In this document: piece by piece, positions 1-64,000 of the stretch | Position numbering within the stretch: position 1 is the first letter of the stretch | Layout of the letters: each line of letters opens with the position of its first letter | Source of the DNA: Thermoanaerobaculia bacterium | Lineage (GTDB): Bacteria > Acidobacteriota > Thermoanaerobaculia > Multivoradales > Multivoraceae | Direction of reading: 5' to 3' | NCBI GenBank assembly: GCA_035546295.1 | Contig: DATKBT010000052.1 | Coordinates: 36,032 to 100,031 of the forward strand | Length of the DNA: 64,000 bases | Program-made: the position numbers and the translations under genes | Notes under the pieces: generated by a model | What the model saw: only the letters and a program-made list of their open reading frames with translations | What the model was told of the DNA's origin: nothing | The model's database searches: none

Positions 1-1004
1 CGACCGAGCACCACGCCCAGCTCGACGTCACTCGCATGAACGTGCTCCAGACGGCGCGGGCCGGGCTGACCTCGATGCAGCACTGGTACGGGCTGCCCGA
101 GGCGATGTTCGAGGACAAGGTGATCCAGGACTATCCCGTCGCCTACAACTACCAGAACGAGGCCCACCGGTTCGGCGAGGCGGGCCGCCTGTGGAAGCAG
201 GCGGCGCCGCCGCACTCGGAGAAGTGGAACGCGGTGATGAACGAGCTGCTTGAGCTCGACTTCACCATCGTGCCGACCTTCGTCGCCTACCTCGCCAGCC
301 GCGACCTGATGCGCCAGTCCCGCAACGAGTGGCACGCGGTCTATACCCTGCCCTCGCTCTGGGACTTCTACCGCCCGTCGCGCGACGCCCACGGCTCGTA
401 CTGGTTCTACTGGACGCCTCAGGACGAGATCGCGTGGAAGGAGAACTACCGGCTCTGGATGGAGTTCGTCGACGAGTACAAGAACCGGGGCGGCAGAGTC
501 GGCCTGGGCAGCGACTCCGGCTACATCTACAACCTCTACGGCTTCGGCTACATCCAGGAGATGGAGCTGTTCCTCGAGGCCGGCTTCCACCCGCTCGAGG
601 TCTTCCGCTCGGCGACCTTGATGGGGGCCGAGGCGCTCGGTCAGGAGGAGAGCCTCGGCTCGATCCAGGTAGGCAAGCTCGCCGATCTCGTGGTCGTCCC
701 CGAGAACCCGCTCGAGAACCTCAAGGTGCTCTACGGCACCGGCGCGATCAAGCTCGACTTCGAGACCGACGAGGTGGAGCGCGTCGGCGGGATCCTCTAC
801 ACGATCAAGGACGGCATCGTGTACGACGCGCGCGAGCTGCTCGCCGACGTGCGCGAGATGGTCGACGAGGCGAAGCGGAAGGCCGGGCTCCCGCCGTCGC
901 CGATGCCGATGTTCATCGACACCGACTATCGGGAGGGGCTGGAGCGGCGCCGGGAGGAGACCGCCGCCGGTGCGGCGGTGACGCTCCAACAGGAGGACCG
1001 CTGA
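1..1004 (+). CDS. Amidohydrolase-family metal-dependent hydrolase, C-terminal ~330 aa; 5-prime end lies upstream of the window
   Basis: Frame is open back to nt 1. C-terminal motifs typical of amidohydrolases (GSDSGY, GKLADLVVV) in ORF 36..1004. Confidence 0.55.
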   Translation, partial: TEHHAQLDVTRMNVLQTARAGLTSMQHWYGLPEAMFEDKVIQDYPVAYNYQNEAHRFGEAGRLWKQAAPPHSEKWNAVMNELLELDFTIVPTFVAYLASRDLMRQSRNEWHAVYTLPSLWDFYRPSRDAHGSYWFYWTPQDEIAWKENYRLWMEFVDEYKNRGGRVGLGSDSGYIYNLYGFGYIQEMELFLEAGFHPLEVFRSATLMGAEALGQEESLGSIQVGKLADLVVVPENPLENLKVLYGTGAIKLDFETDEVERVGGILYTIKDGIVYDARELLADVREMVDEAKRKAGLPPSPMPMFIDTDYREGLERRREETAAGAAVTLQQEDR

Positions 1005-1381
1005 TGTTCCGGAAGGTGGCGTTCACCATGTACCCGGTCCGGGACGTCGCCCGGGCACGCCGCTTCTACGAGGAGACGCTCGGTCTCCAGGCGGGGATGG
1101 CGGGTGGCCAGGACGGCATGCACTGGATCGAGTACGACCTGCCCGAAGGCGGTTGTCTGGCGCTGACCAACACCACGGGCGACACCCCGAGCGCCGCGGC
1201 GGGCGGCACCGTGGCGCTCGAGGTGGCGGACCTCGATCGGCTGATCGCGGAGCTCGAGAGCAAGGGCGTCGAGCTCACCAGCAAGGTGATCCGCGGTCCG
1301 CGTTGCAGGATGGCGGTCTGTCTCGACCCGGAGGGCAACTCGATCCTCCTGCATCAGCTCGACCCGCGCGACGAGGCGTGA
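1004..1381 (+). CDS. VOC family (glyoxalase/bleomycin-resistance fold) protein, 125 aa
   Basis: ATG overlaps the upstream stop (TGATG). The MFRKVAFTMYPVRDVARARRFYEETLGL start matches the VOC N-terminal beta-alpha-beta module. Sequence is the 3-prime part of ORF 329..1381. Confidence 0.7.
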   Translation: MFRKVAFTMYPVRDVARARRFYEETLGLQAGMAGGQDGMHWIEYDLPEGGCLALTNTTGDTPSAAAGGTVALEVADLDRLIAELESKGVELTSKVIRGPRCRMAVCLDPEGNSILLHQLDPRDEA

Positions 1382-1397
1382 GCAGGCGTCGGGGTTC

Positions 1398-1994
1398 GTG
1401 CCGCGGGTCGGGGCTGCCGATCGGGGACCGGCGCCGAGCGGCGAAGGCGGTTTCGTGAAGCGACAGGTCGCGTTGATCCGGGGCATCAACGTCGGTCGCG
1501 CCAAGCGGGTGCCGATGGCCGAGCTGCGCGAGGCGCTCACAGAGCGGGGATTCGAGAACGTGCGCACCCTGCTCAACAGCGGCAACGTGGTCTTCGACGC
1601 CGATGGCAGCGCGCGGAGCAACGCCAGCACGGTCCAGGAGGTGATCGAGGAGCGCTTCGGTGTCACGGCCCGGGTGCTCGGACTCGCCACCTCCGAGCTC
1701 GCGACGGTGGTGGACGAGAACCCCCTCGCCGGGATCGCCGACGATCCTTCGCGCCTGATGGTCGTCGTGGCCTTCGACCCGGACCGGCTCTCCGCGCTCG
1801 AGCCCCTGGCCGAGCGGGAGTGGGGATCGGAGCAGCTCGCCGTCGGCTCGCGCGCCGCCTACCTCTGGTGTCCGGCCGGAATCCTCGCCAGCGAGGCGAA
1901 CGAGGCGGTGGGGAGGGCGCTGGGCGACGGAGCGACGACCCGCAACTGGCGCACGACGCTCAAGCTGCAGGCGCTGGCGGAACGGGAACCCTGA
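1398..1994 (+). CDS. DUF1697 family protein; true start possibly GTG near 1455
   Basis: VALIRGINVGRAKRVPMAELREAL motif characteristic of DUF1697 in ORF 1398..1994. Confidence 0.55.
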   Translation: MPRVGAADRGPAPSGEGGFVKRQVALIRGINVGRAKRVPMAELREALTERGFENVRTLLNSGNVVFDADGSARSNASTVQEVIEERFGVTARVLGLATSELATVVDENPLAGIADDPSRLMVVVAFDPDRLSALEPLAEREWGSEQLAVGSRAAYLWCPAGILASEANEAVGRALGDGATTRNWRTTLKLQALAEREP

Positions 1995-2101
1995 CCCGGA
2001 GCGGTCCACGTCGCCACGGATGTCGCGGGCGCGCGCTGGTCGAGAGGGACCGGACCTCAACATCCCTCCTCTGGGCCGGCGGTGTTCGAACGGCTCCCCT
2101 G

Positions 2102-2136
2102 TTGACATCCGACAGGAGTGAGTCGATACTCCTGTC
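2102..2136 (+). promoter_or_regulatory. Sigma70-like promoter TTGACA-17nt-GATACT overlapping a perfect inverted repeat GACAGGAGT-N8-ACTCCTGTC; likely PadR autoregulatory operator
   Basis: Read directly ~30-60 nt upstream of the PadR start at 2167. Confidence 0.35.
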
Positions 2137-2166
2137 GACGATCGACAAGTCGAGCGGGCGAACCGA

Positions 2167-2577
2167 ATGACGCAGAATCGAATGTCGAAGAGCAGAGAGA
2201 CTCCACAGGTTCGCTCCGACGTGCTGCAGGGGACGCTCGACCTGCTGATCCTCAAGACCCTGTCGCTCGGTCCGCAGCATGGCTGGGGGATCAGCCAGCG
2301 GCTCCAGCAGGTCTCAGAGGATGCGCTCGCGGTCGGCCAGGGATCGCTCTACCCAGCGCTGCACCGGCTGCAGCGCAAGGGCGCGATCGAGTCGGAGTGG
2401 GGGAGCAGCGAGAACAACCGGCGCGCGCGGTTCTACCGGCTGACGATCGAGGGCGAGCGGCTACTCGGCCGCGAGCTCGAGACCTGGCGCTTCTTCACCG
2501 GCGCGGTCGAGCGGGTCCTCGCGTGCGACGAGCTCGAGGCGCCGCCCGCTCTCGCCGGGCCGGGGAGCGACCGGTGA
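2167..2577 (+). CDS. PadR family transcriptional regulator
   Basis: Winged-helix PadR signature LDLLILKTLSLGPQHGWGISQRL...GSLYPALHRLQRKGAIESEW. Confidence 0.85.
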   Translation: MTQNRMSKSRETPQVRSDVLQGTLDLLILKTLSLGPQHGWGISQRLQQVSEDALAVGQGSLYPALHRLQRKGAIESEWGSSENNRRARFYRLTIEGERLLGRELETWRFFTGAVERVLACDELEAPPALAGPGSDR

Positions 2578-5285
2578 GCCTCGCGCACGAGCTTCGCTCG
2601 CGGCTGCGCGCGCTGCTGCGGTGGCTGGTTCGTCCCGACGAGGACGAGCGCGAGCTGGACGCGGAGCTGCGCTTTCACCTCGAGATGGAGACCGACAAGA
2701 ACCTGGCTTCCGGGATGAGCCCGAAGGAGGCGCGGCGACGGGCGCGCATCGACTTCGGCGGGATCGAGCGAACCCGTGAGGAGTGTCGCGACCAGCGCGG
2801 CGCTCGGGGGGTCGAGGACCTGGCGCGCGATCTGCGACAGGCGCTGCGCCGGCTCCTCCGCGAGCCGGGGTTCTCGCTCCCCGCGGCCGTGACCCTGGCG
2901 CTCGCTTTCGGCGGAGTGCTCTCGATGTTCGGCGTGCTCTCCTCCGTGGTGCTGAGGCCGCTCCCCTATCACGATCCCGGGCGCCTCCTGCGGCTGTGGA
3001 GCGCGGTTCCCGGAGTCGGCGCCGACGAAGTGTGGGGCGTCGCTAAGGCCGAGCTCCTGCACTTCGAGCGCGAGGCCTCGTCGTTCGAGGCGCTCGGTCT
3101 GTACCGCTTCGGCGCCTCGACGCTCGGCGACGCCGAGAGTGGGCGCCCGGACGAGCGGGTCACCAGCGTCCGCTTCTCGCTCGGCCTGCTGCGCGCGCTG
3201 CGCATCGAGCCGGCTCGCGGCAGGCGTCCGGGAGAGGCCGACACGCGGCCAGGAGCCGAGCCCTCGGTGTGGCTCGCCGATTGGTTGTGGCGCGATCGCT
3301 TCGGCGCCGATCGGGGGATCATCGGCGCCCGGATCGAGATCGACGGGCGGAGCGCCGAGGTGGCCGGCATCCTGCCCCCTTCTGCGCGCCTTCCGGAGGA
3401 GCTCGAAGGGCGCGGGCTCGGATCGGTCGGAGTGTGGTCGGCGCTCGAGATCGATCCCACCGAGCGCCCGCAGTCGAGCCACGTCTACCGCGCGATCGGC
3501 AGGCTGGCGCCGGGAGCGACCGTGGAGCTCGCGGCGTCCGAGCTCACGCGCCTCACCGCCGGGCTTCCCGAGGCGCTGCCGACGGCCTACACCGAGCGCT
3601 TTCTCGAATCGACGGGGTTCCGCACCGAGATCGTGCCGCTGCACGAAGACGTGCTCGGCGGGATCGGTCCGATCCTCTGGACGCTGCTCGTCGCGCTGGT
3701 CTTCCTCCTGCTGATCGCCTGCGCGAACGTCGCGGGCCTGCTCGTCGCGCGCACGGAGGCGCGGCGGCACGACGGCGCCGTGCGACTCGCGCTCGGCGCC
3801 TCGCGCCTGCGTCTGCTCCAGGAGGCCATCGGCGAGATGCTGCTGCTGTGCTTCGCTGCGGCGGGCGCCGGGCTCGGCCTGGCGACCGCCGGCCTGCGAG
3901 CGCTCCGGGTGATCGAGCTGGCCGACCTGCCACGCGTGGACGAGGTCGGCCTCGGATGGGAGACCTGGATGCTGTCGCTGGCCCTGGCGTTCGCCGTCGC
4001 CGTCGCGCTTGGCGTGCTCCAGGCGCGCCGCTCCGGCACCGGGAGGCTTCCCGACCTCGGCGGCTCGCGCGGTGCCCTCGGCCGGGCGGCGGCGGGCAGG
4101 TTCCGGCGCGTGCTGGTCGTGGGACAGGTCGCGCTCTCCACCGTGCTGCTGGCGGGAGCGGCGCTCCTGGCACAGAGCTACCTCCGCCTCCATCGCGTGG
4201 GGCCGGGCTTCGACCCGCGCGGCGTGCTGGTCTTCTCGGTGCTGCTGCCGGAGGCCTCCTACGGCTCGCTCGAGCGCGTCACCTCGTTCTACCGGGCGGC
4301 GTCGGAGCGCCTCGCCGAGCTGCCGGGAGTCGAGGCGGTCGGCCTGGGCTCCGGCCTGCCGCTCGAGGGGCAGGGCTGCTCCGTGGTCGAGGCCCAGGAC
4401 GCTCCCGTGGTGACCGAGGCCGAGATGGCCTGCGTCCCCGTCCACCTGGTCACTCCAGGGCACCTCGCCGCGCTGGGAGTCGCGGTCCAGGGGCGCGAGA
4501 CGTCGTGGGAGGATCTCGCGAGCGCGGCCGCGGGGGCGGTGGTCAGCGAAGCGTTCGCGCGCCGCCAGTGGCCGGGAGGCGACGCGATCGGCAACCGGGT
4601 GAGGATCGGCTCTCAGGCTCCGTTCGTCGAGGTCGTGGGGGTCGCCGAGGACGTGCGCGGCGAGGGACTCGACCGCCCGCCGACCGAGGACGTCTACCTC
4701 CCCCTGTTCGAAGGCGCGACGACCCCGCTGGGAGGGCCTCCCCACCGCCTGTCGGTGGTCGTTCGCACCACGCTCGAGAGTCCGGGCTCGATCGAGGGCT
4801 CGGTGCGCGCGACGCTCGCCGAGCTCGAGCCGAGGGCGCCGCTGATCGGCTTTCAGACGATGGAGTCGCTGGTGCGCGGCTCGCTGGCGCGGCGCGAGAT
4901 CGCCACGCGCCTGCTCGCGACGGCGGCCGGGCTGGCGCTGATCCTGGGCGCGGTCGGGATCTTCGGCGTGCTCTCCTACGTGGTGTCGCGGCGTCGCGCC
5001 GAGCTGGGACTGCGCCTCGCGCTCGGCGCCAGGGGCTCGGAGCTGGCTCGCTCCGCCCTCTCGGAGGCGCTCGGGCTCGCGGCGCTCGGGGTCCTCGTCG
5101 GCACCGGGCTCGCGCTGTGGGCGACGCGATCGCTGCGGGGGCTGCTCTACGGCGTCGCACCCGGCGATCCGGGCACTCTCGCAGCGGTCGGCGCCGGGTT
5201 GCTCGTGGTGGCGATGGTGGCTGCGGTCGGGCCGGCGCGGCGGGCGGCTCGGGTCGATCCGGTCGAGGCGTTGCGCGAGGGGTGA
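2574..5285 (+). CDS. ADOP-family (MacB/FtsX-like, duplicated permease domain) ABC transporter permease, ~903 aa, GTG start overlapping PadR stop
   Basis: In-frame GTG at 2574 inside ORF 2118..5285. N-terminal RFHLEMETDKNLASGMSPKEARRRA region typical of the PadR-associated permease family. Two blocks of transmembrane helices. Confidence 0.8.
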   Translation: MSLAHELRSRLRALLRWLVRPDEDERELDAELRFHLEMETDKNLASGMSPKEARRRARIDFGGIERTREECRDQRGARGVEDLARDLRQALRRLLREPGFSLPAAVTLALAFGGVLSMFGVLSSVVLRPLPYHDPGRLLRLWSAVPGVGADEVWGVAKAELLHFEREASSFEALGLYRFGASTLGDAESGRPDERVTSVRFSLGLLRALRIEPARGRRPGEADTRPGAEPSVWLADWLWRDRFGADRGIIGARIEIDGRSAEVAGILPPSARLPEELEGRGLGSVGVWSALEIDPTERPQSSHVYRAIGRLAPGATVELAASELTRLTAGLPEALPTAYTERFLESTGFRTEIVPLHEDVLGGIGPILWTLLVALVFLLLIACANVAGLLVARTEARRHDGAVRLALGASRLRLLQEAIGEMLLLCFAAAGAGLGLATAGLRALRVIELADLPRVDEVGLGWETWMLSLALAFAVAVALGVLQARRSGTGRLPDLGGSRGALGRAAAGRFRRVLVVGQVALSTVLLAGAALLAQSYLRLHRVGPGFDPRGVLVFSVLLPEASYGSLERVTSFYRAASERLAELPGVEAVGLGSGLPLEGQGCSVVEAQDAPVVTEAEMACVPVHLVTPGHLAALGVAVQGRETSWEDLASAAAGAVVSEAFARRQWPGGDAIGNRVRIGSQAPFVEVVGVAEDVRGEGLDRPPTEDVYLPLFEGATTPLGGPPHRLSVVVRTTLESPGSIEGSVRATLAELEPRAPLIGFQTMESLVRGSLARREIATRLLATAAGLALILGAVGIFGVLSYVVSRRRAELGLRLALGARGSELARSALSEALGLAALGVLVGTGLALWATRSLRGLLYGVAPGDPGTLAAVGAGLLVVAMVAAVGPARRAARVDPVEALREG

Positions 5286-5334
5286 GGAACGAGAGCAGAC
5301 CTCCTCGAGCTCCGGCCCCGAAGGAGGCGACTGC

Positions 5335-5961
5335 TCACCCCAGCGGAGGCGTTCCGTTCCCGCTCCACTGCTCGAGGCCCTGCAGGATCATCTCGATCGA
5401 GTAGGTCCCGATCACCAGGGACATGACCCGACCCACGATGTCGACGTAGCGCTCGACCAGCTCCTCGTTGCGCTCCTTGACCACGTCGTGAAGACGCTTG
5501 AGGAGCATCAGGGCGATCGCCGCGAGGACGGTCGCCGACGCGATCGCCCCGGCGCCGCCGAGCGGCCCCAGCCGGGCGCCCGCCAGCACCGAGGCGGAGA
5601 CCGTGCCCGGCCCGATCATGAACGGCAGGGCGATCGAGCCCTCGAGGTGTTTGGGGTCTCCGCGCAGGCCGGTGAGCGCCGCCGGGCCCTCGAGCACGAA
5701 GCGGATGCCGACCAGCGGGAAGATGACCCCGCCGAACAGCAGGAACGACGCGAACCGGACCTGCAGGATCTGCGTGAACAGACGCTCGCCGAGCCAGGAC
5801 ACGACGATGAAGACCACCGTCGCGATGACGGTGGCCCGCGTGAGCACCCGCGCAAAGCTCGCCGAGTCGAGAGTGCGGACCAGGTCGAGCAGGTATACGC
5901 TGAGCAGGAAGGGATTGAGCAGGACCAGGAGCAGGCTGGCGGAGCGGACGAATTCGGACAT
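5335..5961 (-). CDS. MarC family (UPF0056) integral membrane protein
   Basis: 208-aa hydrophobic ORF with the MarC-like helix pattern. Its start overlaps the divergent MarR start (CATG). Confidence 0.75.
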   Translation of the reverse strand: MSEFVRSASLLLVLLNPFLLSVYLLDLVRTLDSASFARVLTRATVIATVVFIVVSWLGERLFTQILQVRFASFLLFGGVIFPLVGIRFVLEGPAALTGLRGDPKHLEGSIALPFMIGPGTVSASVLAGARLGPLGGAGAIASATVLAAIALMLLKRLHDVVKERNEELVERYVDIVGRVMSLVIGTYSIEMILQGLEQWSGNGTPPLG

Positions 5962-6505
5962 GGGCGATCAACTCGAGAAGCGGCGGAGTGAGGGGGGCGG
6001 CGAGCCGTCGGCCCCTGCGAGCGAGCCCGCCCTGCGGATCCTCCAGGCGATCCGCCGGATGATGCGAGGCATCTCGACGCACTCGAAGCGCCTCGCGAAC
6101 GAGACCGGCCTGACGGTACCGCAGGTCGTGTGCCTGCAGGCGATCGCGGAGGGGCCGAAGGACGGCTCGAGCATCAGCGACCTGGCCAAGCGGGTCTCGC
6201 TCTCCCCCGGCACCACCTCGCGAGTCATCGAGCGGCTGGTGCGTGCGGGTCTGGTCGAGCGCCGCCGGCGCGTGCGTGATCGTCGGCTGGTGGCGGTGTC
6301 GCTGACGGCGCAGGGCCGGGAGAGGATGGAGGCGATGCCGCCCCTGTTCCACGATGGCTTCCTCAAGCGCCTGCAGTCGCTGAGCGTGGAGGAGCGGCGG
6401 CAGATCCAGTCGACCCTCGACCGCGTCGTCGAACTGATGCAGGTCGCCGACGTCGACGCGTCGCCGATCCTGTCCACCGAGGTCGATCTCGGCGAGGAGG
6501 CCTGA
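5960..6505 (+). CDS. MarR family transcriptional regulator
   Basis: MarR wHTH region LTVPQVVCLQAIAEGPKDGSSISDLAKRVSLSPGTTSRVIERLVRAGLVERRR at aa 155 onward of ORF 5498..6505. Confidence 0.8.
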   Translation: MGDQLEKRRSEGGGEPSAPASEPALRILQAIRRMMRGISTHSKRLANETGLTVPQVVCLQAIAEGPKDGSSISDLAKRVSLSPGTTSRVIERLVRAGLVERRRRVRDRRLVAVSLTAQGRERMEAMPPLFHDGFLKRLQSLSVEERRQIQSTLDRVVELMQVADVDASPILSTEVDLGEEA

Positions 6506-6524
6506 GGGCGGGCGATCGGTTCGC

Positions 6525-7322
6525 TCATCGGGCCTCCAGGACGCGGCGCAGGAAGGTCCGGGTCCTGGCCTCTCGTGGCTCGTGGAAGAGCTGTCGCGGC
6601 GGGCCCTGCTCCAGGATCCGGCCCTCGTCGAGGAAGGCGACGCGGTCGGCGACCTCTTCGGCGAAGCCCATCTGGTGGGTGACCAGGATCATCGTCGAAC
6701 GCTGGTCGGCCGCGAGCTGGCGGAGCACGGCCAGCACGTCACCGACGACCTCGGGGTCGAGCGCCGACGTCACTTCGTCGAACAGCAGGATCGAAGGGCG
6801 CAGCGCGAGCGCCCGAGCGATGGCGACGCGTTGCTTCTGTCCTCCGGAGAGCTCGGCCGGGTAGGCGTCCTCCTTGTCGGCGAGGCCGACGAGCTCGAGC
6901 AGCTCGCGGGCGCGAGCCGCCGCCTCGTCACGCGCGAGGCCGAGGACCAGCACCGGCGCCTCGGTCAGGTTGCGCAGGACCGTCATGTGGGGGAACAGGT
7001 GAAAGTGCTGGAAGACCATGCCGAGCCGGCGGCGCAGACGCCGCTCGGTCTCGCGCTGCGCGCGCGACAGCCGCCGGCCGGCGAGGGCGCGCGGCACCTC
7101 CTCGCCCTCGATGTGGAGCGTGCCGCGATCCAGGCGCTCGAGCCCCATGATCACCCGCAGCACGGTCGACTTTCCGCTCCCCGAAGGGCCGATCAGGGCC
7201 AGCCGCTGCCCCGCGGGCACCGCGAGGTCGAGCCCGTCGAGCACGACCGCGTCGCCGAACCGCTTGACGGCGTCACGCAGCTCGACCGCCGGCGGCTCCT
7301 GCCCTGACACCGCCTCAGGCAT
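6525..7322 (-). CDS. Polar amino acid ABC transporter ATP-binding protein (EhuA-like)
   Basis: Walker A GPSGSGKST, ABC signature LSGGQKQRVAIARAL, Walker B ILLFDEVTSALD. Confidence 0.85.
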   Translation of the reverse strand: MPEAVSGQEPPAVELRDAVKRFGDAVVLDGLDLAVPAGQRLALIGPSGSGKSTVLRVIMGLERLDRGTLHIEGEEVPRALAGRRLSRAQRETERRLRRRLGMVFQHFHLFPHMTVLRNLTEAPVLVLGLARDEAAARARELLELVGLADKEDAYPAELSGGQKQRVAIARALALRPSILLFDEVTSALDPEVVGDVLAVLRQLAADQRSTMILVTHQMGFAEEVADRVAFLDEGRILEQGPPRQLFHEPREARTRTFLRRVLEAR

Positions 7323-7974
7323 GACGCACCACCAGGCGACGCTCGAGCCGGCGCACGCCGGCCGAAGCCAGCAGGCTGAGCGCCAAGAACAGGAGCCCGA
7401 CCAGGGTCAGCGGCTCGAGGTAGCGGAAGCGCTCGGCGCCGATGATCTTGGCGGTCTGCAGCAGCTCGAGCACGGTGATGGCGGCGAGCAGCGGAGTGTC
7501 CTTGAACATCGCGACCCCGTAGTTGCCGAGCGCCGGGACGATCGGAGGAATCGCCTGCGGCAGGACGACCCGCCGCCAGGTCGCGGGGGTGGAGAAGCCG
7601 AGCGCCCGCGCGGCCTCCCACTGACCCCGAGGCACCGCCTCGATCCCGGCGCGATAGACCTCGGCAGCGTAGCTGCTGTAGTGCAATCCGAGCGCGATGA
7701 CGCCGGTGGCGAGCGGCGACAGCCGGAGGCCCAGCCCCGGCAGTGCGTAGTAGAGGAAGTAGATCTGGATCAGGAGCGGCGTGCTGCGAACCGCTTCGAC
7801 GATCAGCGAGCCCGCCCGCGCCAGCCAGACCAAAGGCGAGCGGCGGACGATCGCCAGCACCAGGCCGAGAACGAGGGCGAGCAGCGAGCCCGCCACGGTG
7901 GCGGCGACCGTGACGCGCAGGGCCGAGAGCAGCGCGGGCAGGATCTCGAGCGCGAAGGAGACGTCGAAGGTCAT
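7315..7974 (-). CDS. Polar amino acid ABC transporter permease (EhuD-like, His/Glu/Gln/Arg/opine family)
   Basis: 219-aa membrane ORF with EAA-loop region AARALGFSTPATWRRVVLPQA. Confidence 0.8.
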   Translation of the reverse strand: MTFDVSFALEILPALLSALRVTVAATVAGSLLALVLGLVLAIVRRSPLVWLARAGSLIVEAVRSTPLLIQIYFLYYALPGLGLRLSPLATGVIALGLHYSSYAAEVYRAGIEAVPRGQWEAARALGFSTPATWRRVVLPQAIPPIVPALGNYGVAMFKDTPLLAAITVLELLQTAKIIGAERFRYLEPLTLVGLLFLALSLLASAGVRRLERRLVVRHA

Positions 7975-8002
7975 GGCGCGGGGCGGGAGAAGGAGTTCGT
8001 GG

Positions 8003-8674
8003 TCAAGGCGCCACCGCCCGCAGCCGGCCGCGCGACAGGGTGCGCTCGAGTGAGCGGACTCCGAGACGGATGAGCTGCGCCAGAACGAAGTAGAGGACCA
8101 GCAGCAGGGTGAAGATCTCGGTGGTCCGCAGCGTCGCCGCCCGCAGCACCTGGCCCTGGAAGGTCAGCTCGGAGAGAGTGATCATCGAGACCAGCGAAGT
8201 GTTCTTGAGCAGCTCGATCGCGAGGTTGCCGGCCGGCGGCAGCATGGCGACGGCGGCCTGGGGGAGCTGGATCCGCCACAGTGTCTCGAATGGCGTGAAT
8301 CCCAGCGCGCGCGCCGCCTCGAGCTGGCCGGCCGGGACCGCGCCGAGGGCGCCGCGCACCACCTCGGCTCCGTACGCGCCGGCGTTGAGCCCCAACACCA
8401 GGACGCCGGCCAGCTCGGCGGAGAGCCGGATCCCGACCGCGGGCAGTGCGAAGTAGAACCAGAAGAGCTGGACCAGGGCGGAGGTGCCGCGGAAGGTCTC
8501 GACGTAGACGCTGGCGAGCGCCCGCACGAGCCGCAAGCTCGAGCGCCGGCCGAGCCCGCCGGCGAGCGCGCACAGCACGCCGATCGCGATGCCGCCCAGA
8601 GTGAGCCGGAGCGTCACCCGCAGGCCCTCGAGGAGCGGCGGCAGCAGGTCGAGCGGAGGAGGCAGGTTCGGCAC
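8003..8674 (-). CDS. Polar amino acid ABC transporter permease (EhuC-like)
   Basis: 223-aa membrane ORF with EAA-loop AARALGFTPFETLWRIQLPQA. Confidence 0.8.
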   Translation of the reverse strand: MPNLPPPLDLLPPLLEGLRVTLRLTLGGIAIGVLCALAGGLGRRSSLRLVRALASVYVETFRGTSALVQLFWFYFALPAVGIRLSAELAGVLVLGLNAGAYGAEVVRGALGAVPAGQLEAARALGFTPFETLWRIQLPQAAVAMLPPAGNLAIELLKNTSLVSMITLSELTFQGQVLRAATLRTTEIFTLLLVLYFVLAQLIRLGVRSLERTLSRGRLRAVAP

Positions 8675-8737
8675 CTCGAGGACCGGTGGCGGAGCGCGGC
8701 GGCTGGAAGGCGCCGAGCCGGGGGAGAGAGCGCTCGG

Positions 8738-9685
8738 TCAGCTCGGGCTGCAGAGCGATTCGGTGGTGACCTCGGAGGGAGGCAGGGAATGCGGTCCGAA
8801 CCCGAAGGGAGCGACCAGCTCGAGGTGACGCTTCGAGCCGGTGAGCTCTTCGAGCTCCTGGTCGAAGGCGTCGGCGAAAGACTGGTCGCTCTTGCGGAAC
8901 CCGAAGGCGCCGTAGCCACGGGTCGGGCTGCCGTCGATCACGGGGTCGACGAAGGGCTCCGCGCGCTCGAGCCCGGAGCCTCGTGACTTGGCGAGCAGGT
9001 CGTCGACGGTGAGGCTGGTTCCGGCGAAGGCGTCGACGCGGCCGGCGGCCACGCCCGAGACCGCGCTCGGGGCGTCGGGGAAGACGACCACCCGCGCGTC
9101 GGGGATTCCCGTGGCGCGAGCGTAGCTGCGCTCGATGGTGCCCGCCACGACCCCCAGCGTCGCGTCCTCGTGCTCGGCGACGTCGGAGTAGCTGTGCAGC
9201 TCCTTGGGATTGCCTTCACGCACCACGAACGCTTCGCCGATTGCGTAGGTCGGCGAGGAGAAGCGGATCTGGCGGCAGCGCTCCGGCGTGATGTACATGC
9301 CCGCCGCGATGAGGTCGAAGCGACCCGCCTGCAGCCCCGGGATCAGCGAGCCGAACTCGGTGAGGACCGGCTCGATCGCGGTCGCCCCCAGCTCGCTCAG
9401 GACCTCCCGCGCGATGACGGGCGCCTCGCCGGTCACCTCGCCGGTCTCCTGGTCGAGGTAGGCGTAGGGCGCCTCATTGGCGTAGCCGATCCGTACGCGG
9501 CCGGTGGCGCGCACCGTCTGCAGCGTGCCGGCGCCGGGGCCCGGCCTGCGCGCTTCACCGAGCGACTCGCGCAGCGCATTCTGGTCGGCGGTCCGATCGG
9601 GTGCCCAGAACAGCAGCCACCAACCCCCGATGACGAGGGCCAGCGCGATCAGGGCGAGCCGTGGCCCGCGGAAGCGATCCGCCAC
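8738..9685 (-). CDS. Periplasmic substrate-binding protein, family 3 (ectoine/hydroxyectoine EhuB-like), N-terminal signal/TM
   Basis: RVRIGYANEAPYAYLDQETGEVTGEAP...FDLIAAGMYITPER pattern of polar-amino-acid SBPs. Starts 9 nt downstream of ectD. Confidence 0.7.
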   Translation of the reverse strand: MADRFRGPRLALIALALVIGGWWLLFWAPDRTADQNALRESLGEARRPGPGAGTLQTVRATGRVRIGYANEAPYAYLDQETGEVTGEAPVIAREVLSELGATAIEPVLTEFGSLIPGLQAGRFDLIAAGMYITPERCRQIRFSSPTYAIGEAFVVREGNPKELHSYSDVAEHEDATLGVVAGTIERSYARATGIPDARVVVFPDAPSAVSGVAAGRVDAFAGTSLTVDDLLAKSRGSGLERAEPFVDPVIDGSPTRGYGAFGFRKSDQSFADAFDQELEELTGSKRHLELVAPFGFGPHSLPPSEVTTESLCSPS

Positions 9686-9694
9686 GACGTCGCC

Positions 9695-10609
9695 TCAGGC
9701 GATCGGCCGGACCGGAGGACGGGTCGCGATGTGCTCGGGCCGGGGCTCGAGCCCACAGAAGGGATCGACCAGGGCGTTGTCGGTGTGGTTGAAAACCACG
9801 AAGCAGTTGCTGCGCGGGAACGGCGTGATGTTCGAGTTGGAGCCGTGCATGGTGTTGCACTCGAAGAAGGTGACCGACCCGGCGGGCCCGAGCGCCGCCT
9901 CGACACCGCCGCGCTCGGCGAGCCGGGTCAGGCTGTCGTCGTCGGGTACGCCGTACTCCTGGCGCTTGAGCGACTTCTCGTAGTGCTTCTCGGGGGTCGC
10001 TCCGACGCACGAGACGAAGCTCTGGTGGGAGCCCGGGATCAGCAGCAGCGGGCCGTTGTTCGGAGTGTTGTCGGTGAGGCTGACCGAGCAGCTCACCGCC
10101 CGCATCCGCGGCATGCCGTCCTCGACGTGCCAGGTCTCGAAGTCGGAGTGCCAGTAGAACTCCTTGCCCCGGAACCCGCGCTTGTAGTTGACGCGGCTCT
10201 GGTGGATGTAGACCTCTCCACCGAGGAGCTGGCGCGCGACCTCGACGACGCGCGGCTCGGTGCACAGCCGGGCGAGCGGGTGGTCGAGCCGGTGGACGGC
10301 GAAGATCGAGCGGGTCTCGCGCGAGTCGGGCTCGGTGATCGTCTCGGGCCGATCGGCCATCCCGGGTGTGCTCCTCAGATCCTCGAGCTCGCGCGACAGC
10401 CGCTCGACCTCGTCGCTCGAGAACATTCGCTCGAAGACGAGATAGCCGAACTGCTCGTAGCGACGCAGGTGGTCGGCGCGCAGTGGGCCGTCCTGCTCGC
10501 TGCCGTAGACCACGGGGTCGAGGCGGTCCTGGAGGCTCGGGGTGTCGCAGACTCGGGAGGGGTAGAGGTCCTGACGTTGAGTCTTGCTTTCGGTGGCTAC
10601 GCTCACCAT
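9695..10609 (-). CDS. ectD: Ectoine hydroxylase
   Basis: Signature FYWHSDFETWH and the 2-His-1-carboxylate dioxygenase fold (PhyH family). 304 aa at the 3-prime end of ORF 9695..12931. Confidence 0.9.
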   Translation of the reverse strand: MVSVATESKTQRQDLYPSRVCDTPSLQDRLDPVVYGSEQDGPLRADHLRRYEQFGYLVFERMFSSDEVERLSRELEDLRSTPGMADRPETITEPDSRETRSIFAVHRLDHPLARLCTEPRVVEVARQLLGGEVYIHQSRVNYKRGFRGKEFYWHSDFETWHVEDGMPRMRAVSCSVSLTDNTPNNGPLLLIPGSHQSFVSCVGATPEKHYEKSLKRQEYGVPDDDSLTRLAERGGVEAALGPAGSVTFFECNTMHGSNSNITPFPRSNCFVVFNHTDNALVDPFCGLEPRPEHIATRPPVRPIA

Positions 10610-10692
10610 TGTCTCCTTTCGGGGGTTCTTTCGGCGCGCCGGCTCGGACGCGTTGCCCTGTCGATGGTTCTCGTCGTTTCTCGTCGATCGGG

Positions 10693-11118
10693 TCAGCGGC
10701 CGACCGGCTCGCCGGCGGGCTCGCTCACCGGTTCCAGCTCGGCATGGAGAGGATAGACGCCCGAGGCGTCGTGCACCTCGTCGCCGTGCAGCGGCGGGTT
10801 GAACACGCACACCATCCGCATCTCGCTCGACGCGCGCAAGGTGTGACGATCGTGCTGGTCGAGCGCGTAGACGGTGCCCGGGCGGATCGGATGGACCTCG
10901 CCGTCCTCGGTCTCGATCTCGCCCTCGCCCGCGATGCAGTAGACGGCCTCCAGATGGTGGCGGTACCACATGCGGGTGACGGTGCCGCGCTTGATCACGG
11001 TGTCGTGGAGCGAGAACCCCATCCCCTCGTGCGCCAGCAGCAGCCGGCGGCTGGTCCAGTTGGCGGTGTCCACCTCGCGCTCGGACGAGATCAGCTCGTC
11101 GAGATGCCGGACGATCAT
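10693..11118 (-). CDS. ectC: L-ectoine synthase
   Basis: 141-aa cupin MIVRHLDELI...VYCIAGEGEIETEDGEVHPIRPGTVYALDQHDRHTLRA typical of EctC. Confidence 0.9.
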   Translation of the reverse strand: MIVRHLDELISSEREVDTANWTSRRLLLAHEGMGFSLHDTVIKRGTVTRMWYRHHLEAVYCIAGEGEIETEDGEVHPIRPGTVYALDQHDRHTLRASSEMRMVCVFNPPLHGDEVHDASGVYPLHAELEPVSEPAGEPVGR

Positions 11119-11166
11119 CGGATGCTCCTCTCGGGTCGAACGACCATTGTTCAGATGGATGCGAGC

Positions 11167-12444
11167 TCAGACGGATGCGAGCTCGGCCGGTGCGCGCTCG
11201 GTGCAAGCGACCTGGACCGCCTCGGCGATCAGCTCGAGCCCACGCTCGAGCTCGGGCTCGGGAATGGTCAGCGGCGGCAGCAGCTTGAGCACCTCGTCGG
11301 ATGGGCCCGCGGTCTCGATGATCAGGCCGCGCTCGAAGGCGGCGCGGGAGGCCTCGGCGGCCAGCTCGGGCGGATCGAAGACGAGGCCCTGGATCAGACC
11401 GCGGCCGCGGACCTCGGAGACGAGGCCCTCGGAGCCGGCCGCGATCTCCTCGAGGCGCGAGCGGACCCGGCGCGACTTCGCGGCGACGGCGTCTTCGAGC
11501 TCGGAGTCGCTCCAGTAGCGCTCGAGCGCGGCGGTGGCGGTGACGAAGGCGAGGTTGTGCCCGCGGAAGGTGCCGTTGTGCTCGCCCGGCGCCCACTGGT
11601 CGAGCTCGGGGCGGATCAGGACCAGGCTGAAGGGCAGTCCGTAACCGCTCAGCGACTTCGACAGACACACCAGGTCCGGGGTCACGCCGCACGGCTCGAA
11701 GCTGAAGAACGGGCCGGTACGCCCGCAGCCGACCTGGATGTCGTCGACGATCAGGAGCACGTCGTGGCGCGCCGCGATGTCGGCGACGTTGCGCAGCCAG
11801 TCGTCGCCGGCGACGTTGACGCCGCCCTCGGCCTGGACCGTCTCGAGGATGATCGCGGCCGGTTTGTCGAGCCCGCTGCTGGTGTCCGCCAGCATCGTCT
11901 CCAGCAGGTCGAGCGAATGAGTCTCCTGGCCGTAGCCGTCGAACGGGACCGGCGTGGTCTGGGAGAGTGCAACGCCGGCGGCCGCCCGCTTCGCACGGTT
12001 GCCGGTGACCGCCAGCGAGCCGAGGGTCATCCCGTGGAATGCGTTGGTAAAGAACACCACGCGCTCGCGCCCGGTGACCTTGCGGGCCAGCTTGAGCGCC
12101 GCCTCGACCGCGTTGGTGCCGGTCGGGCCCGGGAACTGGACACGGTACTCGAACCCCCGCGGCGCCAGGATCAGCTCGTGCAGGGTCTCGAGCAGCTCCT
12201 CCTTGGCCCGGGTGGCGAGGTCGAGCGAGTGCGAGACGCCGCCGCGTCCCAGGTAGGCGACCAGTCGCTCGCGCAGCTCGGACGGGTTGTGCCCGTAGTT
12301 GAGGGCTCCGGCGCCGGCGAAGAAGTCGAGGTAGCGTCGTCCGTCGACGTCGTGGAGGTGGCAGCCCTCGGCGCGGTCGAAGACCACCGGGAAGCTGCGA
12401 CAGTAGCCGCGGACGCTGGATTCGTGACGGTCGATGACTTTCAA
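11167..12444 (-). CDS. ectB: Diaminobutyrate--2-oxoglutarate transaminase
   Basis: Class-III PLP aminotransferase, 425 aa. Conserved PLP-lysine context SKSLSGYGLPFS. Sits between ectA and ectC. Confidence 0.9.
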   Translation of the reverse strand: MKVIDRHESSVRGYCRSFPVVFDRAEGCHLHDVDGRRYLDFFAGAGALNYGHNPSELRERLVAYLGRGGVSHSLDLATRAKEELLETLHELILAPRGFEYRVQFPGPTGTNAVEAALKLARKVTGRERVVFFTNAFHGMTLGSLAVTGNRAKRAAAGVALSQTTPVPFDGYGQETHSLDLLETMLADTSSGLDKPAAIILETVQAEGGVNVAGDDWLRNVADIAARHDVLLIVDDIQVGCGRTGPFFSFEPCGVTPDLVCLSKSLSGYGLPFSLVLIRPELDQWAPGEHNGTFRGHNLAFVTATAALERYWSDSELEDAVAAKSRRVRSRLEEIAAGSEGLVSEVRGRGLIQGLVFDPPELAAEASRAAFERGLIIETAGPSDEVLKLLPPLTIPEPELERGLELIAEAVQVACTERAPAELASV

Positions 12445-13019
12445 GACGGGTCTCCAGTTCTGGCTTCGGGGTTGGGTTCGCGGGAGATCGTCGGAGAGGA
12501 GCGGGCGTTCGCTTGCGCGCGGTTCTCGGCCGCGCGGTCGACGTCCTCGGCGGCCAGCGGTCCGATGCGGATGTGGTGCTCCTCGGCGTGAGAGTCGGGA
12601 AACAGCTCAGCCGGGAAGTGGGGGCGGCGCTCGAAGCCCGCATCGAGGCAGCGCGCGACGCTGCGGAACAGAGCGAGAGAGGCGGTGTTGTCGGGCGTGA
12701 CCGTCGCCTCGAGCCAGCGCGGCACCGGCCTGGCGGTGGCCAGCGCGCCGACCAGGAGCTGGCGCGCAAGCCCCCGTCCGCGGGCCTCTTCGGCGACCGC
12801 GATCTGCCACACGAAGAGCGAGGAGGGGGTCTCGGGCGGCGAATAGCCGAGGACCGCTCCTTCGACCTTGTCGCCGTCCTCCGCCAGCAGGCAGGTGTCC
12901 CGGAAGTGCGAGCACAGGAGCAGGTAGGCATACGGCGAGTTGACGTCGAGCTGGTCGGAGTCGCGCACCAGACGCCACACCCTCGCGGCGTCCTCGGGTC
13001 GGGGGCGTCGCAGACGCAT
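12441..13019 (-). CDS. ectA: L-2,4-diaminobutyric acid acetyltransferase
   Basis: GNAT fold, 192 aa, immediately upstream of ectB with a 4-nt overlap. Confidence 0.85.
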   Translation of the reverse strand: MRLRRPRPEDAARVWRLVRDSDQLDVNSPYAYLLLCSHFRDTCLLAEDGDKVEGAVLGYSPPETPSSLFVWQIAVAEEARGRGLARQLLVGALATARPVPRWLEATVTPDNTASLALFRSVARCLDAGFERRPHFPAELFPDSHAEEHHIRIGPLAAEDVDRAAENRAQANARSSPTISREPNPEARTGDPS

Positions 13020-14326
13020 CAGCCGGAAGCCGGAACGGTGCCGCCGTCAGCGATCTGGGGAACCATTGCGTCGTGGATCGAGCGGATCGCCGGCAGCACC
13101 GTCGTCCGCTCGATCAGCAGCGTGTACGCATGGTCAACGGCGTGCTCGGCGTCGACCGTGATGCGGTGGCGATCGGTGACCTGGCGGGTGCGATTGCGAC
13201 GGCTCTCGCAGTCCCCGATGCCGAGACCGATGACCGAGACCGAGCCCAGGCCGTCGTCGACCTCGACCTCGCGGTCGAAGGCCCGCTCGAGATCGCAGGC
13301 CAGGTCTTGGCGCGCCGGCAGCTCGTCGGCGGGGAAGAAGAGGGTTCGGCAGCTGCCCGCTCGCAGCGCCGAGAAGGGGATCGACGAGACGCCGACCGCG
13401 GACTCCAGCTCGCGCGCCAGCCCATCGTCGGCGGCGGAGTCGCGCAAGCGCAGTCGCACGAGCTGCCGGTGTCCGGCGACGCCGGTCACTGCGCCCGCGC
13501 CGTTGCCGTCGCCATTCTCGATCGGCGGTCCGATGATCGTACCGGCGCCGGCTCCGAAGGCGGGACGTGCGTGGAGCTCGACCCGATGCGCGGCCGCATG
13601 CTCGACGGCGCGCCGGTCGAGCACCGAGGCACCGGAGTAGGAGAACGCGACCATCTCGTCGTAGGTCACTCGCTCGAGGAGCTGCGCGCCGTCGACGATG
13701 CGCGGATCGGCCGAGAACACCCCCTCGACGTCGGAGTAGATCTCGCAGCGGAGCGCGCCGAGCACCGCGGCGAGCGCCACGGCGCTGGTGTCGGAGCCGC
13801 CCCGCCCGAGCGTCGTGACGTCGCCATCGGGGGCCTCTCCCTGGTAGCCGGCGACCACCACGATCCGGCCGGAGGCCAGCTCGCGCAGCACCCGCGCCGG
13901 CTGCACACCCTCGATGCGCGCGCCGAAGTGGTTCTTGTCGGTGCGGATTCCGCTCTGGGGGCCGCTGAGGGAGACCGCGGCGCAAGCCAGCTCCTCGATC
14001 GCCATCGAGAGCAGGGCCATCGAGATCCGCTCGCCGGAAGAGACCAGCACGTCGAGCTCGCGCCGTGGAGGCGTCGTGTGCAGGGACCGCGCCATGCTCA
14101 GCAGCTCGTCGGTGGTGCTGCCCATCGCCGAGACCACGACGACGACGTCGAAGCCCTGGCTGCGAGTGGACACCACGCGCTCGGCGACCCGGCGCAGCTT
14201 GGCGATGTCGGCCAGCGAGGTGCCGCCGAACTTCTGCACCACGATCGGCGTGCTCGGCACGATCGGCGTGATCGGATGGGTCTGCGCGTTCGGCCGGACC
14301 CCCGGACATCCAGACGGAATGGTCAT
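13019..14326 (-). CDS. ask: Aspartate kinase (ectoine-cluster-associated Ask_ect type); start uncertain
   Basis: Hallmark [10 protein letters not shown], then the amino-acid kinase domain and two ACT-like regions. Stop overlaps the ectA start by 1 nt. Confidence 0.8.
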
Positions 14327-14475
14327 GTCGAGCGGCGCAGAGATAAGAGCAGAATTCAGTGGAATCGAAGAGGGCAAAGGCGTCGAGCGCCGATACTTGT
14401 TATAGCAAAAGATGCTGAGGCATGCAACGTCTCGAACCCGAGCTCTCCCTGCCCTCCCGTTCGACCGGCAGGCGG

Positions 14476-14518
14476 GGGCCATCGAGCGAGGCCATCGAGC
14501 GGGGCCATCGAGAGGCGC
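14476..14518. repeat. Three tandem ~14-nt direct repeats GCCATCGAGCG(A/G)GG between divergent ask and the BNR-repeat gene
   Basis: Read directly: gccatcgagcgag / gccatcgagcgggg / ccatcgagaggcg. Confidence 0.4.
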
Positions 14519-14605
14519 GTCGGCTGCAGGTAGGCTCTTCGTGCTCGAGCGCGTGCTCGACGCCGACCGAGAGCCCGAAAGCGACCCCTGGAGGACGATT
14601 CCGAC

Positions 14606-16638
14606 ATGAGCGCACTCGCTCGCACCGCAGGCGTCGTCGCAGCTCGTTGCGCCGTGCTGCTCGTCGCGCTCTTTCCTGGAGCCGGACTCGTGGCCGGCCA
14701 GGCCGCTCCGGTCGATTCGATCGGGTCCGGCGACCCATCGGTCGACCCAGCCGGACCGGGGGTCGAGCCCTCCGATCCAGGGGCGGTGCCGGCCGATTCG
14801 ATGGCGCAGGTGCTCGAGACCCTCCCCATGCGCTCCCTCGGTCCCTACCGGGCCGGCTCGTGGATCACCGACGTCGCGGTGCTGACGACGGCGGCGACAC
14901 CTGGCGGCTGGTGAGCCCCGAGGGCACCAGCGTCGGTTCGAAGGCCGCGTACTCGTTCAACGAGATCCGCGTCGACCCCGCTGACCCCGAGCGGGTGTAC
15001 GTGACCTCGGAGACGCTGATCTCCTCGGTCGACGGCGGGCGGACCTGGCGGGACCTGCGGTGGCCCCCCGAGGCCCTGTTCTCGTCGATCTTCGGCGACG
15101 TCCGTACCTTCTGGATCGACCCGTTCGACGCCGAGCGGATGATCCTGGGCAGCGATGGCGGCGTATTCCTCTCGTACGACGGCGGCCGCACCGCGGATCA
15201 TCTCTACAACCTGCCGCTGGGCGAGGTCTACGCGGTCGCGGTCGACACCACGTTCCCGTACCACGTCTACGCCGGCCTCCAGGACCACGAGGCGTGGCGT
15301 GGCCCCATCAACGGCTGGTCCGGGGCGGTGACGCTCGAAGACTGGGCGATCGTCGGGCTGTGGGACGGAATGTACGTCCAGGTCGATCCCTCGAACCGCT
15401 TCGTTTACTCGACCACGCAGTTCGGTCACCCGCGGCGCGCCGACCTGCGCACCGGCAGGCGCGTCGCGGTCGAGCCGACGCCGCCCGAGGGCGAGGAGTA
15501 TCGCTACACTTGGACGACGCCGCTGCAGATCTCGCCCCACGATCCCGAGGTGCTGTACCTCGGCGCGCAGAAGCTCCTGCGGTCCCCGGACCGCGGCGAC
15601 TCCTGGGAGGAGATCAGCCCGGACCTGACGACTGCCGACCCCGAGAAGATCCCGGGTCAGACCGTCAACTACTGCACGATCACGACCCTCGCGGAGTCTG
15701 CGATCGAGCCCGGGCTGCTGTGGGTGGGCACCGACGACGGCAGGGTCCACGTCAGCTTCGACGCCAGCCAGCGCTGGCTCGAGCGCACGCAGGAGTTGGC
15801 TGCGGCGGGAGCGCCGGCAGACCGGTGGGTGAGCCGCGTCGCGCCCTCTCGCCACCACGAGGCCGTCGCCTACGTCTCGAAGTCGGGGTATCGCCGCGAC
15901 GACCCGCGGCCGTTCCTGTTTCGAACCGCCGACGGCGGAGAGGCCTGGAGGTCGATCGCGGGCGGCCTGCCACGGGCGGCGATCAGCGTGATCCTGGAGG
16001 ATCCGCACAGCCCGGACGTGCTCTACGTGGGCAACGACCTGGGGGTGTGGGTGAGCGTCGACGGCGGCGACGCGTGGACCAGGCTACCTGGCCTGCCGAC
16101 CGTGCCGGTGCGCGACCTGACGCTGCAGGAGCGCGAGCGGGACCTGGTGATCGGGACCTACGGGCGCGGTCTCTGGGTCGTCGACGTCTGGCCGCTGAGG
16201 GAGCTCGATCGGGGTCGGGCGCTCGAGCGGGTCCACCTGTTCGCGGTCGAGCCCAAGCCGGTGTCCTGGTCGGAGCGCGAGGAATGGGGCGACGATCGAC
16301 TCTACGGAGACCGGCATCTCGGCACACCCAACGAACCGGCCGGCCTCGGCATCTACTACGCGCTGCCGGCCGAGGCCGCCGGCGCGAGCGAAGGGAACCC
16401 CAAGATCAGCATCCTGCGTGGCGGAGAGGTGCTGGCCGAGCTCGACGCTGGCGCCGGGCCCGGTCTGCAGCGCGTCCAGTGGTCGCCCGAGAGCGATGCC
16501 GAGGCGGATCCTGCGCGAGAGGGCGCGCGCGACGCGGTGGCGGCCGGCGAGGTCCTCGTCGTGCTCGAAGCCGGCGGGCGGACGGTCCGCCGCCGGGGCC
16601 GGCTGCTGCCGGCGCCCGAGCACCCCCTGCAGCCGTGA
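14606..16638 (+). CDS. Secreted BNR/Asp-box repeat protein (sortilin/VPS10-like); apparent frameshift near 14885-14895
   Basis: Signal peptide in ORF 14606..14914 (frame 2). Body in ORF 14422..16638 (frame 1) with repeated S-x-D-x-G-x-T-W Asp-boxes ([40 protein letters not shown]). The two frames join at ...WITDVAV / DDGGDTW. Confidence 0.6.
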
Positions 16639-16864
16639 GCCACGCGGCAAAGCGAGCGCCTGCTCTCGAGCAACCAGGTGGCGGCGGCGGACCTCCGCCC
16701 GCCGCTGCAGCGCGCGCGCACGCACGCCTCTTCTCGCGGGAAAGCCGCAACGCTGGTCAGCAAGGGAAGAGCCTAGTAGGCTCTCGGGCAGTATTCCGTC
16801 GTGCGGTCGACTTCGTCCAACTGATTGCCGCTTCACAACTTCGACTGCCGAGGGGCTGCGAGCG

Positions 16865-17356
16865 ATGACCGAATCCGCATTCGATCTCACCGAGTCCGCT
16901 CGGACCGGCGTCGAGCTCTGCCGCCAGGGCCGCTGGGATCAGGGCTTTCGAACGCTCTGCCAGGTCGCCAACGCCGACCGTCAGCGTGCCAAGCTCCCGA
17001 GCGTCTTCTACTCCTACCTGGGCCTGGGCATGGCTCGCTACGAGAAACGTTACGACGACGGCGAGAAGCTCTGCCAGCGCGCGATCGAGATCGAGTTCTT
17101 CGAGCCCGAGAACTACCTCAACCTCGCCAAGGTCTACGGTCTGCGAGGCAAGCGTCCGCAGGCGGTCGAAGCATTGCGCAAGGGGCTGCAGATCGACGGC
17201 AGCCATCAGCAGCTCCGCGACATGTTGCTGGAGCTCGGCGTCCGCAAGAAGCCGGTCCTCTCGTTCCTGTCCCGCGACAATCCGCTCAACCGGCTGCTCG
17301 GCCGGATCCGGCACGACGTCTCGTCGCGCCCGAAGAGGAGCTCCAGCAGGTCGTGA
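16865..17356 (+). CDS. Small TPR-like helical repeat protein
   Basis: 163-aa ORF in frame with ORF 16418..17356; helix-turn-helix repeat pattern with conserved A/Y/L spacing. No strong family signature. Confidence 0.4.
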   Translation: MTESAFDLTESARTGVELCRQGRWDQGFRTLCQVANADRQRAKLPSVFYSYLGLGMARYEKRYDDGEKLCQRAIEIEFFEPENYLNLAKVYGLRGKRPQAVEALRKGLQIDGSHQQLRDMLLELGVRKKPVLSFLSRDNPLNRLLGRIRHDVSSRPKRSSSRS

Positions 17357-17441
17357 TCCCGGCGGCAGCTCGTTTGCCGCCGCCTCGGGCTCCTCACTGA
17401 ATTGAACGAAGGCGCACGAGGCGGTGCTCTCGAGGGCCTCA

Positions 17442-17699
17442 TCAGCCGCCCTCGAATGGGTCGGACGCCCCGTCGATCAGGCTCAGTTCGCCGAGCAGCT
17501 CCTCGACCTCGGCGGCCCGGCGCGCGTCGACCTGGAGCTTCGCGCTCGGCTGGCGGGTCGCGAACAGGGAGCTGAGCAGGCGCATCGGTCCCAGGCGCAC
17601 CGCCTCCTCTCCGATCACCACGGAGCCGATGCCCTCGCCATCGAGCAGGGAGCGCACCACGGCGAGCTCGGCCAAGTCGGCGGTCTCCAGTACAGTCAC
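17442..17699 (-). CDS. DUF2007-like small protein (putative signal-transducing protein), GTG start
   Basis: C-terminal 85 aa of ORF 17442..18068: VTVLETADLAELAVVRSLLDGEGIGSVV... Confidence 0.4.
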   Translation of the reverse strand: MTVLETADLAELAVVRSLLDGEGIGSVVIGEEAVRLGPMRLLSSLFATRQPSAKLQVDARRAAEVEELLGELSLIDGASDPFEGG

Positions 17700-17719
17700 C
17701 GGGTCGTCGGGCCGTGCGT

Positions 17720-18544
17720 TCAGAACGTCACCCCGAATCGCTTGCGCAGGGCGAAGGCGAACACCACCGAGAGGACCAGCAGCACGATCGACCAGTGAGT
17801 GTGCCAGCCGAAGAGCCAGACCTCGGCCTCGCGATATCCGATCGCCATCTCCTCGATCGGAACGCCCTTCGGGATGGGATCCTCGGCTGGGAACAGGAGC
17901 TGGTTGAGCAGACCGCGCTCGAGCCGGTTCGGCGAGCGGCGGGTCAGCTGGTCGGAGACCACCAGGTTCTTGGTGGTGCGGACGCCGCCGAGGTCGAGCG
18001 CCAGCTCGTAGCTGCCCGGAGCCTCGCCGACCAGCTTCCAGGCGAGCTCGTGGCGGCTCGGCGCCCACACCGGCGGCGAGTCGATGCGCACGCCCGGCGG
18101 CGCCTCGAGCGCGACCTCGGGCCGGCCGGCCGGCGCCTCCGGCGACAGCCGCACCGACAGCACCGTCGACTCGCCGACCGCGAGCCCTTCGTAGCCGTAG
18201 TGGAACTGGAGCTGCGCGAAGAGCAGGAACATCGGCACCAGCATGACCAGCAGGGGCTTCAGGTTGAGCCCCATGTACCTCAGGTTCTGGCGCAGCAGGT
18301 TGCCCTGGGCCGCGAGGATCGTCCGCAGGTCGTCGTTGAACAGGCGGATCTCGAAGAAGGAGGCGGCCATCCTCGCCTTGACCGCCTCGATCGCGCGCTG
18401 GTCCGAGAAGCGCTTGTAGACGAGCAGCGCCAGGATTGCGAACGGCAGCGAGACCACCGCGACGGAGACGAACGACGGCAGCGACCGAAACGGCATCAGG
18501 CCCAGGTCGACGAGGCTGCGGAGGATGGAGTTGAGGAACGTCAT
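17720..18544 (-). CDS. Integral membrane protein of unknown function
   Basis: 274-aa ORF with 4-6 predicted TM helices; no recognisable catalytic motif. Confidence 0.5.
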   Translation of the reverse strand: MTFLNSILRSLVDLGLMPFRSLPSFVSVAVVSLPFAILALLVYKRFSDQRAIEAVKARMAASFFEIRLFNDDLRTILAAQGNLLRQNLRYMGLNLKPLLVMLVPMFLLFAQLQFHYGYEGLAVGESTVLSVRLSPEAPAGRPEVALEAPPGVRIDSPPVWAPSRHELAWKLVGEAPGSYELALDLGGVRTTKNLVVSDQLTRRSPNRLERGLLNQLLFPAEDPIPKGVPIEEMAIGYREAEVWLFGWHTHWSIVLLVLSVVFAFALRKRFGVTF

Positions 18545-18746
18545 GGGGTGAGAGGGGGGGAACGGAATCTCCCTGCGGCGCTCGGGGTCGCTCGGGCCGT
18601 GGCCCGGTGGTGGCCGCGTTCGCGTGAGGAATGCTGCGGTCGCCGTATCGGATCGTCGCGGCTGCTAAGAGAGGTCGGCCGCTACGGGCCGCGCGTGCTC
18701 GCGGTGGCTTCTGGTGCGACGAGGCCGCTCTGGAGCCGCGAGCTCG

Positions 18747-18941
18747 TCAGGAGATGTAGCCCAGGCCCTGAAGTCGCTTCTTGATCTCCTCCTCGGAGTC
18801 CGCGTCCTCGAGCTGCGCGAGCTCCTTCTCGAGCGCGTGGGTGATGAACTCCTCGGGGGATGAGTAGCCGGCGATGTCGGAGTAGCGCTTGACCTTGGCC
18901 AGCAGTTCGGGGTCGAGCTTGATCTTGCTGCTCTTGAACAT
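18747..18941 (-). CDS. Small ribbon-helix-helix (CopG/Arc-like) protein, 64 aa
   Basis: Beta-strand KIKLD followed by two helices (PELLAKVKRYSD / SPEEFITHALEKEL). Charged, K/E-rich, clean ORF. Confidence 0.45.
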   Translation of the reverse strand: MFKSSKIKLDPELLAKVKRYSDIAGYSSPEEFITHALEKELAQLEDADSEEEIKKRLQGLGYIS

Positions 18942-18989
18942 TGGGTGTCCTCTGCGGTGGGCGGAGTCGTGGATCGGAGGCCGTCCGGA

Positions 18990-21134
18990 TCACGCGGCCT
19001 GCTCCGAGGCCCTCTTCTCGAACAGGGAGCGCCCTTCCATGTGGGCGGGCGGTCGGATGCCGAACAACTCGAGCGCGGTCGGTGCGATGTCGATCAGCGA
19101 CGGCTCCACCGCTTCGATCGGCCGGCTGCAGAAGAACACGCCCGGTACCAGCCGCGGATCGATGCAGTGGTCGCCGCTCCAGGCCTTGACGTTGTCCTCG
19201 AACAGCGGCGCAGAGACCACGCCGGTCGCGCAGTCCCACGAGGTCCGGTAGCCCGGGGCGTAGCCGATGATCAGATCCGGCGCGCTGCCTAGGTACGGCC
19301 CCGAGTACACGTCCTCGCTGGCGAAGGCCTCGTTGACGCCGACCGCCCCCGCCTCGTCGTCGCGCAGCCCGTTGAGGCCGGCGATGATCTCGGCCTTGAG
19401 CCTCTTCGCTTCGGCGCCCGGCTTGACGATGCCGTTGGCCTCGCGCCCCTCCAGGTTCAAGAACATGCCGGACAGCCCGAGCGCGTAGGCACGGGTCTTC
19501 GACCAGTCGACGCCGGTGAGCCACTCCTCGCTGCCATCGCTGTCCTGCTTCAACACCAGATAGCCGTTGTCGAGCAGCCACCGGTTGAGGTTCACCCCGC
19601 GGCGGAAGGAATCGAAGCCGTGGTCCGAGAGAACCATCAGCAGGTCGCCGTCGCGAAGCTTCGCCATCACGCGCCCGACCAAAGCGTCGTTGTGCTGGTA
19701 GTGCTCGACGATCGCGTCCTTGTGCTCGGGATCGACGATCCCGCGGGCGGCCGGGTGCCCCTCTTCGAGGTAGCGCCAGAACATGTGCTGGATGCGGTCG
19801 GTGGCGTCGAAGACGCAGACCAGGGCGCCGCGCCGCAGCTTCTCCAGCGCGGCGAAGAACATGCTCTCGCGCTCCCGATCGATGTCGTACGTCTGCTTCA
19901 GGAACGTGGCGTCGTCGGTGATCCCCTCGTTGAGCGCCCAGGTGTCCTCGGCGAGTCCGAGGGTCGAGTAGGGGCCCACCTTCTTGGTCAGGTAGGTCGA
20001 GTAGTAGCCCGGGTGGGAGATCGGCATGGCGGGCTTCTCAGGGCTCAGGTTGATCGGCGACAGGTAGAGCGAGAAGTGCTCGCCGATCTCGGTCACCTGA
20101 AGACGGCACATGCCGTGGACCTTGATCCCGGGCAGCGCCGCGAAGACCAGCGTCACCCAGTCCGACAGCTCACCTTCGCGCAGGACGAGGTGTTCGGCGC
20201 CGAGGTCGAGCCGCGCGGTCTTCGCCCGGCGGTCGAGCTCGATCGTCACCGGCAGGCGAAGCGGCTCGCCCGACTCGAGGAAGGTGTTCTCGGGTCCCTG
20301 GATGGTGGTGACGAAGCGGTCGGCGCTCGGCTCGCCGTCGAGGACGACGCGCAGGCCCCCCTCCTTGAATTTCTCGCTCGAGCGCCGAGTCGTGAAGAGC
20401 AGGAAGGTGCCCTGGGTGCCGAGGAGATCCGGGACGCACATCGCGGCGAGCTGGGCGCCGTAGAAGCGGTCCGGCGGGAAGGTGATCGGCACGCGCAGGA
20501 CCGTGCTCCAGATGTTGTGCTCGCCCAGGATGGTCCAGAAGGGCTTGGACTTGCGCAGGAGCCGGAGCTCCGGCTTCTGAAGCGGGATTCGGAACCTGCC
20601 GACCTTGAGGAAGCGGTCGAGGCGCCCGATGTGAGTCGAGGAGAGCTTCGGCAGGTAAGTGCGCAGGTCGCGGTCGAGGAAGTCGAAGATGTTGTGCTTC
20701 GCGGGATTGGTGCCGGTGCTGAATGACGACCAGGCGACCGGAGAGAGCGCCGGGTAGGTGGTGAGGATGCGGGCGTAGGAGCCGGTCGTGGCCAGCTTCT
20801 GGAAGTTGGGCAGCTTGCCTTCGGCCATCAGGCGGTCGGTGATTCGGGGATCCTGGCCGTCGAGCCCCACGACCACGAGCCGCTGGATCGACGCCTTGGG
20901 CGTCTTGGCGCGCCGCATCGCGCGAATCAGGGTCCGAAACGGCCAGATCATCAGCGAGCCGAGCGCGATGACGATGGTGCTGAACAGCACCATGAAGGAC
21001 GACAGCAGCGCGAAGCCCGCCCCGGGTCCGATATAGGCCCCGGCGGGGGCTGCCAGGGAGGCGGCGACTCCGACGGCAGCCGCCACCGCGAGGGTGAAAG
21101 GAAGGCGGCGGCTGGTGCTGGCTGGCGGACGCAT
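18990..21134 (-). CDS. Membrane-anchored alkaline-phosphatase-superfamily enzyme (type I phosphodiesterase/nucleotide pyrophosphatase family)
   Basis: N-terminal TM helix, then VVVGLDGQD...TYPALSPVAWSSFSTGTNPAKHNIFDF and C-terminal LMVLSDHGF metal-ligand motifs. Confidence 0.75.
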   Translation of the reverse strand: MRPPASTSRRLPFTLAVAAAVGVAASLAAPAGAYIGPGAGFALLSSFMVLFSTIVIALGSLMIWPFRTLIRAMRRAKTPKASIQRLVVVGLDGQDPRITDRLMAEGKLPNFQKLATTGSYARILTTYPALSPVAWSSFSTGTNPAKHNIFDFLDRDLRTYLPKLSSTHIGRLDRFLKVGRFRIPLQKPELRLLRKSKPFWTILGEHNIWSTVLRVPITFPPDRFYGAQLAAMCVPDLLGTQGTFLLFTTRRSSEKFKEGGLRVVLDGEPSADRFVTTIQGPENTFLESGEPLRLPVTIELDRRAKTARLDLGAEHLVLREGELSDWVTLVFAALPGIKVHGMCRLQVTEIGEHFSLYLSPINLSPEKPAMPISHPGYYSTYLTKKVGPYSTLGLAEDTWALNEGITDDATFLKQTYDIDRERESMFFAALEKLRRGALVCVFDATDRIQHMFWRYLEEGHPAARGIVDPEHKDAIVEHYQHNDALVGRVMAKLRDGDLLMVLSDHGFDSFRRGVNLNRWLLDNGYLVLKQDSDGSEEWLTGVDWSKTRAYALGLSGMFLNLEGREANGIVKPGAEAKRLKAEIIAGLNGLRDDEAGAVGVNEAFASEDVYSGPYLGSAPDLIIGYAPGYRTSWDCATGVVSAPLFEDNVKAWSGDHCIDPRLVPGVFFCSRPIEAVEPSLIDIAPTALELFGIRPPAHMEGRSLFEKRASEQAA

Positions 21135-21585
21135 CGGCAGGGATCCTTCCGGCTTCGAGATGCTCCCGCTCGTCGAGAGCCGAGCTGGAGGGAGCGTTGG
21201 AGCGCGACGGTGCGAACCCGAGCGCGTTCCGGTGCTGGCCGTTCGGCCAGTTGCGGGATGGGCAGTGTACGGGGAGGGTGGAGGCCAGTTCAAGGCGGCC
21301 GCCCCGTCGGCGCCGGCCTCCGTTTCTCGACGGAAGGCCGTCTTGCTCGCGAGTCCACCCGTCGCTATCGTAGCGCGACTGTCCGCTTGCCGGTTGCGAT
21401 CGGCAGCGATCCGACCTGCGATCGTCGGCGCCGAGCGCGCAGCGCGCTGAAAGGCGGCCGCCGTCCCGCCTGAGTCGACGAGTCCAGCGGAAGCTCACAG
21501 AATGGTCAAGGTCCGATCAGGTCGCTCCAGATGAGCTGGAATCCAGGGTTGAGCCGAGTCGGCCCGAACCCGCCAGGTTGACTCG

Positions 21586-22206
21586 ATGCAAGGAATCTCC
21601 AAGCTCTGGCGGCGCTTGCGCTATGGCGAGCCGGTGGTCGTGATCTCGGGCCTGCCGCGCTCGGGCACGTCGATGGCCATGAAGATGCTCGAGGCCGGCG
21701 GCCTGCGGCTGGTCAGCGACGGCCAGCGCGAGGCCGACGTGGACAACCCGAAGGGCTACTACGAGGACGAGCGGGTCAAGGGTCTCGAGCGCTCGAGCGA
21801 CCGCGCCTGGGTCCGCGATGCGCGGGGCAAGGGGATCAAGGTCATCTCCCGCCTGCTGCGATCCCTGCCGGCCGAGAACTTCTACCAGGTGGTCCTGATG
21901 CGCCGCGACCTCACCGAGGTGCTGGCCTCGCAGGCCAAGATGCTCGAGCGACGCGGCGAGGACGGGGGTTCGGACGACGAGCGCATGCGCAAGGTCCTCG
22001 AGAAGGACCTCTGGCAGGCGACCTATCACCTGAAGCGGGCGCCCAACTTCGAGTGGCTCGAGCTCCAGTACACCGAGGTCCTGGCGGATCCCGAGGGGCA
22101 GGCCCGGCGGATGGCCGCCTTCCTCGACTGCGCGCTCGACGTCGAGAAGATGGCGACCGTGGTCGATCCGGACCTGTATCGCAACCGGGCCGTCGCCGAG
22201 GCCTAG
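21586..22206 (+). CDS. Sulfotransferase family protein
   Basis: 5-prime-PSB loop VVVISGLPRSGTSMAMKML and 3-prime-PB region RLLRSLP. 206 aa. Confidence 0.7.
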   Translation: MQGISKLWRRLRYGEPVVVISGLPRSGTSMAMKMLEAGGLRLVSDGQREADVDNPKGYYEDERVKGLERSSDRAWVRDARGKGIKVISRLLRSLPAENFYQVVLMRRDLTEVLASQAKMLERRGEDGGSDDERMRKVLEKDLWQATYHLKRAPNFEWLELQYTEVLADPEGQARRMAAFLDCALDVEKMATVVDPDLYRNRAVAEA

Positions 22207-22476
22207 CGGGCTCGTGGTGATCACCACTCCCCAAACGAGCCGCGAGATCGCAGCGCGGTCATACCACGACCCCGCTAGCCCATGTTCCCCGCCCAAGCGC
22301 CGCAAGCGGCGCGGGCTCAGGTCGACTAGGCCTGAAGCCGCTGATTCCAGATCGTTTGGGTGCGGCTTGATCGAACATTGACCGTTTGTGAGCCTTGGTC
22401 TCGCGCTTGCGCGAGGCCAATGACCGCCGCCTGCCGCAGGCAGGCAAGAACTTTCCGCTGGCCTAGTCGACCTAGG
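22202..22476 (-). repeat. Copy A of a structured intergenic repeat (minus orientation), with a 60-nt hairpin insertion
   Basis: Reverse complement aligns at ~85-90% identity to 56911..57131. Begins on the sulfotransferase stop codon and ends 8 nt before the next start. Confidence 0.6.
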
Positions 22477-22483
22477 AGGAGTC

Positions 22484-23554
22484 TTGGAAGGAGTCGCGGC
22501 CGAGGCGCGGGCCGCGATCGCGGCCGCGCCGGCGTTCCGGCCGCCGCCCTGGCTGCGGGGCGCGCACGGCCAGACGGTCTGGAGCCCGCTATTCCGGCCG
22601 CGTCGTCGGCTTGCGTTCGAGCTCGAGCGCCTGCCCACTCCCGACCGAGACTTCGTTCGCCTCCACCATCTTTCGGAACCCGCGCTCGCGGAACCCGTTC
22701 CCAGGCTTTCGGAACCCGTTCCAAAGCCGTGCAGGCGACGAGCCGCGGGATGGGAGCGGCCGCGCCTGGTGATCCTTCATGGACTCGAGGGCTCAGCGCG
22801 CTCGAACTACGTGGGAGGTCTGGCGGAAAAGGCGATCGCGCAGGGGATGTCGGTCACCGCGATGGAGTTCCGCTCCTGCGGCGGCGAGCTCAATCGTGCA
22901 CGCCGCCTGTACCACCTCGGCGAGACCGAGGACCTCGAGCACGTGCTCTCGGTGCTGGTCCGGCGCGAGCCGGGGCGCCCGATCCTCCTGGCCGGCGTCT
23001 CGCTCGGCGCCAACGTCATCGTCAAGTGGCTCGGCGAGCGGGGCGAGGTCGCGCCGCCGGAAATGGCGGGAGCCGCCGTCATCTCGGCGCCCTTCGACCT
23101 CACGGTCAGCGGCCCGGTGCTGGACCGCGTCCTGGGCGGGCTCTACACCCGGCGCTTCCTGCGCACACTGGTTCCCAAGGCGCTCGCCAAGGAGCGTCAG
23201 TTTCCAGGGTCGATCGACCTGGAGCGCGTAGCGCGAGCACGCACGTTCGTCGAGTTCGATACCCACGCCACCGCCCGCTTCCACGGATTTCGCGACGCCT
23301 GGGACTACTGGCGGCGGTGCAGCAGCGGGCCCTTCCTGGAGACGGTCCGGCGGCCGCTGTTGCTGATCTCGTCGGCGGACGACCCGTTCAACCCGACCGA
23401 GACCCTCCCGCGCGGCATCGCGCGACGCAACCCGTGGGTGCTCGAGAGCTTCACCGAGAGGGGCGGACACGTCGGCTTCGTCGAAGGGGCGCCGTGGCGA
23501 ACGCGGCACTGGGCGGAGGAGCGGGCGATACGATTCCTGTCGCTCCTGGCCTGA
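22484..23554 (+). CDS. Alpha/beta hydrolase (YheT/ABHD1-3-like)
   Basis: RPRLVILHGLEGSARSNYV, nucleophile elbow GVSLGAN, C-terminal DDPF. Carries an in-frame insertion of tandem TTCGGAACCCG-like repeats. Confidence 0.75.
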   Translation: MEGVAAEARAAIAAAPAFRPPPWLRGAHGQTVWSPLFRPRRRLAFELERLPTPDRDFVRLHHLSEPALAEPVPRLSEPVPKPCRRRAAGWERPRLVILHGLEGSARSNYVGGLAEKAIAQGMSVTAMEFRSCGGELNRARRLYHLGETEDLEHVLSVLVRREPGRPILLAGVSLGANVIVKWLGERGEVAPPEMAGAAVISAPFDLTVSGPVLDRVLGGLYTRRFLRTLVPKALAKERQFPGSIDLERVARARTFVEFDTHATARFHGFRDAWDYWRRCSSGPFLETVRRPLLLISSADDPFNPTETLPRGIARRNPWVLESFTERGGHVGFVEGAPWRTRHWAEERAIRFLSLLA

Positions 23555-23776
23555 TCCCGCTCCTCGCTGCCTGGGTGCCCTCGCGGGATCGGCGGTCGTC
23601 GAGAGCGCGCCGCAGCGATCTCAGGAGCGCCGTCTTCCCCGCCGTCGGTCGCGACCACAACCGCCGGCAAGGGCGTCCCGAAAGCCCGGTCGGCGCCTCT
23701 GATAGCTTCGCGGTCCTTCTCCCTCGGGCGACCGAGGACCGACTCGACGCTTCCCCGGAATCCCGGAGACCGACTG

Positions 23777-24880
23777 ATGACCACCGCCGAGAACCTCCTC
23801 GAGGGCAAGGTGGCGGACGCCCGCGCTCGGCTCGACGAGCACGTGCGCGAGATCGTGGCCTGGCACTTCGACCCGAGCACCGGCACGCCTTTCTGGCTGG
23901 AGTACGCCGACCGGCTCGACTTCGATCCCTGCGCCGACGTCCGATCCTTCGACGACCTCAAACGCTTCCCGCCCTTCCAGGACGAGTGGCTGCGCGGCGG
24001 TCCGGTGCGGCGCTGGGTGCCGAAGGCGTTCGCCGACCGGCCGATCTACGTGTTCGAGACCGGCGGCACCACCGGCATCCCGAAGAGCCGCATCGCGATC
24101 GAGGACTTCCGGATCGACTACGAGATGTTCAGCGAGACGCTCCCCGAGCAGTACTTCCCGAAGGGCGGCAACTGGCTGATGCTGGGGCCGTCGGGTCCGC
24201 GGCGGCTGCGCCTCGCCGTCGAGCACCTGTGCCAGCACCGCGGCGGGATCTGCTTTTGCGTCGACCTCGATCCGCGCTGGGTCATCAAGCTGATCCAAAA
24301 GGGCTGGACCGAGCACCTCGAGGCCTACAAGCGCCACGTGGTCGACCAGGCGATCACCATCCTCTCTGCGGGACACGACATCAAGGCGATGTTCGCGACA
24401 CCGAAGCTGCTCGAGGCGCTGTGCTTCGCGCTCGAGGAGCAGGGCAGGACGCTGGCCGGGTGCGGGGTCCTCGGGATCTTCTCGGGGGGCACCGAGTTCA
24501 CGCCGCAGTGGACGCGTTTCGCGGTCGAGGAGCTGCTCGACGGCGTCTACATGACACCGACCTACGGCAACACGCTGATGGGTCTCGCCGCCTCCAAGCG
24601 GGTGAGCGCGGAGGAGGGGTATAAGATCAGCTACTACGCGCCGCAGCCGCGCGCCGTGCTCGAGGTGGTCGATCCAGAGGATCCCGACCGTCTCGTCGGC
24701 TACGGCGAGACCGGCCGGGTCCGGCTCACCACTCTGACCAGAGAGCTCTTCGTCCCCGGTTTCCTCGAGCGCGACGAGGGCGAGCGCGAGCCCCCCTACG
24801 AGACCTATCCCTGGGACGGCATCAGCGGCGTTCGCCCCTTCCACCAGCTCGCGGCGACGACGACGGTCGGCGTCTACTGA
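23777..24880 (+). CDS. LuxE-like acyl-protein synthetase (adenylate-forming enzyme)
   Basis: 367 aa; phosphate-binding loop YVFETGGTTGIPKS; size and layout of the LuxE family. Confidence 0.6.
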   Translation: MTTAENLLEGKVADARARLDEHVREIVAWHFDPSTGTPFWLEYADRLDFDPCADVRSFDDLKRFPPFQDEWLRGGPVRRWVPKAFADRPIYVFETGGTTGIPKSRIAIEDFRIDYEMFSETLPEQYFPKGGNWLMLGPSGPRRLRLAVEHLCQHRGGICFCVDLDPRWVIKLIQKGWTEHLEAYKRHVVDQAITILSAGHDIKAMFATPKLLEALCFALEEQGRTLAGCGVLGIFSGGTEFTPQWTRFAVEELLDGVYMTPTYGNTLMGLAASKRVSAEEGYKISYYAPQPRAVLEVVDPEDPDRLVGYGETGRVRLTTLTRELFVPGFLERDEGEREPPYETYPWDGISGVRPFHQLAATTTVGVY

Positions 24881-25009
24881 GGAAGGTGTGGTGGCTGCCA
24901 CACCTTCCTCGGTTGGTGTTCTCCTCGCTCCATGGACTCCGGCGCGTCGCCGGGGAACCGCCGGCGAGCCGTACCGCACGTTCTGACAGGTTCCACGCCA
25001 GGAGCATCG

Positions 25010-26443
25010 ATGATGCGCATTCCCGTACTTCGTTGGGGCAAGCCGTACGAATCGCTCGAGACCGACACGGTCGTCCACTTCGAGACCGGCGAGGAGCTCG
25101 CGGTGGTCGATCAGGCCAACCCGGGCCTCATCCAGCGCGACCTGCGAAGGATCTCTCTCGCGCGCGAAGCTTTGCGCGCGATCCCGAGCCGGGAGCTGAT
25201 CGGGATGGTCAGAGCGGCCGCCGATCTCTACATGTCGGCCGAGCTGCCGATGGGCGACGGCGTGCAACGTCCCGAGGACTTCGTTCGCATCCAGTCGGCG
25301 ACCACCGGCCTGCCGGAGCACATGTGCCGCGCCAACATGGAGAAGAACCACTTCGTGCTCACCCGCATGGACGAGGTGCTCGATGCGCTGACCCGCGGCC
25401 TCGACCTCGGGATCCTGGGGCGCGGCTACGGCGTCGAGGAGCGCGGCGTGCCGGTGAGCTACCAGGCGCAGGCCGCCGCGCTCGGCCTGGTGCTCCCCTC
25501 GAACTCGCCGGGGGTGCACACTCTGTGGATGCCGGTCATTCCGCTACAGGTCGGACTGGTGTTCAAGCCGGGTCCGCAGGAGCCATGGACCCCCTACCGG
25601 ATGACCGAGGCGTTCTACGCGGCGGGCGTGCCACGCGAGGCGATCTCGATCTATCCGGGGGGCGCCGAGGCGGGAGCCGCGGTGCTCGCCGCCAGCCCGA
25701 GGGCGCTGATCTTCGGCGGCAAGGAGACCGTCGACCGCTATCGCGGGAACCCCCGGGTCCAGCCGCACGGGCCGGGCTTCTCGAAGATCCTGCTCGGCGA
25801 CGACTGCGTCGACGAGTGGGAGCACTGGCTCGACGTGATGGTGTCGAGCGTCGCCGTCAACAGCGGCCGCTCGTGCATCAGCTGCTCGGGGATCTGGGCC
25901 TCCCGTCATACCCGCGAGATCGCCGAGGCGGTCGCCGAGCGCCTGGCCCCCATCGCGCCGAAGCCGATGACCGATCCCGACAGCCCACTGGCCGCGTTTA
26001 CGGTCCCCGGAGTGGCCAGGACGATCTCGGGCATGATCGACCGTCAGCTCGAGGCGCCCGGGGTCGAGGACGTCACCCAGCGGCTGCGCGGCGGGGAGTC
26101 GCGGCTGGTCGAGCGGGAGCGCTGCGATTTCCTGCGGCCGACGGTCGTGCACAGTGTGTCCCCCGAGCCCGAGATCGCCAACGTCGAGTACATGTTCCCG
26201 TTCGTCTCGGTCGTCGAGTGCCCGCAGGATCGCATGATCGACTCGATCGGCGATACCTTGGTGTGCAGCGCGATCACCTCCGATCCCGGCTTTCGCGCGC
26301 GGCTGATCGACGCGACGAACGTCGATCGGCTCAACCTGGGACCGGTGCCGACGATCCAGCTCAACTGGCTGCAGCCCCACGAAGGGAACATCATCGATTT
26401 CCTGTTCCGCGCCCGAGCCTTCCAGGAGAGCCCGATCGCATAG
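25010..26443 (+). CDS. LuxC-like acyl-CoA reductase (aldehyde dehydrogenase superfamily)
   Basis: 478 aa from the internal ATG of ORF 24932..26443. ALDH-like fold with SGRSCISCSGIW catalytic-Cys region. Immediately follows the LuxE-like gene. Confidence 0.65.
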   Translation: MMRIPVLRWGKPYESLETDTVVHFETGEELAVVDQANPGLIQRDLRRISLAREALRAIPSRELIGMVRAAADLYMSAELPMGDGVQRPEDFVRIQSATTGLPEHMCRANMEKNHFVLTRMDEVLDALTRGLDLGILGRGYGVEERGVPVSYQAQAAALGLVLPSNSPGVHTLWMPVIPLQVGLVFKPGPQEPWTPYRMTEAFYAAGVPREAISIYPGGAEAGAAVLAASPRALIFGGKETVDRYRGNPRVQPHGPGFSKILLGDDCVDEWEHWLDVMVSSVAVNSGRSCISCSGIWASRHTREIAEAVAERLAPIAPKPMTDPDSPLAAFTVPGVARTISGMIDRQLEAPGVEDVTQRLRGGESRLVERERCDFLRPTVVHSVSPEPEIANVEYMFPFVSVVECPQDRMIDSIGDTLVCSAITSDPGFRARLIDATNVDRLNLGPVPTIQLNWLQPHEGNIIDFLFRARAFQESPIA

Positions 26444-26605
26444 CCTCGAATGTGCTGGTCACCAACCATCCAGAGGCCAGCGATTGCTTCACGGTCCTGT
26501 CGGGAAGTCTCGCGGTCGACGTGAACGCGGAGTCGGCGGATGCCAGGATCGCGGCCGGCGAGGCGGTCGTGCGGTTTTGGCGTCCGTATGCTATCGTCTC
26601 ATACC

Positions 26606-27691
26606 ATGAGGGGCATCCTGCTGCTCGGCGCGATCGCCGGGTTGGCGCTCTCGGCCGTTTCGCCGGCGGAGGCGCAACGGGGCCGGTGGTCCCGGCTCGA
26701 GATCCCTGATCTCGGCTCGACGGTGGATGTCTACCTGCCACGTGGCGCGGGGCTCGAGGCGAGCGCCGCGGCCGGCGAGGGAGCCAGCGCGGTCGTCTTC
26801 CTGCACTCCTCGGGCCGCGCCCCCGAAACGTATCGCAGCACGCTCGGCGAGGCGGCCGAGAGCCTGGGTGTGGTGCTCTTGCTGCCTCGGTCGACCACGC
26901 CGTTCGGATGGGGCTTCGAGGACGACTTCGCGCTGGTCGAGTCGAGCGTCGCGCGAGTGGGCTCCATCGTTTCGCTCGATCGCGCGAAGATCGCGATCGC
27001 CGGGCACGGCGACGGCGCCGGCTACGCCTACCTGTTGGCCTACTTCAGCGACTTGGAGCTGAGCGCGGTGCTGACGCTGGGAGCGCCGTTCCTCCAGATC
27101 TCGGAGCTGTTCGAGCCCGAGAGCCCGCCTCCCATCCGCATGATCTACGGCGCCGAGGATCCCTTCTACCGCAGCGAGGGAGGGCATCTGCGCGAGCAGT
27201 GGAGCAGCCTCGGGATCGAGTGGCAGCTCGACGTCCTCCCCGGCTTCGGGCATTCGACCTGGCCGCAGGAGGCGATCCTCACGGGCTTCAGGTTTCTGGC
27301 CGAGCGCAGCGGGCGCTCACCGAGTGGACGCTGCTCGACCGGCCGGACTGCGCTCTGCCTCGCCGAAGGCCGCTTTCGCGCCGAGGTCACCTTCGCCGAC
27401 GTCGAGGGGCGTCCCGGCCGAGGCAGGGTGATCAACGGCGACACGCCCGACTCCGGGATCTTCTGGTTCTTCGACAGCGACAACTGGGAGGTCATGGTCA
27501 AGGTCCTGGACGGATGCGCCATCAACGATCGCTTCTGGGTCTTCGCGGCGGCCTCGACCGATGTCGACTATCGCCTGACGGTGACCGACCAGGTCACCGG
27601 TCGGGTCGTGCAGTATCGGCACGAGCCGGGAGCGCCGGCGCGAGCGGTCACCGACGTCGAGGCCTTCCCGGGTTGCCGGAAGGCCTCGTGA
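26606..27691 (+). CDS. Secreted alpha/beta-hydrolase esterase with C-terminal extra domain
   Basis: Signal peptide MRGILLLGAIAGLALSAVSPAEA, VVFLHSSG oxyanion region, IAIAGHGDGAGYA nucleophile-elbow-like. Confidence 0.6.
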   Translation: MRGILLLGAIAGLALSAVSPAEAQRGRWSRLEIPDLGSTVDVYLPRGAGLEASAAAGEGASAVVFLHSSGRAPETYRSTLGEAAESLGVVLLLPRSTTPFGWGFEDDFALVESSVARVGSIVSLDRAKIAIAGHGDGAGYAYLLAYFSDLELSAVLTLGAPFLQISELFEPESPPPIRMIYGAEDPFYRSEGGHLREQWSSLGIEWQLDVLPGFGHSTWPQEAILTGFRFLAERSGRSPSGRCSTGRTALCLAEGRFRAEVTFADVEGRPGRGRVINGDTPDSGIFWFFDSDNWEVMVKVLDGCAINDRFWVFAAASTDVDYRLTVTDQVTGRVVQYRHEPGAPARAVTDVEAFPGCRKAS

Positions 27692-27816
27692 GCGGCGTCC
27701 GGGGCCCGGCCCCTTGCGCGCGGCCTGCGGCCGCGCACGCGTCTGCCGTCGCGGACGCTGGAGGTGCGGCGTCGTCCCGGCCGAGGGACTCGACGTCGTT
27801 CACCCCATAGAATCCG

Positions 27817-28686
27817 GTGGTGGTCTCCACCGACTCCGACACCGGCGCGCCCGGCGGGAACCACCGCCCCTTCGAGCTGCGCGAGCTCGACAGCCGCTCC
27901 GACTACGAGCAGTGTCTGGAGCTCCAGCAGGCGACCTGGGGGCGCGATTTCCGCGAGCTCGTGCCGCCCACGATCCTGGCGATCACGCAGAAGGTCGGCG
28001 GGGTGCTGGCGGGCGCGCTCACTCCGGACGGCGAGCTCCTGGGCTTCGTCTACGGTCTCACGGGGGTGCGCAAGGGGGAGCTGGCGCATTGGTCGCACAT
28101 GCTCGCAGTGCGCGACCAGGCGCGCGGCCTGGGCCTCGGCAAGCAGCTCAAGATGTTGCAGCGGCAGCGCCTGGTCGAGCTCGGCTGCGAGGTCATGTAC
28201 TGGACCTTCGACCCCCTCGTCGCCCGCAATGCCAACCTCAACCTCGGCCGGCTCGGCGCTCTGCCGTCCGAGTACGTGGTGGACATGTACGGCACGCAGA
28301 CCGGGAGCGATCTCCACTCCGGGCTGGGCACCGACCGGTTCGTGGTGGAGTGGCGGTTCGCGGATCCCGACGTCGCGAGACGCCTCGAAACGGGAATCCG
28401 CTGGACGTCGCCGGCCCCCGCGGAGGGGGCGGTCGTGATCGGGCCCGGCGAGGATGCCGAAGCGCAGGTCGCCGGGCTCGATCGTGACCGACCGCCGGCC
28501 TTCTGGATCAGCGTCCCGCCGGACGTCGATCGGCTGAAGCGCGAGAATCGCGAGGAAGGCCTCAGGTGGCGCGACGCGATGCGCTACGCGATGGTGTGGG
28601 CCTTCGGCCACGGCTACCGGGTCGCGGGACTCGCCGGCGACCTGCGCGCCGAGTCGGGGGTGTGGTACCACCTCGAGCGCGCGTGA
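27817..28686 (+). CDS. GNAT-family acyltransferase, ~289 aa
   Basis: Acyl-CoA binding-like region QARGLGLGKQLKMLQRQRLVELGCEVMYWTFDP. Confidence 0.5.
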   Translation: MVVSTDSDTGAPGGNHRPFELRELDSRSDYEQCLELQQATWGRDFRELVPPTILAITQKVGGVLAGALTPDGELLGFVYGLTGVRKGELAHWSHMLAVRDQARGLGLGKQLKMLQRQRLVELGCEVMYWTFDPLVARNANLNLGRLGALPSEYVVDMYGTQTGSDLHSGLGTDRFVVEWRFADPDVARRLETGIRWTSPAPAEGAVVIGPGEDAEAQVAGLDRDRPPAFWISVPPDVDRLKRENREEGLRWRDAMRYAMVWAFGHGYRVAGLAGDLRAESGVWYHLERA

Positions 28687-28718
28687 GAGCTCGTCATGTG
28701 GGAGGCGGCCCCTTCCGG

Positions 28719-29063
28719 CTACTTCTCGGCCGGGTCGGTGCCGGGCCTGTAGAGCGGAATCGGAAAGGGGGTCACCGATCCGGCCTCGGCCTCGGGCTTC
28801 CGGATCCTCGCGGTGCCCTCCTTCTCGACCTCGTCGATGCGCAGGACGGCGTGCATCGGGAGGTGGGTGCGCTTCACGCCGGCGAACTCGTGCTTGAGGC
28901 GCTCCTCGGACGGATCGACGACGACCTGGGACCTCTCGCCGAAGACGATGTCCTCGACCTCCACGAATCCGAACAGCGATCCCTGCGAGACGCCGCGTGC
29001 ATAGATCTCGTACACCTGCCCCTGGGTGAGGAAGCTGATCCGGAAGATGCGGCCATCCGTCAC
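28719..29063 (-). CDS. DUF1820 family protein, probable GTG start
   Basis: RIFRISFLTQGQVYEIYARGVSQGSLFGFVEVEDIVFGERSQVVVDPSEERLKHEFAGVKRTHLPMHAVLRIDEV. Confidence 0.5.
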   Translation of the reverse strand: MTDGRIFRISFLTQGQVYEIYARGVSQGSLFGFVEVEDIVFGERSQVVVDPSEERLKHEFAGVKRTHLPMHAVLRIDEVEKEGTARIRKPEAEAGSVTPFPIPLYRPGTDPAEK

Positions 29064-29082
29064 CGCGGCACCTCGGCGGGCA

Positions 29083-30867
29083 CTAGCTCTGCTGGATCTT
29101 TTCGAAGGCGGCAGCCAGCGCACCGAGGCCGCTCTTCGAGGTGTGCTTCTTCTGGTATTCGCGAAGGTCGGACTTGGTGCCCTCGAGCTTCGAGCCGACC
29201 GGCGCCAGCGAGATCCGGCGGCGCTTGGTGTCGATCGCGTCGATCACCACCTCGACCGCATCGCCGGGGCGGAACTGCCGGGTCGGCCGCGGCCCCTGGA
29301 CCTCGGGCAGCGAGGAGAAGGGGAGGAGGCCGGTGAGGCCGGGCTCGATCTCCACGAAGACCCCGAAACGAGCCACCTGCTCGACCCGGCCGGTGACCAC
29401 GTGGCCCTCGGTGTAACGGGACTTGATGTCCGACCAGGGATTCGTCTGGGCGACCTCGCGCAGCGACAGGGAGAGCCGGCGCCGCTCGGGATCGACCTCG
29501 CGAACCCAACCCCCGATCATCTGCCCCTCGGCGTAGTCGGGGGAGTCCATGCTCTTTCCCAGCTCGAGGTTGGAGGAGTGGACCAGGCCCTCGAGCCCGT
29601 CGCCGACGTCGACGAAGAGACCGAAGTCGGCCTTGCGCAGGATCGTGCCCTCGAACTTCGATCCGGTGTCGAACTTCTGGGTGACCGTGTGCCACGGATC
29701 GGGCTCGAGCGCCTTCATCGAGAGCGAGATGCGATCGCCGCCCTTCTCGATCTTGAGCACCTTCACCTGCACGTCCTGACCGACCTGGACCACCTCCCGC
29801 GCGTTCTCGACTCGCCGGCGGCTGAGCTGGGAGAGGTGGACCAGCCCCTCGAGGCCTCCGCCGACGTCGACGAACGCGCCGAAGTCGGTGATCGACGTGA
29901 CCTTGCCCTCGATCGCGTCGCCCGAGGCCTTCTTCTGCCGGAGCTGCTCGATCGCCGCCTCCCGGTCCTCGATCAGCACCCGACGCCGGGTCAGCACGAC
30001 CCGCTTCCCGTGGTCCTTGATCTCCAAGACCCGGAACTTGAACGTGCGGTCGACGTAGGCGGCGGCGCGCTTCGGGTTGTCGATCTCGATCTGGGACTTC
30101 GGACAGAACGCCGGAACACCGTTGATGACGACGTGGAAGCCCCCCTTGTTCCAGCCGATCACCCTGCCCTCGAGCCGCTGGCCGCTCTCGTGCGCGTTCA
30201 GGACAGCCTCGAGCTGCGGGCTCGCGGGCGCCAGGGCGCCCTCCTCCTCGCCGTCCGCCGAGGGCGCGCCAGCCTCGACCGGCGGTTCCTTCTCGGCAGC
30301 GGTTTGGATGCTGGCGTTGGGAGCCTCGGCGGCGGCCTCCCCGCGATCCGAGTCTCCAGGCGACGCCGCGCTCGCGTCGGTCTCCGGCGTGCTCGCGACC
30401 GCGGTTTCGCCCCGTTTGCCGGCGCCGGCCTCCTCTGCGCTCGCGCTCTCCGCTTCTTCGCCCGGGGCGGCTTCGACCGTGCTCGCCGCAGTGGTCTCGG
30501 CCCGTTCGCCGGCATCGGGCTTCTGCTCTGCGCCTCCCTCTGCACCGTTGTCTGCAGCTTCGGCGTCCGCCGCTTCCGCGGCTTCGGAGACCGCCGCGAC
30601 TTCCGGCTCCTGCGGGGCGGGCTCGGCACTCTCGTCGGCGTCCGGGCCCGTCGTGCGATCGCCGTCGGTGTCGCCGATCGCCATCGTCGATGCCTTCTCG
30701 GAGCTCTCCTCGTCGCCCTGCTCGGCGGCCGGCGGCTCGGAGCTCGCGTCCGCGGTCTGCTGGACCCCGTCCTCCGCCGCGTTCACCTCCGCTGCAGCGC
30801 CGCTCTCGTCCTCGGCGGACGAAGCGAGGTTGGCAGCCGCTTCCGTTGCGGCTTCAGGCTTGGACAT
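29083..30867 (-). CDS. S1 RNA-binding domain protein (four S1 domains, RpsA-like) with ~230-aa acidic low-complexity N-terminus
   Basis: Four repeats of the G-x-V...GL.HxS S1 pattern. N-terminal A/E/S/G-rich disordered region. Confidence 0.75.
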   Translation of the reverse strand: MSKPEAATEAAANLASSAEDESGAAAEVNAAEDGVQQTADASSEPPAAEQGDEESSEKASTMAIGDTDGDRTTGPDADESAEPAPQEPEVAAVSEAAEAADAEAADNGAEGGAEQKPDAGERAETTAASTVEAAPGEEAESASAEEAGAGKRGETAVASTPETDASAASPGDSDRGEAAAEAPNASIQTAAEKEPPVEAGAPSADGEEEGALAPASPQLEAVLNAHESGQRLEGRVIGWNKGGFHVVINGVPAFCPKSQIEIDNPKRAAAYVDRTFKFRVLEIKDHGKRVVLTRRRVLIEDREAAIEQLRQKKASGDAIEGKVTSITDFGAFVDVGGGLEGLVHLSQLSRRRVENAREVVQVGQDVQVKVLKIEKGGDRISLSMKALEPDPWHTVTQKFDTGSKFEGTILRKADFGLFVDVGDGLEGLVHSSNLELGKSMDSPDYAEGQMIGGWVREVDPERRRLSLSLREVAQTNPWSDIKSRYTEGHVVTGRVEQVARFGVFVEIEPGLTGLLPFSSLPEVQGPRPTRQFRPGDAVEVVIDAIDTKRRRISLAPVGSKLEGTKSDLREYQKKHTSKSGLGALAAAFEKIQQS

Positions 30868-31065
30868 GGTCGGCTCCGGTTCGGGATTCGGGAGGAGGGG
30901 GCGGGCGGGCGGGACGAGCCCAGGAGGCTTCTATCCTAACCGATCGATCCCGGTCCGGTCGCGGTTTCGGTTCGCTAGGTGAGGGCGATCAGAGATGTTC
31001 CGCATCAAAGAAAAACGGCCCCGCCGTAGCGGGGCCGGATCGGATCGAGCCGAGCTCGGCGTCAC

Positions 31066-31527
31066 TCAGCCGATGCTGATCTTGCGGCTCTTGGCCTCCT
31101 CGTTCTTGGGGATGGTGATGGTCAGCACCCCGTCTGCGAAAGCGGCCTTGACCTTGCCGCTGTTCACGTTCGACGGCAGCTGGAAGGTGCGCGAGAACTT
31201 GCCATAGCTGCGCTCGATGCGGTTGAAGGTCTCGCCCTCTTCCGTCGAGTCGAAGCGACGCTCGCCGGTCACCGTCAGGGTCTGGTTCTCGACGGTCAGT
31301 TCGATGTCGTCCTTCTTGAGCCCCGGCAGATCGACCTTGATCAGGAAGCGATCGGTCGTCTGCGACAGGTCGACCGACGGGAACCAACCGCTCCTCTGGT
31401 CGGTGCGCCCGCGCAGCCACGAGGGTCCGAAGAAGCTGTCGTCGAAGAACTGCTCCCAGACGTTGGGGATCGGCGAGGTAGAAGTCTGGCTGCGGGTGAG
31501 ATTGGTGTTGGCTTGAGCCTGGGTCAT
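31066..31527 (-). CDS. Hsp20/alpha-crystallin family small heat-shock protein
   Basis: FPSVDLSQTTDRFLIKVDLPGLKKDDIELTVENQTLTVTGER...AFADGVLTITIPK. Confidence 0.85.
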   Translation of the reverse strand: MTQAQANTNLTRSQTSTSPIPNVWEQFFDDSFFGPSWLRGRTDQRSGWFPSVDLSQTTDRFLIKVDLPGLKKDDIELTVENQTLTVTGERRFDSTEEGETFNRIERSYGKFSRTFQLPSNVNSGKVKAAFADGVLTITIPKNEEAKSRKISIG

Positions 31528-31916
31528 GGTGCGTTCTCCTTCATCCGTTGGTTTTCGAAAGGCGGGGCCGACGGAGAGATCTCGGTCGGCGCCGCTGTGG
31601 GATGGCGTTGTGGGGTCGAGTGCTCGGCGACGGACTCCCGGGCGAGGCGCCAGCGCGTCCGACGACATCGATCGCCGACGATCGATTCAACAGAGAGGAT
31701 GCCATCGATTCCATGATCTGTCAAGCTCTTTGTCATATTCCAAGAATATGCTCTGTGCAATAGCAGATATTGTCCCAGCGCTCCTGCGCGAGGAGGACCG
31801 CCCCGGCCCCCTCCGGATCGATCCGCAATGCAATCAATGGTGAGAGGCGAACCTCTCGGTTCTCGCCGGTAGGGAGAGGGGAGCAGGCAGAGCCGCCGAC
31901 CCCTCGCCGCCCGCCC

Positions 31917-32678
31917 TCAGCTCGCCAGAGACTCCACCGCGGCCGAGAGCGCGGGTCCGATCTCGCCGTGGATGACGACCTCGGCTCTCGCGTCGAGATC
32001 GGTGCGCTCTCGGTTGACGATGGCGAGCCTGGCGCCGCTCTCGAGCGCGAGTCGGGGGAAACCGGCCGCCGGATAGACCCGGAGCGAGGTTCCCAGCACC
32101 AGGAAGGCGTCACAGGCCGAAGTCTCGGCCTCGGCGGCGCGCATCGCGTCCTCGGGCATCGGCTGCCCGAAGGAGATCGTGGCGCTCTTGATCCAGCCGC
32201 CGCACGAGCAGGCGGGCGGCTCGTCGCTGGCCCGAAAATGTTCGAGGAGCGGCGGGATCTCGTAGCGCTCGGCACAGTCGAGGCAGGTCGCGTAGGTCGC
32301 GTTGCCGTGCAACTCGATCACCTGCTCGCCCGGGACGCCGGAGGCCTGGTGCAGGCCGTCGACGTTCTGGGTGATCACGCTGCTCAGGACTCCGTGCCGG
32401 TGCAGCACGGCCAGCGCCTCGTGCCCGCGGTTCGGACGCGCGGCCCCGAGAGTGTCGCCGGTCCCGATGCGGCGCCGCCACGTTTCGCGCCGCGCCTCCT
32501 GCGAGCTCAGGAACTCGCGGAAGTCGATCGGCCGGTAGCGCGACCAGATGCCGCCGGGACTGCGGAAGTCCGGGATTCCGGACTCGGTGCTGATGCCGGC
32601 GCCCGTGAACGCGACCAGCCGCCGGCTCTCGGCGATCAGGCGGCCGAGCCCTTCGACCGCTGGCTCCGAGCTCTTCAC
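31917..32678 (-). CDS. NAD-dependent protein deacylase, Sir2 family (CobB-like), GTG start
   Basis: GAGISTESGIPDFR, QNVDGLH, and the zinc ribbon CLDC...CSCGG. Confidence 0.75.
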   Translation of the reverse strand: MKSSEPAVEGLGRLIAESRRLVAFTGAGISTESGIPDFRSPGGIWSRYRPIDFREFLSSQEARRETWRRRIGTGDTLGAARPNRGHEALAVLHRHGVLSSVITQNVDGLHQASGVPGEQVIELHGNATYATCLDCAERYEIPPLLEHFRASDEPPACSCGGWIKSATISFGQPMPEDAMRAAEAETSACDAFLVLGTSLRVYPAAGFPRLALESGARLAIVNRERTDLDARAEVVIHGEIGPALSAAVESLAS

Positions 32679-33007
32679 CGGAGGCCGTCCCGGCGCTCGG
32701 GAGGTCGTCGATCGAGCCGGTGACGGAGCGACCGGAGGAGCTCGGAGGACGTGCGGAGCCAGGCGCCGCGCAGCATCGGCGGATCGTACCAGCCCGCCGG
32801 CAGCGGTCCGCCGGCTGCGGCGCGCACGGCCTCGGGCCCGCAGACCGCTGTAGTAAGCTTCGCGGCCCGTTCGCGCCTCGAGCGGCTCGGTCTCCGCCCG
32901 GGCGGGGTCTCCTCCCCTCAGCCTTGGGCAGCAGCGCACGACCGGCCGTTCGCCACTCGTTTTCGCCCTTTCTTGCCGCTTCAGGGAGGGGCCGAGGATC
33001 CCGCGCC

Positions 33008-33838
33008 ATGTCCATCCAGCGCTTCAGCGGAACCGACACCTACCTGGTCACCCCCGAGCTGCGCGACGCCGTCAACGTCGCGATCGCGCTCGAAAAGCCG
33101 CTCCTGATCCGAGGCGAGCCGGGAACCGGCAAGACTGTCCTGGCGGAGGCGATCGCCGAGAACCTGGTGATGGAGCTCCTGACCTGGCACATCAAGTCGA
33201 CGACGACAGCCCAGGAGGGGCTCTACGTCTACGACACGGTTCAGCGGCTCAACGACGCCCGCTTCGGCGACAAGGACATCGGCGACATCCGCCAGTACAT
33301 CAGATACGGCCCCCTCGGCCGCTCCTTCACCAGCGACCAGCGCGTGGTGCTGCTCATCGACGAGATCGACAAGGCGGACATGGAGTTCCCGAACGACCTC
33401 CTCCACGAGCTCGACCGGATGAGCTTCGCGGTCAGCGAGACCGGCGAGCGGTTCACGGCCGTGCAGCGTCCGATCGTGGTCATCACGTCCAACAACGAGA
33501 AGGAGCTCCCCGACGCGTTCCTTCGCCGCTGCGTCTTCCACTACATCGCGTTCCCCGACAAGGCGACGATGGCCGACATCGTCCGCGTCCATCACCCCGA
33601 CGTCGAGGACGAGCTGCTCCACCAGGTGATGCTGCGCTTCTACTGGCTGCGTGACCTTCCCGACATCAGGAAGCGCCCGTCGACCAGCGAGCTGATCGAC
33701 TGGATCGCGGCGCTGCGTCGAGGCGGCATCTCGACCGAGCGCATCGAGCAGGAGCTCCCCTTCCTGGGCGTGCTCATGAAGCGCGAGAGCGACCTCGAGG
33801 CGGCCACCGCCGCCCATCGCAGGGGCAGGATCAACTGA
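33008..33838 (+). CDS. MoxR-family AAA+ ATPase
   Basis: Walker A GEPGTGKT, Walker B VLLIDEIDKA, sensor region ITSNNEKELPDAFLRR. Confidence 0.8.
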   Translation: MSIQRFSGTDTYLVTPELRDAVNVAIALEKPLLIRGEPGTGKTVLAEAIAENLVMELLTWHIKSTTTAQEGLYVYDTVQRLNDARFGDKDIGDIRQYIRYGPLGRSFTSDQRVVLLIDEIDKADMEFPNDLLHELDRMSFAVSETGERFTAVQRPIVVITSNNEKELPDAFLRRCVFHYIAFPDKATMADIVRVHHPDVEDELLHQVMLRFYWLRDLPDIRKRPSTSELIDWIAALRRGGISTERIEQELPFLGVLMKRESDLEAATAAHRRGRIN

Positions 33839-34021
33839 CGCCGGCGGCGTCCCGTAGGGGCCCGCCTCGGTGTTGGCCGATCCCCCGCACGATCCCGCAC
33901 GGGGGCGCCCGTCACTCCGCCCGTCCGGATCGGCCGGCCTTCCGGTCGGCCGATCGCTCCGACCACTCCGAGACGGCAGGCGACCGACGAACGAGGAGGG
34001 CCTAACGGCTATAGTCCCGCC

Positions 34022-35212
34022 ATGTTCGCCGACTTCTTCTACCACCTGCGGGGCTACGGTCTGAAGGTGACGATCACCGAGTGGCTGACCCTGATGCGGG
34101 CGCTGGCCGGCGGGCATTCGCGCGCCGATCTGTCGGTGTTCTACCACCTGGCCCGGGCCCTGCTCGTCAAGCGGGAGTCGGACTACGACACCTACGACCG
34201 GGCCTTTTCGTCGTTCTTTCTCGGCCTCGAGGACCACTTCGGCGTCGACGAGGCCCTGCTCGAGTGGCTGTCGAACCCGATCCTCCCCGAGATCAGCGAC
34301 GAGGACCGGGCGAAGCTCGAGGAGCTGTCGCTCGAGGAGCTGCGCCAGCGGTTCCTCGAGCGCCTCGCCGAGCAGGACGAGCGTCACGACGGCGGCAACA
34401 AGTGGATCGGCACCGGCGGGACGTCGCCGTTCGGCCATGGCGGCGAGCATCCGACCGGCATCCGCGTCGGCGGCGGGGGCGGAGGGCGCAGCGCGGTGCA
34501 GGTCGCAGGCTCACGGCAGTTCCGCAACCTGCGCAACGACCGGATCCTCGACACCCGGTCGATCGGAGTCGCGCTGCGGCGCCTCAAAAGGCTGCAGAAG
34601 GACGACGGCCCCGAGGAGCTCGACCTCGACCGGACGATCGATCAGAGCGCCCGCAACGGCGGCGAGATCGAGTTGGTGTTCACGCCGCCGAGGCGCAACC
34701 GCATCAAGCTCCTGCTGTTGATGGACGTCGGCGGCTCGATGGATCCACACACGCTGCTCTGCGAGCGGCTGTTCAGCGCCGCCCACGCCGCCAATCACTT
34801 CAAGAAGTTCGAGCACCGCTTCTTCCACAACTGCGTCTACGAGCGCCTCTACACCGACATCGCACGCTGGCGGGGGGAGCCGACCTCGCAGGTGCTCAAG
34901 AACCTCGACCACACCTGGTCGGTGGTGTTCGTCGGCGACGCCTGGATGAGCCCGTACGAGCTCACCCACTCCGGCGGAGCCATCGACTACGGGTACAGGA
35001 ACAACGACACCGGTCTCACCTGGCTGCGCCGGATCCGCGAGCGCTGCCCCAGCTCGGTCTGGCTCAACCCCGAGCCCAGGAAGATCTGGAACGCCCCGAC
35101 GATCCACCTGATCCGCCAGCTCTTCCCGATGTACCCGCTCACCATCGACGGCCTCACCGAGGCGATCGACGTGCTGCGCGGCATCCGGCCGAACCGGGCC
35201 CTGGCGGCGTAG
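34022..35212 (+). CDS. VWA domain protein (CoxE-like partner of MoxR ATPase)
   Basis: MIDAS motif LLLLMDVGGSMD; position immediately downstream of MoxR. Confidence 0.75.
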   Translation: MFADFFYHLRGYGLKVTITEWLTLMRALAGGHSRADLSVFYHLARALLVKRESDYDTYDRAFSSFFLGLEDHFGVDEALLEWLSNPILPEISDEDRAKLEELSLEELRQRFLERLAEQDERHDGGNKWIGTGGTSPFGHGGEHPTGIRVGGGGGGRSAVQVAGSRQFRNLRNDRILDTRSIGVALRRLKRLQKDDGPEELDLDRTIDQSARNGGEIELVFTPPRRNRIKLLLLMDVGGSMDPHTLLCERLFSAAHAANHFKKFEHRFFHNCVYERLYTDIARWRGEPTSQVLKNLDHTWSVVFVGDAWMSPYELTHSGGAIDYGYRNNDTGLTWLRRIRERCPSSVWLNPEPRKIWNAPTIHLIRQLFPMYPLTIDGLTEAIDVLRGIRPNRALAA

Positions 35213-35393
35213 CGCAGGCTGAGAGCGCGCTGTGCCGGCTCGAAGGCGGGCCGCGCCGGAAACAATCCGCTTCCCGGCCTCGTTCTCCCGGGTGGGAGAC
35301 ACCGACCGACGGTGCAGAGAGGATACGAGAGGATGCGGAGAGGATGATGCAAAGGATCCTGCGGATCCCGACAGCAACCGACGGGGGAGGAAG

Positions 35394-36242
35394 ATGAACG
35401 AGCTCGACGATCTGGAGATTCGCTCCGACGACGCGGACGTGGCGTCCGGCGACGAGAGATCCTCGGGCGGCCGCTCGTCGAATGCCCTCTGGTTCGTGCT
35501 CGCGGGCCTGCTGATCGGTCTCGCCGCAGCGGCGGCGTGGTGGTGGTGGCCGCGCGGCGCCGGCGAGGCGACGATCGCGGAGGACGAAGCTTCAGGGATC
35601 GCCGAGCCGGCGGACGGGTGGGCGCCGGTCGAGGAGAACGCCGCCCTCGACCCCGACCTGCCGCCGCTCGAGCAGAGCGACCCCTTCGTGCGCGAGCTGG
35701 TGGGAACCCTCTCGTCGCACCCCAACGTCGCCGCCTGGATCGCCACCGACGGTCTGGTCGACCGCTTCACCAAGGCCGTCTCCAACGTCGCGTACGACGA
35801 GGACCCGGCGTCGCACCTTCCCTTTCTGCGCCCTTCCGGCAGGTTCTCGGTGAACACGGGCGAAGAAGGGGCGGTGGTGATCGACCCCGCCTCTTACGCG
35901 CGCTACGACCTGCTGGCCGACGTCGTCGTCTCGCTCGACACCGAAGGCTCGGTGGCCATCTACCGCAAGCTGCTCCCCCTGTTCGAGTCTTCCTACCAGG
36001 AGCTGGGGATGCCGGGGGACTTCCGCGACGCCCTGCGCCGAGCGATCGCGAAGGTGCTGGCGACGCCCACCCTGCCAGGCGAGATCGCGGTGCGCGAGGA
36101 AACCCTCGCCTACCGGTATCAGAACGCCGAGCTCGAGGCGCTCTCTCCGGCGCAGAAGCTGCTCCTGCGCTCCGGCTCGCGCAACGTCGCGCGAGTCAAG
36201 GCCAAGGTCCGCGAGATCGCGGACGCCGCCGGGCTCCTGTAG
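35394..36242 (+). CDS. DUF3014-like membrane-anchored protein
   Basis: N-terminal TM LWFVLAGLLIGLAAAAAWWWW, then a conserved DPFVRELVGTLSSHPNVAAWIATDGLVDRF region. Confidence 0.55.
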   Translation: MNELDDLEIRSDDADVASGDERSSGGRSSNALWFVLAGLLIGLAAAAAWWWWPRGAGEATIAEDEASGIAEPADGWAPVEENAALDPDLPPLEQSDPFVRELVGTLSSHPNVAAWIATDGLVDRFTKAVSNVAYDEDPASHLPFLRPSGRFSVNTGEEGAVVIDPASYARYDLLADVVVSLDTEGSVAIYRKLLPLFESSYQELGMPGDFRDALRRAIAKVLATPTLPGEIAVREETLAYRYQNAELEALSPAQKLLLRSGSRNVARVKAKVREIADAAGLL

Positions 36243-36726
36243 CGATCAGGTTCCCCTCGGCCGCAGCGTTTTCCGAGCCGGCCACGCCTCAGCCTCGTGG
36301 TCGCGGCGGTGGAGCTCTCTCCACCGGCAAGCGTCGCCGAGTGCGGCCTGGCGCAGGCGGGGAGAGGGTCCCATCCCCGCGGTCCGCGGACGGAACCCGC
36401 TCGCCGTGTCGAGGCGGGGACCGCCGCGCCAATCCTGGGCCTCGCGTCAGAGGCCTCCGGAGATCGATCGCTCGGCGGATCAGGGACGCCCGGGCGGTGG
36501 CGACTCGAGCCTGTAGCCGAGGGCCCGCGCGACGTCCAGGAGGTTGGCGATCACCGTGCCGTCGACGATCGTGCCGTCACGCACCGGAAGCTCAGGGGTG
36601 TCTGGAGGGTTTCTGGACGGCAGAGGCCGCCGAGCGTATCCGTCACGACGCCGATCGCCGGCGATCTCTGTTCCCCGACGTCGCCTATTCGCTCGAAGAG
36701 CTGATCGCGGAGGGGGAGCGTAGCCG

Positions 36727-36856
36727 GGCCCGCCTGCGGGCTTGCGGCGCACCGAGTGATCGGCTGCCGGGCTCGTGGTATGACCACGCCGCGCGCTCTC
36801 GCGGCTCGTTTGGAGAGTGGTGACCGCCACGAGCCCGCGGGGCTTCGTCTCGCGAC
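36727..36856 (+). repeat. Copy B (truncated, 3-prime half only) of the structured intergenic repeat
   Basis: Aligns to the 3-prime ~120 nt of 56911..57131 (gcttgcggcgc...ggctcgtggtatgacc...gagtggtgacc(g/a)ccacgagcccgc). Confidence 0.5.
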
Positions 36857-36905
36857 CCGAGGGACGGCTGTTCGAGACAAAGGCATTCGAGAGGAGCGGT
36901 TCCAG

Positions 36906-38515
36906 GTGAGAGAACACCCTTCGAGGAAGAGACCCGGGCTCCGATTCGCGGCCCAGGCACTGATGGTCGGGCTGGCGCTCGGCGCCTGTGCCCGGTCCAC
37001 GCCTCCGGTCGGGAGCAGCGCGGAGCTCGATCTCGTGGTCGACGAGTACCTCGCTCGCGGCTCGGCGCGCAGCGACTGGAGCTGGGATTCCCTGCTGGCG
37101 GGGGAGTTGCCCGATCTCTCACCGGAGCGGTTCGAGCACGGAATCGAGGAGCGCCGCCGGCTCCTCGAGCGCGCTCGCTCGATCGCGTCCGAGGACCTCA
37201 CGCCGCCCGAGCGCACCGATCGCAGAGCCTTGATCGCCCTCCTGGAGGGCGCCATCCACGACGCCGAGCGGGAGCGGCGATGGGAGAGCGAGCCTTCGCT
37301 CTACCTCCCTGCCGGCAGGGTCGCGCCAGCCTTCGCCGTCCGCCCGAGCGCTCGACCCGGGAGCGATCTTCCAGGCGCGATCGACGATCGAGAGCCTGCG
37401 CTCCCGCCTCGCCGGCCTCGCCGATCCGGAGCTCGTCGGAGCCACCGAGCGTGCCCTGGTCGAGCTCGAGGAGCATCTGAGGTTTCTCGAGGAGGACCTC
37501 CTGCCCCGCTCGGACGGGTGAGTGGGCCATCGGCAAGGAGCACTACGACTTCACCCTGCAGCACCGCTGGCTGCTGGACGCCGACGCGGACGAGATCCTC
37601 GCCGTCGGGCGAGAGGTGTTCGAGCGCACGGTCGCCGAGGCGCAGGAGGTGGCGCAGCGCATCCAGCCCGGCAGCGACTGGGTCACGGTCTACGAGTCGC
37701 TCAAGGACGACCATCCGCCGGCCGACGGACTGAAGGCCGCCTACCAGGAGCAGATGGACGCTGCGAAGCAGTTCCTGATCGAGCACCGCGTGGTGACCCT
37801 GCCGGAGGGAGAAGAGGTCGTCACCGTGGATACTCCTCCCGCGATGCGTCGCTCCTCGCCCTACGGCACCTTCGACTCGGTCTACCCCGACGACGACGAG
37901 CTCCTGGGGAGGCTGGTGCTGACGCCGATCGAGGACTGGCTCACGCCTGAGCAGCGGCGCGAGCGCCTGCGTGCCCACCACCGTTCGTGGATCCCCCTGA
38001 TCGCCGTCCACGAGGCCTACCCCGGTCACCACGTGCACGCGCTCGAGACCTACCAGAACCCGCGCAAGCGCCACCACGTCCGCGAGGCGATCTTCTCCAA
38101 AGGCTGGGGGCTCTACACCGAGCAGCTGATGTGGGATCTCGGCTTCCTGCACGGCGACGACGTCGAGCTGACGAAGCTCCGCAATCGTCTCTGGAGGGCG
38201 GCGCGCGTGATCCTCGACGTGAGCCTCCACACCGGCAGGATGACCTTCGACGAGGCCGTCGACTTTCTGGTCGAGCGAGTGCGCTTCGACCGCCTCGCGG
38301 CCGAGCTCGAGGTCGGCATCTACGTCGAACGCCCCACCTACGTCCTCGGCTATCTCATCGGCATGCTCGAGATCGAGAAGATGTGCCGCGAGTGGGTCGA
38401 GAAGAACGGCGAGCCCGCCGAGCCTCGCCAGCTCTACGACGCCCTGCTGAGAATCGGATCCCTGCCGCCGGCGCTGGTTCGCGCCGAGCTGTTGGGGGAG
38501 GAGCCGCCGCCGTAG
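36906..38515 (+). pseudogene. DUF885 family lipoprotein gene disrupted by two +1 frameshifts (~37340 and ~37520)
   Basis: Lipobox LALGAC start in frame 0, middle segment in frame 1 ending RSDG-stop at 37519-37521, C-terminal 300 aa in frame 2 (ORF 37616..38515) with HEAYPGHH zinc motif. Joined sequence RSDG/EWAIGKEHYDF is contiguous in intact DUF885 proteins. Confidence 0.6.
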
Positions 38516-38734
38516 CGCCTTTCCCCGGGGCCCCGGTCAGTGCGGCTCGCGATCGTGTCGTCGACCGTCGTTTCGGCCCGAAACATCCTGCGCGGGCCCG
38601 CGTCGTCTCGCCGGCCGTGAGCGCGTCCAGAAGGGGACGCTCGCTCTCGGTTCACGACAACCGGGTCGCGCGTCGCGATCGCCGTTCACGCGCTTGGCCC
38701 GCGGAGGGTCGCGGGCGCCAGGGGCCGCGGTCTC

Positions 38735-40897
38735 CTACATCCTGGCCAGCAGGGCCGCGTAGCGGGGATCGGCACGCAGCGGCTCGAAGTCGGAATCGTG
38801 CTCGATCCACTCCTTGTAGCCGAAGCCATTGTCGACCGCCTTCTCGAGCAGCTCCATCGCGTCGTCGGACTCGCCGGCGAGCGAGAACACGCACGCCACG
38901 TTGTACGCGATCAGCGGGTCGCTCGGATCGATCGCCAGCGCTCGCCGCCCCCACTCGAGCCCCCGCTCCCGCTGGCCGAGCTCCACCAGGGAGGTGGCGC
39001 CGAAGTAGAAGGCCCGTGCGTCGTCCGGGTTGAGCTCGATGCGCCCCTCGACGATCTGCAGGGTCTTGCGGGCCGCGGCCTCGACCCGGGCACGCGGGGC
39101 CCCCATCGAGACTAGCGCCTGGGTCATCAGGCGCGGCGCCTGGTAGTCCTCGGGGCGCAGCTCGCTCGCCTTCTCGAACAGCTCGATCGCCTTTTCGAAG
39201 CGTCCCTGGGCCTGGCAGTTGCGGCCGTAGAAGTAGTAGGCCTCGTAGAGCTTCGCGTTGCGGCGGATCGCGTCCTCGAACTCGGCCTCGGCTCCTTCGT
39301 AGTCCTTGGCGATGGTCAGAGCAAGGCCGCGCGAGGCGTGCGCCTCCGCGAGGTCCGGGTCCAGCTCGAGGGCCCGCTGGCTGTTGAAGTCGGCCTCGCG
39401 CCGATTGGCCTCGCTGCTCTCGGCGTACATGAACAGGAACGAGCAGCAGTCGGCGATCCCGGCGTAGGAGAGGGCGAACGCGGGATCGAGCTGGATCGCC
39501 TTGGCGTACATCTGCCGCGCGTAGTGGAAGCTCTTCTCGTTCATCTGGTAGAAGAACTTCCTGCCTCGCAGGTAGTACTCGTAGGCCTCGACGTTCTGGG
39601 TGGCGACGTTGCGCATCGCCCGCCGTTCCTTGGGCGAGAGCGTGAGCTCGAGAGCCTTGACGATGCTCTCCGAGATCTCGTCCTGGATGGTGAACACGTC
39701 CTCGAGCTGGCGGTCGTAGCGCTCGGACCACAGGCGGTAGCCGTCCTCGACGTTGACCAGCTGCGCGGTGATGCGCAGGCGGTTCCCCGACTTGCGGACG
39801 CTCCCCTCGAGGATCGAGCTGACGTCCAGGCGCCGCCCGATCTCGCGAACGTCGGAGGACGCGCCCTTGTACTGGAACGACGAGGTGCGCGACGCCACCC
39901 GCAGGCTCTCGAGCCGTCCGAGGCCGTTGATGATGTCCTCGGCGATGCCCTCGCAGAAGTAGTCCTGCTCCGGGTCGGGGCTCATGTTGAGGAAGGGGAG
40001 GACGGCGACCGAGGGAGGCCGCTTCTCCTCGACGTCTCCCCGGCCGGCCTCGCGCTCGATCTCCTCGAGCTCGAGGCGGAGGTCGCGCACCGACTGGAAG
40101 CGACGCTCGGGTGCCTTCTCGAGGCAGCGCCGGATGACCCGGGAGAGGTGGCCGGGCAGGTCCGAGCGGCCCTCGCCGACCTCGCCGGGGGCGTCGCGCA
40201 GGATCGACGAGATGAGCTGGGCCGAGCTGTCGCCCCGGAACGGGCGCTCGCCGGTGACCAGCTCGTAGAACATGATCCCGAGGGCGAAGATGTCGGTGCG
40301 ATGGTCCACCGGCTGCCCCTGCACCTGCTCCGGCGACATGTAGGGCATGGTCCCGAGCAGCGACCCGGCCTCGGTGAGGTTCTGGGTGTACGCGGCGGTG
40401 GCCTGCTGGTCCCCGGCGCTCGAGTCCTCGTGGAGCTTGGCGAGACCGAAGTCGAGCACCTTGAGGCGCCCGTCGGCCCCGACCATCGCGTTGGCCGGCT
40501 TGAGATCCCGGTGGGTGATCCCGCGATCGTGCGCGGCGATCAGCGCGTCGGCGAGCTGAAAGGCGATCTCCAGGAAGCGCGGGAGCGGCATGCCTCCGGG
40601 CCGCACCAGGTGGGTCAGCGGTTCGCCCTGGACCAGCTCCATGGTGAGGAAGGTCCGACCCTCGACCTCTTCGACCGAGTAGAGGGTGACGATGTTCGGG
40701 TGGTTCAGGGACGCCACCGCCTTGGCCTCGCGGCGGAAGCGCTGGAGTCGCTCCGGCTTGTCTTCCATCTGCGCCGGCAGGATCTTGAGGGCCACTCGCC
40801 GGCCCAACTGGATGTCCTCGGCGGCGTACACCTCACCCATGCCGCCTTCACCCAGCTTGGCGTCGATGCGGTAGTGCGACAGCGTCTCGCCGATCAC
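38735..40897 (-). CDS. Ser/Thr protein kinase with C-terminal TPR-repeat domain; start uncertain (ORF extends to 41179)
   Basis: Kinase subdomains GEGGMGEVY, VALK, HRDLKPAN, DFGLAK, SPE. C-terminal half has multiple TPR units. Confidence 0.8.
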   Translation of the reverse strand: MIGETLSHYRIDAKLGEGGMGEVYAAEDIQLGRRVALKILPAQMEDKPERLQRFRREAKAVASLNHPNIVTLYSVEEVEGRTFLTMELVQGEPLTHLVRPGGMPLPRFLEIAFQLADALIAAHDRGITHRDLKPANAMVGADGRLKVLDFGLAKLHEDSSAGDQQATAAYTQNLTEAGSLLGTMPYMSPEQVQGQPVDHRTDIFALGIMFYELVTGERPFRGDSSAQLISSILRDAPGEVGEGRSDLPGHLSRVIRRCLEKAPERRFQSVRDLRLELEEIEREAGRGDVEEKRPPSVAVLPFLNMSPDPEQDYFCEGIAEDIINGLGRLESLRVASRTSSFQYKGASSDVREIGRRLDVSSILEGSVRKSGNRLRITAQLVNVEDGYRLWSERYDRQLEDVFTIQDEISESIVKALELTLSPKERRAMRNVATQNVEAYEYYLRGRKFFYQMNEKSFHYARQMYAKAIQLDPAFALSYAGIADCCSFLFMYAESSEANRREADFNSQRALELDPDLAEAHASRGLALTIAKDYEGAEAEFEDAIRRNAKLYEAYYFYGRNCQAQGRFEKAIELFEKASELRPEDYQAPRLMTQALVSMGAPRARVEAAARKTLQIVEGRIELNPDDARAFYFGATSLVELGQRERGLEWGRRALAIDPSDPLIAYNVACVFSLAGESDDAMELLEKAVDNGFGYKEWIEHDSDFEPLRADPRYAALLARM

Positions 40898-41100
40898 GGT
40901 GAACGTCTCCTCGATCCGCGCGCGGGTGCGGCCGCTGGCAGGCTCCAGCGGGCCAGAACCGATCAGTGTAGCAGCGGGTCCTGAGCGACCCGGCAGGCGG
41001 CGATCCGCGCTTTCCGCTGGACGGCTCGGGGCGCTCGCAGCGGTCGGCCCGTGGAGGCTGTCGGGCCGCGGGCGCTCTCCGTATCTCGGCGGCAGCGGTG

Positions 41101-42101
41101 CTACGTCTCTCCCAGCTCCTCTTTCACCCTCCTCTCCAATTCCACCATCCCCTCGAAACCCCCGGCCAGCACCCGCCACTCGATCTCACGTCCCATCAAC
41201 AGCCGATCCACCTGGACCCAGAGATCCCGGTTCTTCACCGCGCTCCCCGATCCCGTCTTCCACCCCCGCGTCTTCCACCCCGGGAGCCACTCGCTCGCCC
41301 CCTTGCGCAGGTAATCGCCCGCGTGGATCGTCAAGGCGACTTCCTGTGGACACTCGTGGAGCACAGCGATTCCTGCCTCGAGCTCCAACCGGTTCGCCGA
41401 GGTCTCCCGTGACGATCCCGCCAGCACCTCCTGCTCGTCGCCCACCAGCAACAATGCCGCCCAGGCACCGTGCTTCCCGCGACACCGCACCTTGGTCCAG
41501 GCCGCCGCCTCCGTTGTCGGCGGACCCTGCGCTTCGTGGGCCGCGTCGACAGCACCCACGGCCCGTGCCCCGGCCCCAGCCATGTCGACGATCGCCGCCG
41601 TCGCCAGCTCGTCCGCCCGCTCGTTGTGCTCGTGGCCGGCGTGCCCCTTGAGCCAGTGCCAGCGCACGTGATGGCGCGCCTCCGCGTCGACCAGCCGCCG
41701 CCACAGGTCCTCGTTCTTCACCGGCTCGAGCTGGTCGCCGACCTTGCGCTTCCACCCGCGCCGCATCCAGTTCTGGACCCACTGCATGACGCCGCGCCGC
41801 ACGTAGGTCGAGTCGGTGTGCACGTCGACGGTGGCGCCTTCGGGAAGGTGCTCGAGCGCCGAGATGGCGGCGGTGAGCTCCATTCGATTGTTGGTGGTGT
41901 GCGAGTCGGAGCCCGAGAGCTCCTCGACCACCTGGCCTCTCGCCGCGTCGAGGATCACGGCGCCCCAGCCACCGGGGCCGGGGTTGGGGCGGGCGCCGCC
42001 GTCGGTATAGACCTCGAAGCGCGATGGGCCGCCGCGGCGCGGTCCGTCCTGCACGCCCTCCCTGCGCTCTCGCACCGAGCGGCTCTCGAGCCGCCGAGCC
42101 G

Positions 42102-42105
<4 letters not shown>
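41101..42105 (-). CDS. Tandem RNase H-domain protein (canonical RNase HI domain + second degenerate RNase H-like domain), GTG start overlapping prfC stop (GTGA)
   Basis: First domain VYTDGGARPNPGPGGWGAVI...NNRMELTAAISAL...HWLKGHAGHEHNERADELA; second domain repeats the fold at residues ~200-330. Confidence 0.7.
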
Positions 42106-43696
<1,591 letters not shown>

Positions 43697-43700
<4 letters not shown>

Positions 43701-44401
43701 CGATCGCGCGGAGCCGCGCCTTCGCTGCCCGCGCCCTGATCACCGGAGCCCTGATCAGCGGAGCCCTGTCCTCCGGAGCCCTGTCCTCCCGAGCCGTGCT
43801 CTCCCGAGCCCTGCTCGCCGGCGCTGGGCTCGCCGCGCTCGATCCGACCCCACATGTGCCCGCCGAACGCGCCGTGCTGCCAGGTCCCGGCGTAGCGGTC
43901 GCCGTGGATCATCACGCGCACCGTGAAAGTGCCGAGCCCCTCGACCTCCTGGTCGGTCATGGTCAGCATGGGAGTGTCGTCGGCCCAGACCACGCGCACG
44001 GGGATGTCGAAGGTGGTCCCCGGGCTGTTGCCCGAGGAACCCTGGTTGCCGCCGTAGCTCATCGTGTAGTGGAAGATCCAGACGTCGCCTTCGCCCTTCT
44101 CGAGCTCCGAGACCGAGTACAGGTCCGGGCGCGGAGCGTCGCCGGTCTGGCCGGTGTCGACCGTGAACTCGCCGACCAGGCGCGCTCCCGTCATCAGCGC
44201 CTCGAAGCGGGCGTCGCGGTCGGCCTGCTCGGCCACACCCTGGCCCCCAGCGCCCGGCGCGGCTGGACTCGCGATGCCTGCGCTGCCGACCACGATGCCG
44301 AGGACGACCGCCATCATCGAAGGCAGCCGGTGGGCGAGCCGGGCGGATCGGGCGGCGACGCGTGGCGGCGCCGAGGTGGTCGAGCGAGGAGGCATGGACA
44401 T
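43697..44401 (-). CDS. Secreted hypothetical protein with C-terminal G/S/Q-rich repeats
   Basis: Signal-like MMAVVLGIVVGSAGIASPA; C-terminus GEQGSGEHGSGGQGSGGQGSADQGSGDQGAG encoded by tandem 15-nt DNA repeats at ~43740-43830. Confidence 0.5.
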
Positions 44402-44609
44402 CTGGTTCGAGAGAGCAGCGCGACGCGCGCGAACGGTAACGAACGGTGAAGTGGCTGGATCGCGGCCGGCGATCTCGACGATCAGACGAGATCATAGCGG
44501 GCAACACGCGAGAACCGAACGGGCGGTATCCTGTGGGTTCTCGGCCGCGGCGAGCTGCGACGCCCGCGGGTCGAGTGGAGCCTATCTGAGCGAACCCCGG
44601 GAGATCATC

Positions 44610-45494
44610 GTGCCGAAGCCATCGGGGCCTCCGCGGAGCGTGGCGCAGCCGGCGGCCAGCCCAGAGATCGACGGGCTCGCGCATTGGCTGGAAGCCTCTC
44701 GCTGGTCGATCCCCCTGCCGGGGACGGTCGACGTCTGGGCGGTCGACCTCAGGTCGCCGCAGGGGGAGCCCGACCTTTTGGACGGCATCGAGCGGGCCCG
44801 GGCCGATCGCTTCGTCGTCGACGCGCCTCGCCGGCAGTTCGCGCGCGCCCGCGCCGCCCTGCGCCGGATCCTCGGCCGGTCGCTCGGGCTCGAGCCTCGA
44901 GCGATCGGCTTCGAGATCGGCCCCCACGGCCGCCCTTCGCTGGCCGGAGACCCGATGCGTGCGGCCTCGGGCGCGATCGACTTCAACCTGTCGCACTCGG
45001 GTGACCTGGCCCTGGTCGCGGTCGCCTTTACCCCGGCCGGGCGCACGGTGCAGATCGGCGTCGACGTCGAGGAGGAGCGTGAGAGCCGGCCGCTCGACCG
45101 CTTGGCCGAGCGCTTCTTCGCCCCCGAGGAGGTCTGCCAGTACGACTCGATCGCGCCCGCCGCTCGCGCGGCGGCCTTCCACCGGGCATGGACTCGCAAG
45201 GAGGCGTACCTCAAGGCCTGGGGCACGGGACTCACCTTCTCGTCGCGCCGCTTCGCGATCGACCTCGAGGCCGAGACCGGCTCCGGCGGCGCCCCGCTGC
45301 TGCGGTCCACCGAGATGCCCGCCGACGACGGCTCGGGCTGGCGGTTCTACGACCTGGCGCCCGCCTCGCGGTACCGTGGCGCGCTGTGTCTGCGCGGTCC
45401 GCTCGAGGCGGTCCGTCGCTTCAGGCTCGAACCGGGTGTTGTCGGGTCCGAGAAGAGTGCTCGGGAGGACGAGGCGAAGGGGGAGGTGCGATGA
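44610..45494 (+). CDS. Sfp-type 4-prime-phosphopantetheinyl transferase; start uncertain
   Basis: Motifs FNLSHSGDLALVAV, GVDVEE, WTRKEAYLKAWG. Confidence 0.7.
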   Translation: MPKPSGPPRSVAQPAASPEIDGLAHWLEASRWSIPLPGTVDVWAVDLRSPQGEPDLLDGIERARADRFVVDAPRRQFARARAALRRILGRSLGLEPRAIGFEIGPHGRPSLAGDPMRAASGAIDFNLSHSGDLALVAVAFTPAGRTVQIGVDVEEERESRPLDRLAERFFAPEEVCQYDSIAPAARAAAFHRAWTRKEAYLKAWGTGLTFSSRRFAIDLEAETGSGGAPLLRSTEMPADDGSGWRFYDLAPASRYRGALCLRGPLEAVRRFRLEPGVVGSEKSAREDEAKGEVR

Positions 45495-45717
45495 CGCTCG
45501 TTCAGAAGAATCGTCGAGCCGCGTGATCAGGGGGCGCGAGCCGGGCGCTCGCGAACTGCGAAGGGCCGGCCGAGTGTTCTCGGTCCCAGACCGCTGTCGA
45601 GGGCAGGATCCACGGGTCCGGTAGGTTCGGGGCGCCGAAGCTCGTGCGCCGGGAGCCGTCCGAGGGATCGTCCGGCGCCGCGAAGCTCGGTTCGATGGAC
45701 CACCGAGGAGCTCGACG

Positions 45718-47022
45718 ATGAACGACAACCGCTTCTTTTCGGCCGAGGAGTACCGAGCACGGCTCGAGCGGCTCCGCGCGGCGATGGCCGAGGAGGGCCT
45801 CGACGCGTGCCTGCTGTCGAGCCCCGAGAACATCTACTATCTCACCGGCCTCGATCACCAGGGCTACTTCGCCTACCAGCTCCTGGTCGTGGGGACGACC
45901 GGCGAGCCGATCCTGGTCACCCGCGCCATGGAGCGCGCGGTGGTGCGTGACCAGGTGCCGAACGTCCGCCACGTCGGCTACTCCGACGGCGTCGCGCCGA
46001 TTCCCGCGCCGGAGACCCCCGCCGAGGATCTGGTGCTGGCCGAGCCGACCGACGAGGGGCGCGTGTTCGGGCTCGAGCCCTGGTCGACGAGCCTGGGGAT
46101 GCCGACCGCGGGAGCGACCCGAGAGCCTCCGAGCGTGACGGCGGCGGTGGCCGCGACCTGCGGCGCGATCGAGGAGGCGGGGCTGTCGGAGGCCACGCTG
46201 GGCTTCGAGCAGGGTTCGAGCTTCCTGCCCTATCGCATCGCGCGCGGGATCGTCGACGGGCTGCCGGCGGTCTCGTGGCGAGACGCCTCGGGGCTGGTCG
46301 ACCGCCTACGCATGATCCAGTCGCCGCGCGAGCTCGCCTGCACGCGCGAGGCGGCGAAGGTCTCCGACGCCATGATGCTGGCCGGCATCGCGGCCGCCGG
46401 CGCCGGCGTGCCCAAGCGGGACGTGATGGCTGCGGTCTACGACGCGATGTTCCGGCGGGGCGGCACCTACCCCGGCTTCGTCCCCCTGGTGCGTTCGACC
46501 CGCACCCTCGAGCACGAGCACGGCACCTGGGACGATGGCCGGCTGCGTCAGCGCGACGTGCTCTTCCTCGAGCTCGCCGGCTGCGTCCGCCGCTACCACG
46601 CTCCGACCGGCAGGCTGGTGTTCATCGGCAGCGCTCCGAACAGGACGCACAGGATCCACGACGTGTGCGTCGCGGCTACCGAGCGCGCGGCGGACTCGAT
46701 CGGCCCCGGGGTCCGCGCTCGCGAGGTCTACCGCGCCTGGCAGGAGGTCGTGGACGGCGCCGGGCTGGCCGGATACCGGCGCCATCACTGCGGGTACTCG
46801 GTCGGCATCGGCTTTCCGCCGAGTTGGTCGGGCAGCGGCGTGCCGCAGGGACTACGGGCCGACTCCGAGCTCGAGCTCCAGGCCGGGATGGTCTTCCACT
46901 TGATGTCCTGGCTGCTGCGCACCGGACGGGGCGACTCGTTCCTGTCCGACACCATCGTGGTCACCGACCGCGGCGCCGAGCTGCTCACGCGGAGCTCGCG
47001 AGAGGTCCTGGTGCGCCGCTGA
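45718..47022 (+). CDS. M24-family metallopeptidase (creatinase N-terminal domain + Xaa-Pro peptidase/ectoine-hydrolase-like catalytic domain)
   Basis: Pita-bread fold metal ligands, e.g. HHCGYSVGIGFPP and GMVFHLM. Confidence 0.75.
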   Translation: MNDNRFFSAEEYRARLERLRAAMAEEGLDACLLSSPENIYYLTGLDHQGYFAYQLLVVGTTGEPILVTRAMERAVVRDQVPNVRHVGYSDGVAPIPAPETPAEDLVLAEPTDEGRVFGLEPWSTSLGMPTAGATREPPSVTAAVAATCGAIEEAGLSEATLGFEQGSSFLPYRIARGIVDGLPAVSWRDASGLVDRLRMIQSPRELACTREAAKVSDAMMLAGIAAAGAGVPKRDVMAAVYDAMFRRGGTYPGFVPLVRSTRTLEHEHGTWDDGRLRQRDVLFLELAGCVRRYHAPTGRLVFIGSAPNRTHRIHDVCVAATERAADSIGPGVRAREVYRAWQEVVDGAGLAGYRRHHCGYSVGIGFPPSWSGSGVPQGLRADSELELQAGMVFHLMSWLLRTGRGDSFLSDTIVVTDRGAELLTRSSREVLVRR

Positions 47023-47066
47023 CGGCGCCGGAGCGGTGCGTCGCTGAGGCTCCTCGCGCAGCGTCC

Positions 47067-48044
47067 TCAGAGATCGACCCAGAGCCCGGCGGAGAGGTAG
47101 CTCTCGGAGTCCTGGAAGAACTCTCCGAGCGGCGGGCGCCCGTCGACGTACGCGATGCCGGCGCGCCACACCCGACCGCCCGCCGGGAACAGCAGTCCGG
47201 CCTGCAGCGCCCAGTCCGTCCGCCAATCGCGCTCCTCCCAACTCGACAGGTCGGCAGCCGCGTACCAGCCGAAGCGGCCGCCCCCCGCGAACCGGTCCCG
47301 GTCCTCGAACACCAGCCCGACCTGGACCCGCCAGGGGCGCTGTAGATCGATCCTGAGCTCGTGGGCGTGTGCCGCCTCCAGATAGGCGCGCCAACTCGCC
47401 GAGAGGTCGAGATTGAGGCCCGCCAACAGCTCCTCGCGCGTGTAGCCGATGCGGCCGCGCCCGGTGCGCTCCAGGTACTCGTCGCCGACGTGGGCCGAGG
47501 TGTGGAGCAGGCCGGCCTTCCAGGCGAGCCGGGGCCCGCGTGCGGCGGTGACCGTCAAGCCGTAGAAGCCGTCCCAACCGATGTTGTCCTGGGAGGCGTC
47601 GTTGTCGAACTGCCCCGCGAACCCGGCCTCGATGCCGAGCTGCAGGCTGCGGCTCGGATTGGCCCTGGGGCGCAGTCGCAGCACTCCGAAGCGCCCGCCG
47701 AGCCTGAGGAACATGCGCGAGTCGCCCGAGCCGGCGATGCCCGAGGACCCCATCGCGAGCAGCTCGACCGAGTTGGTGAGCCGGTGGGGAGAGGCGACGT
47801 TCGGCGGGTACGGATCGGTGCTCGGAAACAGGTCGAAGGCCCATCTCCGGCTCTCGATCGGCTCGATCGGCTCGATCGGCTCGAGGGGATCCTGAGCAGC
47901 GGCGGCGCCTCCGAGCAGAGCGCACAGCGCCGCCAGTAGACCAGTGCTCGCGCTCTTTTGGCCGAGGCACGACCGTTCGCGAGAGCTCCGGGCGGCGAAG
48001 CTCCCGAGCGCACGCTCCGGAAGACCTGGGCCGGTCGACAGCAT
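47067..48044 (-). CDS. DUF1207 family protein (secreted/outer-membrane associated); start uncertain
   Basis: Signal-like LLAALCALLGGAAAA, then ESRRWAFDLFPS and a beta-rich body typical of DUF1207. Confidence 0.5.
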   Translation of the reverse strand: MLSTGPGLPERALGSFAARSSRERSCLGQKSASTGLLAALCALLGGAAAAQDPLEPIEPIEPIESRRWAFDLFPSTDPYPPNVASPHRLTNSVELLAMGSSGIAGSGDSRMFLRLGGRFGVLRLRPRANPSRSLQLGIEAGFAGQFDNDASQDNIGWDGFYGLTVTAARGPRLAWKAGLLHTSAHVGDEYLERTGRGRIGYTREELLAGLNLDLSASWRAYLEAAHAHELRIDLQRPWRVQVGLVFEDRDRFAGGGRFGWYAAADLSSWEERDWRTDWALQAGLLFPAGGRVWRAGIAYVDGRPPLGEFFQDSESYLSAGLWVDL

Positions 48045-48718
48045 TGGGTCAAGATACCGCGAACGCGAAGACGGTTGCCCGTGTTCTGGAGAGTGTGACG
48101 GCACGAAGCTCCCTTACCGGTGGCGAGACCCTCGCCGCGCAGGTCAGCCTCGACGGGCTGGCGGCGAGCATCCATGCCCGCACCGCCGGCGCGTTCGAGC
48201 GGCTGGTCGGGTACTTCGAGAAGCCGCTCTTCAACTACGTCCAGCGCCTGGTCCCCAGCCTCCCGGATGCCCAGGAGGTGGTCCAGGACACCTTCCTGCG
48301 CGCCCACAAGGCGCTCACCCGGCAGTACTCGAGCGACCGGTGCCAATCGCTGGCGCTGCGCCCGTGGCTGTTCCGGATCGCCCGCAACCTCTCCCACAAC
48401 AAGCGGCGCGGGCTGCGCCACCGCGTCGAGTGTCAGATGCCCGACGACCACGAGCAGCGCCTCGCGCCGCTCGACGGCGTCGCGGTGCTGTGCACGGTCG
48501 AGCAACGCCAGGAGCTCGAACGGTTGGAGCGCGCGATGGCGGCGCTGCCGCTGGCTAGCCGCGAGCTCGTGGTGCTGCGCTTCATCGAGGAGATGTCATA
48601 CGCCGAGATCGCGGCCACCACCGGACAGGGGGAGGCGGCGCTGCGCGGCAAGGTGTTCCGGGCGCTCCAGCAGCTGCGCGATGCGCTCGCCCGACAGGAG
48701 GATCGACATGCGATGTGA
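48044..48718 (+). CDS. ECF-subfamily RNA polymerase sigma-70 factor
   Basis: Region 2 VQDTFLRAHKAL...RPWLFRIARN; region 4 LVVLRFIEEMSYAEIAATTGQGEAALRGKVFRALQQLR. Confidence 0.8.
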   Translation: MGQDTANAKTVARVLESVTARSSLTGGETLAAQVSLDGLAASIHARTAGAFERLVGYFEKPLFNYVQRLVPSLPDAQEVVQDTFLRAHKALTRQYSSDRCQSLALRPWLFRIARNLSHNKRRGLRHRVECQMPDDHEQRLAPLDGVAVLCTVEQRQELERLERAMAALPLASRELVVLRFIEEMSYAEIAATTGQGEAALRGKVFRALQQLRDALARQEDRHAM

Positions 48719-49604
48719 GAGTGCCCTGCTCCGGCTCGACGAGCTGCGCACCGGCGAGCTCGCCTCCGCGGAGGCGGAGGCGGTGCGTCGTCATCTCGAG
48801 GACTGCCACCACTGCGCGGGTGCGAATCGCGCGTTGCGCGAGGTGGCGGGCGCTGCCCCCGGCCTGCTCGGCGAGCTGCCGAGCTCGTGCGCCGACGAGC
48901 TCGCCCGCCGGCTGTTCGACCACTGGTCGCGCATGCGCGCCGAGGGGCTCGACCTGTGGGTGGCGTTCTCGGAGCGCGGGCTCACCGAGATCGTGCCGAC
49001 GTCGGCGAAGAGCTTCGAGTCGTTCTCCTGGGAGCACGCCCGGCGCACCGGCAAGGAGCTGCGCGAGGACGAGCTGCCGGCGCCGCTCGCCGAGCAGGTC
49101 GAGCAAGCGGCGGCCGGCCTCGGTGTCGCCGCGCCCGCGGTCGACCTCTCCTGGCTGCCTCCGTTCGAACGGCAGGTGCTACGCACCCTCTCCGAGATCC
49201 CCGGCGGCGAGCTGCGCAGCTACGCCTGGGTGGCGCGCGAGGCGGGTCGCCCCACCGCGGTCCGGGCGGTGGGTAACGCCTGCGCCCGCAACCCGGTGCC
49301 GCTGGTGGTCCCGTGCCACCGGGTGGTGCCGGCGGCGGGCGGGATCGGCGGCTACGCCTTCGGCTCGGAGATGAAACGCGAGATCCTCGAGCGCGAGGGG
49401 GTCGACCTCGGGCTGGTCGACCAGCTCGAGCGGCGGCACGCGAAGTACGTGACCGTCGACGACCACTGGTACTGCTTCCCGACCTGTCGCTCGTTGCGCG
49501 GAGTCGGTCGCGACCAGATCGAGCCGGTGCGCGATGAGCGCGAGGCGGCGGCGCGCGGGCTCCAGCCCTGCGACGAGTGCCGCCCGCTGGAGCTGGCGTC
49601 GTGA
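48708..49604 (+). CDS. Anti-sigma factor (zf-HC2) fused to an O6-alkylguanine-DNA alkyltransferase (MGMT/Ogt) domain and a C-terminal Cys4 zinc ribbon
   Basis: ATG 8 nt inside the sigma-factor 3-prime end. N-terminal HLEDCHHCAGANRAL. Central FERQVLRTLSEIPGGELRSYAWVAREAGRPTAVRAVGNACARNPVPLVVPCHRVV with intact PCHRV active site. C-terminal CFPTC...CDEC. Confidence 0.7.
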   Translation: MRCESALLRLDELRTGELASAEAEAVRRHLEDCHHCAGANRALREVAGAAPGLLGELPSSCADELARRLFDHWSRMRAEGLDLWVAFSERGLTEIVPTSAKSFESFSWEHARRTGKELREDELPAPLAEQVEQAAAGLGVAAPAVDLSWLPPFERQVLRTLSEIPGGELRSYAWVAREAGRPTAVRAVGNACARNPVPLVVPCHRVVPAAGGIGGYAFGSEMKREILEREGVDLGLVDQLERRHAKYVTVDDHWYCFPTCRSLRGVGRDQIEPVRDEREAAARGLQPCDECRPLELAS

Positions 49605-50335
49605 GCCTGGCGTTGGCAGAACGGCCGGTGCGCCTCCCCACGGTTGCCGTACCGGAGCGCCCGACCTTCCACGCGGTGTCGCGGCCGGCGACGGCGCTCT
49701 CCGGTGACTTCTACCTCGCCCACCCGCGCTCCGACGGCTGGCTGCTCGGGCTCGGGGACGTCGCGGGCCACGGGCTCGACGCCGCGGTGTTCATGCTGAT
49801 GATCCAGGAGGAGATCGAACGACTCGCGCACGCCGGAGCGTCGCTCCCGCTCCTGGTGGCGGAGCTCCACATGGTGCTGCGCCGCGAGCTGCCGAGCAGG
49901 AGCTTCGTGTCGCTGGTATTGGTGCGCCTGGAGCCCGACGGCGGGCTGGAGGCGCTCAACGCCGGGCACTGCCCTCCGCTGCTGCGCAGGGCCGACGGGA
50001 TGATCGAGCCGCTGCTCCCCGGCGGTCCGATCGTCGGCGCGCTGCCCTGCTCGCGCTGGACCTCACGGAGGACCCGGCTGGGCGCCGGCGACACCCTGCT
50101 GGTGTTCTCGGACGGGGTCACCGAGACGACCTCGCGAGCGGGCGAGGAGTTCGGGATGGGGCGGATCGGCGCGACGCTCTGGCGTCACGGGTCGCTCGAG
50201 CCGCGGCGGCTCGCCGAGCGCCTGCTCGACGAGCTCGAGGCGTTCCGCGGCGGCGCCGCCGCCCACGACGACACGACCGTGCTGGTCGCGCGCGCCGTGG
50301 AATCCGCGGCGGCCCCCGCGGGCGGGGTCGGCTGA
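49601..50335 (+). CDS. PP2C-family (SpoIIE/RsbU-like) serine phosphatase domain protein, GTG start overlapping upstream stop
   Basis: GDVAGHGLDAAVFM, VFSDGVTE, AHDDTTVLVA metal-binding motifs. Confidence 0.7.
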   Translation: MSLALAERPVRLPTVAVPERPTFHAVSRPATALSGDFYLAHPRSDGWLLGLGDVAGHGLDAAVFMLMIQEEIERLAHAGASLPLLVAELHMVLRRELPSRSFVSLVLVRLEPDGGLEALNAGHCPPLLRRADGMIEPLLPGGPIVGALPCSRWTSRRTRLGAGDTLLVFSDGVTETTSRAGEEFGMGRIGATLWRHGSLEPRRLAERLLDELEAFRGGAAAHDDTTVLVARAVESAAAPAGGVG

Positions 50336-50360
50336 GATCTCCGCAGACGCGCGATGCTGG

Positions 50361-51815
50361 CTACTCGTTCTCGCCCTTGGCGCCGCTGACCGGATCCAGC
50401 CCCAGCGCGTCGCGCACCACGGCGAACACCTCGGTCTGGTCGATCAACCCCGCGACCCGCTCCGCCCCCGGGCCGGAGGCCAGCACTGGCACGGTGGTCC
50501 CGGTGTGCTCCTCGAGAGCCCCGACGTTGGTTCCGTAACCCACGGTCAGCACGCCGCCCTCGGGCGTCCGCAGGCGGGCGACCTTGCCGGGGGGATGCTG
50601 GGCGGAGCTGCCGGCAAAGCCGAACGAGACGGTGAGGCTCGGCCAAGGCAGGATCTGGCCGGCGTGTCCGTGGTCGGAGGTGACCAGGATCAGCGTCCGC
50701 GGATGGCGCTCCTGGTAGGCCAAGGCGGCTTGCACCGCGCGGTCGAGCGCCCGCGTCTCGCCGATCTCGCCGCACGGGTTCGCGACGTGCGCCTGCTTGT
50801 CGATCGAGGCGCTCTCCACCATCAGGAAGAAGCCCTGCCCCGCCGAGCTCTCGAGGTGCTCGAGCGCGGCGACCGTCATCGCCTCGAGCGTCGGCCGAGT
50901 GCCCAAGCGCGGGTTGTCGACGCACGAGAACGGCTCCGGTGCGACGAGCTCGCCGCTCTCGTCACGGGTCAGCGGCAGGGCGCGGGCACCGCCCTCTCCG
51001 ATCCACTCGACTGGCAGGGTCGAGGGGCCGAACAGGCCGAGGAGCTTCCCCTCGCGCGGCGCCCGCGCCAGCCCCTCGGCGTCCACCACCAGCCGGTAGC
51101 CGGCCGCGATCGCCTTGTCCAGCACGCGCTCTCCGTCCTCGGCGCGCTGGCCAAAGGGGGCAGCGCCGCCGCCCAGCAGCAGGTCGGCGCCCGACGCCAC
51201 CAGCTGCTCGGCGATCGAGCCCGCCCCCCCCGCCGAGCGCAGGTCGGCGAGACAGCCGGCGAGGGTGCCGCCGCGCGCGCCGCGCATGTCGTCCGGTCCC
51301 TCGCAGAACCGGAGGCTGACGTGAGCGGCAAAGCAGGCGGGGGTGGCGTCGGTGACCGACGCGGTGGTGACCAGGCCGGTGCGCCTTCCCGCCCGGTGGG
51401 CGATCTCGAGGATGGTCGGGATGTCGGTGTCGTCGCCCGCGCTGGTGGCGATGCGTGCCCGGCTGGTCAGCCGGCCGGTGGCGAGAGCGGTGCCGGAGCT
51501 CGCCGAGTCGGCGACGTACTCCGGCAGTGACGGATCGTCCTCGAGCACGGTGCGAACGCGGGCCTGGGCGCGGTGGGGGAGGCGGTCGAACGAGAACGAG
51601 CCTCCTGAACCCGCCAGGTAGTCGCGCGCGATGGTGAGCTGGTGGTCGTCCACGCCGTCGCCGATGAACAGCACGACGTCGATGGGCGAGCTCTGCTGGG
51701 CCGCCGCCGAGCCCGCCACCAGGGCGATCGTCAGGAGCCACGGCGCGGCCGCTCGTCGAGAGGGCGACCGGCGCGGTGCCGGCGTCGAATGAACGTGTGT
51801 GCTCGGCGGCATCGC
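50361..51815 (-). CDS. Alkaline phosphatase (PhoA family), secreted
   Basis: FIGDGVDDHQL, TDATPACFAAHV (active-site Ser region), SASIDKQAH, VTSDHGH. Confidence 0.8.
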   Translation of the reverse strand, partial: AMPPSTHVHSTPAPRRSPSRRAAAPWLLTIALVAGSAAAQQSSPIDVVLFIGDGVDDHQLTIARDYLAGSGGSFSFDRLPHRAQARVRTVLEDDPSLPEYVADSASSGTALATGRLTSRARIATSAGDDTDIPTILEIAHRAGRRTGLVTTASVTDATPACFAAHVSLRFCEGPDDMRGARGGTLAGCLADLRSAGGAGSIAEQLVASGADLLLGGGAAPFGQRAEDGERVLDKAIAAGYRLVVDAEGLARAPREGKLLGLFGPSTLPVEWIGEGGARALPLTRDESGELVAPEPFSCVDNPRLGTRPTLEAMTVAALEHLESSAGQGFFLMVESASIDKQAHVANPCGEIGETRALDRAVQAALAYQERHPRTLILVTSDHGHAGQILPWPSLTVSFGFAGSSAQHPPGKVARLRTPEGGVLTVGYGTNVGALEEHTGTTVPVLASGPGAERVAGLIDQTEVFAVVRDALGLDPVSGAKGENE

Positions 51816-52055
51816 TTTCTCCCGGAAGTGACCCACGATCTTACGCGCTCGGCCGGCGACACCGGGCCTCCTCCTCCGCACCACCGAAGGCAAGGAGATC
51901 GACCTGGTGCTCGAGCTAGACGGCGAGCTCTGGGCGAGCTCCTAGAGCAGCTGCTAGAGTCCCGCCGCTTTCGACTCCGGGATAGCTGCTGCCTCCGCGG
52001 CCGAAGCCCCGAGACGACGCCGAAACGCGTCCGACGCGGCGCCCGCTCCTCAGCG

Positions 52056-53255
52056 ATGCACACCTCCGAGGTCTTCCTGATCGCGATGGCGATCATCTTC
52101 TCGGTGCCCTACCTGGTTTGGCGGTTGGGCCGCACCGAGTACTGGGCGCCGCTGGTCGTGGTGCAGATCGTGGCCGGCATCCTGCTCGGCCCCGGGGTGC
52201 TGGGCGCGGTCTTTCCCGAGTACTACGAGTTCGTGTTCACGCCCGAGGTGGTGACGTCGCTCAACGGCCTGGCGTGGTGGGCGGTGATGATCTTCGTGTT
52301 CATCGCCGGCATCGAGCTCGACCTGGGCCAGGCGTGGCGGTACCGCAGGGAGAGCGGGGTCACCGCCGGGCTGGCGTTGGGCGTTCCGCTGGTCTTCGGT
52401 TGCGTGGGCGGGGCGATTCTGCTCCCGTTCGACGGCTGGATCGGCGCGGCCGGTCGGCCCTGGCAGTTCGTGCTCGGAGTCGGCATGTCGTGCGCGGTGA
52501 CCGCCCTGCCGATTCTGATCCTGTTCATGGAGAAGCTCGAGATCCTCCGTCAGCCCATCGGGCAGCGCATCCTGCGTTACGCCAGCCTCGACGACATCGC
52601 GATCTGGGGCGTTCTGGCCCTGATCCTCCTGGACTGGAACCGGGTCGGACGCCAGGCGCTCTTTCTGGTCGGCTTCGCCGTCGCGAGCGTGCTCTACCGC
52701 CGGCTGATGGCGCGGATCTCCGAGCGCGACCGCTGGTTCGTGGGTCCGATCTGGCTGACGATCGGCGGCTTCGCCGGGGACTGGTCGGGATTGCACTTCA
52801 TGGTCGGGGCCTTCCTCGCGGGCGCGGTGACCGACCACACGTGGTTCGACCGAGCGGACATGGACAAGCTGCGCCACCACGTCCTGCTCATCCTGATGCC
52901 GGTTTTCTTCCTCAGCACCGGCCTGCGCACCGACTGGGAGGTGGGCGGCGCCGCGGTGTTCCTCACCGCCGCCCTGCTGCTGGTCGCGGCGGTCGGCGGC
53001 AAGCTGGCCGGCACCCATCTCGCCGGCCGGATCCTGAGGTGGGAGCGCGGCGAGGCCTCGATCGTCGGCTGGCTGCTCCAGACCAAGGCGCTGATCATGA
53101 TCATCTTCGCCAACGTCCTCCTCGACCGCAGGATCGTCACCAGCGAGACCTTCACAGCGCTGCTCCTGATGGCGGTGGCGAGCACCATGCTGACGGTGCC
53201 GGCGGTGGCGCCGCGGCTCGCGCGCCTGAAGGGGTTGATCGGCCGCGCGGCGTGA
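52056..53255 (+). CDS. Cation:proton antiporter (sodium/hydrogen exchanger, CPA family)
   Basis: 399-aa polytopic membrane protein with LLGPGVLG and FFLSTGLRTD motifs. Confidence 0.8.
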   Translation: MHTSEVFLIAMAIIFSVPYLVWRLGRTEYWAPLVVVQIVAGILLGPGVLGAVFPEYYEFVFTPEVVTSLNGLAWWAVMIFVFIAGIELDLGQAWRYRRESGVTAGLALGVPLVFGCVGGAILLPFDGWIGAAGRPWQFVLGVGMSCAVTALPILILFMEKLEILRQPIGQRILRYASLDDIAIWGVLALILLDWNRVGRQALFLVGFAVASVLYRRLMARISERDRWFVGPIWLTIGGFAGDWSGLHFMVGAFLAGAVTDHTWFDRADMDKLRHHVLLILMPVFFLSTGLRTDWEVGGAAVFLTAALLLVAAVGGKLAGTHLAGRILRWERGEASIVGWLLQTKALIMIIFANVLLDRRIVTSETFTALLLMAVASTMLTVPAVAPRLARLKGLIGRAA

Positions 53256-53447
53256 GGGCGTGGCGCACCACGGGCTCCTAGTCTAGCCTTCCGCCTCGAT
53301 GCACCAGAAGCCGCTCCTCGGTGCGCTGGACGAAGCAGCCGGCGCCGATCGCGCCGAAGGAGCCGCGTCCGTTCGCGCGCCGGAATGTCGTCATCTTCAC
53401 CGAGCACTCTCTCGCCACCGCTGCAACACGCGTGCTAGCCTCTGCCT

Positions 53448-53479
53448 TTCACGTCAGAACCCGTTCACGTCAGAACCCG
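53448..53479. repeat. Two perfect tandem 16-nt direct repeats TTCACGTCAGAACCCG, 14 nt upstream of the UnbV-like gene start
   Basis: Read directly; candidate regulator-binding direct repeats. Confidence 0.35.
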
Positions 53480-53492
53480 GCTGAATAGACTC

Positions 53493-55454
53493 ATGTCGAG
53501 ACCTGGCTTCGTGACCACTCCGGTCCAGGTGACCGCCGTCCTCGTTCTCGTCGGGCTCGGGCTGGTGGCGCGCCTGCCGAGCTCGGCGCCCGCGGAGGCG
53601 CCGGCGCTGGCGGAGCGCTTTCACTTCGAGCGCGCCCCGCTGCAGCTCACCGGGACGCCCTTCCTCTACGACGTGCTCGACGTCAACCGCAACGTCGCAC
53701 ACCTGCGCCACTACCTGTCGAGCCTCACCGCCTCCGTCGTGTTCGGCGACCTGGACGAGGACGGGCTTCCCAACGACGTCTGCCACAGCGAGTTACGGAC
53801 CAAGGAGGTGGTGGTCGCCCCCGCCCCTGGAACCGGTGAGCGCTACGCGCCGTTCGTCCTCGACCCGGGCGACCTGGTCGATGGGGAGACCAGCTACGCG
53901 GCCCGCTGCCTCATCGGCGACCTGAACGAGGACGGCCTCGCCGACGTAGTGGTCCTGTACTTCGGCGCGCGGCCGGTGGCCTATCTCCGCCGCACCGCCC
54001 CGGAGCCAGCCGGGTACGGGCAGCCCCGCGCAAGCGACTTCGCCGTGCGCGAGATCGCTCCTGGGGCGTCCGCCTGGCTGAACATCACCGGCACCTTCGC
54101 CGACATCGACGGCGACGGCCACATGGACCTCGTCCTCGGCAACTACTTCGCTGACGGCACCGAGCTCTACGACCACGACTCCGACGCACCGGTGCACATG
54201 AACGACAGCTTCAGCGCGGCGCGCAACGGCGGCACCAACCGCATCCTGCTCTGGGAGGGAGCGTCGTCCGGTCTCGAGCCCGAAGTCAGGTTCAGCGAGG
54301 TGGCCGACCCCTTCCCCGGCGACGACGCGCACGGCTGGACGCTGGCCGTCGGCGCCGCCGACCTCGACCGCGACGGCCTCGCCGACCTCTACTTCGCCAA
54401 CGACTTCGGTCCCGACACGCTGTACCTCAACCGCTCGACACCGGGTCAGGTACGCCTCGAACCGTTGCGAGGCCGGAGGGGATTCTTCATCCCGAAGTCC
54501 AGGGTCCTCGGTTACGACTCCTTCAAGGGCATGGGCATCGACTTCGCCGACATCAACGGCGACGGCTACTTCGACATGTTCGTGAGCAACATCGCCGCCG
54601 AGTACGCGATCGAGGAGAGCCACTTCCTCTGGGTCTCCACCGGCGAGCTCGGCGCGATCGCCGAGGGCGTCGCACCGTACGTGGATCGGGGCGAGGAGCT
54701 CGGCGTCTCGCGCAGCTCGTGGGGCTGGGACTCGCGCTTCGCCGACTTCGACAACGATGGCGTCCAGGAGGCGATCCAGGCGACCGGGTTCCTGAAGGGG
54801 AGGATCGACCGCTGGCCACTGCTCGCCGAGCTCGCCATCGTCAACGACCGCTTGACCCACAACCCTGCGGTGTGGCCGCTCATCGACGACGAGGCCGACG
54901 TCAGCGGCCACGACCCCAACCCCTTCTACGTCCGCGGCGAGGAAGGTCGCTTCATCGAAGTCTCCGGCTATCTCGACCTCGGAGGCCCCTGGAACACCCG
55001 CGCGATCGCGATCGGCGACGTCGACGGTGATGGCCTTCTCGACTTCGCCTTCGGCAACAGCTGGGAGGACTCCCAGTTCTACCGGAACGAGAGCCCGGAC
55101 GCCGGCAGGTTCCTGGCGTTGCACGTCTTGCGCCCGCCGGCGGGCGCCCTCCGCCCCGCGAGCGAGGTCGGGCCGGGCCACCCGACCGCGCCGGGCGACG
55201 GGTGGCCGGCCTGCAACGCCTTGGTCACCATACGCCTTCCGGACGGCGAGGAGCGGATCGGTCAGGTCGACTGCGGGAGCGGACACACTGGCGCGCCGAG
55301 CCCGCAGGTCCACTTCGGCCTCGGGAAGCTTCCCGCCGACGCCGAGCTCTCCGTCGCCGTCGATTGGCGCGACGACCGCGGCGCGCGCCGCAGCGACCGT
55401 TTCGTCCTGACCCCCGGTTGGCACACCATCCGCCTCGCATCTGGTGAGACATGA
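53493..55454 (+). CDS. FG-GAP/VCBS repeat protein with C-terminal ASPIC/UnbV domain (CRTAC1 family)
   Basis: Repeated D-x-D/N-x-DG calcium-binding FG-GAP units (DIDGDGHMD, DLDRDGLAD, DINGDGYFD, DFDNDGVQE, DVDGDGLLD). C-terminal QVDCGSGHTGAPSPQVHFGLG. Confidence 0.75.
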   Translation: MSRPGFVTTPVQVTAVLVLVGLGLVARLPSSAPAEAPALAERFHFERAPLQLTGTPFLYDVLDVNRNVAHLRHYLSSLTASVVFGDLDEDGLPNDVCHSELRTKEVVVAPAPGTGERYAPFVLDPGDLVDGETSYAARCLIGDLNEDGLADVVVLYFGARPVAYLRRTAPEPAGYGQPRASDFAVREIAPGASAWLNITGTFADIDGDGHMDLVLGNYFADGTELYDHDSDAPVHMNDSFSAARNGGTNRILLWEGASSGLEPEVRFSEVADPFPGDDAHGWTLAVGAADLDRDGLADLYFANDFGPDTLYLNRSTPGQVRLEPLRGRRGFFIPKSRVLGYDSFKGMGIDFADINGDGYFDMFVSNIAAEYAIEESHFLWVSTGELGAIAEGVAPYVDRGEELGVSRSSWGWDSRFADFDNDGVQEAIQATGFLKGRIDRWPLLAELAIVNDRLTHNPAVWPLIDDEADVSGHDPNPFYVRGEEGRFIEVSGYLDLGGPWNTRAIAIGDVDGDGLLDFAFGNSWEDSQFYRNESPDAGRFLALHVLRPPAGALRPASEVGPGHPTAPGDGWPACNALVTIRLPDGEERIGQVDCGSGHTGAPSPQVHFGLGKLPADAELSVAVDWRDDRGARRSDRFVLTPGWHTIRLASGET

Positions 55455-56371
55455 GCGATTCCAAGCCCCGCAAGCCCCGCGATCCGCGTACCGGGTTGCG
55501 CACCTCGGCCACGCTGGCCACCGTGCTCACCCTCCTCGGGCACACCGTCCTCGGGTTCGAGCAGCCGGCCTCGATGATCCTGGTGGCCCTGGTCACCGGC
55601 TACTCGAGCGCGATCTTCTTCGAGTGGCTCGACGCCCGCGTCAACGGCCGGCAGCCGGGCTATCGGGGCAAGGGCTGGAAGGGAGTGGTGGACTACCTGC
55701 TCTCCGCGCACATGACCTCGATCACCATGAGCTTCCTGATCTACACCAACAGTCGCATGGGGGTCATGGCCTTCGCGGTGGCGGCGGCCATTGCCTCGAA
55801 GTACCTGTTCCGGGTCGAGGTCGACGGCAAGCTGCAGCACTTCATGAACCCGTCGAACTTCGGCATCGCGCTGGCGATCGTGATGTTCCCATGGATCGCG
55901 CCCATCCCGTACGTGTTCACCGAGCACGTCACGGGCTTCGTCGACGTCCTGGTGCCGGCGGTGATCTTCCTGCTCGGATTCCGGTTGAACTACCTGTTCA
56001 CCCGTCGCATCCCGCTCATCCTGAGCTGGCTCGGCGCCTACGTCTTCCAGGCCTTTGCTCGCTGGATCCTGCTCGACCACCGCTTCGAGGCGGCAGTGGC
56101 GTCGATGACGGGCGCGGCCTTCGTGCTCTTCAGCTTCTACATGATCACCGACCCCAGGACCTCGCCGTCGAGCCAGAAGGGGCAGATCGCGTTCGGGACC
56201 TCGATCGGACTGGTCTACGGTGTCCTGATCGCCTTCCAGCTCACGTTCACCGCGTTCTTCGCGGTCACCGTCGTCGCTGGAGCACGCGGAGCCCTACTCT
56301 ACGTCTCGGCCTGGCGGCGGCGCCGTGCGCTGGTGCCGCATCCGGCGCCGCTCGCGGTCCCCGAGAGCTGA
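55451..56371 (+). CDS. UnbU-like polytopic membrane protein (partner of UnbV/ASPIC proteins)
   Basis: 306 aa, ~8 TM helices, 4-nt overlap with the UnbV-like gene. Confidence 0.6.
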   Translation: MSDSKPRKPRDPRTGLRTSATLATVLTLLGHTVLGFEQPASMILVALVTGYSSAIFFEWLDARVNGRQPGYRGKGWKGVVDYLLSAHMTSITMSFLIYTNSRMGVMAFAVAAAIASKYLFRVEVDGKLQHFMNPSNFGIALAIVMFPWIAPIPYVFTEHVTGFVDVLVPAVIFLLGFRLNYLFTRRIPLILSWLGAYVFQAFARWILLDHRFEAAVASMTGAAFVLFSFYMITDPRTSPSSQKGQIAFGTSIGLVYGVLIAFQLTFTAFFAVTVVAGARGALLYVSAWRRRRALVPHPAPLAVPES

Positions 56372-56444
56372 CCGTCTCGGGCTCTTTGCGGATTGCGAGG
56401 AGCCGCGGTCGGCTCCGCGAGCGATCGCGCGGTCGAGCCGCCCG

Positions 56445-56720
56445 ATGACCGCGGCCGACCCCTGGCGCGTCCTCTTCACCCGGCAGGCCGCGCGGGACGC
56501 GAAGAAGCTGGCGGCGGGCGGGCTGAAACCGAAGGCCGAGCTCCTGCTCGAGATCCTCCATCGAGATCGGTTCCAGACGCCGCCGAGATTCGAGAAGCTC
56601 TGCGGCGACCTCGCGGGCGCCTGCTCCCGCCGGATCAACGTGCAGCACCGGCTGGTCTACCAGGTGCTCGAAGAGCAGCGGGTGGTCAAGGTCCTCAGGA
56701 TGTGGACCCACTACGAATAG
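56445..56720 (+). CDS. YoeB/Txe-family type II toxin (mRNA interferase), no adjacent antitoxin gene
   Basis: SRRINVQHRLVYQVLEEQRVVKVLRMWTHYE C-terminal catalytic signature; 91 aa from the internal ATG of ORF 56325..56720. Confidence 0.7.
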   Translation: MTAADPWRVLFTRQAARDAKKLAAGGLKPKAELLLEILHRDRFQTPPRFEKLCGDLAGACSRRINVQHRLVYQVLEEQRVVKVLRMWTHYE

Positions 56721-56910
56721 GGGGGGCCTCTCGCCGGCCCGCGTGCACGCTCACGGTCTCCCTCCCGTTGGGGCCACCAGGCGACCGGATCGGCGATCGA
56801 AGTCGGGTGCGAAGGAGTGGCCAGTGCGGTCGCTGTCGAGACGGAGGTCGGTACCGTTCGCGGCAACCGAGAAGACGACACCCGTGCGGAGGATTTCGAG
56901 CGGGCCCAAT

Positions 56911-57131
56911 CTAGGTCGACTAGGCCAGCGGGAAGCTCACAAAACGGTCAAAGTTCGATCAAGCAGCACCTAAACGACGTGGATCAGCGGTTGTCGGGCC
57001 TAGTCGACCTGAGCCCGCGCTGCTTGCGGCGCTTGGGCGGGAAACATGAGCTAGCGGCTCGTGGTATGACCGCGCTGCGATCTCGCGCTCGCTGGGGAGT
57101 GGTGACCACCACGAGCCCGCTAGGTCTCGGC
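56911..57131 (+). repeat. Copy C (reference copy) of the ~220-nt structured intergenic repeat
   Basis: 5-prime CTAGGTCGACTAGG pairs with internal CCTAGTCGACCTAG (14 bp). GCGCTGC-TTG-GCGGCGC hairpin. GCTAGCGGCTCGTGG pairs with CCACGAGCCCGCTAG (15 bp). Palindrome GTGGTGACCACCAC. Aligns to copies at 22202..22476 (reverse) and 36727..36856. Confidence 0.6.
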
Positions 57132-57306
57132 TGCGGGAGGGAGAATCCGATGCGGCCATCGGCACGCAGCGCAGGCGACATTCCGAGGAGCGCAACGATC
57201 CGATCACGCGAGCCATCCAGAGAGACCCGGGGACCTGGGCCCCTTGTCGTCCGACCTGGCTGTAGTAGAGGACGGCTCCATCGAGCGACCACGCGGGCGA
57301 GCCGGA

Positions 57307-57481
57307 GATGGCGCCTGGCTCGGCGGAGCCGGCGGTCGTTGCGTCCTGGGATGATCACCGCCACGTCCACCCCGCGCAGCGCATCTCCCTCGAGGGCTCC
57401 GACGAGCTCGCGGGGAGGAACGAAGCAGGGCGTCATGATGGCCACCTGCTCGCGCGCGGCCGTGACCGCCACGAGCAGCAC
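57307..57481 (-). pseudogene. Remnant of a PLD-family (cardiolipin-synthase-like) gene, ~58 aa of the second HKD-domain region
   Basis: N-terminus of ORF 56984..57481: AREQVAIMTPCFVPPRELVGALEGDALRGVDVAVIIPGRND parallels ASAARTIDLAAAYFVPDELLIEALIEARRRGVRVRVLLPGPH of the intact cls at 58756..60060. Reading frame then degenerates and runs into repeat copy C. Confidence 0.3.
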
Positions 57482-57523
57482 GCTGCAGCTCGCCGCCGGC
57501 GATCGTGATCATCGGCGGGCTGA

Positions 57524-58735
57524 TCACGCCTCGAACGCGAAGAGCGCTGCGTCCGCGTCGGTCGCGCCGGTGAGGTCGGCGCGCACGATCTCGGCGGCGA
57601 CGCGCGAGAAGGTGATCCCGTTGCCGCCGTAGCCCATCACCGCGTGCACGCGCGGGTCTCCAGGGAGCTTTCCGATGAGCGGCAGCCCAGTGCGCGTCGT
57701 GCCGAACGCCCCGGTCCAGGCGAACTCAGGCCGCGGGTCGACCGACGGGAAGAGTCGCGCGAGCTTCGCCGTGAGGCGCGCCGTCTTGGCGGGGATCAGT
57801 GCGTCACGCGCGTCCTCGTCCTCGAACTCCTCGTCCTCGCCGCCGCAGATGATGCGGCCGTCGCTGGTCGTGCGCAGATAGAGGTAGGGGTCGGAGGACT
57901 CCCAGATGAGCGCCTCTTCCGGCCACAGCGCGCGCGGCTGCGCCCGCGTGGCGATCGCCCAGGTCGAGATCACCGCGTGCGCTTTCGTGGGGACGAGCTC
58001 CGTCAGTTCGTAGCCCGTGGCGAGGATGACGTGCGCGGCCGAGATGACCGGGCCGTCCGCGGTCGCGACCGTGACGCGATCGCGACCGGCATCGATGACG
58101 GTGGCCTTCGTCGGAGCGTGGCATCTGGCGCCGCGCTCGACCGCGCACAACAGGAGGCCGGCGGTGAGCTTCCGCGGGTCGAGCGCGAGATTCCCGGGGC
58201 TCAGGATGGCCCCGGCACGCGCGATTCCGAATCGCTCCTGCAGTCGCGCGCGTGTGAGGTACTCGGCGTAGAGCCCGGCAGCGCGTCTCGCCTCGGTCTC
58301 CGCACGAAGTCCGCCGGCCCCCAGGTCGTTGCCGGCGAGCAGGAGCGAGCTTCGATCGACCTTGCCGCAGGAGATGCCGAGCTCGTCGATCCGCGCCGAG
58401 AGATTCGCGACCGCCAGACGGGAGCGGCGCCATGCCTGCTCGGAGCGCCCGCGGCCGAGGGTGCGGGTGAGTCGCGTGAGCGGCACGTCGATCTCGTACT
58501 GCACGAGTGCGGTGGAGGCCGGCGTCGACCCACGCAGCGGACCGCGCCGGTCGAGCAGGATCACGCGGAACCCCGCCGCCGTCAGGGACTCGGCGACCAT
58601 CGCGCCGCTGATCCCCATGCCGACCACGAGCACATCGGTGCGTGCGTCGCGCCTGAGGCGCGTGCAGGGCACGGACGGCGCGCGGTACGCCATCCAGACC
58701 GGGCGCCCGGTACGGAGATCGAAGGTGCGCGTCAT
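57524..58735 (-). CDS. FAD-dependent oxidoreductase (DAO/glycine-oxidase-like)
   Basis: Rossmann dinucleotide motif DVLVVGMGISGAMVAESLTAAGFRVILLDRR. Confidence 0.7.
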   Translation of the reverse strand: MTRTFDLRTGRPVWMAYRAPSVPCTRLRRDARTDVLVVGMGISGAMVAESLTAAGFRVILLDRRGPLRGSTPASTALVQYEIDVPLTRLTRTLGRGRSEQAWRRSRLAVANLSARIDELGISCGKVDRSSLLLAGNDLGAGGLRAETEARRAAGLYAEYLTRARLQERFGIARAGAILSPGNLALDPRKLTAGLLLCAVERGARCHAPTKATVIDAGRDRVTVATADGPVISAAHVILATGYELTELVPTKAHAVISTWAIATRAQPRALWPEEALIWESSDPYLYLRTTSDGRIICGGEDEEFEDEDARDALIPAKTARLTAKLARLFPSVDPRPEFAWTGAFGTTRTGLPLIGKLPGDPRVHAVMGYGGNGITFSRVAAEIVRADLTGATDADAALFAFEA

Positions 58736-58755
58736 CGCGTCGCGGGCCGATGCAC

Positions 58756-60060
58756 TCAGAGCTGCGACTTGATCGGCAGGATGAGCGTTTCGGCGATCCG
58801 CTCCCTGAGTGGCCGGGCCTGCCACATCGCGTAGCTGAACCCGGTGGCGTCGCGGAGGTCCAGCTCGAACACGGCGGTCATCTGCTCGGCGAAGCCCACG
58901 TCGAACACATTGAGACTGGCTTCGTCGTTGAGCCGAAACGAGCGGTAGTCGAAGTTGGTCGAGCCCACCGAGACGAGCTCGGCGTCGACGACGAGCATCT
59001 TCGTGTGCAGCATCGTCGGCTGGTACAAATAGATCTCGACCCCCTCGCGCAGCAGCGGTCCCCACTCGCCCTTCGACGCGATGCGGACGCTCTCCGAGTC
59101 CATGTGCGGCCCCGGCAGGAGGACCCGCACGCGCACGCCGCGGCGCCGCGCTTCGATCAGCGCCTCGATCAGCAGCTCGTCCGGGACGAAGTAGGCCGCC
59201 GCGAGATCGATCGTCCTGGCGGCGGACGCCACCGCCATCAGATACATCAGGTGCATGCTCTCGCTGCCGCCAGCCGGGGAGGCCACGAACAATTGTGCCT
59301 GCATCGTGCCGGCCGGGAGGAGCTCGGGGAAGTACGCCGGCCCGCGCAGCACCTGGCCGGTGCTCTTCATCCAGTTGTCGTTGAAGGCGGCCTGGAACTG
59401 CGCCACGACTGTGCCCTCGACCCGGAAGTGCGAGTCTCTCCAGTGCTCCGGGTCCTCGGCCCGCCCGCCCCACTGGTCGGCGATCCCGACGCCACCGGTG
59501 AACGCGATGCGACCGTCCACGATCAGCAGTTTGCGGTGCGTGCGGTTGTTGAATCGCCCGAGGTTGTACCAGCGCAGCGGGCGATAGCGTTCGATCTCCA
59601 CGCCAGCCGCCGCCATCTCGTCCACCAGGGCCTGATCCAGCTTCACGCTGCCCGCCCAGTCGATCGTGACGTGCACCGGAACGCCCGCGCGCGCGCGTTC
59701 CGCGAGCGCCTCCGCGAACTCCTTGCCGATCGTACCGGACCAGTAGATGTACGTCTCGAATGTGACCGAGTGCCGGGCCGAGCGGATGGCCGCGAGCATC
59801 GCCGGGAAGATCTCCGCCCCGTTCTGAAGCGCGGTCACCTGATTGCCGTCGGTGATCGTCGGGCCGAGCATGACGGCCATCTCCCTGTGGAACTGGGGAT
59901 CGGCGACGGCGAAGCGGTGTTGGAGGTGGCGTGAGGCCGACTCGTCGGAGCGCCCGAGACTCATCGCCAGCATCACCACGATCGCGGTGATCAGGATCGA
60001 GAGTGCGACCCTCCAGGACGTGTGCTGCCGGATCATGGAAAGGAAGCTCCTTTCATCCAC
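58756..60060 (-). CDS. cls: Cardiolipin synthase (phospholipase D family, two HKD motifs)
   Basis: N-terminal TM region; HRKLLIVDGRIAFTGGVGI and HTKMLVVDAELVSVGSTNFDYRS HKD motifs. Confidence 0.85.
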   Translation of the reverse strand: MDERSFLSMIRQHTSWRVALSILITAIVVMLAMSLGRSDESASRHLQHRFAVADPQFHREMAVMLGPTITDGNQVTALQNGAEIFPAMLAAIRSARHSVTFETYIYWSGTIGKEFAEALAERARAGVPVHVTIDWAGSVKLDQALVDEMAAAGVEIERYRPLRWYNLGRFNNRTHRKLLIVDGRIAFTGGVGIADQWGGRAEDPEHWRDSHFRVEGTVVAQFQAAFNDNWMKSTGQVLRGPAYFPELLPAGTMQAQLFVASPAGGSESMHLMYLMAVASAARTIDLAAAYFVPDELLIEALIEARRRGVRVRVLLPGPHMDSESVRIASKGEWGPLLREGVEIYLYQPTMLHTKMLVVDAELVSVGSTNFDYRSFRLNDEASLNVFDVGFAEQMTAVFELDLRDATGFSYAMWQARPLRERIAETLILPIKSQL

Positions 60061-60782
60061 CTCGAAGGCACCACGTCCATCATCGCTCGAACCTTGGCCG
60101 TATACGCCCCCTGAATCGGCTCGAGGATGCGGCCGCGGGTCGTCTGGTCGCGCAGCCGGTAGATTACGCTACGGAGGCACTCAGGACTTGCCTCTCGTCT
60201 GTGGTCGAGGGGCCTCTGCGCGCATCGTGATCAGCCCGCGAGCCCTGGGAACGGTCTCGACCCGGACGTCTTCGGTGCCGTGCCAGCAGAGCACATCCAT
60301 CCTCCAGTCCTCTCGCTCATCCGCCATCGCGGTGGCGGTGCGGTGATGCGCTCGAGCTCAGACCTTTAGGTGGATCGCTCGAGCGATCCCAGTTGCGATG
60401 GCGTCCAAGCGCCGGCAACAAAGTCGTCGAGCTCGCGCGTCAGAGCCCAGTCGTCGCCACCGTCTGCAGGAACGCCGGCGTTCGCCTGTTTCTCGCCGCC
60501 CCCAATGAGAAGGATCGGCTTGCAATGGCGGTACTGCTCGGTCACAAGCTCGCGAGCTTGGCCCACGGGGCGGCTTGGCCATGCTCTCTCCTTGACCTGA
60601 GACGCGCCGGTGGCGTCTCAGGCGCTCCGCAGGAGTCCTGCCGAGCCGCCACCGGGCGGGTTGAGGAGTGTGGCGGCCATGCCGCCGCACGCCGATCGCT
60701 CGCGCCGGCAGCCACTCGAAGGCTGGTCGGCGCTAGTCGACCAGTCGCGCTCGCTATTCGGGGTTGCGGGCGGCCGATCGAA

Positions 60783-61322
60783 CTAGCGACCGTCGTTGTC
60801 GGAGTCGCCCGGCACGAGCTTCTCGACGCGGTTCCAGGCGTCCCGCGTCGCCGCCTTCGCCTGGTCCCACGAAGACTCGCTCTGCCGGCTCGGCCAACCC
60901 TTGGCCAGATCGGTCTCGACCTCGCTCCACTCGCGCCCCGGGTGCGCGGCCCGCGACTCCCAGCCGTAGCGATACGCTTCCTGGTAGTCCGTGTAGGGCC
61001 GAGTGCGATCGACATAGGGCCGTGAGCGGTAGTTCGTCTCCCAGTAGGTGTTCTCCAGCGTGGGGTTCACGGCCTCGCCGACGCCGTGTCCCGCGGCGCC
61101 GCCGGCCACGCCACCGATCGCCGCCCCGATCACGGCGCCCACCGGGCCGCCGACCACCGCACCCGCCGCCGCGCCGGCAACCGCGCCGCCGGTGGCGCCG
61201 ATCCCCGTCCCGACCGGGTGCGAGCCATGCGCGCCGGTGAGCGGGTCGGCATTGACCTCTTTGGCGATTTCCTTCTCGACGTCCTCTTGGGTTTCCTTCT
61301 CGAGGATCGCGGTGTCTTTCAT
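60783..61322 (-). CDS. Hypothetical protein with central glycine-zipper segment and Tyr/Trp-rich C-terminus
   Basis: [41 protein letters not shown], then [29 protein letters not shown]. Confidence 0.45.
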
Positions 61323-61844
61323 TTGAAGCCTCCCCTGCGAGAGCGTCTCGTTCGCGCGGAATTGCGGGGTGAGGGACGATCTACCGCAGGAGCCCAGAGT
61401 AAACGCCAGGCCAGTCCACGAGAAGCGCACTTTCTACGCACGACGCCGACCCGCCTAGGTAGAAAGCACGTCGCGGCGTCGGCGCGCGAGGAGTCGGCAC
61501 AGGCACGGTTTCGTACCCGACGAAGCGATGCGGTCGGATCGCGCCGAGCCGGCCTGCAGCAGGATGTCGTCCTTCACGCCGTGACGCTTGCCACCGACTC
61601 GGCGAAGGGTCTCGGCGAGCTCGCCGGCGGGATCGGCTCGTGGAGGCCTGCGTCTTCGACCAGGTGATCGACCGCGCGACCAACGCTGCGGGCGGCGGGC
61701 GTGGTGCCGGGCGGCGGGCGTGGTGCCAGGCATCTCGCTGAGCGACCTCCTCCAACGAGGTCCTTTACCTTCTTCCACCTTCTTCCAGAGCACGTCGACG
61801 GACCCGTGTGAGAGACTAGCGCCTGTTCCACTGGAGGTGATGGG

Positions 61845-64000
61845 ATGACCCTTGGAAGATTCTTGCCGATTGCGTGGGCGGTCCTCGGGATCGCCGGGAG
61901 CGCGCTGGCATCAGAGGCCCCGGATACGGTTTCGCCCGGAGACGCTTCGAAGCTGGTGCGCATTGGGGACGCCTGCCCCACGTTCAACTGGAGCGCGATG
62001 GAGGGGGCGCGGTCGTACGAGCTGGTCGTCTACAGGATCGGAGACGGGAAGGTCGAAGACCGCGCGGTCCTGACCAAGATCCTTCCGGGCGGCGCGCTGG
62101 GGTGGACGCCGCCGCTCGACGATTGCCTCGAGCCGGGAGGCCGATACGCCTGGAGCGTACGCGCCACGGGGCGCGGGGTGGGTCAGAGTGCCGTGTCGGA
62201 GTGGTCGGCTCTCCGCCTTTTCCAGGTGGCCTCGGCACCCACGACGGACGAGTTCGAGGCCGCTCTGGAGACGGTGCGCGCATACCTCGAGTTTCGGGGC
62301 GAGCGGCTCGCGGCGCCCGACGACCTCGGGGCGCGGTCGGAAGGCGGCTCGGCGAGAAGCGAGCGCCGGGAGCCCGCTCGGGGTGGCGTGGCATCGACCA
62401 AGCTCAGCGTCGACGGCGGGGTCGCCGCGACGTCGTTCGCGGGAGACGGCGCGGCCATCACCGGTCTCGACCCGGCGAACCTCGCGGCTGGCACGGCGGG
62501 CATCGACGTCTCCGGCACCGCCTCGAACGTGACCGGCACGGTCGCGATCGCCCACGGTGGAACGGGCGCCACGGATGCGGCAGGCGCGCGTGCCGCCCTG
62601 GGGGTGGCCGCCGGGCCCCATACGATGAACAGCACCTGCGACGGCGCGGCCTGCGACGGCACGAGCTTCGCCAACGTCACGGCCGTCGCGGGAGATTCGG
62701 CGACCGGATTCTTCTCGGAGGGGAAGATCGAAGAGGCGCGGATCGCCGACGAGATCGCGCGAGACGGCGAGCTGAACGCCATCGCGCTCTGTGCCGGTCT
62801 GTTTCCTGCGAAGGGACGGAGGTATCTCGACTTGGGAGACGGTACCGTCCTCGACTGCGGCTCGAAGCTCCTCTGGCTGAAGAACGCGAGCTGTTCCGAG
62901 CTGGCGGGGACGGATCCCGAGGGCCGCGGCAACTACTCCGTGGCGCGTGACGCCGCGGCGGCGCTCGCGGACGGCGTTTGCGGCCTGACCGACGGCTCGT
63001 CGGCGGGGGACTGGACCCTGCCGTCGGCCGAGCAGCTCTGCAGTGCCTGGTCCGGCTCGGATCTGACGCCGTGCCCGGAGGCCGCCGCCGCCGACAGCCT
63101 GATCGACTCCTCGGTCACCGGCAGGGACGTGCCGAAGGTGGCGAACACCCTGGGCGACGGAGCCTGGTCGGAAGGAGATCCGTTCCTCGGGGTCCAGCCG
63201 ACGAGGTACTGGTCCGGGACCGCCGACATCACGTCGGGCTGGTACGGAGACCTCGAAGTCGGAAGCGTGCGGAGCACGACGAACAGCGCGGACGACTATT
63301 ACGTCTGGCCGGTTCGAAACGTCCCGTTTTCGAGTGGTGTCGACGCGGAGGACATCGTGGGGGTGGTGCCCATCGAGAAGGGCGGCACCGGGGCCAGCGA
63401 TGCCGTTTCCGCCCGTTTCAACCTGGGAGTGGTGTCCGGCCCGCACACCGTCGACACCACATGCAACGGAGCGGCCTGCGACGGCACGAGCTTCTCCAAC
63501 GTGATCGCCGCAGCGGGCGATTCGGCCACCGGGTTCTTCGCCGCGGGCCGGGTCGAAGAGGCCCGGATCGCGGAGGAGATCACCCGCGACGCCGAGCTCC
63601 TGGGAAGTAGCCCGGCGGCGGCCCAGCTCCTTCTCTGCGCGACCCGGAACCGTGGCGGCTGGCGCTACTGGGACCTGGGCGACGGGACGGTTCTCGACTG
63701 CAACACGGGGACGATCTGGCTGAAGGATGCGGGCTGTCTCGGAACCGGGACCTGGAGCTCTACGGCCGTCGCCGGTTCCGTCCAAGAGAAAGTGGCCGGC
63801 CTCAACGGCGGGACGGACTTCGGCTGCCAGGACTACAAGGCTGGAACCTACACGGACTGGCGGCTGCCGGAGATCTCGGATATCTGCAGCGCCGGGGCTG
63901 TCGAGCAACAGTGTCCAGCTGCGAACGCTCCGGACAGCCTGATCGACAGCTCGGTGGGAATTCCCAAGGTGGTGAACTCGACAGGCACAGGGACCTGGAC
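61845..64000 (+). CDS. Large secreted repeat protein with phage-tail-fibre-like repeats and DUF1566 (Lcl C-terminal-like) modules; 3-prime partial, continues beyond window
   Basis: ATG at 61845 with GGAGGTG 7 nt upstream. Frame 0 is open to the window end, so it is not in the ORF track. Signal peptide MTLGRFLPIAWAVLGIAGSALA. Two ~300-aa repeats each containing (H/K)GGTGA(T/S)DA...AR..LGV and W(T/R)LPS/E...C motifs. Confidence 0.65.
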   Translation, partial: MTLGRFLPIAWAVLGIAGSALASEAPDTVSPGDASKLVRIGDACPTFNWSAMEGARSYELVVYRIGDGKVEDRAVLTKILPGGALGWTPPLDDCLEPGGRYAWSVRATGRGVGQSAVSEWSALRLFQVASAPTTDEFEAALETVRAYLEFRGERLAAPDDLGARSEGGSARSERREPARGGVASTKLSVDGGVAATSFAGDGAAITGLDPANLAAGTAGIDVSGTASNVTGTVAIAHGGTGATDAAGARAALGVAAGPHTMNSTCDGAACDGTSFANVTAVAGDSATGFFSEGKIEEARIADEIARDGELNAIALCAGLFPAKGRRYLDLGDGTVLDCGSKLLWLKNASCSELAGTDPEGRGNYSVARDAAAALADGVCGLTDGSSAGDWTLPSAEQLCSAWSGSDLTPCPEAAAADSLIDSSVTGRDVPKVANTLGDGAWSEGDPFLGVQPTRYWSGTADITSGWYGDLEVGSVRSTTNSADDYYVWPVRNVPFSSGVDAEDIVGVVPIEKGGTGASDAVSARFNLGVVSGPHTVDTTCNGAACDGTSFSNVIAAAGDSATGFFAAGRVEEARIAEEITRDAELLGSSPAAAQLLLCATRNRGGWRYWDLGDGTVLDCNTGTIWLKDAGCLGTGTWSSTAVAGSVQEKVAGLNGGTDFGCQDYKAGTYTDWRLPEISDICSAGAVEQQCPAANAPDSLIDSSVGIPKVVNSTGTGTW

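Follow-up and report, generated by a model that had tools for sequence, protein, structure and literature searches.

A probable two-protein carboxylate reductase of the EhpF/EhpG type and its lineage-specific gene neighbours in Thermoanaerobaculia

The window, that is, the whole stretch of 64,000 nucleotides that was analysed, originates from a metagenome-assembled genome of the Thermoanaerobaculia (Acidobacteriota). The genes at the locus are as follows:

17720..18544, minus strand: membrane protein of 274 aa, last gene of the sulfotransferase/AlkP module, assigned by conservation
18747..18941, minus strand: small protein of 64 aa, possibly ribbon-helix-helix (weak Rv0623-like match, E 0.045)
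18990..21293, minus strand: membrane-anchored protein of the alkaline phosphatase superfamily (AlkP), type I phosphodiesterase (PF01663, 96 bits)
21586..22206, plus strand: small PAPS-type sulfotransferase, 206 aa (PF13469, 45.6 bits)
22484..23554, plus strand: YheT/ABHD-like alpha/beta hydrolase, 356 aa, GVSLG elbow (NF008218, 220.7 bits, below cutoff; PF12146; PF00561)
23777..24880, plus strand: predicted adenylating subunit of the ANL superfamily, EhpF/GriC type, 367 aa, N-terminal domain only (EhpF homology)
25010..26443, plus strand: predicted reductase subunit of the ALDH superfamily, EhpG type, 477 aa (PF00171, 60 bits; EhpG homology)
26540..27691, plus strand: secreted alpha/beta-hydrolase-like protein, 383 aa, elbow without Ser (sub-threshold Abhydrolase_2 and PHA-depolymerase matches)
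27817..28686, plus strand: GNAT-like protein, 289 aa (PF00583, 21.9 bits)

All these genes are real at the coordinates listed, with GC3 values of 0.84-0.94, and relatives carry orthologues of them with 47-97% identity. The ALDH gene most likely starts at 25010, which gives a protein of 477 aa identical to P0121, and not at 24932. A preliminary description of the locus had labelled several of the products, and the HMM matches listed above bore out the sulfotransferase, the AlkP/phosphodiesterase, the ALDH superfamily, the YheT-like hydrolase (GVSLG nucleophile elbow, score below the 267-bit cutoff) and the GNAT, the last barely over its cutoff. The labelling of the 64-aa protein as a ribbon-helix-helix protein was not sustained, as the single match obtained was the weak one given in the list. 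Of the “secreted esterase” proposed at 26540..27691, the signal-peptide-like N-terminus agrees with secretion, but the alpha/beta-hydrolase matches remain sub-threshold and the elbow lacks the Ser, reading GHGDG in the window, GHGEG in locus L084 and GHSAG in L089.

The protein encoded by 23777..24880 contains the ANL motifs ETGGTTGIPK (P-loop, residues 94-103, as noted in the preliminary description), TYGNT at 262 and the hinge ERD at 331-333. Apart from position 101, which varies, the P-loop is invariant in the family. After the hinge the protein continues for just 34 residues, the C-terminal domain being absent, and it ends in a GVY tail that is found family-wide. EhpF (structures 3L2K, 3HGU and 3HGV) and EhpG come from a phenazine cluster in Pantoea agglomerans Eh1087 and act in the modification of phenazine-1,6-dicarboxylate during D-alanylgriseoluteic acid biosynthesis. 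EhpF (PDB 3L2K/3HGU) shares the length of about 360 aa, the missing C-terminal domain and the G-V-Y C-terminus, and can be aligned with the ANL protein from end to end (residues 21-356 of the ANL protein with 22-354 of EhpF, E 7e-43; E 2.4e-48 in a search with the family profile). The structure model of the ANL protein has a pLDDT of 62, too low for reading the pocket. Most sources annotate it as “hypothetical protein”, while Streptomyces homologues with 34-36% identity bear the RefSeq name “arylcarboxylate reductase”; distant members of the family occur as fusions with a class-III aminotransferase or a Zn-ADH.

The adjoining ALDH protein retains the catalytic Cys290 and Asn166, which, like the GPG motif, are invariant among its homologues. 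The position of the general-base Glu is occupied by His254, which lies within an invariant H-G-P-G-F-S-K motif, as found by mapping the motifs and comparing 119 homologues. EhpG, whose gene likewise lies immediately downstream of that of its partner, also keeps the catalytic Cys and GPG and has lost the Glu, but it has Gln at this position, and a haloarchaeal partner ALDH has Tyr. In pairwise scoring, the ALDH protein reached 112 bits with the haloarchaeal partner and 100 bits (E 3e-27) with the EhpG of an ehp-type cluster, whereas the best-scoring solved ALDH gave 45 bits. The AF2 model (pLDDT 84) shows a generic ALDH fold (TM 0.73).

On these grounds, we consider it likely that the products of 23777-24880 and 25010-26443 together make up a carboxylate reductase of the EhpF/EhpG (GriC/GriD-like) type, dependent on ATP and NAD(P)H. 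The ANL subunit would convert an acid to the acyl-adenylate. Cys290 of the ALDH subunit would then take over the acyl group to form a thioester, from which hydride from NAD(P)H would release the aldehyde; hydrolysis of the thioester would not occur, since His stands where oxidising ALDHs have their general-base Glu. We infer the direction of the reaction as well as an acyl transfer that is direct and needs neither CoA nor a carrier, and the invariant G-V-Y tail of the ANL subunit may have a role in docking. The earlier proposal that the pair converts an acid to an aldehyde via an acyl-enzyme is therefore retained as the most plausible function of a conserved adenylating ANL/ALDH pair; LuxE/LuxC membership, which was part of it, is not supported, and a fatty acid as substrate is possible but not indicated.

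Identity to the ehp-type proteins is just 35% for the ANL subunit, measured against the homologue of EhpF in a phenazine cluster of the ehp type, and 23% for the ALDH subunit. EhpF and EhpG belong to a phenazine cluster, whereas no phz genes were found among the annotated genes of the window, as compared with the ehp-type locus L086, and the substrate is presumably not a phenazine for this reason. A second comparison is offered by GriC/GriD of Streptomyces griseus, which reduce 3-amino-4-hydroxybenzoate to the aldehyde in the grixazone pathway and likewise consist of an AMP-binding and an ALDH-like protein, with formation of an acyl-AMP followed by reduction (Suzuki, Ohnishi, Horinouchi 2007, via PMC10179220). 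This likeness is one of description and of the RefSeq names of the Streptomyces homologues, not of direct alignment, and the window has no counterpart of griI/griH, which make the substrate 3,4-AHBA. The net reaction proposed for the pair (acid, ATP and NADPH to aldehyde) would be the same as that of type I CAR. Type I CAR is a single A-T-R polypeptide whose carrier domain is phosphopantetheinyl and whose reductase is of the SDR type; the pair differs in its separate proteins, its ALDH-superfamily reductase and the lack of a carrier domain, as neither subunit gave an HMM match to PP-binding or NAD_binding_4.

The co-occurrence of the two genes in relatives, a check put forward with the preliminary description, was confirmed: in 68 of 80 genome loci across phyla, no more than 10 kb separate the ALDH gene from the ANL gene, and most of the other loci are truncated contigs. 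Genomes of the Multivorans type have the ANL gene in inverted orientation and 1-7 kb away from the ALDH gene, so that co-transcription is not universal. More than 8000 homologues of the ANL protein were found, the best 120 of which are 75-90% identical; across Acidobacteriota and Planctomycetota identity amounts to 70-90% in hundreds of genomes, and the tree topology agrees with taxonomy. EhpF/EhpG, by contrast, are sporadic secondary-metabolite genes. Since the conservation of the pair is unusually strong for the secondary-metabolite roles of the family, the true chemistry could differ, for instance a non-reductive acyl transfer.

The genes around the pair change from lineage to lineage. In Planctomycetota, an Fe-ADH gene follows directly downstream in 31 loci and an alpha/beta hydrolase of an unrelated family precedes the ANL gene in 13 loci, in Vicinamibacterales the pair is adjoined by GT4 and ABC exporter genes, both settings being wholly unlike that of the window, and differences also occur in other Thermoanaerobaculia. 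The pair is the functional unit, to which other lineages add aldehyde-using or product-handling genes (Fe-ADH; GT4 and ABC exporter). Orthologues of the YheT-like hydrolase lie upstream of the ANL gene solely in loci L001, L084 and L088, a subset of Thermoanaerobaculia/Holophagae, and it is uncertain whether this hydrolase is part of the unit. The 383-aa hydrolase-like protein occupies the same position in L084 only, which makes its neighbourhood link to the pair weak. The GNAT of the window is orthologous to a GNAT-like protein of 278 aa in L088 (51% identity), and an MR_MLE (enolase-superfamily) gene, which the window lacks, invariably comes after the orthologous gene in relatives. Both hydrolases and the GNAT accompany the pair in particular lineages only, and their relevance to it is uncertain.

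The sulfotransferase was approached reciprocally, starting from this gene on 28 metagenome contigs with a minimum length of 6 kb. AlkP, whose gene is divergent to that of the sulfotransferase, adjoins it in 22 of the 28 contigs, 19 of which also carry the small and the membrane protein; the ANL/ALDH genes occur on one of about 20 contigs having at least 4 kb downstream. AlkP is duplicated in many relatives (the second copy is named AlkPb), and the 64-aa protein, 64-97% identical in relatives, is always located between AlkP and the membrane protein. The latter, with no Pfam or NCBIfam match, lies downstream of the small protein in those 19 of 28 contigs and in 11 genome loci. The sulfotransferase, AlkP, small protein and membrane protein genes form an independent module, located beside the pair only in the Thermoanaerobaculia/Holophagae lineage. 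The earlier suggestion of one pathway joining sulfotransferase, hydrolases, GNAT and AlkP with the pair had to be abandoned, as the sulfotransferase tracks AlkP and the pair has other neighbours elsewhere. It is rather probable that adjacency beyond the pair is functionally meaningless, the sulfotransferase/AlkP, ANL/ALDH and GNAT modules being chance neighbours in one lineage and not a biosynthetic locus; the reciprocal analysis and the varying neighbours of the pair argue for this, as does the absence of PKS, NRPS and terpene genes across the whole window. On the other hand, the sulfotransferase module and the pair stay within about 1-5 kb of one another through inversions and insertions in 16 Thermoanaerobaculia/Holophagae loci, and therefore selection for proximity is possible. 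Chance adjacency is compatible with the carboxylate reductase assignment and is largely incorporated in it.

The preliminary description had called the pair LuxE-like and LuxC-like. In the corresponding pathway, a hydrolase would free a fatty acid, the ANL protein would activate it, the ALDH protein would form the fatty aldehyde, and the sulfotransferase, GNAT and hydrolases would yield a sulfated or N-acylated lipid; we regard this as improbable. It is favoured by the YheT/ABHD family, which is lipid-associated, by the alpha/beta hydrolase ahead of the pair in the window and, from the unrelated family, in the 13 Planctomycetota loci, which recalls LuxD, and by the lack of a terminator-like site between 21586 and 28686. 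LuxE and LuxC also come from the same two superfamilies and have nearly the same sizes, with an ANL synthetase of about 370 aa and an ALDH reductase of about 480 aa (PMC12041015), and their route by acyl-AMP, enzyme thioester and NADPH reduction would resemble that proposed here. However, HMM confirmation of LuxC and LuxE, which the preliminary description had itself chosen as the refuting test, spoke against Lux membership: PF04443 gave no match to the ANL protein at E<=10 with either start-codon version, the sole Pfam match in that search being a sub-threshold AMP-binding hit (21.7 bits), and PF05893 gave none to the ALDH protein at E<=10, where PF00171 was matched instead. The solved LuxE (cryo-EM structure 7XC6) was not retrieved with the ANL protein by phmmer at E<=1 or with the family profile at E<=10, searches that returned EhpF and 4-chlorobenzoate ligase, and LuxC of 7XC6 was absent from the best 60 of 161 profile matches of the ALDH protein, in which ordinary ALDHs rank first, and from the best 50 Foldseek matches of its model.

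The acyl-accepting Cys of LuxE is Cys364 in a C-terminal loop (PMC12041015), but the ANL protein of the window has no Cys beyond residue 229, and the last 60 residues are Cys-free in 115 of 120 homologues. The ALDH protein does share with LuxC the invariant catalytic Cys and the lost general-base Glu, but unlike LuxC it keeps the Asn of the triad. The combination of a kept Cys and a lost Glu is common to several reductive ALDH families and not specific to LuxC. The pair is accompanied by neither luxAB nor luxD, the sulfotransferase and the GNAT track AlkP and the MR_MLE gene, respectively, the supposed esterase is without its Ser, and, unlike LuxE/LuxC, the closest relatives that have been characterised use aryl acids. 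By sequence, the pair appears to be related to the reductases of the phenazine and grixazone pathways rather than to the luciferase system, and a fatty-acid substrate is not indicated.

A catabolic, oxidative pair, in which the ALDH would oxidise an aldehyde to the acid and a PaaK-like ANL would form the CoA thioester for degradation, would fit the JGI names of homologues (“PaaK-like adenylate-forming protein” and [quoted passage not shown]) and the best NCBIfam match of the ALDH, a CoA-acylating MMSDH far under cutoff, but is very improbable given that the ANL lacks the C-terminal domain used by ANL ligases for the thioester-forming half-reaction, the ALDH lacks the general-base Glu required for thioester hydrolysis, no PaaK, F390 or CoA-ligase model in NCBIfam matches the ANL above 25 bits (25 bits for the F390-synthetase and DVU_1553 models, with cutoffs of 459 and 300), and the characterised relatives are reductive.

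With the carboxylate reductase assignment, a plausible Lux family label is corrected, an apparent eight-gene “pathway” is split into independent modules, and an orthologue group is identified that is very large, hardly varies and has practically no annotation. To our knowledge, studies of this two-component type of carboxylate reductase are confined to two antibiotic pathways, and the type is known from antibiotic and pigment pathways alone. Two-protein reductases that need no carrier are also interesting as biocatalysts. A further, rather doubtful possibility is that the pair represents an ancient carboxylate reductase, close to a housekeeping enzyme and passed on vertically in Acidobacteriota and Planctomycetota, which would feed an aldehyde or alcohol to a conserved cell constituent, e.g. 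an envelope lipid, an alkyl chain or a small-molecule cofactor, while lineage-specific partners (Fe-ADH, GT4, ABC exporter, perhaps the sulfotransferase module in Thermoanaerobaculia) would finish the product. If true, this would mean a primary-metabolic role for an enzyme type of antibiotic and pigment pathways. The degree of identity maintained over the two phyla implies an important acid-to-aldehyde step in hard-to-grow organisms with a high abundance in soils and sediments.

The region 17720-28686 contains nine genes, three on the minus strand and six on the plus strand, which were selected by third-position GC in a window of about 70% G+C.

Genes of the region 17720-28686, with strand and assignment
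17720-18544, minus: 274-aa membrane protein, no family
18747-18941, minus: 64-aa small protein
18990-21293, minus: 767-aa AlkP/Phosphodiest protein (PF01663)
21586-22206, plus: sulfotransferase (PF13469)
22484-23554, plus: YheT-like hydrolase (NF008218, 221 bits, under the model cutoff)
23777-24880, plus: ANL protein, 367 aa, with homology to EhpF
25010-26443, plus: ALDH (PF00171)
26540-27691, plus: alpha/beta-hydrolase-like protein with a signal-peptide-like N-terminus
27817-28686, plus: GNAT, 289 aa (PF00583, barely over threshold)

The genes claimed in the preliminary description are real, and most of its labels, namely sulfotransferase, AlkP, ALDH, GNAT and YheT-like, were borne out by Pfam and NCBIfam. 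Two labels fared less well: the 64-aa "RHH" protein gave only a weak Rv0623-like match, and the "esterase" at 26540-27691 has GHGDG in place of the GxSxG nucleophile elbow, which casts doubt on its being a serine hydrolase. The same elbow reads GHGEG and GHSAG in L084 and L089, respectively, and the C-terminal ~120 residues of this protein occur in multiple copies in a further locus, L019. In sequence searches of the PDB, neither the GNAT nor the sulfotransferase nor the "esterase" had a significant match. A protein 100% identical to the window ALDH is encoded in an NCBI Thermoanaerobaculia MAG, which places the window in Acidobacteriota. A promoter and terminator scan, whose results were at chance level, found no terminator-like site within 21586-28686.

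The ANL and ALDH genes, referred to here as the pair, had been described as LuxE-like and LuxC-like. In the Lux system, for which the structure of the LuxC-LuxE complex has been solved (7XC6), LuxE moves the acyl group from acyl-AMP to its own Cys364 on a C-terminal loop, which hands it to Cys296 of LuxC (PMC12041015). The HMM check named in the preliminary description left PF04443 (LuxE) and PF05893 (LuxC) unmatched even at E<=10. From the PDB sequences, among which 7XC6 is expected, LuxE was retrieved neither by the ANL sequence (E<=1) nor by a 30-sequence family profile (E<=10), and LuxC was absent from the best 60 profile matches of the ALDH. The fold search of the PDB with the ALDH model (pLDDT 84) gave generic ALDHs only, with LuxC missing from the best 50 Foldseek matches. 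Furthermore, the window ANL has no cysteine beyond residue 229, and the last 60 residues are cysteine-free in 115 of 120 homologues. Membership in the LuxE/LuxC families thus fails for every feature tested, save those common at superfamily level, and with HMM, PDB sequence and profile, fold and cysteine tests all against it, the Lux assignment is not supported.

Over its full length the ANL protein is alignable with EhpF (PDB 3L2K/3HGU; residues 21-356 against 22-354, E 7e-43), and its family profile reaches E 2.4e-48 against the same protein. The P-loop lies at residues 94-103, the TYGNT motif at 262 and the hinge ERD at 331-333; the protein stops 34 residues past the hinge and therefore lacks the ANL C-terminal domain. 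As comparison we used the EhpF and EhpG homologues of L086, an E. coli plasmid locus that carries a phenazine cluster of the ehp type; its EhpF homologue shares 35% identity with the window ANL (E 7e-60). Homologues from Streptomyces carry the RefSeq name "arylcarboxylate reductase". All 120 family members examined end exactly in G-[VL]-Y-COOH (window 24869-24877), as do the L086 EhpF homologue, the Streptomyces protein and a haloarchaeal homologue (L085, L086, L087). By analogy with the LuxE loop, this tail may dock into the ALDH. A structure prediction of the ANL reached a pLDDT of 62 from a shallow alignment of low diversity and was set aside. Two distant representatives of the family are fusion proteins, one joining a class-III aminotransferase to the ANL (P0338, 824 aa) and the other a Zn-ADH (P0361, 725 aa); since both types of fusion partner consume aldehydes, they support an aldehyde product for the family.

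The ALDH matches the EhpG of L086 with 100 bits (E 3e-27) and the ALDH adjoining the haloarchaeal ANL homologue with 112 bits, as opposed to only 45 bits for the best solved ALDH. The oxyanion Asn of classical ALDHs is retained (in PSNSPG), as is their catalytic Cys (in NSGRSC), and PHGPGFS stands where these enzymes have LEAGGKS. Cys290, Asn166 and the GPG are invariant in 119 ALDH homologues, EhpG and the haloarchaeal protein, while the general-base Glu has given way to His in the family of the window ALDH, to Gln in EhpG and to Tyr in the haloarchaeal protein. ALDHs that keep their thioester unhydrolysed have lost this Glu (PMC12041015), and the window ALDH shows the same pattern of loss. 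Judged by these residues, its active site appears competent to form a thioester and non-hydrolysing.

More than 8000 homologues of the ANL were found at E<=1e-10, the best 120 of which are all 75-90% identical and mostly labelled "hypothetical" or "PaaK-like". At 50% clustering the superfamily is small: a threshold of E<=1e-3 gives 1530 clusters and one of E<=1e-30 gives 294, and many of the clusters are fragments. Scanning species-representative genomes yielded 595 loci, of which the 80 best belong to Thermoanaerobaculia, Holophagae, "Ca. Multivorans", Vicinamibacterales and many Planctomycetota, together with one Sumerlaeota and one Gammaproteobacteria MAG. In 68 of these 80, an ALDH orthologue with 55-76% identity is found no more than 10 kb from the ANL, and most of the other contigs are truncated. 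In "Ca. Multivorans"-type Thermoanaerobaculia the ANL is inverted relative to the ALDH, about 1-7 kb away, with the same neighbourhood kept (L004, L018, L023, L025, L026, L029, L031, L040, L043, L050, L051, L058). In the neighbour-joining tree the ANL sequences group taxon by taxon, and a long branch sets them apart from the EhpF, Streptomyces and haloarchaeal homologues; this suggests an old gene of mostly vertical descent under strong constraint rather than a recent transfer. No description of this orthologue group was found in the literature.

The preliminary description had read the sulfotransferase, the hydrolases, the GNAT and the pair as one pathway, a reading that the neighbourhoods do not support because they vary by lineage. 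In Planctomycetota (L081 8487-16644 and ~30 further loci) the conserved array opens with a 124-aa protein, after which an alpha/beta hydrolase is sometimes inserted; next come ANL, ALDH and Fe-ADH, then a BamB-like beta-propeller and finally a HemN-like radical-SAM protein that stays under the cutoffs of the HemN, HemW, HutW and STM4012 models. The Fe-ADH is present in 31 Planctomycetota loci, and a GT4 or squalene-hopene cyclase gene appears now and then. In L082, representing Vicinamibacteria and related Acidobacteriota, a GT4 gene and the start of the ANL share a 4-bp overlap; an ABC/FtsX pair lies 3' of the ALDH in 9 of 10 Vicinamibacterales-type loci, and the inserts separating ANL and ALDH there are DUF4399 proteins. 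In other Thermoanaerobaculia the pair is followed by PEP carboxylase, the GNAT orthologue and an MR_MLE gene. In relatives (L004, L018, L088 and others), an MR_MLE/DUF8230 enolase-superfamily gene invariably comes after the GNAT orthologue, and a MenB-like ECH gene is often close by; L088 and L089 alone also have an FkbO/Hyg5-like gene, encoded on the other strand at 6-10 kb from the pair. All three of these genes are missing from the window. A hydroxybenzoate substrate is a tentative lead suggested by this FkbO/Hyg5-like gene and by a 191-aa chorismate-lyase lookalike beside GT4 in Planctomycetota (L081:18974-19549), which has a best PDB match of only E 0.28, no Pfam match, and occurs in 3 loci only. 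A general hopanoid association was rejected, as squalene-hopene cyclase is near the pair in 3 loci only.

The sulfotransferase module (17720-22206; L097-L169) is widespread in metagenomes and comprises four to five genes: the sulfotransferase, one or two AlkP/Phosphodiest genes that diverge from it, and those for the 64-aa RHH-like protein and the 274-aa membrane protein. Its occurrence beside the pair is confined to Thermoanaerobaculia, Holophagae and Multivorans, and in many of these the ANL is inverted in place. The decisive evidence comes from the reciprocal test, which started from the sulfotransferase and covered 28 metagenome contigs no shorter than 6 kb. AlkP adjoins the sulfotransferase in 22, with the small and membrane proteins also present in 19 of those; the ANL/ALDH genes occur in a single contig (L108), even though about 20 contigs extend 4 kb or more downstream. 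This marks the module as a conserved unit of its own, independent of the pair.

Among the roughly thirty annotated genes of the window there is no PKS, NRPS or terpene gene. A complete ectoine operon lies at 10693-13046 on the minus strand:
12441-13046, minus: ectA (GNAT)
11167-12606, minus: ectB (class-III aminotransferase)
10693-11166, minus: ectC (Ectoine_synth, 198 bits)
The window also encodes a MacB/FtsX-type permease of 1059 aa (2106-5285, plus), a ribosomal protein S1 homologue with an acidic Ala/Glu-rich N-terminal extension of ~215 aa ahead of the S1 repeats (29083-30867, minus), a trio of AAA ATPase, VWA (CoxE-like) and DUF3014 proteins (32720-36242, plus) that is syntenic in L084, a Ser/Thr kinase with TPR repeats (38735-41185, minus) and a two-domain PLD-family protein (58756-60168, minus), which from its domain pair we take to be a possible cardiolipin synthase.

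What is established for the pair is an ANL consisting of the adenylation domain only, an ALDH with the active-site pattern of a thioester-forming, non-hydrolysing enzyme, and a near-obligate gene pairing. By homology it belongs to the EhpF/EhpG, GriC/GriD-like type and is probably a two-component carboxylate reductase. GriC (AMP-binding) and GriD reduce 3-amino-4-hydroxybenzoate via an acyl-AMP intermediate (PMC10179220). In the window, the ANL would adenylate the acid, Cys290 of the ALDH would capture the acyl group, and NAD(P)H would reduce the thioester to the aldehyde. The original proposal, in which an acid is first activated and then reduced, remains sound. Regarding the substrate, homology points to an aryl acid, by a narrow margin the likeliest class. 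A lipid is almost as likely, the upstream alpha/beta hydrolases being reminiscent of LuxD and hence pointing to a fatty acid. Somewhat less likely still is a small polar acid, suggested by the planctomycete Fe-ADH, which resembles FucO/ErcA-type enzymes, whose typical substrates are small polar aldehydes; any other class is improbable. The pair deserves attention for its strong conservation and wide spread in two phyla, with an ANL that is mostly annotated as "hypothetical protein".

Follow-up and report, generated by a model that had tools for sequence, protein, structure and literature searches.

A REP- and MITE-like modular hairpin repeat inserted at a CTAG stop-codon site in a Thermoanaerobaculia genome

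In the genome of a Thermoanaerobaculia bacterium, a copy of a palindromic repeat fills the whole gap between two closely coupled genes, for a sulfotransferase and an alpha/beta-hydrolase, and the locus raises the question of whether this close fit reflects a part of the operon or a piece of mobile DNA. The analysis covered a stretch of 64 kb (the window) and loci related to it. An initial annotation of the window had this copy (copy A) filling the gap, overlapping the TAG stop of the sulfotransferase gene and ending 8 nt before the hydrolase start, and direct reading agrees on each of these points. Copy A extends from 22203 to 22475 on the plus strand, as established by sequence reading, alignment, nhmmer and empty-site alignments. 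Its first CTAG (22203-22206) contains the stop (TAG, 22204-22206, plus strand) of ORF 21586-22206, assigned by Pfam to Sulfotransfer_3/_1; its terminal CTAG (22472-22475) is followed by GAGGAGTC and then by the TTG at 22484 that opens an Abhydrolase_1/Hydrolase_4 ORF (Pfam). Directly 3' of the copy, the hydrolase gene has kept its GAGGAG ribosome-binding site and its TTG start intact (22476-22486, plus strand), and an identical TTG start is called for the hydrolase orthologue on the related contig L051. An exact-protein look-up of the window sulfotransferase returned no record. The "LuxE/LuxC" label given to the downstream genes was left unconfirmed by Pfam, which yielded a sub-threshold AMP-binding match and an Aldedh match only.

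Relatives in which the junction is empty provide the most direct evidence. Positions 18077-24096 of the window align with L051 at 91-95% identity in three blocks, skipping only 21467-21574 and 22192-22470. The junction in L051 and L052 reads CCTAGGAG, where the window has CCTAG, 269 nt and then GAG; in a longer frame, the empty junction CCTAGGAGTGGTCTTGGAG matches GCCTAG and CCTAGGAGGAGTCTTGGAAG on the two sides of the insert. The inserted DNA is placed at 22207-22475 or, equivalently, at 22203-22471. No flanking bases were lost or gained and the DNA is otherwise collinear, the stop-to-start junction being 8 nt (CCTAGGAGTGGTCTTG) when empty and 277 nt with copy A. Syntenic relatives at greater distance, L053/L054 (85%) and L056 (83%), also lack the element, with gaps of 38 and 29 nt. 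Because the orthologous junction in L051 and L052 is empty, copy A is a recent lineage-specific insertion, placed precisely at the CTAG in which the sulfotransferase gene has its TAG stop, and it regenerated a stop codon on one side and an AGGAG ribosome-binding site on the other. A second copy in the neighborhood, copy D, is absent from L051 and is likewise a lineage-specific insertion. A clean CTAG empty site was obtained for one copy, A: around copy C, homology with L057 (96%) stops 10 nt past the DAO stop and relatives at 89% have different neighbors, while at copy B the relative L064 (87%) is not alignable upstream of DUF885.

It is likely that copy A is a non-coding, non-autonomous mobile hairpin element of an undescribed, fairly ordinary repeat family with REP/MITE-like character; the family is found in a Thermoanaerobaculia (Acidobacteriota) lineage. 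The full element consists of three modules in fixed order, M1, M2 and M3, spanning ~215 nt, or 270-290 nt with extras. M1 is a 75-nt hairpin with feet (C/G)TAG and CTA(G/C), represented in copy A by CTAGCGGGCTCGTGGTG...CACCACGACCCCGCTAG with CTAG at both feet (22203-22278, plus strand; nhmmer E = 5e-18, folds and pair counts). M2 is a small GC hairpin, CCCGCCCAAGCGCCGCAAGCGGCGCGGGC in copy A (22279-22318, plus strand; nhmmer E = 2e-12, RNAalifold helix columns 95-123). M3 is built from a 13-bp long-range stem around a hairpin that varies and a core that is conserved and richer in A/T, and it ends in CTAG. Its 5' part in copy A (22319-22393, plus strand) comprises the outer-stem arm AGGTCGACTAGGCC, the variable inner hairpin and the conserved core CTTGATCGAACATTGACCGTTTGTGAGC; its 3' part, TTTCCGCTGGCCTAGTCGACCTAG (22452-22475, plus strand), supplies an outer-stem arm and the terminal CTAG. 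The window contains a 22-nt M1 motif three times, where shuffled sequence would give 0.00, and arms are 87-97% complementary between 22190-22387, 36759-36847 and 56942-57136. Both M1 arms read (C/G)TAGCGGGCTCGTGGT 5' to 3' on opposite strands. A dimer of two REP units, each with a small hairpin of its own, can be drawn for M1 (the left arm contains GTGGTGNTCACCAC) but not demonstrated. The conserved M3 core gave no consensus match to an IHF site or an outward promoter.

Copy A had also been described as carrying, relative to copy C, an extra hairpin of ~60 nt. The extra segment is real, measuring ~58 nt in the alignment (22394-22451, between GTGAGC and TTTCCGCTGG), but it folds as two adjacent hairpins rather than one, with stems of 7 bp (GCCTGCC/GGCAGGC) and 11-12 bp (TTGGYCTCGCGC/GCGCGAGRCCAA). 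Read on the minus strand, this module, X2, starts with GTTCTTGCC and ends with GACCAAG, with edges ambiguous by ~3 nt (nhmmer E = 8e-21; 0 motif occurrences expected by chance). Since only 6 of 28 assessable M3 junctions carry X2 or a remnant of it, X2 is an optional nested module, and the proposal of an insertion in A rather than a deletion in C stands. Copies in L001, a different genome, and in the metagenome contigs L041 and L010 have X2 at this same site and in this orientation, so copy A most likely arrived already carrying it and was not hit in place. A related module, X1, is found at a different junction (M1/M2) and in opposite orientation in L008, L012 (in tandem), L037, L041 and L048. 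X1 and X2 both begin with GTTCTT, end with CCAAG and sit just 5' of G(T/C)TC; within the DNA sampled, X was seen only inside its host element, in either orientation.

Four copies are present in the window, three of them bearing M1. Copy C (56911-57123, minus strand) is canonical, an M1-M2-M3 element of 213 nt without X and with CTAG at both ends, located between convergent genes for a YoeB/ParE-like toxin and a DAO oxidoreductase. Copy B (36722-36846, minus strand), upstream of a decayed DUF885 gene, is truncated and degenerate; it retains M1 and a variant M2, has no M3 and has lost its CTAG tags, and it recurs in an independent assembly, L065, which matches the window over 34933-38825 at 100% identity and shows DNA of this organism to be present in run SRR8556377. 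Copy D (21471-21570, minus strand; nhmmer E = 4e-16) is a solo, diverged M3 (21471-21564) with the tail of an M2, lying ~15 nt upstream of the sulfotransferase ATG. Its flanks are GGCGGG direct repeats, not CTAG, and it does not fold into the canonical stem. Copy D was missed in the initial annotation and adjoins the upstream side of the same sulfotransferase gene that copy A follows.

Beyond the window, a motif scan located about 45 further copies in metagenome contigs with unrelated flanks, and one more copy lies in a Thermoanaerobaculia MAG; the metagenome copies were all found by the M1 motif, which M1-less and solo X copies would escape. The M1-M2-M3 order and the ends are the same at more than 15 loci with unrelated flanks. 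No copies fall inside coding-like ORFs as delimited by crude GC3-based gene calls, and neither the core motif nor the M1 motif had any match (0) in viral contigs. Adjoining copies are all head-to-tail (L003, L007, L008, L010, L022 and L028). A single common tag is shared in the arrays of L007, L008, L010, L022 and L028, the last of which contains M2 twice.

The fit of copies to their gaps can be understood from the target. The window contains 26 CTAGs against 86 +/- 9 expected, a threefold depletion, and the few targets cluster at TAG stops, so copies often fill gaps and overlap stop codons. Ten of the 26 lie inside copies A and C, and a terminal TAG doubles as the stop of a neighboring ORF in at least 9 copies. 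The M1 tag is CTAG in 22 of 55 copies and GTAG in 14; at the 3' end of M3, CTAG is exact in ~15 of 21, with one- or two-base variants in the others. The tag's first base and the final base of M1 covary (C-G in 26 of 42, G-C in 10 of 42), and the tag is therefore probably element sequence rather than a target duplication. A direct check for duplication found one CTAG in the empty site and two in the filled site; the 3' end of the GTAG subfamily is still CTAG. The composite has no terminal inverted repeats: when the first 40 nt are compared with the reverse complement of the last 40, the two ends share CTAG only (5' end CTAGCGGGCTCGTGG, reverse complement of the 3' end CTAGGTCGACTAGGCC).

Several accounts of such an element can be envisioned. 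A selected cis-acting RNA element, acting as terminator, attenuator, mRNA stabilizer or processing site in the sulfotransferase-hydrolase operon, would suit the strong folding of both strands of copy A as RNA (far better than shuffles, z = -5.2 and -6.5) and its co-orientation with both flanking genes, with which it would be co-transcribed; REP and BIME sequences are reported to stabilize or attenuate transcripts (background cited in PMC3733652). This account is nevertheless very unlikely. The terminator or attenuator that had been suggested between the two genes is not supported, with 0 hairpin-plus-T-run sites on both strands of 21300-22700 and 56600-57600. A search for sigma-70-like promoters inside and near these two copies, A and C, was negative; Rfam 15 gave 0 matches reaching the gathering threshold anywhere in the window, and with a cutoff of E <= 10 the surroundings of the two copies yielded chance-level matches only (E >= 0.76). 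Four related lineages have this junction without the element, their two genes being separated by 8-38 nt; since the spacing in close relatives is 8 nt with nothing inserted, copy A is not a conserved regulatory part of the operon. Orientation relative to neighboring genes is near random among the ~45 copies (29 sense, 25 antisense, by crude GC3-based gene calls). The hairpins are Watson-Crick palindromes lacking strand preference or covariation: folding both strands of 22 copies favored the G-richer strand by 5.5 +/- 6 kcal/mol, with nearly all pairs Watson-Crick, and RNAalifold with pair counts on 15 canonical copies showed almost invariant helices, where a covariation term of +0.71 and 2 of 43 compensatory pairs come from pairs too conserved for covariation to inform. 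Judged from the sequence, lost translational coupling and a structured 269-nt mRNA spacer would be side effects of the insertion and not a selected function, and the insertion may incidentally alter how the downstream gene is expressed.

The other accounts concern dispersal. A classical MITE, derived by deletion from a DDE insertion sequence (e.g., IS5-like, with a preference for CTAG/YTAR) and moved by cut-and-paste with a 4-bp CTAG target-site duplication, would explain why one CTAG in the empty site becomes a CTAG on both sides of copy A, and the element is small, non-coding and intergenic. M1 and M3 each have inverted-repeat arms of their own, and the extra CTAG or CTAC motifs that often lie a few nucleotides upstream of copies could be excision footprints. 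We regard this origin as unlikely, given that the composite lacks terminal inverted repeats, that in the GTAG subfamily the 5' tag is unlike the CTAG of the 3' end and has its pairing partner in a CTAC within M1 (and so would not be a duplicated target), that tandem pairs are all head-to-tail although CTAG is palindromic, and that a related insertion sequence was not seen. Without any transposition, pre-existing palindromes could have exchanged sequence by recombination, gene conversion or replication slippage, which would have spread and reshuffled the repeats and assembled the modules in place. The mosaic architecture speaks for such processes, as do the truncated copies (B, D and many that consist of M1-M2 only), the tandem-array joints at an 8-mer common to the M2 end and the M1 start (GCGGGCTC, L003), the GGCGGG microhomology flanking copy D, and the free combination of M2 and M3-inner variants with X2. 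They do not readily yield a complete 269-nt composite at a precise CTAG in collinear DNA with no flanking base change, nor identical module order and ends at the many dispersed loci. Recombination probably explains the arrays and truncations, not the dispersal, and as a full account it is extremely improbable.

As a possible mechanism, we tentatively put forward that an HUH/Y1 transposase acting on single-stranded DNA, of the IS200/IS605 or RAYT type, moves the element in trans. This mechanism is favored over a classical MITE because the ends share only CTAG, the tag covaries within M1, and arrays share a single tag. The reverse strand reads CTAG, then the element, then CTA(G/C) at its end, with a single empty site and dissimilar end hairpins. 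On the minus strand of the window, copy A would have integrated 3' of CTAG, the element itself ending in CTA(G/C), a pattern that would amount to C|T cleavage at both ends. REP biology offers a precedent in the GTAG tag 5' of the hairpin and in C|T cleavage on single strands (PMC8266576). X may in turn be a similar element of second order, with a site of the GTTC type. The fuller version of this scheme, in which X is a second-tier element of 58-72 nt and two hairpins with a GTTC-type site inside a CTAG-homing, first-tier HUH-type element of ~215 nt, is doubtful; were it true, X would be a parasite of a parasite, and the first tier would home to rare CTAG, and so to TAG stops and operon junctions, restoring the stop and the ribosome-binding site.

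The left and right subterminal hairpins of IS200/IS605 elements resemble each other. Unlike these, the stems of M1 and M3 are dissimilar, which counts against the HUH model, and the junction of copy A is accounted for just as well by a DDE transposase that duplicates a 4-bp CTAG. Pfam identified no transposase of any kind, Y1_Tnp included, among all coding-like ORFs of the 64-kb window. A phmmer search with IS200 TnpA and E. coli RAYT queries gave no match among 3271 six-frame ORFs from the window and loci, a search of low sensitivity over ~0.4 Mb of mostly short contigs. Nor do the loci have any longer sequence in common that would point to an autonomous form of the element.

Among known systems, REP/REPIN/BIME sequences associated with RAYT (TnpA_REP) are similar in their GC-rich palindromes with a (G/C)TAG tetranucleotide at the hairpin foot, in their high copy number outside genes (here four copies in 64 kb and ~45 metagenome loci), in inverted arms that form one large stem-loop, and in mosaic clusters with other motifs. 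REP termini often supply the TAG stop of the neighboring ORF (PMC3733652), as here, and the junctions are compatible with the C|T cleavage described for REP (PMC8266576). The unit described here is much larger, however: M1 alone has 75 nt and the composite of three modules 215 nt, where REP units have 20-40 nt. Its tag is paired with the opposite arm rather than unpaired, and CTAG is commoner than GTAG. Its clusters are head-to-tail, in contrast to the alternating orientation of BIMEs, and a RAYT (Y1 HUH) gene flanked by repeats was not found in the ~0.4 Mb sampled.

The palindrome-associated transposable elements (PATEs), non-autonomous derivatives in the IS200/IS605 family, share the lack of terminal inverted repeats, hairpin-rich ends, apparent integration beside a fixed tetranucleotide without true duplication, termination in the same or a similar tetranucleotide, and the possibility of head-to-tail re-insertion at the element's own end. 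They differ in that the end hairpins here are unrelated in sequence, the tetranucleotide lies within the stem rather than a few nucleotides away, and TnpA or TnpB was not found nearby. Pneumococcal BOX elements (boxA-boxB(n)-boxC) likewise have ordered modules with optional or repeated internal ones (compare tandem X1 in L012 and the doubled M2 in L028), frequent truncated forms, strong folding and a location between genes; there is no sequence relationship, the host phylum is another, and in the present family a clean empty site demonstrates that a defined tetranucleotide was the point of insertion. In MITEs of the Correia type, the terminal inverted repeats are 26 bp long and TA is duplicated. 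The Correia elements of Neisseria resemble the present family in being non-coding, intergenic and 100-300 nt long, in using a short, A/T-containing palindromic target, and in their ability to sit inside operons and be co-transcribed, whereas the ends here are not mutual inverted repeats.

The value of the locus is that insertion at one defined site is documented by both a filled and an empty allele, for a repeat family not described before and in an uncultured class of Acidobacteriota whose mobile elements have hardly been described. This genome has 70% GC and is depleted of CTAG, and a target found mostly at TAG stops gives the appearance of gap filling and stop overlap; copies can sit in operons and leave the stop codon and ribosome-binding site intact. 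Copy A alone reveals no new regulatory mechanism; if the HUH hypothesis is true, REP/RAYT-like biology would extend to larger composites and to nested second-order parasitism. For annotators, copies of this repeat break assemblies. Several contigs terminate at or near copies, for example L011, L043 and L044.

Copy A (22203-22475) is a full element carrying an extra module, with CTAG at either end. The first CTAG (22203-22206) contains the TAG stop (22204-22206) of a Sulfotransfer_3/_1 open reading frame (ORF; 21586-22206); the second (22472-22475) is followed by GAGGAGTC and then by the TTG at 22484 that opens an Abhydrolase_1/Hydrolase_4 ORF. Direct reading confirms the layout described in the initial annotation, in which the repeat overlaps the stop and fills the gap up to the hydrolase start. 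The repeat is not a product of chance, since the window has three occurrences of its 22-nt M1 motif where 0.00 are expected; long reverse-complement matches also join 22190-22387 to 36759-36847 and to 56942-57136. Four copies are present in the window: A; B (36722-36846), a degenerate M1 with a variant M2; C (56911-57123, minus strand), the canonical full copy; and D (21471-21570, minus strand), a diverged solo M3 that had been overlooked. The LuxE/LuxC label once given to the genes at 23777-26443 is not confirmed, as neither family is reported in Pfam at E <= 0.001; the matches there are a sub-threshold AMP-binding domain (21.7 bits, cutoff 29.9) and an aldehyde-dehydrogenase family.

Beyond the window, a scan of species-representative genomes yielded one real copy, in the Thermoanaerobaculia MAG L001, and homologues of the window proteins likewise carry the Thermoanaerobaculia label. 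A metagenome scan, in which all copies were recovered through the single M1 motif, gave 48 loci with about 45 true copies in unrelated flanks. Profile searches divide the element into modules: M1, a 75-nt hairpin, (C/G)TAGCGGGCTCGTGGTGGTCACC...GGTCATACCACGAGCCCGCTA(G/C); M2, a small GC hairpin whose apex comes in two or three versions; and M3, whose 13-bp outer stem (GGTCGACTAGGCC/GGCCTAGTCGACC) encloses a ~30-nt variable hairpin, of at least five sequence types, along with the conserved core CTTGATCGAACTTTGACCGTTTTGTGAACTTCCCGCTGG, and which terminates in CTAG. The complete M1-M2-M3 order is found in more than 15 loci; truncated forms (M1 only, M1-M2 or M3 only) are numerous, and head-to-tail arrays occur in L003, L007, L008, L010, L022 and L028. 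Sub-elements are also arrayed in tandem, at L003 2293-2554, L022 16-436 (overlapping L021) and L012 21-92; an (M1-M2)n array has a period of 114 nt, jointed at GCGGGCTC, common to the end of M2 and the start of M1, and an (M1-M2-short M3)n array a period of 174 nt.

Relative to copy C, copy A was described as carrying an additional 60-nt hairpin. Alignment does place an extra segment of ~58 nt at 22394-22451, and it folds as two adjacent hairpins rather than one. In copy A, L001 and L041 this module, X2, separates GTGAGC from TTCCCG of M3; it is also present in a partial upstream element of L010, and deletion remnants are seen in L029 and L031. Because X2 or a remnant is found at only 6 of ~28 assessable junctions, the segment is an extra in copy A; at the level of the family it is an optional, nested module, and copy C did not arise by deletion. 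As copies in other genomes have X2 at this very position, copy A probably arrived with it already aboard. A relative, X1, shares the central hairpin TTGGTCYCGCGCAAGCGCGRGACCAA with X2 and differs in the second; it occupies the M1/M2 junction of L008, L012 (twice, in tandem), L037, L041 and L048, oriented opposite to its host element, and L010 carries a three-hairpin version uniting X1 and X2. Each X, taken in its own direction, runs from GTTCTT to CCAAG, just 5' of G(T/C)TC, and none was seen outside a host element in the sampled DNA, which is biased to M1-bearing contigs.

Insertion is shown by relatives with an unoccupied site. The nearest sulfotransferase homologue (94% amino acid identity) lies on contigs L051 and L052. 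Window positions 18077-24096 align to L051 in three blocks of 91-95% identity that leave out only 21467-21574 (copy D) and 22192-22470 (copy A). Where copy A stands in the window, L051 and L052 read ...CACCTCCTAGGAGTGGTCTTGGAG, comprising the stop codon, the ribosome-binding site and, 8 nt past the stop, a TTG, while the filled junction of the window reads ...GAGGCCTAG[CGGGC...GTCGACCTAG]GAGGAGTCTTGGAAG. Copy A is also missing from remoter syntenic relatives, L053/L054 (85%) and L056 (83%), with gaps of 38 and 29 nt; given its absence from both the closest relative and these outgroups, insertion in the lineage of the window is far more parsimonious than repeated precise deletion. Insertion restored the TAG stop at one end and AGGAG at the other, and the hydrolase opens with the TTG also used in L051. 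Copy D, likewise absent from L051, has GGCGGG rather than CTAG at its flanks and sits ~15 nt ahead of the sulfotransferase ATG. A single clean CTAG empty site, that of copy A, was obtained; attempts for B and C yielded none.

The 621-bp sulfotransferase gene lies between two lineage-specific, mutually inverted insertions of the same family (D and A), and identity to L051 is 95.3% over the gene segment, compared with 91.3% and 91.8% on either side; the synteny seen in relatives speaks against import of the gene. A diverged M1 relic at L053 15809-15862 occupies an intergenic region of 355 nt, compared with ~120 nt at the window equivalent (27691-27811), which indicates that the family predates the window's lineage, at different sites.

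The 3' end of M3 is an exact CTAG in ~15 of 21 cases, the remainder being one- or two-base variants, and the tag at M1 is CTAG in 22 and GTAG in 14 of 55 copies. The first base of this tag is the pairing partner of M1's final base (C-G in 26/42, G-C in 10/42), so the tag belongs to the element and is not duplicated target. In at least nine copies the terminal TAG doubles as the stop of the neighboring ORF. The window has 26 CTAG sites where dinucleotide-preserving shuffles predict 86 +/- 9, a threefold shortfall, and copies A and C account for 10 of the 26. A CTAG-seeking element would therefore find few targets, many of them TAG stops, which explains why a copy appears to fill a gap and overlap a stop. 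Another palindromic repeat with CTAG at its flanks, CTAGCCGGAGATGTGCTCGTGCTGGCC...GCACATCGGAGGCTAG, is unrelated to this family and absent from the window; in L005 (128-188, minus strand) it immediately adjoins the 3' CTAG of that copy, and in the 84% relative L055 (10364-10380) it lies ~85 nt past the sulfotransferase stop, at the contig end.

Dispersal to unrelated sites and precise insertion at CTAG are both observed, and the family is very probably a non-autonomous mobile element. How it moves is a more tentative matter. Movement by DDE cut-and-paste fits less well than the logic of single-strand HUH transposases: apart from CTAG the composite's two ends have nothing in common and so form no terminal inverted repeats, the ends are hairpins, the tag is the element's own, CTAG is near-invariant at the other side, and head-to-tail arrays have one common tag. 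Seen from the reverse strand, integration would take place 3' of CTAG, and the element would terminate in CTA(G/C), the equivalent of C|T cleavage at both ends. Against the HUH model, neither the window nor the loci yielded a transposase of any kind, the end hairpins are dissimilar, the flanks of copy D differ, and the clean CTAG empty site is a single one. An HUH mechanism specifically is rated as rather less likely than not.

Published features of REPs match this element: a GTAG tag at the foot of the hairpin (published REP work), single-strand C|T cleavage by TnpA_REP (PMC8266576), and termini that provide TAG stops with dimers folding as one large stem-loop (PMC3733652); Y1 transposases have been reported in Acidobacteria (PMC3733652). 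GTAG-type REP/REPIN/BIME and IS200/IS605-derived palindromic elements are closest in behavior; as no enzyme was found, membership in the REP or IS200/IS605 group is tentative. BOX-type modular repeats are similar in architecture. The element lacks the terminal inverted repeats that define a classical MITE, and its clusters do not alternate in orientation as those of a BIME would. Searches of Rfam and the literature returned no description of the family, which is best filed as new within the small structured mobile repeats, a known class, possibly with a nested second-order module as an added twist.

A terminator between the two genes had been proposed, yet no hairpin with a T-run was found in or near copies A and C, nor any sigma-70-like promoter, and the element has no match in Rfam. 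By crude, heuristic GC3-based gene calls, copies lie 29 sense and 25 antisense to neighboring genes, and adjoin gene ends 32 times versus gene starts 22. Folding is good on both strands, with a small energy difference between them and nearly all pairs Watson-Crick; RNAalifold recovers the three helices with essentially no covariation, the copies being too alike. Taken with the unoccupied sites in relatives, these results speak against conserved regulation of this operon by the element. Even so, 269 nt of stable structure set between formerly coupled genes may plausibly have an incidental effect.

Near copy B, the DUF885 gene (36921-38515) looks decayed at its 5' end: the open frame at 37481-38515 covers only profile positions 203-531, and the upstream third is 78-79% identical, with indels, to the intact 594-aa orthologue in L064. 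The same state is seen in L065, an independent Logan assembly 100% identical to window 34933-38825, so an error in assembling the window is not the cause. Around copy C, the interval 56720-57513 between a DAO gene and a toxin gene is lineage-specific, homology to the 96% relative L057 stopping 10 nt past the DAO stop. The toxin gene, adjoining copy C, encodes a YoeB/ParE-like domain (type II toxin-antitoxin; 56229-56720), and between the DAO gene and copy C a PLD-like fragment (PLDc_2 profile positions 5-54, ~57319-57466, minus strand) may be a gene remnant cut off at or near copy C. A 234-nt direct repeat of 74% identity (62540-62773 and 63365-63598), in a large ORF with Lcl_C-terminal domains, is an internal protein repeat with no relation to the element.

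Follow-up and report, generated by a model that had tools for sequence, protein, structure and literature searches.

An operon in the window, that is, the whole 64,000-nucleotide stretch of DNA analysed here, encodes an ECF sigma factor, a fusion protein and a phosphatase, and the fusion protein appears to join a zinc-type anti-sigma domain to two domains of DNA-alkylation repair. We lean, with confidence only a little above even, towards the reading that these genes form a self-contained ECF sigma/anti-sigma module that controls its own expression; its anti-sigma factor would double as a suicide protein of DNA-alkylation repair, and its output would be release of the sigma factor. If true, this would be an undescribed bacterial route for sensing DNA alkylation, in which alkyl removal probably frees a sigma factor. 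Sigma binding, alkyl transfer and the effect of alkylation on binding are all inferred, and there are no direct data on any of them.

The preliminary description of this DNA had named a sigma factor, an anti-sigma fusion and a PP2C gene, and all three are present with every domain attributed to them (Pfam/TIGR searches and translation); those parts of its interpretation that the analysis could address were likewise upheld. The features of the locus are:

48060..48085, + strand: ECF-type promoter, CGAACG (-35 region), N15, GTGTT (-10 region)
48095..48718, + strand: ECF (group 4) sigma factor, 207 aa (Pfam r2 and r4, TIGR02937)
48695..48700, + strand: Shine-Dalgarno AGGAGG, 7 nt upstream of the anti-sigma ATG, within the sigma 3' end
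48708..49604, + strand: gene of the fusion protein, 298 aa, three domains, soluble product
48708..48914, + strand: fusion residues 1-69, putative zinc-type class I anti-sigma domain
48915..49403, + strand: fusion residues 70-232, O6-alkylguanine-DNA alkyltransferase, N-lobe and C-lobe
49407..49592, + strand: fusion residues 234-295, predicted N-Ada-type Cys4 zinc domain (family profile match)
49601..50335, + strand: stand-alone PP2C/SpoIIE-family Ser/Thr phosphatase, 244 aa (Pfam SpoIIE)

The product of the first gene contains only regions 2 and 4, as expected of an ECF (group 4) sigma factor (Sigma70_r2, PF04542, E = 2e-9; Sigma70_r4_2, PF08281, E = 5e-11). It scores 66.5 bits against TIGR02937 sigma70-ECF (cut-off 42.9), and its nearest solved relatives, the best PDB sequence matches, are the ECF sigma factors SigE, RpoE, SigH and CnrH. 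The open frame reaches upstream to TTG 48044, where the start had initially been placed, and the added stretch overlaps the promoter. This start is wrong: the conserved promoter at 48060-48085 and the homologues beginning MKNSWTGG, which align their start codon with GTG 48095, indicate that the gene begins at the latter position.

The motif CGAACG-N15-GTGTT ends 9 nt upstream of the start codon, and the mRNA therefore probably has little or no leader. About 46 related loci have it ahead of their sigma gene with identical spacing to the start codon, and it is also found in the closest relative. An ECF sigma factor would be expected to use a bipartite promoter ahead of its own gene whose -35 element contains AAC, as is the case here, although recognition by this sigma factor is inferred. 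The motif was strongly enriched before this sigma gene in a metagenome scan, where about 40 of 120 matches to a strict version of it were followed by the gene. Such strong conservation suggests that the operon is probably self-activating, a deduction from sequence since transcription was not measured. No second copy of the motif exists in the 64-kb window, and neither the window nor about 800 kb of related loci yielded another promoter target. Moreover, alkA/alkB-type repair genes were found neither in the window nor under the promoter motif; hence the ‘adaptive response’ would be either limited to the operon itself or served by a regulon elsewhere in the genome.

Both gene junctions proposed earlier were borne out. 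The fusion ATG (48708) lies 11 nt within the sigma ORF, as read from the sequence, so that the two genes overlap, and this arrangement recurs in most related loci; the AGGAGG that precedes the ATG inside the sigma gene suggests translational coupling. At the other end of the fusion gene, the PP2C GTG (49601) overlaps the fusion stop codon in a GTGA at 49601-49604, with GGAG 8 nt upstream. GTG 49577 is an alternative in-frame start, and the gene call of the closest relative (245 aa, also with a 4-nt overlap) backs the GTGA junction.

Residues 70-232 of the fusion protein are a complete two-lobe O6-alkylguanine alkyltransferase with all catalytic residues, alkyl transfer itself being inferred. 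DNA_binding_1 is matched at residues 152-232 (E = 6e-30), TIGR00589 ogt gives 95 bits (cut-off 46), and the Foldseek match to Ada-C (1SFE; E = 4.5e-11, TM = 0.78, 171 columns) extends over both lobes of the fold. Further Foldseek matches of this part are human AGT, M. tuberculosis OGT and S. solfataricus OGT, and entries of methylated forms (1EH7 and 4ZYG) are among the fold matches; the alignment to Ada-C and to the M. tuberculosis protein is without gaps. The active site P202-C203-H204-R205-V206 is encoded at 49311-49325 (Cys203 codon at 49314-49316), and the catalytic network is intact, with P202, C203, H204, R205, Y172, R186, N195, Y216 and E230 all invariant. The catalytic cysteine is kept in 118/118 full-length homologues, and among the 150 best clusters of an index-free HMM scan no intact member lacks it. 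A central MGMT fold with intact PCHRV had thus been recognized correctly, and as a complete domain, but its extent was underestimated, as the N-terminal lobe is also included (about residues 70-232 by Foldseek).

The C-terminal cysteines, CxxxC...CxxC, had likewise been noticed, yet what was called a ‘ribbon’ is in fact, as judged from profiles and the structure model, a full N-Ada-type zinc domain (residues 234-295), the module that accepts methyl groups from methylphosphotriesters in repair; alkyl transfer is again inferred. Ada_Zn_binding (PF02805) matches residues 253-293 just below its cut-off of 23 bits (21.6 bits, E = 2e-4), most homologues carry a precomputed PF02805 match, and the C-terminal family profile matches the N-Ada structures 1ADN, 1WPK, 1U8B and 1ZGW at E of about 1e-9. 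C256 (49473-49475) aligns with Ada Cys38, while C260, C288 and C291 align with Cys42, Cys69 and Cys72. All four of these zinc cysteines are invariant, as a Cys4 site would require, and the order of elements predicted by AF2 (helix-strand-strand...strand-helix) matches the N-Ada fold.

The assignment of residues 1-69 rests on several lines of evidence, each of which is weak alone. Pfam zf-HC2 matches residues 3-37 below its cut-off (E = 0.017; 15.6 versus 22.2 bits), the N-terminal family profile matches the anti-sigma factors RsiW, RslA and DdvA at E = 0.003-0.009, and the top seven Foldseek matches in the PDB are all anti-sigma factors (RslA, RskA, MucA) with E of 0.5-3 and TM of 0.52-0.6. 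Many homologues carry a precomputed PF13490 match. The proposed Zn ligands C3, H29, C33 and C36 (H29 to C36 at 48792-48815) align in the family profile with C3, H30, C34 and C37 of RsiW, and C3 together with H29-x3-C33-x2-C36, i.e. the HxxxCxxC signature plus an upstream ligand, is invariant in 118 sequences. AF2 predicts four helices in this domain (pLDDT 91-93; residues 3-15, 20-32, 34-53 and 59/61-69), the last of which (61-69) is continuous with MGMT strand 70-78; the whole model has pLDDT 92.8 and pTM 0.76. As expected of an anti-sigma factor, the gene lies beside that of its ECF sigma factor (here with the 11-nt overlap) in 54/54 full-architecture loci. Only jointly, with this context and the invariant ligands, do these data make a convincing case for a zinc class I anti-sigma domain, whose binding to the sigma factor is inferred. 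The zf-HC2-type N-terminus of the preliminary description agrees with the signature, the predicted helices and the gene position, although not with the Pfam cut-off; in the search for domain boundaries DNA_binding_1 was strong, whereas zf-HC2 and Ada_Zn_binding stayed below their cut-offs and were strengthened by the family profiles. Since the zinc anti-sigma (ZAS) ligands, the MGMT catalytic residues and the Ada cysteines are all invariant across 118 homologues (42-91% identity), both alkyl-acceptor sites and the anti-sigma zinc site are under simultaneous purifying selection.

These proteins form a conserved family. More than 100 full-length homologues of the fusion exist, and the survey of their neighbours yielded 54 full-architecture genome loci, mostly of Thermoanaerobaculia, with the sigma gene directly upstream in each; only the sigma, fusion and PP2C genes are conserved across loci while the flanking genes vary. 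The number of homologues and the constant sigma linkage exclude an assembly chimera, which had been named as a possible refutation.

At rest, the soluble 298-aa protein would hold the sigma factor via its N-terminal zinc domain, the fourth predicted helix of which continues directly into the opening strand of the alkyltransferase N-lobe. Sensing, as inferred from the chemistry of the two families, would consist of irreversible alkyl transfer from damaged DNA to one of two sites: Cys203 would accept alkyl groups from O6-alkylguanine or O4-alkylthymine, and zinc-bound Cys256 would accept them from methylphosphotriester. Alkylated alkyltransferases (AGT/OGT) are conformationally destabilised and degraded, and methylation of the N-Ada zinc site switches the charge and interactions of the domain. 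Either transfer is inferred to loosen or destroy the anti-sigma grip and so to free the sigma factor, which, judging by the conserved promoter, would transcribe its own operon from CGAACG-N15-GTGTT, giving more sigma factor, fresh repair/anti-sigma protein and PP2C phosphatase. One inhibitor molecule would be spent per repair event, and the new inhibitor would both repair DNA and re-sequester the sigma factor; synthesis of the suicide enzyme would thereby be matched to its consumption, and the response would switch itself off.

The E. coli protein Ada, composed of N-Ada (Zn-Cys4), an AraC HTH and C-Ada (MGMT), underlies the adaptive response to alkylation and is activated by methylation of Cys38. 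The analogy with Ada drawn in the preliminary description is stronger than was realised there, since both modules with which Ada accepts alkyl groups occur in the protein, namely a Cys4 methylphosphotriester domain and a PCHR alkyltransferase, each intact. The operon is, as for Ada, probably self-activating, and the expected logic is that a repair protein, by alkylating itself irreversibly, becomes a signal for transcription. Unlike in Ada, the order is reversed (MGMT, then zinc domain), and the output falls to a zinc anti-sigma domain and its partner ECF sigma factor instead of an AraC/HTH module (no match to HTH_18/AraC in the fusion). Alkylation would here inactivate an inhibitor and not activate an activator; the signal would therefore be the consumption of unmodified protein, not the accumulation of methylated protein. 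An Ada orthologue was considered and rejected, as the fusion reaches 91.9 of the 345 bits that the NCBIfam Ada equivalog requires, and only with its repair parts; the fusion is Ada-like in its inferred function, yet not an orthologue.

ChrR, the partner of Rhodobacter sigma-E, is an earlier example of a C-terminal sensor domain attached to a soluble zinc anti-sigma domain. The fusion shares with ChrR, RsrA, RslA and RsiW a putative N-terminal class I domain with a (C/H)...HxxxCxxC site, a gene directly after that of the ECF sigma factor, a cytoplasmic location and a probably autoregulated operon. However, its sensor would be a pair of DNA-repair suicide enzymes, in contrast to the cupin of ChrR or the ZAS thiols of RsrA. 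No described anti-sigma factor with an alkylation-repair sensor input was found in the literature.

Zinc anti-sigma domains can sense oxidants or electrophiles themselves, and hence the repair domains could be cargo and not the sensor. In such an RsrA-like thiol/redox switch, which is unlikely but the best surviving alternative, C3, C33 and C36 would sense oxidants or soft electrophiles, and the level of the MGMT/Ada cargo would be tied to the response. The invariance of C3 and H29-x3-C33-x2-C36 and the best sequence matches, all to ZAS proteins, fit this explanation, as does the GAAC...GTT promoter type, which resembles the promoters of SigR/SigH-type sigma factors, whose partners are soluble ZAS proteins. 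The reduced variants argue otherwise. They are encoded beside related sigma factors (only 27-37% identical to that of the window) in Actinomycetota (including Streptomyces), Chloroflexota, Dormibacterota and Eremiobacterota, and sigma-linked variants in four phyla have no ZAS motif, yet keep repair domains and the helix-4 segment, so that the element conserved with the sigma factor is the alkyl-acceptor module and not the zinc finger. Variants of the first three phyla combine a helix-4-like N-terminal peptide with MGMT and the Ada zinc domain, those of Eremiobacterota have ZAS and MGMT but no Ada zinc domain, and in Streptomyces the MGMT cysteine is gone (PVHR) while the Ada zinc cysteines persist. 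At least one alkyl-acceptor cysteine is kept in every reduced variant examined, and the pattern implies that the helix-4 segment is never lost, nor both acceptor sites together; as neither site is universal, which of them is the switch remains unresolved. Furthermore, many ZAS sites have a structural and not a sensory role, as noted for RsiW (PMC7406223).

Ranking behind the redox switch, and improbable in our view, is the explanation that the fusion is no anti-sigma factor: the sigma factor would merely drive an MGMT/Ada-type repair protein and be controlled elsewhere, and the zinc helices would serve, for example, DNA/RNA polymerase tethering. ECF122 is reportedly among the groups of the ECF classification of Casas-Pastor et al. 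2021. Its members (example Cellulomonas sp. Root930) are listed with a conserved 6-O-methylguanine DNA methyltransferase neighbour, without a cognate anti-sigma factor and with unknown mechanism (PMC8999054 citing PMC7826278), which accords with this explanation, as do the individually weak statistics of the anti-sigma domain. However, an autoregulated ECF sigma factor without inhibitor would run away; the overlapping downstream gene, the invariant RsiW-equivalent ligands, the four-helix prediction and the exclusively anti-sigma structural matches also speak against it, and the helix-4 segment, which no variant has lost, points to a conserved contact. An anti-sigma factor that releases its sigma factor upon alkylation remains our preferred reading.

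The ECF122 classification note is the only earlier mention found in the literature, and it recognises no anti-sigma domain and proposes no mechanism. Judging by the literature found, the claim that an anti-sigma/MGMT fusion is uncharacterised stands, whereas the sigma-MGMT association had already been noted. The sigma gene of the window adjoins an MGMT gene as in ECF122, and the ECF122 description fits the actinobacterial loci found here, including Streptomyces, with their related promoter TGCAACC-N15/16-GTGTT; the -35 element of the window family is CGAACG in place of TGCAACC. The window family also differs from ECF122 in being acidobacterial (Thermoanaerobaculia), in an MGMT protein that bears a complete zinc anti-sigma domain and in the added PP2C gene, and its sigma factor shares only 27-37% identity with those of the reduced-variant loci, the actinobacterial ones included. 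Formal membership of ECF122 is not established.

The product of the PP2C gene matches Pfam SpoIIE (PF07228) over profile positions 3-190 of 192 (E = 8e-43) and has the metal-binding motifs of the family (GDVAGHG, SDGVTE, HDDTT). It is an accessory restricted to Thermoanaerobaculia-type operons, encoded downstream in 42/54 full-architecture loci, missing from the other 12 (with flanks that are complete in L007 at least) and found in none of the reduced variants. Release governed by phosphorylation has precedents in partner-switching systems and in the control of RshA and RseA by PknB. The most doubtful explanation, that Ser/Thr phosphorylation of the sigma or anti-sigma factor governs release and PP2C reverses it, the repair domains being effectors only, draws on the RsbU/SpoIIE/SiaA partner-switching type of this frequent neighbour, but it is countered by the loci and variants without PP2C, by the lack of any conserved kinase, STAS or RsbW-like gene nearby in related loci, and by the position of the sole kinase in the window, 7 kb away and not among the genes conserved across related loci.

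RsbX is the feedback phosphatase at the end of the Bacillus sigB operon. The window PP2C resembles it in being a catalytic domain only and the last gene of a probably autoregulated alternative-sigma operon, and by this analogy a feedback or relay role on an unknown substrate is possible; unlike in the sigB operon, no STAS or RsbW partners are encoded near it. The solved proteins closest to the window PP2C are the RsbU-like domain of Rv1364c, SiaA and SpoIIE. As a separate observation, the presence of a PP2C hints at an additional phosphorylation input.

Three co-oriented ORFs make up the operon, as the preliminary description had it, in a region of about 71% GC:

48095..48718: ECF sigma factor, 207 aa, with Sigma70_r2 and r4_2 Pfam matches and TIGR02937 above cut-off
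48708..49604: fusion gene, 298 aa, its ATG 11 nt within the sigma ORF and 7 nt past AGGAGG
from GTG 49601: PP2C/SpoIIE phosphatase, catalytic domain only (Pfam E 8e-43)

The claim that these genes are coupled fits both junctions, the fusion ATG lying inside the sigma ORF behind AGGAGG and the PP2C GTG overlapping the fusion stop (GTGA). The overlap and the AGGAGG before the fusion ATG suggest, as far as sequence can tell, that sigma and fusion are translationally coupled. The closest relative, with a fusion 91% identical to that of the window, has an independently called PP2C gene of 245 aa with the identical 4-nt overlap. The solved relatives nearest to the sigma factor are SigE, RpoE, SigH and CnrH, and those nearest to the PP2C are partner-switching phosphatases (the RsbU-like domain of Rv1364c, SiaA and SpoIIE).

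The genes flanking the operon are unrelated (PPTase, M24 peptidase, DUF1207 protein, alkaline phosphatase, Na/H exchanger and FG-GAP protein), and our survey shows no DNA-repair or partner-switching genes in the remainder of the window. A scan of the operon found neither a sigma-70 promoter nor an intrinsic terminator. The window encodes a single kinase, a Ser/Thr protein kinase of 814 aa with TPR repeats at its C-terminus, 7 kb upstream of the operon (38735-41179, minus strand); because it did not turn up among the genes that related loci share, it could not be connected with the PP2C.

An AlphaFold2 model of the fusion, built from 118 homologues (mean pLDDT 92.8, pTM 0.76), was combined with profile and structure searches to place its domains:

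residues 1-69: anti-sigma domain (helices 3-15, 20-32 and 34-53, a flexible loop, and helix 61-69)
residues ~70-232: complete two-lobe O6-alkylguanine alkyltransferase (MGMT), by Foldseek and alignment
residues ~234-295: N-Ada-type zinc domain, by family profile against four N-Ada structures (E ~1e-9)

An N-terminal zinc anti-sigma domain had been proposed, and residues C3, H29, C33 and C36 are indeed invariant among the 118 homologues. In the alignment with RsiW they fall on C3, H30, C34 and C37, the zinc ligands in the RsiW structure. The top PDB sequences for the profile of residues 1-69 are anti-sigma factors (RsiW, E 0.003; RslA, 0.009; DdvA, 0.009), with ChrR lower, and the top seven Foldseek matches of a separate model of these residues (pLDDT 91.5) are all anti-sigma as well (RslA, RskA, MucA), these being statistically weak (E 0.5-3, TM 0.52-0.6). 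The individually modest statistics, combined with the position of the gene, clearly assign the segment to the zinc-type class I anti-sigma domains (ZAS); sequestration of the sigma factor itself is inferred.

The central alkyltransferase, suggested earlier to be intact with its PCHRV motif, has E. coli Ada-C as its best Foldseek match (1SFE, E 4.5e-11, TM 0.78), followed in order by human AGT, M. tuberculosis OGT and S. solfataricus OGT. Its C-lobe aligns with Ada-C without gaps, and PCHRV is invariant among the 118 homologues together with the Tyr, Arg-finger, Asn-hinge, Tyr and Glu residues. The C-terminal cysteines had been read as a ribbon; the cysteines hold, but the family profile makes them part of an N-Ada-type zinc domain (Ada-Zn), in which C256, C260, C288 and C291 align with Ada Cys38, Cys42, Cys69 and Cys72. 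Cys38 is the methylphosphotriester acceptor of Ada. The fusion has both alkyl-acceptor modules of Ada, and an anti-sigma domain replaces the AraC helix-turn-helix; no HTH domain was found in the fusion, which is soluble (no hydrophobic span) and with 92 bits falls far short of the 345-bit cut-off of the Ada equivalog model. It works like Ada and yet is no Ada orthologue, alkyl transfer itself being inferred. An exact-sequence look-up found no record of the window protein.

By protein search the fusion has more than 120 full-length homologues (287-319 aa, 41-91% identity), most with the same three Pfam domains and, where the source is named, mainly from Thermoanaerobaculia or Acidobacteriota. 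The survey of fusions and neighbours that had been called for was run on species-representative genomes and yielded 576 relatives, the best 80 of which supply the following locus figures:

ZAS + MGMT + Ada-Zn: 54 loci, sigma upstream in 54/54, PP2C downstream in 42/54, mostly Thermoanaerobaculia
short N-terminus + MGMT + Ada-Zn: 17 loci, sigma upstream, no PP2C, Actinomycetota, Chloroflexota and Dormibacterota
ZAS + MGMT without Ada-Zn: 3 loci, sigma upstream, no PP2C, Eremiobacterota and Vulcanimicrobiota

At the full-architecture loci the sigma/fusion junction usually overlaps as in the window. All-against-all ORF clustering of the 80 loci revealed no conserved neighbours besides sigma, fusion and PP2C, and the conserved unit is, on this comparison of sequences, a mobile two- or three-gene cassette. 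The remaining ORF 'clusters' are antisense artefacts of high-GC DNA. An assembly chimera is ruled out by more than 100 full-length homologues and the 54 syntenic genome loci. A 439-aa version in Bacterium HR23 (locus L074:5632-6951), in which the ZAS motif is complete, the linker longer and the C-terminus extended, takes the three-domain architecture beyond Acidobacteriota.

The short N-terminus of the reduced variants (consensus L..L....aP.gL..rVL..G) lies immediately N-terminal to the MGMT N-lobe and aligns to the end of anti-sigma helix 3 and to helix 4. The occurrence of PCHR in all 80 loci is partly circular, as VPCHRVVP was one of the scan patterns, and was corrected for by an index-free HMM search and a Streptomyces locus. 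The former, over 1.84 billion cluster representatives, gave 46,167 MGMT-superfamily clusters, 514 of them at E<=1e-30; among the best 150, 13 have all three domains, 76 MGMT + Ada-Zn and 7 ZAS + MGMT, and every intact sequence has the catalytic Cys. Cultured Streptomyces (S. cyaneofuscatus, S. cavourensis and others) have a more diverged module, with a sigma of 192 aa whose gene overlaps that of a 284-aa partner; the partner retains the Ada zinc cysteines and a helix-4-like segment, and its MGMT active site reads PVHR. At one such locus (L203:4001-5430, GCA_042789405.1), the overlap is 4 nt, TGCAACC-N16-GTGTT lies upstream, Val stands in place of the MGMT Cys, and the Ada-type zinc site, CxPxC...CxxC, is preserved. 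The ZAS motif, the Ada-Zn domain and the MGMT cysteine can each be missing from one variant or another; no variant examined has lost the helix-4 segment or both alkyl-acceptor cysteines.

Alignment of the DNA upstream of the sigma genes revealed, at about 46 loci, (C/G)CGAACG, 15 nt, GTGTT and 9 nt before the start codon. In the window this motif is found as

48060-48085: sigma promoter motif, CGAACGCGAAGACGGTTGCCCGTGTT, followed by GTG 48095

The sigma start had been set at TTG 48044. That codon lies upstream of the conserved promoter, which would then sit within the longer ORF, so the 207-aa protein from GTG 48095, which aligns with the ATG of the homologues (MKNSWTGG...), is preferred. The promoter lies at a short, fixed distance from the start, and most loci have no Shine-Dalgarno sequence, from which a leaderless or nearly leaderless sigma mRNA is inferred. 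The longest ORF of the divergent DUF1207 gene (47067-48104, minus strand) would begin at 48104, within the sigma promoter/start region; in the closest relative the homologous gene call has 325 aa, against 345 in the window, which makes a true start further downstream, and a short intergenic region, probable. Short repeats occur just upstream of the promoter in related loci L016, L035 and L036 (~60-90 nt) and also in L011, L013, L025, L026 and L039. Among them are a shared palindrome, GGAGATCCCGCGTCTACGCGCGGGATA(A/G)ACTG, and tandem or inverted oligomers such as CTCTAAGAC, CGATGAACG and GAGGAACTCC; in appearance they resemble REP-like elements or a terminator belonging to the upstream gene.

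A search tolerating one mismatch still gives a single copy of the promoter motif in the window, and the locus of the closest relative likewise has one; across about 800 kb of related loci, the number of additional matches (seven) is close to chance expectation. In metagenomes the strict pattern CGAACGAAAC-N10-CGTGTT precedes the start of this sigma at about 40 of 120 matching loci, and the scan showed no recurrent non-sigma gene downstream except duplicates of an MsrP-like gene (MPKAAQRSSSMNVIRRRGWEIPESCATPEHLFFDRR...). This gene follows the pattern by 43 nt in two near-identical metagenome contigs (L100:2757-2782 and L129, 1890, minus strand) which may be coincidental or mark a genuine further target confined to one lineage. 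The promoter reads TGCAACC-N15/16-GTGTT at the loci of variant B and Streptomyces, and GTGAAACC...GTGTC in Eremiobacterota. From these scans the operon itself is the only demonstrable target of the sigma factor, and autoregulation is probable, as predicted from the motif; the scans do not rule out further targets elsewhere in the genome. Like RsbX, the PP2C ends a probably autoregulated sigma operon, and its substrate is unknown.

Domain identities, conserved acceptor and zinc anti-sigma sites, obligate sigma linkage, overlapping junctions and a conserved ECF-type promoter are established here. The best reading, which we hold to be somewhat better than an even bet, is alkylation-triggered release of sigma in a self-replenishing loop. 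The fusion would sequester sigma until an alkyl group from damaged DNA moved irreversibly to Cys203 and/or the zinc-bound Cys256 and disrupted its hold. Alkylated alkyltransferases are destabilised, and methylation of the N-Ada zinc site is an electrostatic switch; either could be the route of disruption, and the effect may be relayed by helix 4, which in the AlphaFold2 model runs on into the MGMT N-lobe. Freed sigma would then raise transcription of the operon and, because the inhibitor is itself the repair enzyme consumed by repair, the loop would restock a single-use protein in proportion to damage and then reset.

An RsrA-like thiol switch, with the repair domains as mere cargo, is the strongest of the alternatives and still improbable, being weakened by the variants that lack the ZAS. 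Slightly less probable is the absence of any anti-sigma function, which is how group ECF122 stands at present. According to a 2022 review (PMC8999054, citing the 2021 ECF reclassification, PMC7826278), conserved 6-O-methylguanine DNA methyltransferases are encoded near ECF122 sigmas (example: Cellulomonas sp. Root930), and the group is placed among those without a cognate anti-sigma factor, its mechanism unknown. The main text of the Casas-Pastor paper (PMC7826278) contains no description of ECF122. Our actinobacterial loci match the review's description, without a formal ECF-group assignment. The full ZAS in the window's acidobacterial family marks the MGMT partner openly as an anti-sigma factor. 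Phosphorylation control via the PP2C has the least to recommend it, since the PP2C is patchy among loci and kinase or STAS partners are missing.

Alkylation-triggered release may also be generalised to an Ada-independent second adaptive response, in which each alkyl group removed would destroy one anti-sigma and free one sigma, so that consumption is sensed and the single-use enzyme pool kept topped up. Applied to proteins whose sigma-binding segment is reduced to helix 4 alone, the same principle would also account for the ECF122-type sigmas regarded as 'orphans' in Actinomycetota (Streptomyces among them) and for relatives in at least four further phyla. For this reading as a whole we see about equal chances of being right or wrong. 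A full-text literature search found no paper on an anti-sigma/alkyltransferase fusion, in agreement with the earlier reading, which was not aware of one having been characterised. The operon is real, conserved across phyla, architecturally coherent and uncharacterised, and its fusion-based mechanism is plausible and unproven; what is new would be the input, when it is seen as an ECF sigma/anti-sigma pair, and the output, when it is seen as an Ada-type response.

If true, covalent, irreversible transfer of DNA damage onto an anti-sigma factor would be a new class of ECF sigma input, the Ada paradigm would gain a new class of output, and control would be explained for an ECF group listed without a known regulator. 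The operon would be a natural circuit that senses depletion of a suicide enzyme, and would offer synthetic biology a compact, orthogonal, alkylation-responsive set of sigma, anti-sigma and promoter (CGAACG-N15-GTGTT). With SNAP-tag-like chemistry, a sigma-controlling MGMT could in principle be triggered by benzylguanine-type ligands. The idea is directly testable, related modules being present in cultured Streptomyces.

Elsewhere in the window, a 234-aa ORF (43697-44401, minus strand) without a Pfam match has a signal-peptide-like N-terminus and a low-complexity tail rich in Gly, Ser, Gln and Asp (GSGEHGSGGQGSGGQGSADQGSGDQGAGSEG). An ectoine biosynthesis cluster (10693-14482, minus strand), which suggests osmoadaptation in this Thermoanaerobaculia-like genome, comprises:

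10693-11118, minus strand: ectoine synthase
11167-12444, minus strand: class-III aminotransferase
12441-13019, minus strand: GNAT acetyltransferase
13019-14482, minus strand: amino-acid kinase

Follow-up and report, generated by a model that had tools for sequence, protein, structure and literature searches.

The intergenic repeat that occurs several times in the window (by which we mean the whole 64,000-nt stretch of DNA analysed here) is almost certainly a non-autonomous mobile element that targets the tetranucleotide CTAG. As far as Rfam, sequence collections and a literature search show, the family has not been described before, and it is best filed as a variant of the PATE/REPIN-type small mobile repeats. 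To our knowledge, hardly anything has been described of small mobile repeats in Acidobacteriota. A family of this kind would fragment metagenome assemblies, create spurious ORFs and repeatedly land on stop codons, and in the present one the signs of a guide-type reading of the cleavage/target tetranucleotide are unusually clear.

Insertion at CTAG

The phosphodiesterase-sulfotransferase-hydrolase locus that carries copy B of the repeat (Table 1) was found to be syntenic in four other sequences: L049 and L050, whose sulfotransferase is 94% identical to that of the window, L051 (85%) and L053 (83%). In L049 and L050 the site of copy B is empty and reads ..tcCTAGgagtggtcttgg.., and the corresponding DNA of the window reads ..gcCTAG[269 nt]CTAGgaggagtcttgg... 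On a longer stretch of the same junction (..cacctcCTAGgagtggtcttggag.. in L049/L050, where the two genes lie only 8 nt apart), the window has ..gaggcCTAG[269-nt element]CTAGgaggagtcttggaag.., so that an empty ..tcCTAGgag.. is matched by a filled ..CTAG[element]CTAGgag... Copy B was inserted precisely at a CTAG, the last three letters of which form the stop codon of the sulfotransferase gene. Mobility, which the preliminary description had proposed for the repeat, is borne out by this pair of a filled and an empty site, and the more distant orthologous loci of copy B are likewise empty.

Comparison of the left flanks of full copies revealed a CTAG directly before nearly all of them, and the flanks were otherwise unrelated to each other. 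Copy D is also absent at its place in L049, though the site there is not CTAG. The tetranucleotide itself is strongly avoided in the window (26 observed vs 85-177 expected), and 10 of these 26 CTAGs are found inside copies A and B or beside them.

Copies of the element in the window

The three copies named in the preliminary description (A, B and C in Table 1) are present, essentially at the coordinates given there. Its total of three has to be raised to four, since a further, degenerate copy (copy D) was found with a profile built from 14 full copies; it is located in the divergent intergenic region of the phosphodiesterase and sulfotransferase genes. Three of the four copies are on the plus strand and one is on the minus strand. 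Copies A and B are 88-97% identical in blocks of 32-64 nt, and copy C is 79-87% identical to copy B, with the match limited to the 3' module. An invariant 13-mer, TCGTGGTATGACC, occurs three times in the window, where 0.73 occurrences would be expected by chance. On the profile, copy C covers positions 110-215 and copy D positions 4-109, which makes them complementary halves. Copy C had been described as a 3' half only; it does consist of modules 2 and 3, but it is not a mere truncation, as it carries a variant module 2 in common with L040. The spurious ORF peptides that had been reported over the repeat are genuine by-products of it.

The surroundings of these copies, with a G+C content of 70% across the window, are ordinary chromosomal genes, including those for ectoine synthesis, an ABC transporter, ribosomal protein S1 and RF3, as well as the sulfotransferase gene followed by an alpha/beta hydrolase gene; the genes of the window include no transposase. 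For one flanking protein, the nearest named relatives come from Thermoanaerobaculia MAGs (Acidobacteriota), and an exact database look-up of the window sulfotransferase gave no record.

Table 1 Coordinates of the element copies and their parts in the window
Feature	Position	Strand	Remarks
Copy A, full	56915-57123	+	209 nt
Copy A, left-flank CTAG	56911-56914	+	Putative target tetranucleotide, directly 3' of which the element would have inserted; empty-site comparison made for copy B
Copy A, module alpha	56915-57010	+	Long hairpin GTCGACTAGGCC ... GGCCTAGTCGAC; conserved 5' interior CCAGCGGGAAGCTCACAAAACGGTCAAAGTTCGATCAAG; 3' interior subfamily-specific
Copy A, module 2	57011-57049	+	Small hairpin GAGCCCGC-stem-GCTTGGGCGGG, then AAACATGA; helices 1-2
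Copy A, module 3	57050-57123	+	Stem of 16-17 bp, GCTAGCGG(G)CTCGTGGT / ACCACGAGCCCGCTAG; loops TATGACC and TGGGGAGTGGTGAC; variable apical hairpin
Copy A, terminal CTAG (the element's own)	57120-57123	+	3' end of module 3
Copy B, full	22203-22471	-	269 nt; module 3 22203-22279, module 2 22280-22319, module alpha 22320-22471
Copy B, terminal CTAG	22203-22206	-	Now provides the TAG stop of the sulfotransferase gene 21586-22206
Copy B, optional double hairpin (~58 nt) inside module alpha	22390-22447	-	Also in L032, L043 and L008; partly in L014
Copy B, left-flank CTAG (element orientation)	22472-22475	-	Equals the single CTAG of the empty site
Copy C	~36727-36847	+	Modules 2 and 3 only, diverged, both CTAG ends lost; covariance-model score 75 bits
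Copy D (new)	21472-21573	+	Degenerate module alpha, continuing for ~11 nt into module 2; nhmmer E=1e-15

Anatomy of the element

The anatomy was derived from an alignment of about 45 copies. The element is ~210-270 nt long (209-269 nt), has no ORF that is conserved across lineages and encodes no protein. It is composed of module alpha (~95 nt), module 2 (~40 nt) and module 3 (~75 nt), and a full copy is preceded by one CTAG and ends in another. Inside the consensus stem of module 3, 16-17 bp in length (GCTAGCGGGCTCGTGGT / ACCACGAGCCCGCTAGC), there are two conserved loops, TATGACC and TGGGGAGTGGTGAC, together with an inner helix of 5 bp (ACCGC/GUGGU) and an apical hairpin that varies. Among the stems claimed previously, the first corresponds to AGGTCGACTAGGCC / GGCCTAGTCGACCT, and the second is confirmed, copy A having a single bulge in it. 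No helix is formed in the consensus by the third one (GTGGTGACCACCAC), and its bases pair with the 5' arm and ACCGC instead. Optional blocks are inserted at fixed places. One such block, of ~75 nt, lies between modules 2 and 3 in L008, L013a, L036 and L044 and is present twice in L017.

The element is a fusion of two units, module alpha on the one hand and modules 2 and 3 on the other, each of which also occurs alone, because copies C and D are complementary halves. In L024 an intact CTAG is found also between module alpha and module 2; in more than 20 copies at different loci the junction of the two modules is fused and the CTAG there is lost. Module alpha and module 3 each have perfect inverted ends of 12-16 bp that are directly flanked by CTAG. 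The termini of the whole element are not inverted repeats: when the first 40 nt of copy A were aligned with the reverse complement of its last 40 nt, the local alignment score was 12, compared with 10.7 +/- 2.1 for shuffled sequences, and 296 of 1000 shuffles scored as well. Wherever two elements are adjacent (L013, L037 and L014), they are arranged head to tail (3/3). The same metagenome also contains an unrelated repeat, here called alt1, with textbook MITE anatomy (CTAG, then CCTGGACTATTCATGA...TCATGAATAGTCCAGG, then CTAG), and in L011 this CTAG-flanked repeat directly follows the terminal CTAG of the element.

Origin of the terminal tetranucleotide

The terminal tetranucleotide of the element pairs with an internal one at the 5' foot of the module-3 stem. 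The internal and terminal tetranucleotides are CTAG and CTAG in 23 copies, GTAG and CTAC in nine copies at different loci, and CTCG and CGAG in one. A left flank could be scored for five of the GTAG:CTAC copies, and it was CTAG in four of them (L010, L014, L044 and L045) and CTAC in the fifth (L022). A base specific to a subfamily could not be passed on by a duplication generated anew with every insertion. The right-hand CTAG is therefore carried along by the element rather than duplicated from the target, which is represented by the left CTAG. A small doubt stays with two copies that have the same variant on both sides (CTAC/CTAC in L022 and TTAG/TTAG in the degenerate L010b), since this would also be expected of a target duplication. 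On the other hand, the CTAC that flanks L022 is the complement of the internal tetranucleotide of its module alpha, GTAG, which in this single case is what a guide-type reading of the target predicts.

These results bear directly on an alternative in which a CTAG-targeting DDE transposase (IS5, IS701 or IS630-like) mobilises the repeat by cut and paste, as a classical MITE or as several nested ones, with the flanking CTAG or its central TA as target duplication and with module alpha and module 3 as separate palindromic MITEs inserted side by side. IS630 and IS5-group elements prefer CTAG. Such an origin would account for a CTAG on both sides of the element and a single CTAG in the empty site, for the perfect inverted ends of module alpha and module 3 beside CTAG, for the existence of solo module alpha (copy D) and solo modules 2-3 copies, and for the matching variants around L022 and L010b; alt1 shows exactly the anatomy that it predicts. 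However, the composite has moved as one unit, as seen from the fused junction of the more than 20 copies, and its ends are not inverted. The CTAC terminus, moreover, is inherited in nine copies together with the internal GTAG, with CTAG as the left flank in four of the five that could be scored, and the compensatory changes in interior stems and the wobble bias on one strand (see below) would be left without explanation. We therefore consider a DDE-type MITE unlikely. In the preliminary description the repeat was called MITE-like, and this holds as far as it is non-coding, multi-copy and mobile; it is not a classical MITE, as its termini are not inverted and its right CTAG is inherited.

Structure and strand asymmetry

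In the consensus structure of modules 2-3, based on 33 distinct sequences, 97% of cells were paired, compared with 36-51% when the partners were slid against each other. Seven pairs had changed on both sides, a number that none of 500 shuffles reached, and three compensatory pairs are located in helix 2. G:T pairs were seen in 68 cells of 15 columns and A:C in three cells of three columns; it should be noted that such cell counts overstate the number of independent events, many copies being related by descent, and that the direction of the bias is consistent across columns. The stems of module alpha showed the same tendency (13 G:T vs 2 A:C). One helix position was G:U in 29 copies and A:U in three. 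The stem of module alpha differs by lineage yet stays paired, being GGTCGAC/GTCGACC in the window, GAGCGAC/GTCGCTC in L002 and another stem of 18 bp in L003 and L047; in addition, L047 has GGGATCGTGG/CCACGATCCC in place of the GGGCTCGTGG/CCACGAGCCC of others. Only the top strand (as written) is kept foldable, because G:T wobbles far outnumber A:C. Folding of one strand suggests that the element moves as single-stranded DNA, unlike a classical MITE.

Could modules 2-3 instead be a functional structured RNA, protein-binding or guide-RNA-like, with selection acting on the transcript and with the copies as RNA genes or as transposon ends that bear an RNA? The TATGACC and TGGGGAGTGGTGAC loops and the stem architecture are shared by the Thermoanaerobaculia-like lineage of the window, one Thermoanaerobaculia MAG and MAGs of the Holophagae type, and the stems covary. 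The wobbles on one strand and the near-fixed G:U that became A:U in three copies fit such a function, as do the optional hairpins at fixed permissive places, which are also found in many structured RNAs. Against it, a scan of copies A and B and their surroundings gave no sigma-70-like promoter or intrinsic terminator, the copies occur in both orientations relative to neighbouring genes, and no Rfam match was obtained at E<=10. The element is also dispensable, given that relatives with 83-85% identical flanking proteins lack it over ~20 kb. A functional RNA thus seems to us distinctly unlikely. As regards the structured RNA put forward in the preliminary description, the compensatory changes and the one-strand wobble agree with it; the promoter and terminator are absent, both orientations occur, and single-stranded DNA would give the same signal.

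Proposed mechanism

For the mobile element that we favor, we tentatively propose mobilisation in trans via a single-stranded intermediate, like that of the IS200/IS605-derived PATEs or REPINs; we regard it as a plausible route, short of a probable one. Peel-and-paste transposition of the Y1/HUH type is proposed because of the combination of features described above, namely insertion 3' of a fixed tetranucleotide, no inverted ends or true duplication, hairpins at both ends, a terminal tetranucleotide paired to an internal one, structure on one strand and head-to-tail neighbors, which are typical of this kind of transposition as known from IS608 (PMC3201880, PMC5934647). The element would be a folded single strand of DNA when moving. 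A trans-acting enzyme of the HUH/Y1 type (IS200/IS605 TnpA or RAYT-like) would cut after the CTAG of the left flank and after the terminal CTAG of the element itself, and the element would then be joined to the 3' side of a different CTAG. As in IS608, recognition of the cleavage tetranucleotides would depend on pairing with internal 'guide' tetranucleotides. Many copies land on gene ends because CTAG is rare in this genome of 70% G+C and a fair share of its occurrences are C+TAG stops; as CTAG is palindromic, the stop codon is restored after insertion.

No Y1, RAYT or TnpB gene was present among the genes of the window, and a crude motif screen of ~330 kb of DNA for Y1 and TnpB detected none. 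The mobilising enzyme, a candidate Y1/HUH protein, is one that we purely infer. Several observations do not sit easily with the mechanism. The end hairpins of IS608 are alike, small and subterminal and have single-stranded cleavage sites, whereas those of the element are mutually unrelated and long, with the CTAGs in the feet of the stems. Module alpha taken alone resembles a classical MITE, copy D is located at a non-CTAG site, and the G:T asymmetry would be equally expected from selection on a transcript.

A further reading, which we hold to be improbable, is that modules 2-3 are the scaffold of an RNA-guided system (omega/reRNA-like, as at the right end of TnpB/IscB-type IS200/IS605 elements) or that the element is a self-guided, retargetable single-strand transposon. 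The GTAG:CTAC and CTCG:CGAG subfamilies and L022 hint that the target may be reset by the internal tetranucleotide. For a scaffold, there would be dozens of gene-less copies with transcripts running into flanking DNA. An RNA scaffold in the 3' unit would, if confirmed, make the finding a good deal more important, and if either guide reading were true, the family would offer a naturally occurring, high-copy case of targeting guided by nucleic acid in Acidobacteriota.

Comparison with known systems

The PATEs of Haloquadratum have no terminal inverted repeats, no target duplication and near-terminal palindromes, and they are too short for a transposase (PMC3119063). The present element is like them in being too small to code for a transposase, in having palindromes at or near both ends with no inverted ends and no true duplication, in its insertion beside a short conserved oligonucleotide, and in being high-copy, heterogeneous and invaded by other small repeats (PMC3119063). 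It differs in that its end palindromes bear no relation to one another and its hairpins are terminal and long (~95 nt for module alpha), whereas those of PATEs are short and subterminal. Moreover, its target and terminal tetranucleotides are both CTAG and lie within stem feet, its host belongs to Acidobacteriota, and no cognate IS200/IS605 transposon was found. If a Y1/HUH enzyme were confirmed, the family would be a bacterial counterpart of the haloarchaeal PATEs, simple and with a possibly re-programmable 4-nt target.

In IS608, guide tetranucleotides located 5' of the hairpin foot recognise the sites of cleavage (PMC3201880), and retargeting has been reported (PMC5934647). The element shares with IS608 and the IS200/IS605 family insertion 3' of a tetranucleotide, strand specificity, and a right-foot tetranucleotide that pairs with the terminal one (PMC3201880, PMC5934647). 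The contacts of IS608 are partly non-canonical and its sites are TTAC and TCAA, 10-19 nt from the hairpins; in the element, by contrast, all guide pairs are of the Watson-Crick type and continue into the stem without a gap, and its enzyme was not found.

The likeness to the GTAG-tagged REP/REPIN sequences (PMC3733652) consists of a tag at the foot, a subfamily with GTAG...CTAC like that of a REP dimer, G:T pairs, donation of TAG stops, mosaic arrays and a suspected Y1/HUH enzyme. However, the element measures ~210-270 nt with three or more hairpins, compared with 20-40 nt for a REP, and its majority tag is CTAG and not GTAG. Like the element, Correia, RUP, BOX and ERIC repeats are small, non-coding, intergenic, highly structured and multi-copy; its modularity recalls BOX (boxA-boxB(n)-boxC), and its TA/CTAG-type target is similar to that of IS630-related MITEs. 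From these families and from classical MITEs the element differs by the lack of terminal inverted repeats, a right CTAG that is not duplicated and the conservation of stems on one strand.

Position relative to genes

The copies are intergenic and enriched beside the 3' ends of genes, and 9 of 64 scored element ends, which may be either end of the element, overlap the TAG stop of a flanking gene. This distribution, which recalls the GTAG-tagged REPs (PMC3733652), and the mosaic modular arrays, which resemble BIMEs, would also fit a regulatory hairpin of the REP/BIME kind that is under host selection, serving to terminate transcription, to stabilise mRNA or as a gyrase site, and that spread mainly by recombination. 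We consider this very unlikely, because the precise insertion at CTAG, within a spacer of only 8 nt in a close relative, points to transposition, both copy C and copy D are upstream of gene starts, and the unit is 5-10 times as long as a REP. A regulatory role of this sort may exist as a secondary effect. The preliminary description had placed all copies at gene 3' ends, which is only partly so. Copy B abuts a stop codon, yet it is also upstream of the next gene; copy A is between convergent genes, but 190 and ~400 nt away from them; and for copies C and D the statement does not apply.

Some other classes of element were discarded by inspection or on the Rfam result: for hammerhead and twister ribozymes, retrons, integron attC sites and the bridge RNA of IS110, the core motifs are missing, neither an RT nor a recombinase gene lies next to the element, and CTAG is all that the target flanks have in common. 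A SINE-like retroelement, with a conserved 3' structure and 5'-truncated copies, was also rejected, since the 3'-truncated copy D exists and the 5' truncations are an ascertainment effect of a search pattern aimed at the 3' module.

Distribution of the family

The statement in the preliminary description that the repeat belongs to no recognised family agrees with our searches, and copies also occur outside the window. No Rfam family matched anywhere in the window at gathering thresholds, and at E<=10 the region 56850-57200 gave only chance-level partial matches to guanidine-III and a thermometer (E 1.6 and 4.8, respectively). A scan of plasmid and phage sequences by BLAST in distant mode produced no match, a scan of viral contigs produced 0 matches, and a literature search with the conserved sequences returned only chance primer matches. 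In the supplement of PMC3733652, no acidobacterial TIR sequences were available for comparison.

Among 185,579 species genomes scanned, true homologs were identified in L002, a Thermoanaerobaculia MAG chromosome, and L003, a Holophagae MAG; the other three of the five genome-scan matches (L001, L004 and L005) were chance matches inside coding sequence. The metagenome scan yielded 41 loci, which come from three related samples and in many cases lie at contig ends; several MAGs carry copies as well, so that the repeat clearly extends beyond the window. With a covariance model (R1) built on modules 2 and 3, 50 copies were detected in 215 kb of metagenome and MAG DNA, and in the window only the three known copies that bear module 3. 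Across ~20 kb of syntenic DNA of relatives (with an 83-85% identical flanking protein) the element was absent, save for one very diverged relative of it in L051. The family is therefore, on the basis of the MAG and metagenome copies and of the relatives without the element, widespread in at least two acidobacterial classes and expanded only in certain lineages.

Finally, a reverse-strand peptide of the repeat was used as a profile against 5.8 billion proteins to trace copies via their spurious ORFs. Two matches only were obtained, through which L047, a copy in a MAG, and L048, a module 3 on its own, were retrieved. The module alpha of L047 is of the L003 type and its flanks are different, both copies being on Holophagae-type MAG contigs.

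CTAG scarcity and CTAG-bounded repeats

The tetranucleotide CTAG, next to which the mobile element inserts, was strongly under-represented in the whole window, with 26 occurrences observed versus an expectation ranging from 85 (first-order Markov model) to 177 (base composition). Copies A and B of the element and their flanks account for ten of these 26, and at least two of the remaining ones are stop codons (29083 and 60783). A stretch of ~600 nt without a called high-GC3 ORF, flanked by two minus-strand genes, contains a small hairpin, CTGGTCG-GCGCTAGT-CGACCAG, around the CTAG at 60733.

The metagenome that carries the element also contains a second, unrelated repeat family (alt1), whose ends form a perfect 16-bp inverted repeat with a CTAG flanking each side, CTAG/CCTGGACTATTCATGA...TCATGAATAGTCCAGG/CTAG. 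The element was often directly adjoined by alt1. Smaller CTAG-bounded hairpins were observed as well. They follow the element in L015, for instance, and precede it in L016.

Coordinates of the features described (window positions unless a locus is named)
Feature	Location	Strand
Copy D (module alpha only)	21472-21573	+
Apparently split DUF885 gene	36963-38515	+
14-nt direct repeat (two copies)	53450-53479	+
YoeB/ParE-like toxin gene	56325-56720	+
Stretch without called high-GC3 ORF	60168-60783	
74% identical blocks	62540-62773 and 63365-63598; also 62829/63672, 63071/63911	
CTAG-bounded intergenic stretch (~350 nt)	L051 15553-15908	
alt1	L006 1036-1226; L010 ~17; L011 4060; L012 1192; L018 288; L027 2458	

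Degenerate copy and diverged relative

A degenerate fourth copy of the element, copy D, is located in a divergent intergenic region between a phosphodiesterase gene and a sulfotransferase gene. It was absent from the orthologous place in the syntenic locus L049, where the site is non-CTAG. In L051, another syntenic locus, an intergenic stretch with CTAG at both boundaries holds a highly diverged module 3 relative (GTGGCATGACCGCG...GGGGAGCGATGACCAC); in L053, the orthologous spacer measures only 140 nt.

Neighboring genes and other repeats

Downstream of copy C, a DUF885 gene is apparently split into two overlapping frames: the N-terminal portion of the Pfam model is matched by 36963-37733, and model positions 203-531 by 37481-38515. 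The cause is either a frameshift, which would make the gene a pseudogene, or an error in sequencing. Copy A is closely preceded by a YoeB/ParE-like toxin gene, and toxin-antitoxin genes were also found near copies elsewhere (PIN/VapB in L047 and PemK in L002, both from metagenome-assembled genomes); this proximity is probably a coincidence.

Two other repeats were observed in the window. The 14-nt CACGTCAGAACCCG, present twice with a period of 16 nt, sits 14 nt upstream of the ATG (53493) of an FG-GAP/ASPIC protein gene and may be a regulator binding site. Near the 3' end, the 74% identical blocks, spaced by ~825-843 nt, look like tandem paralogous genes.
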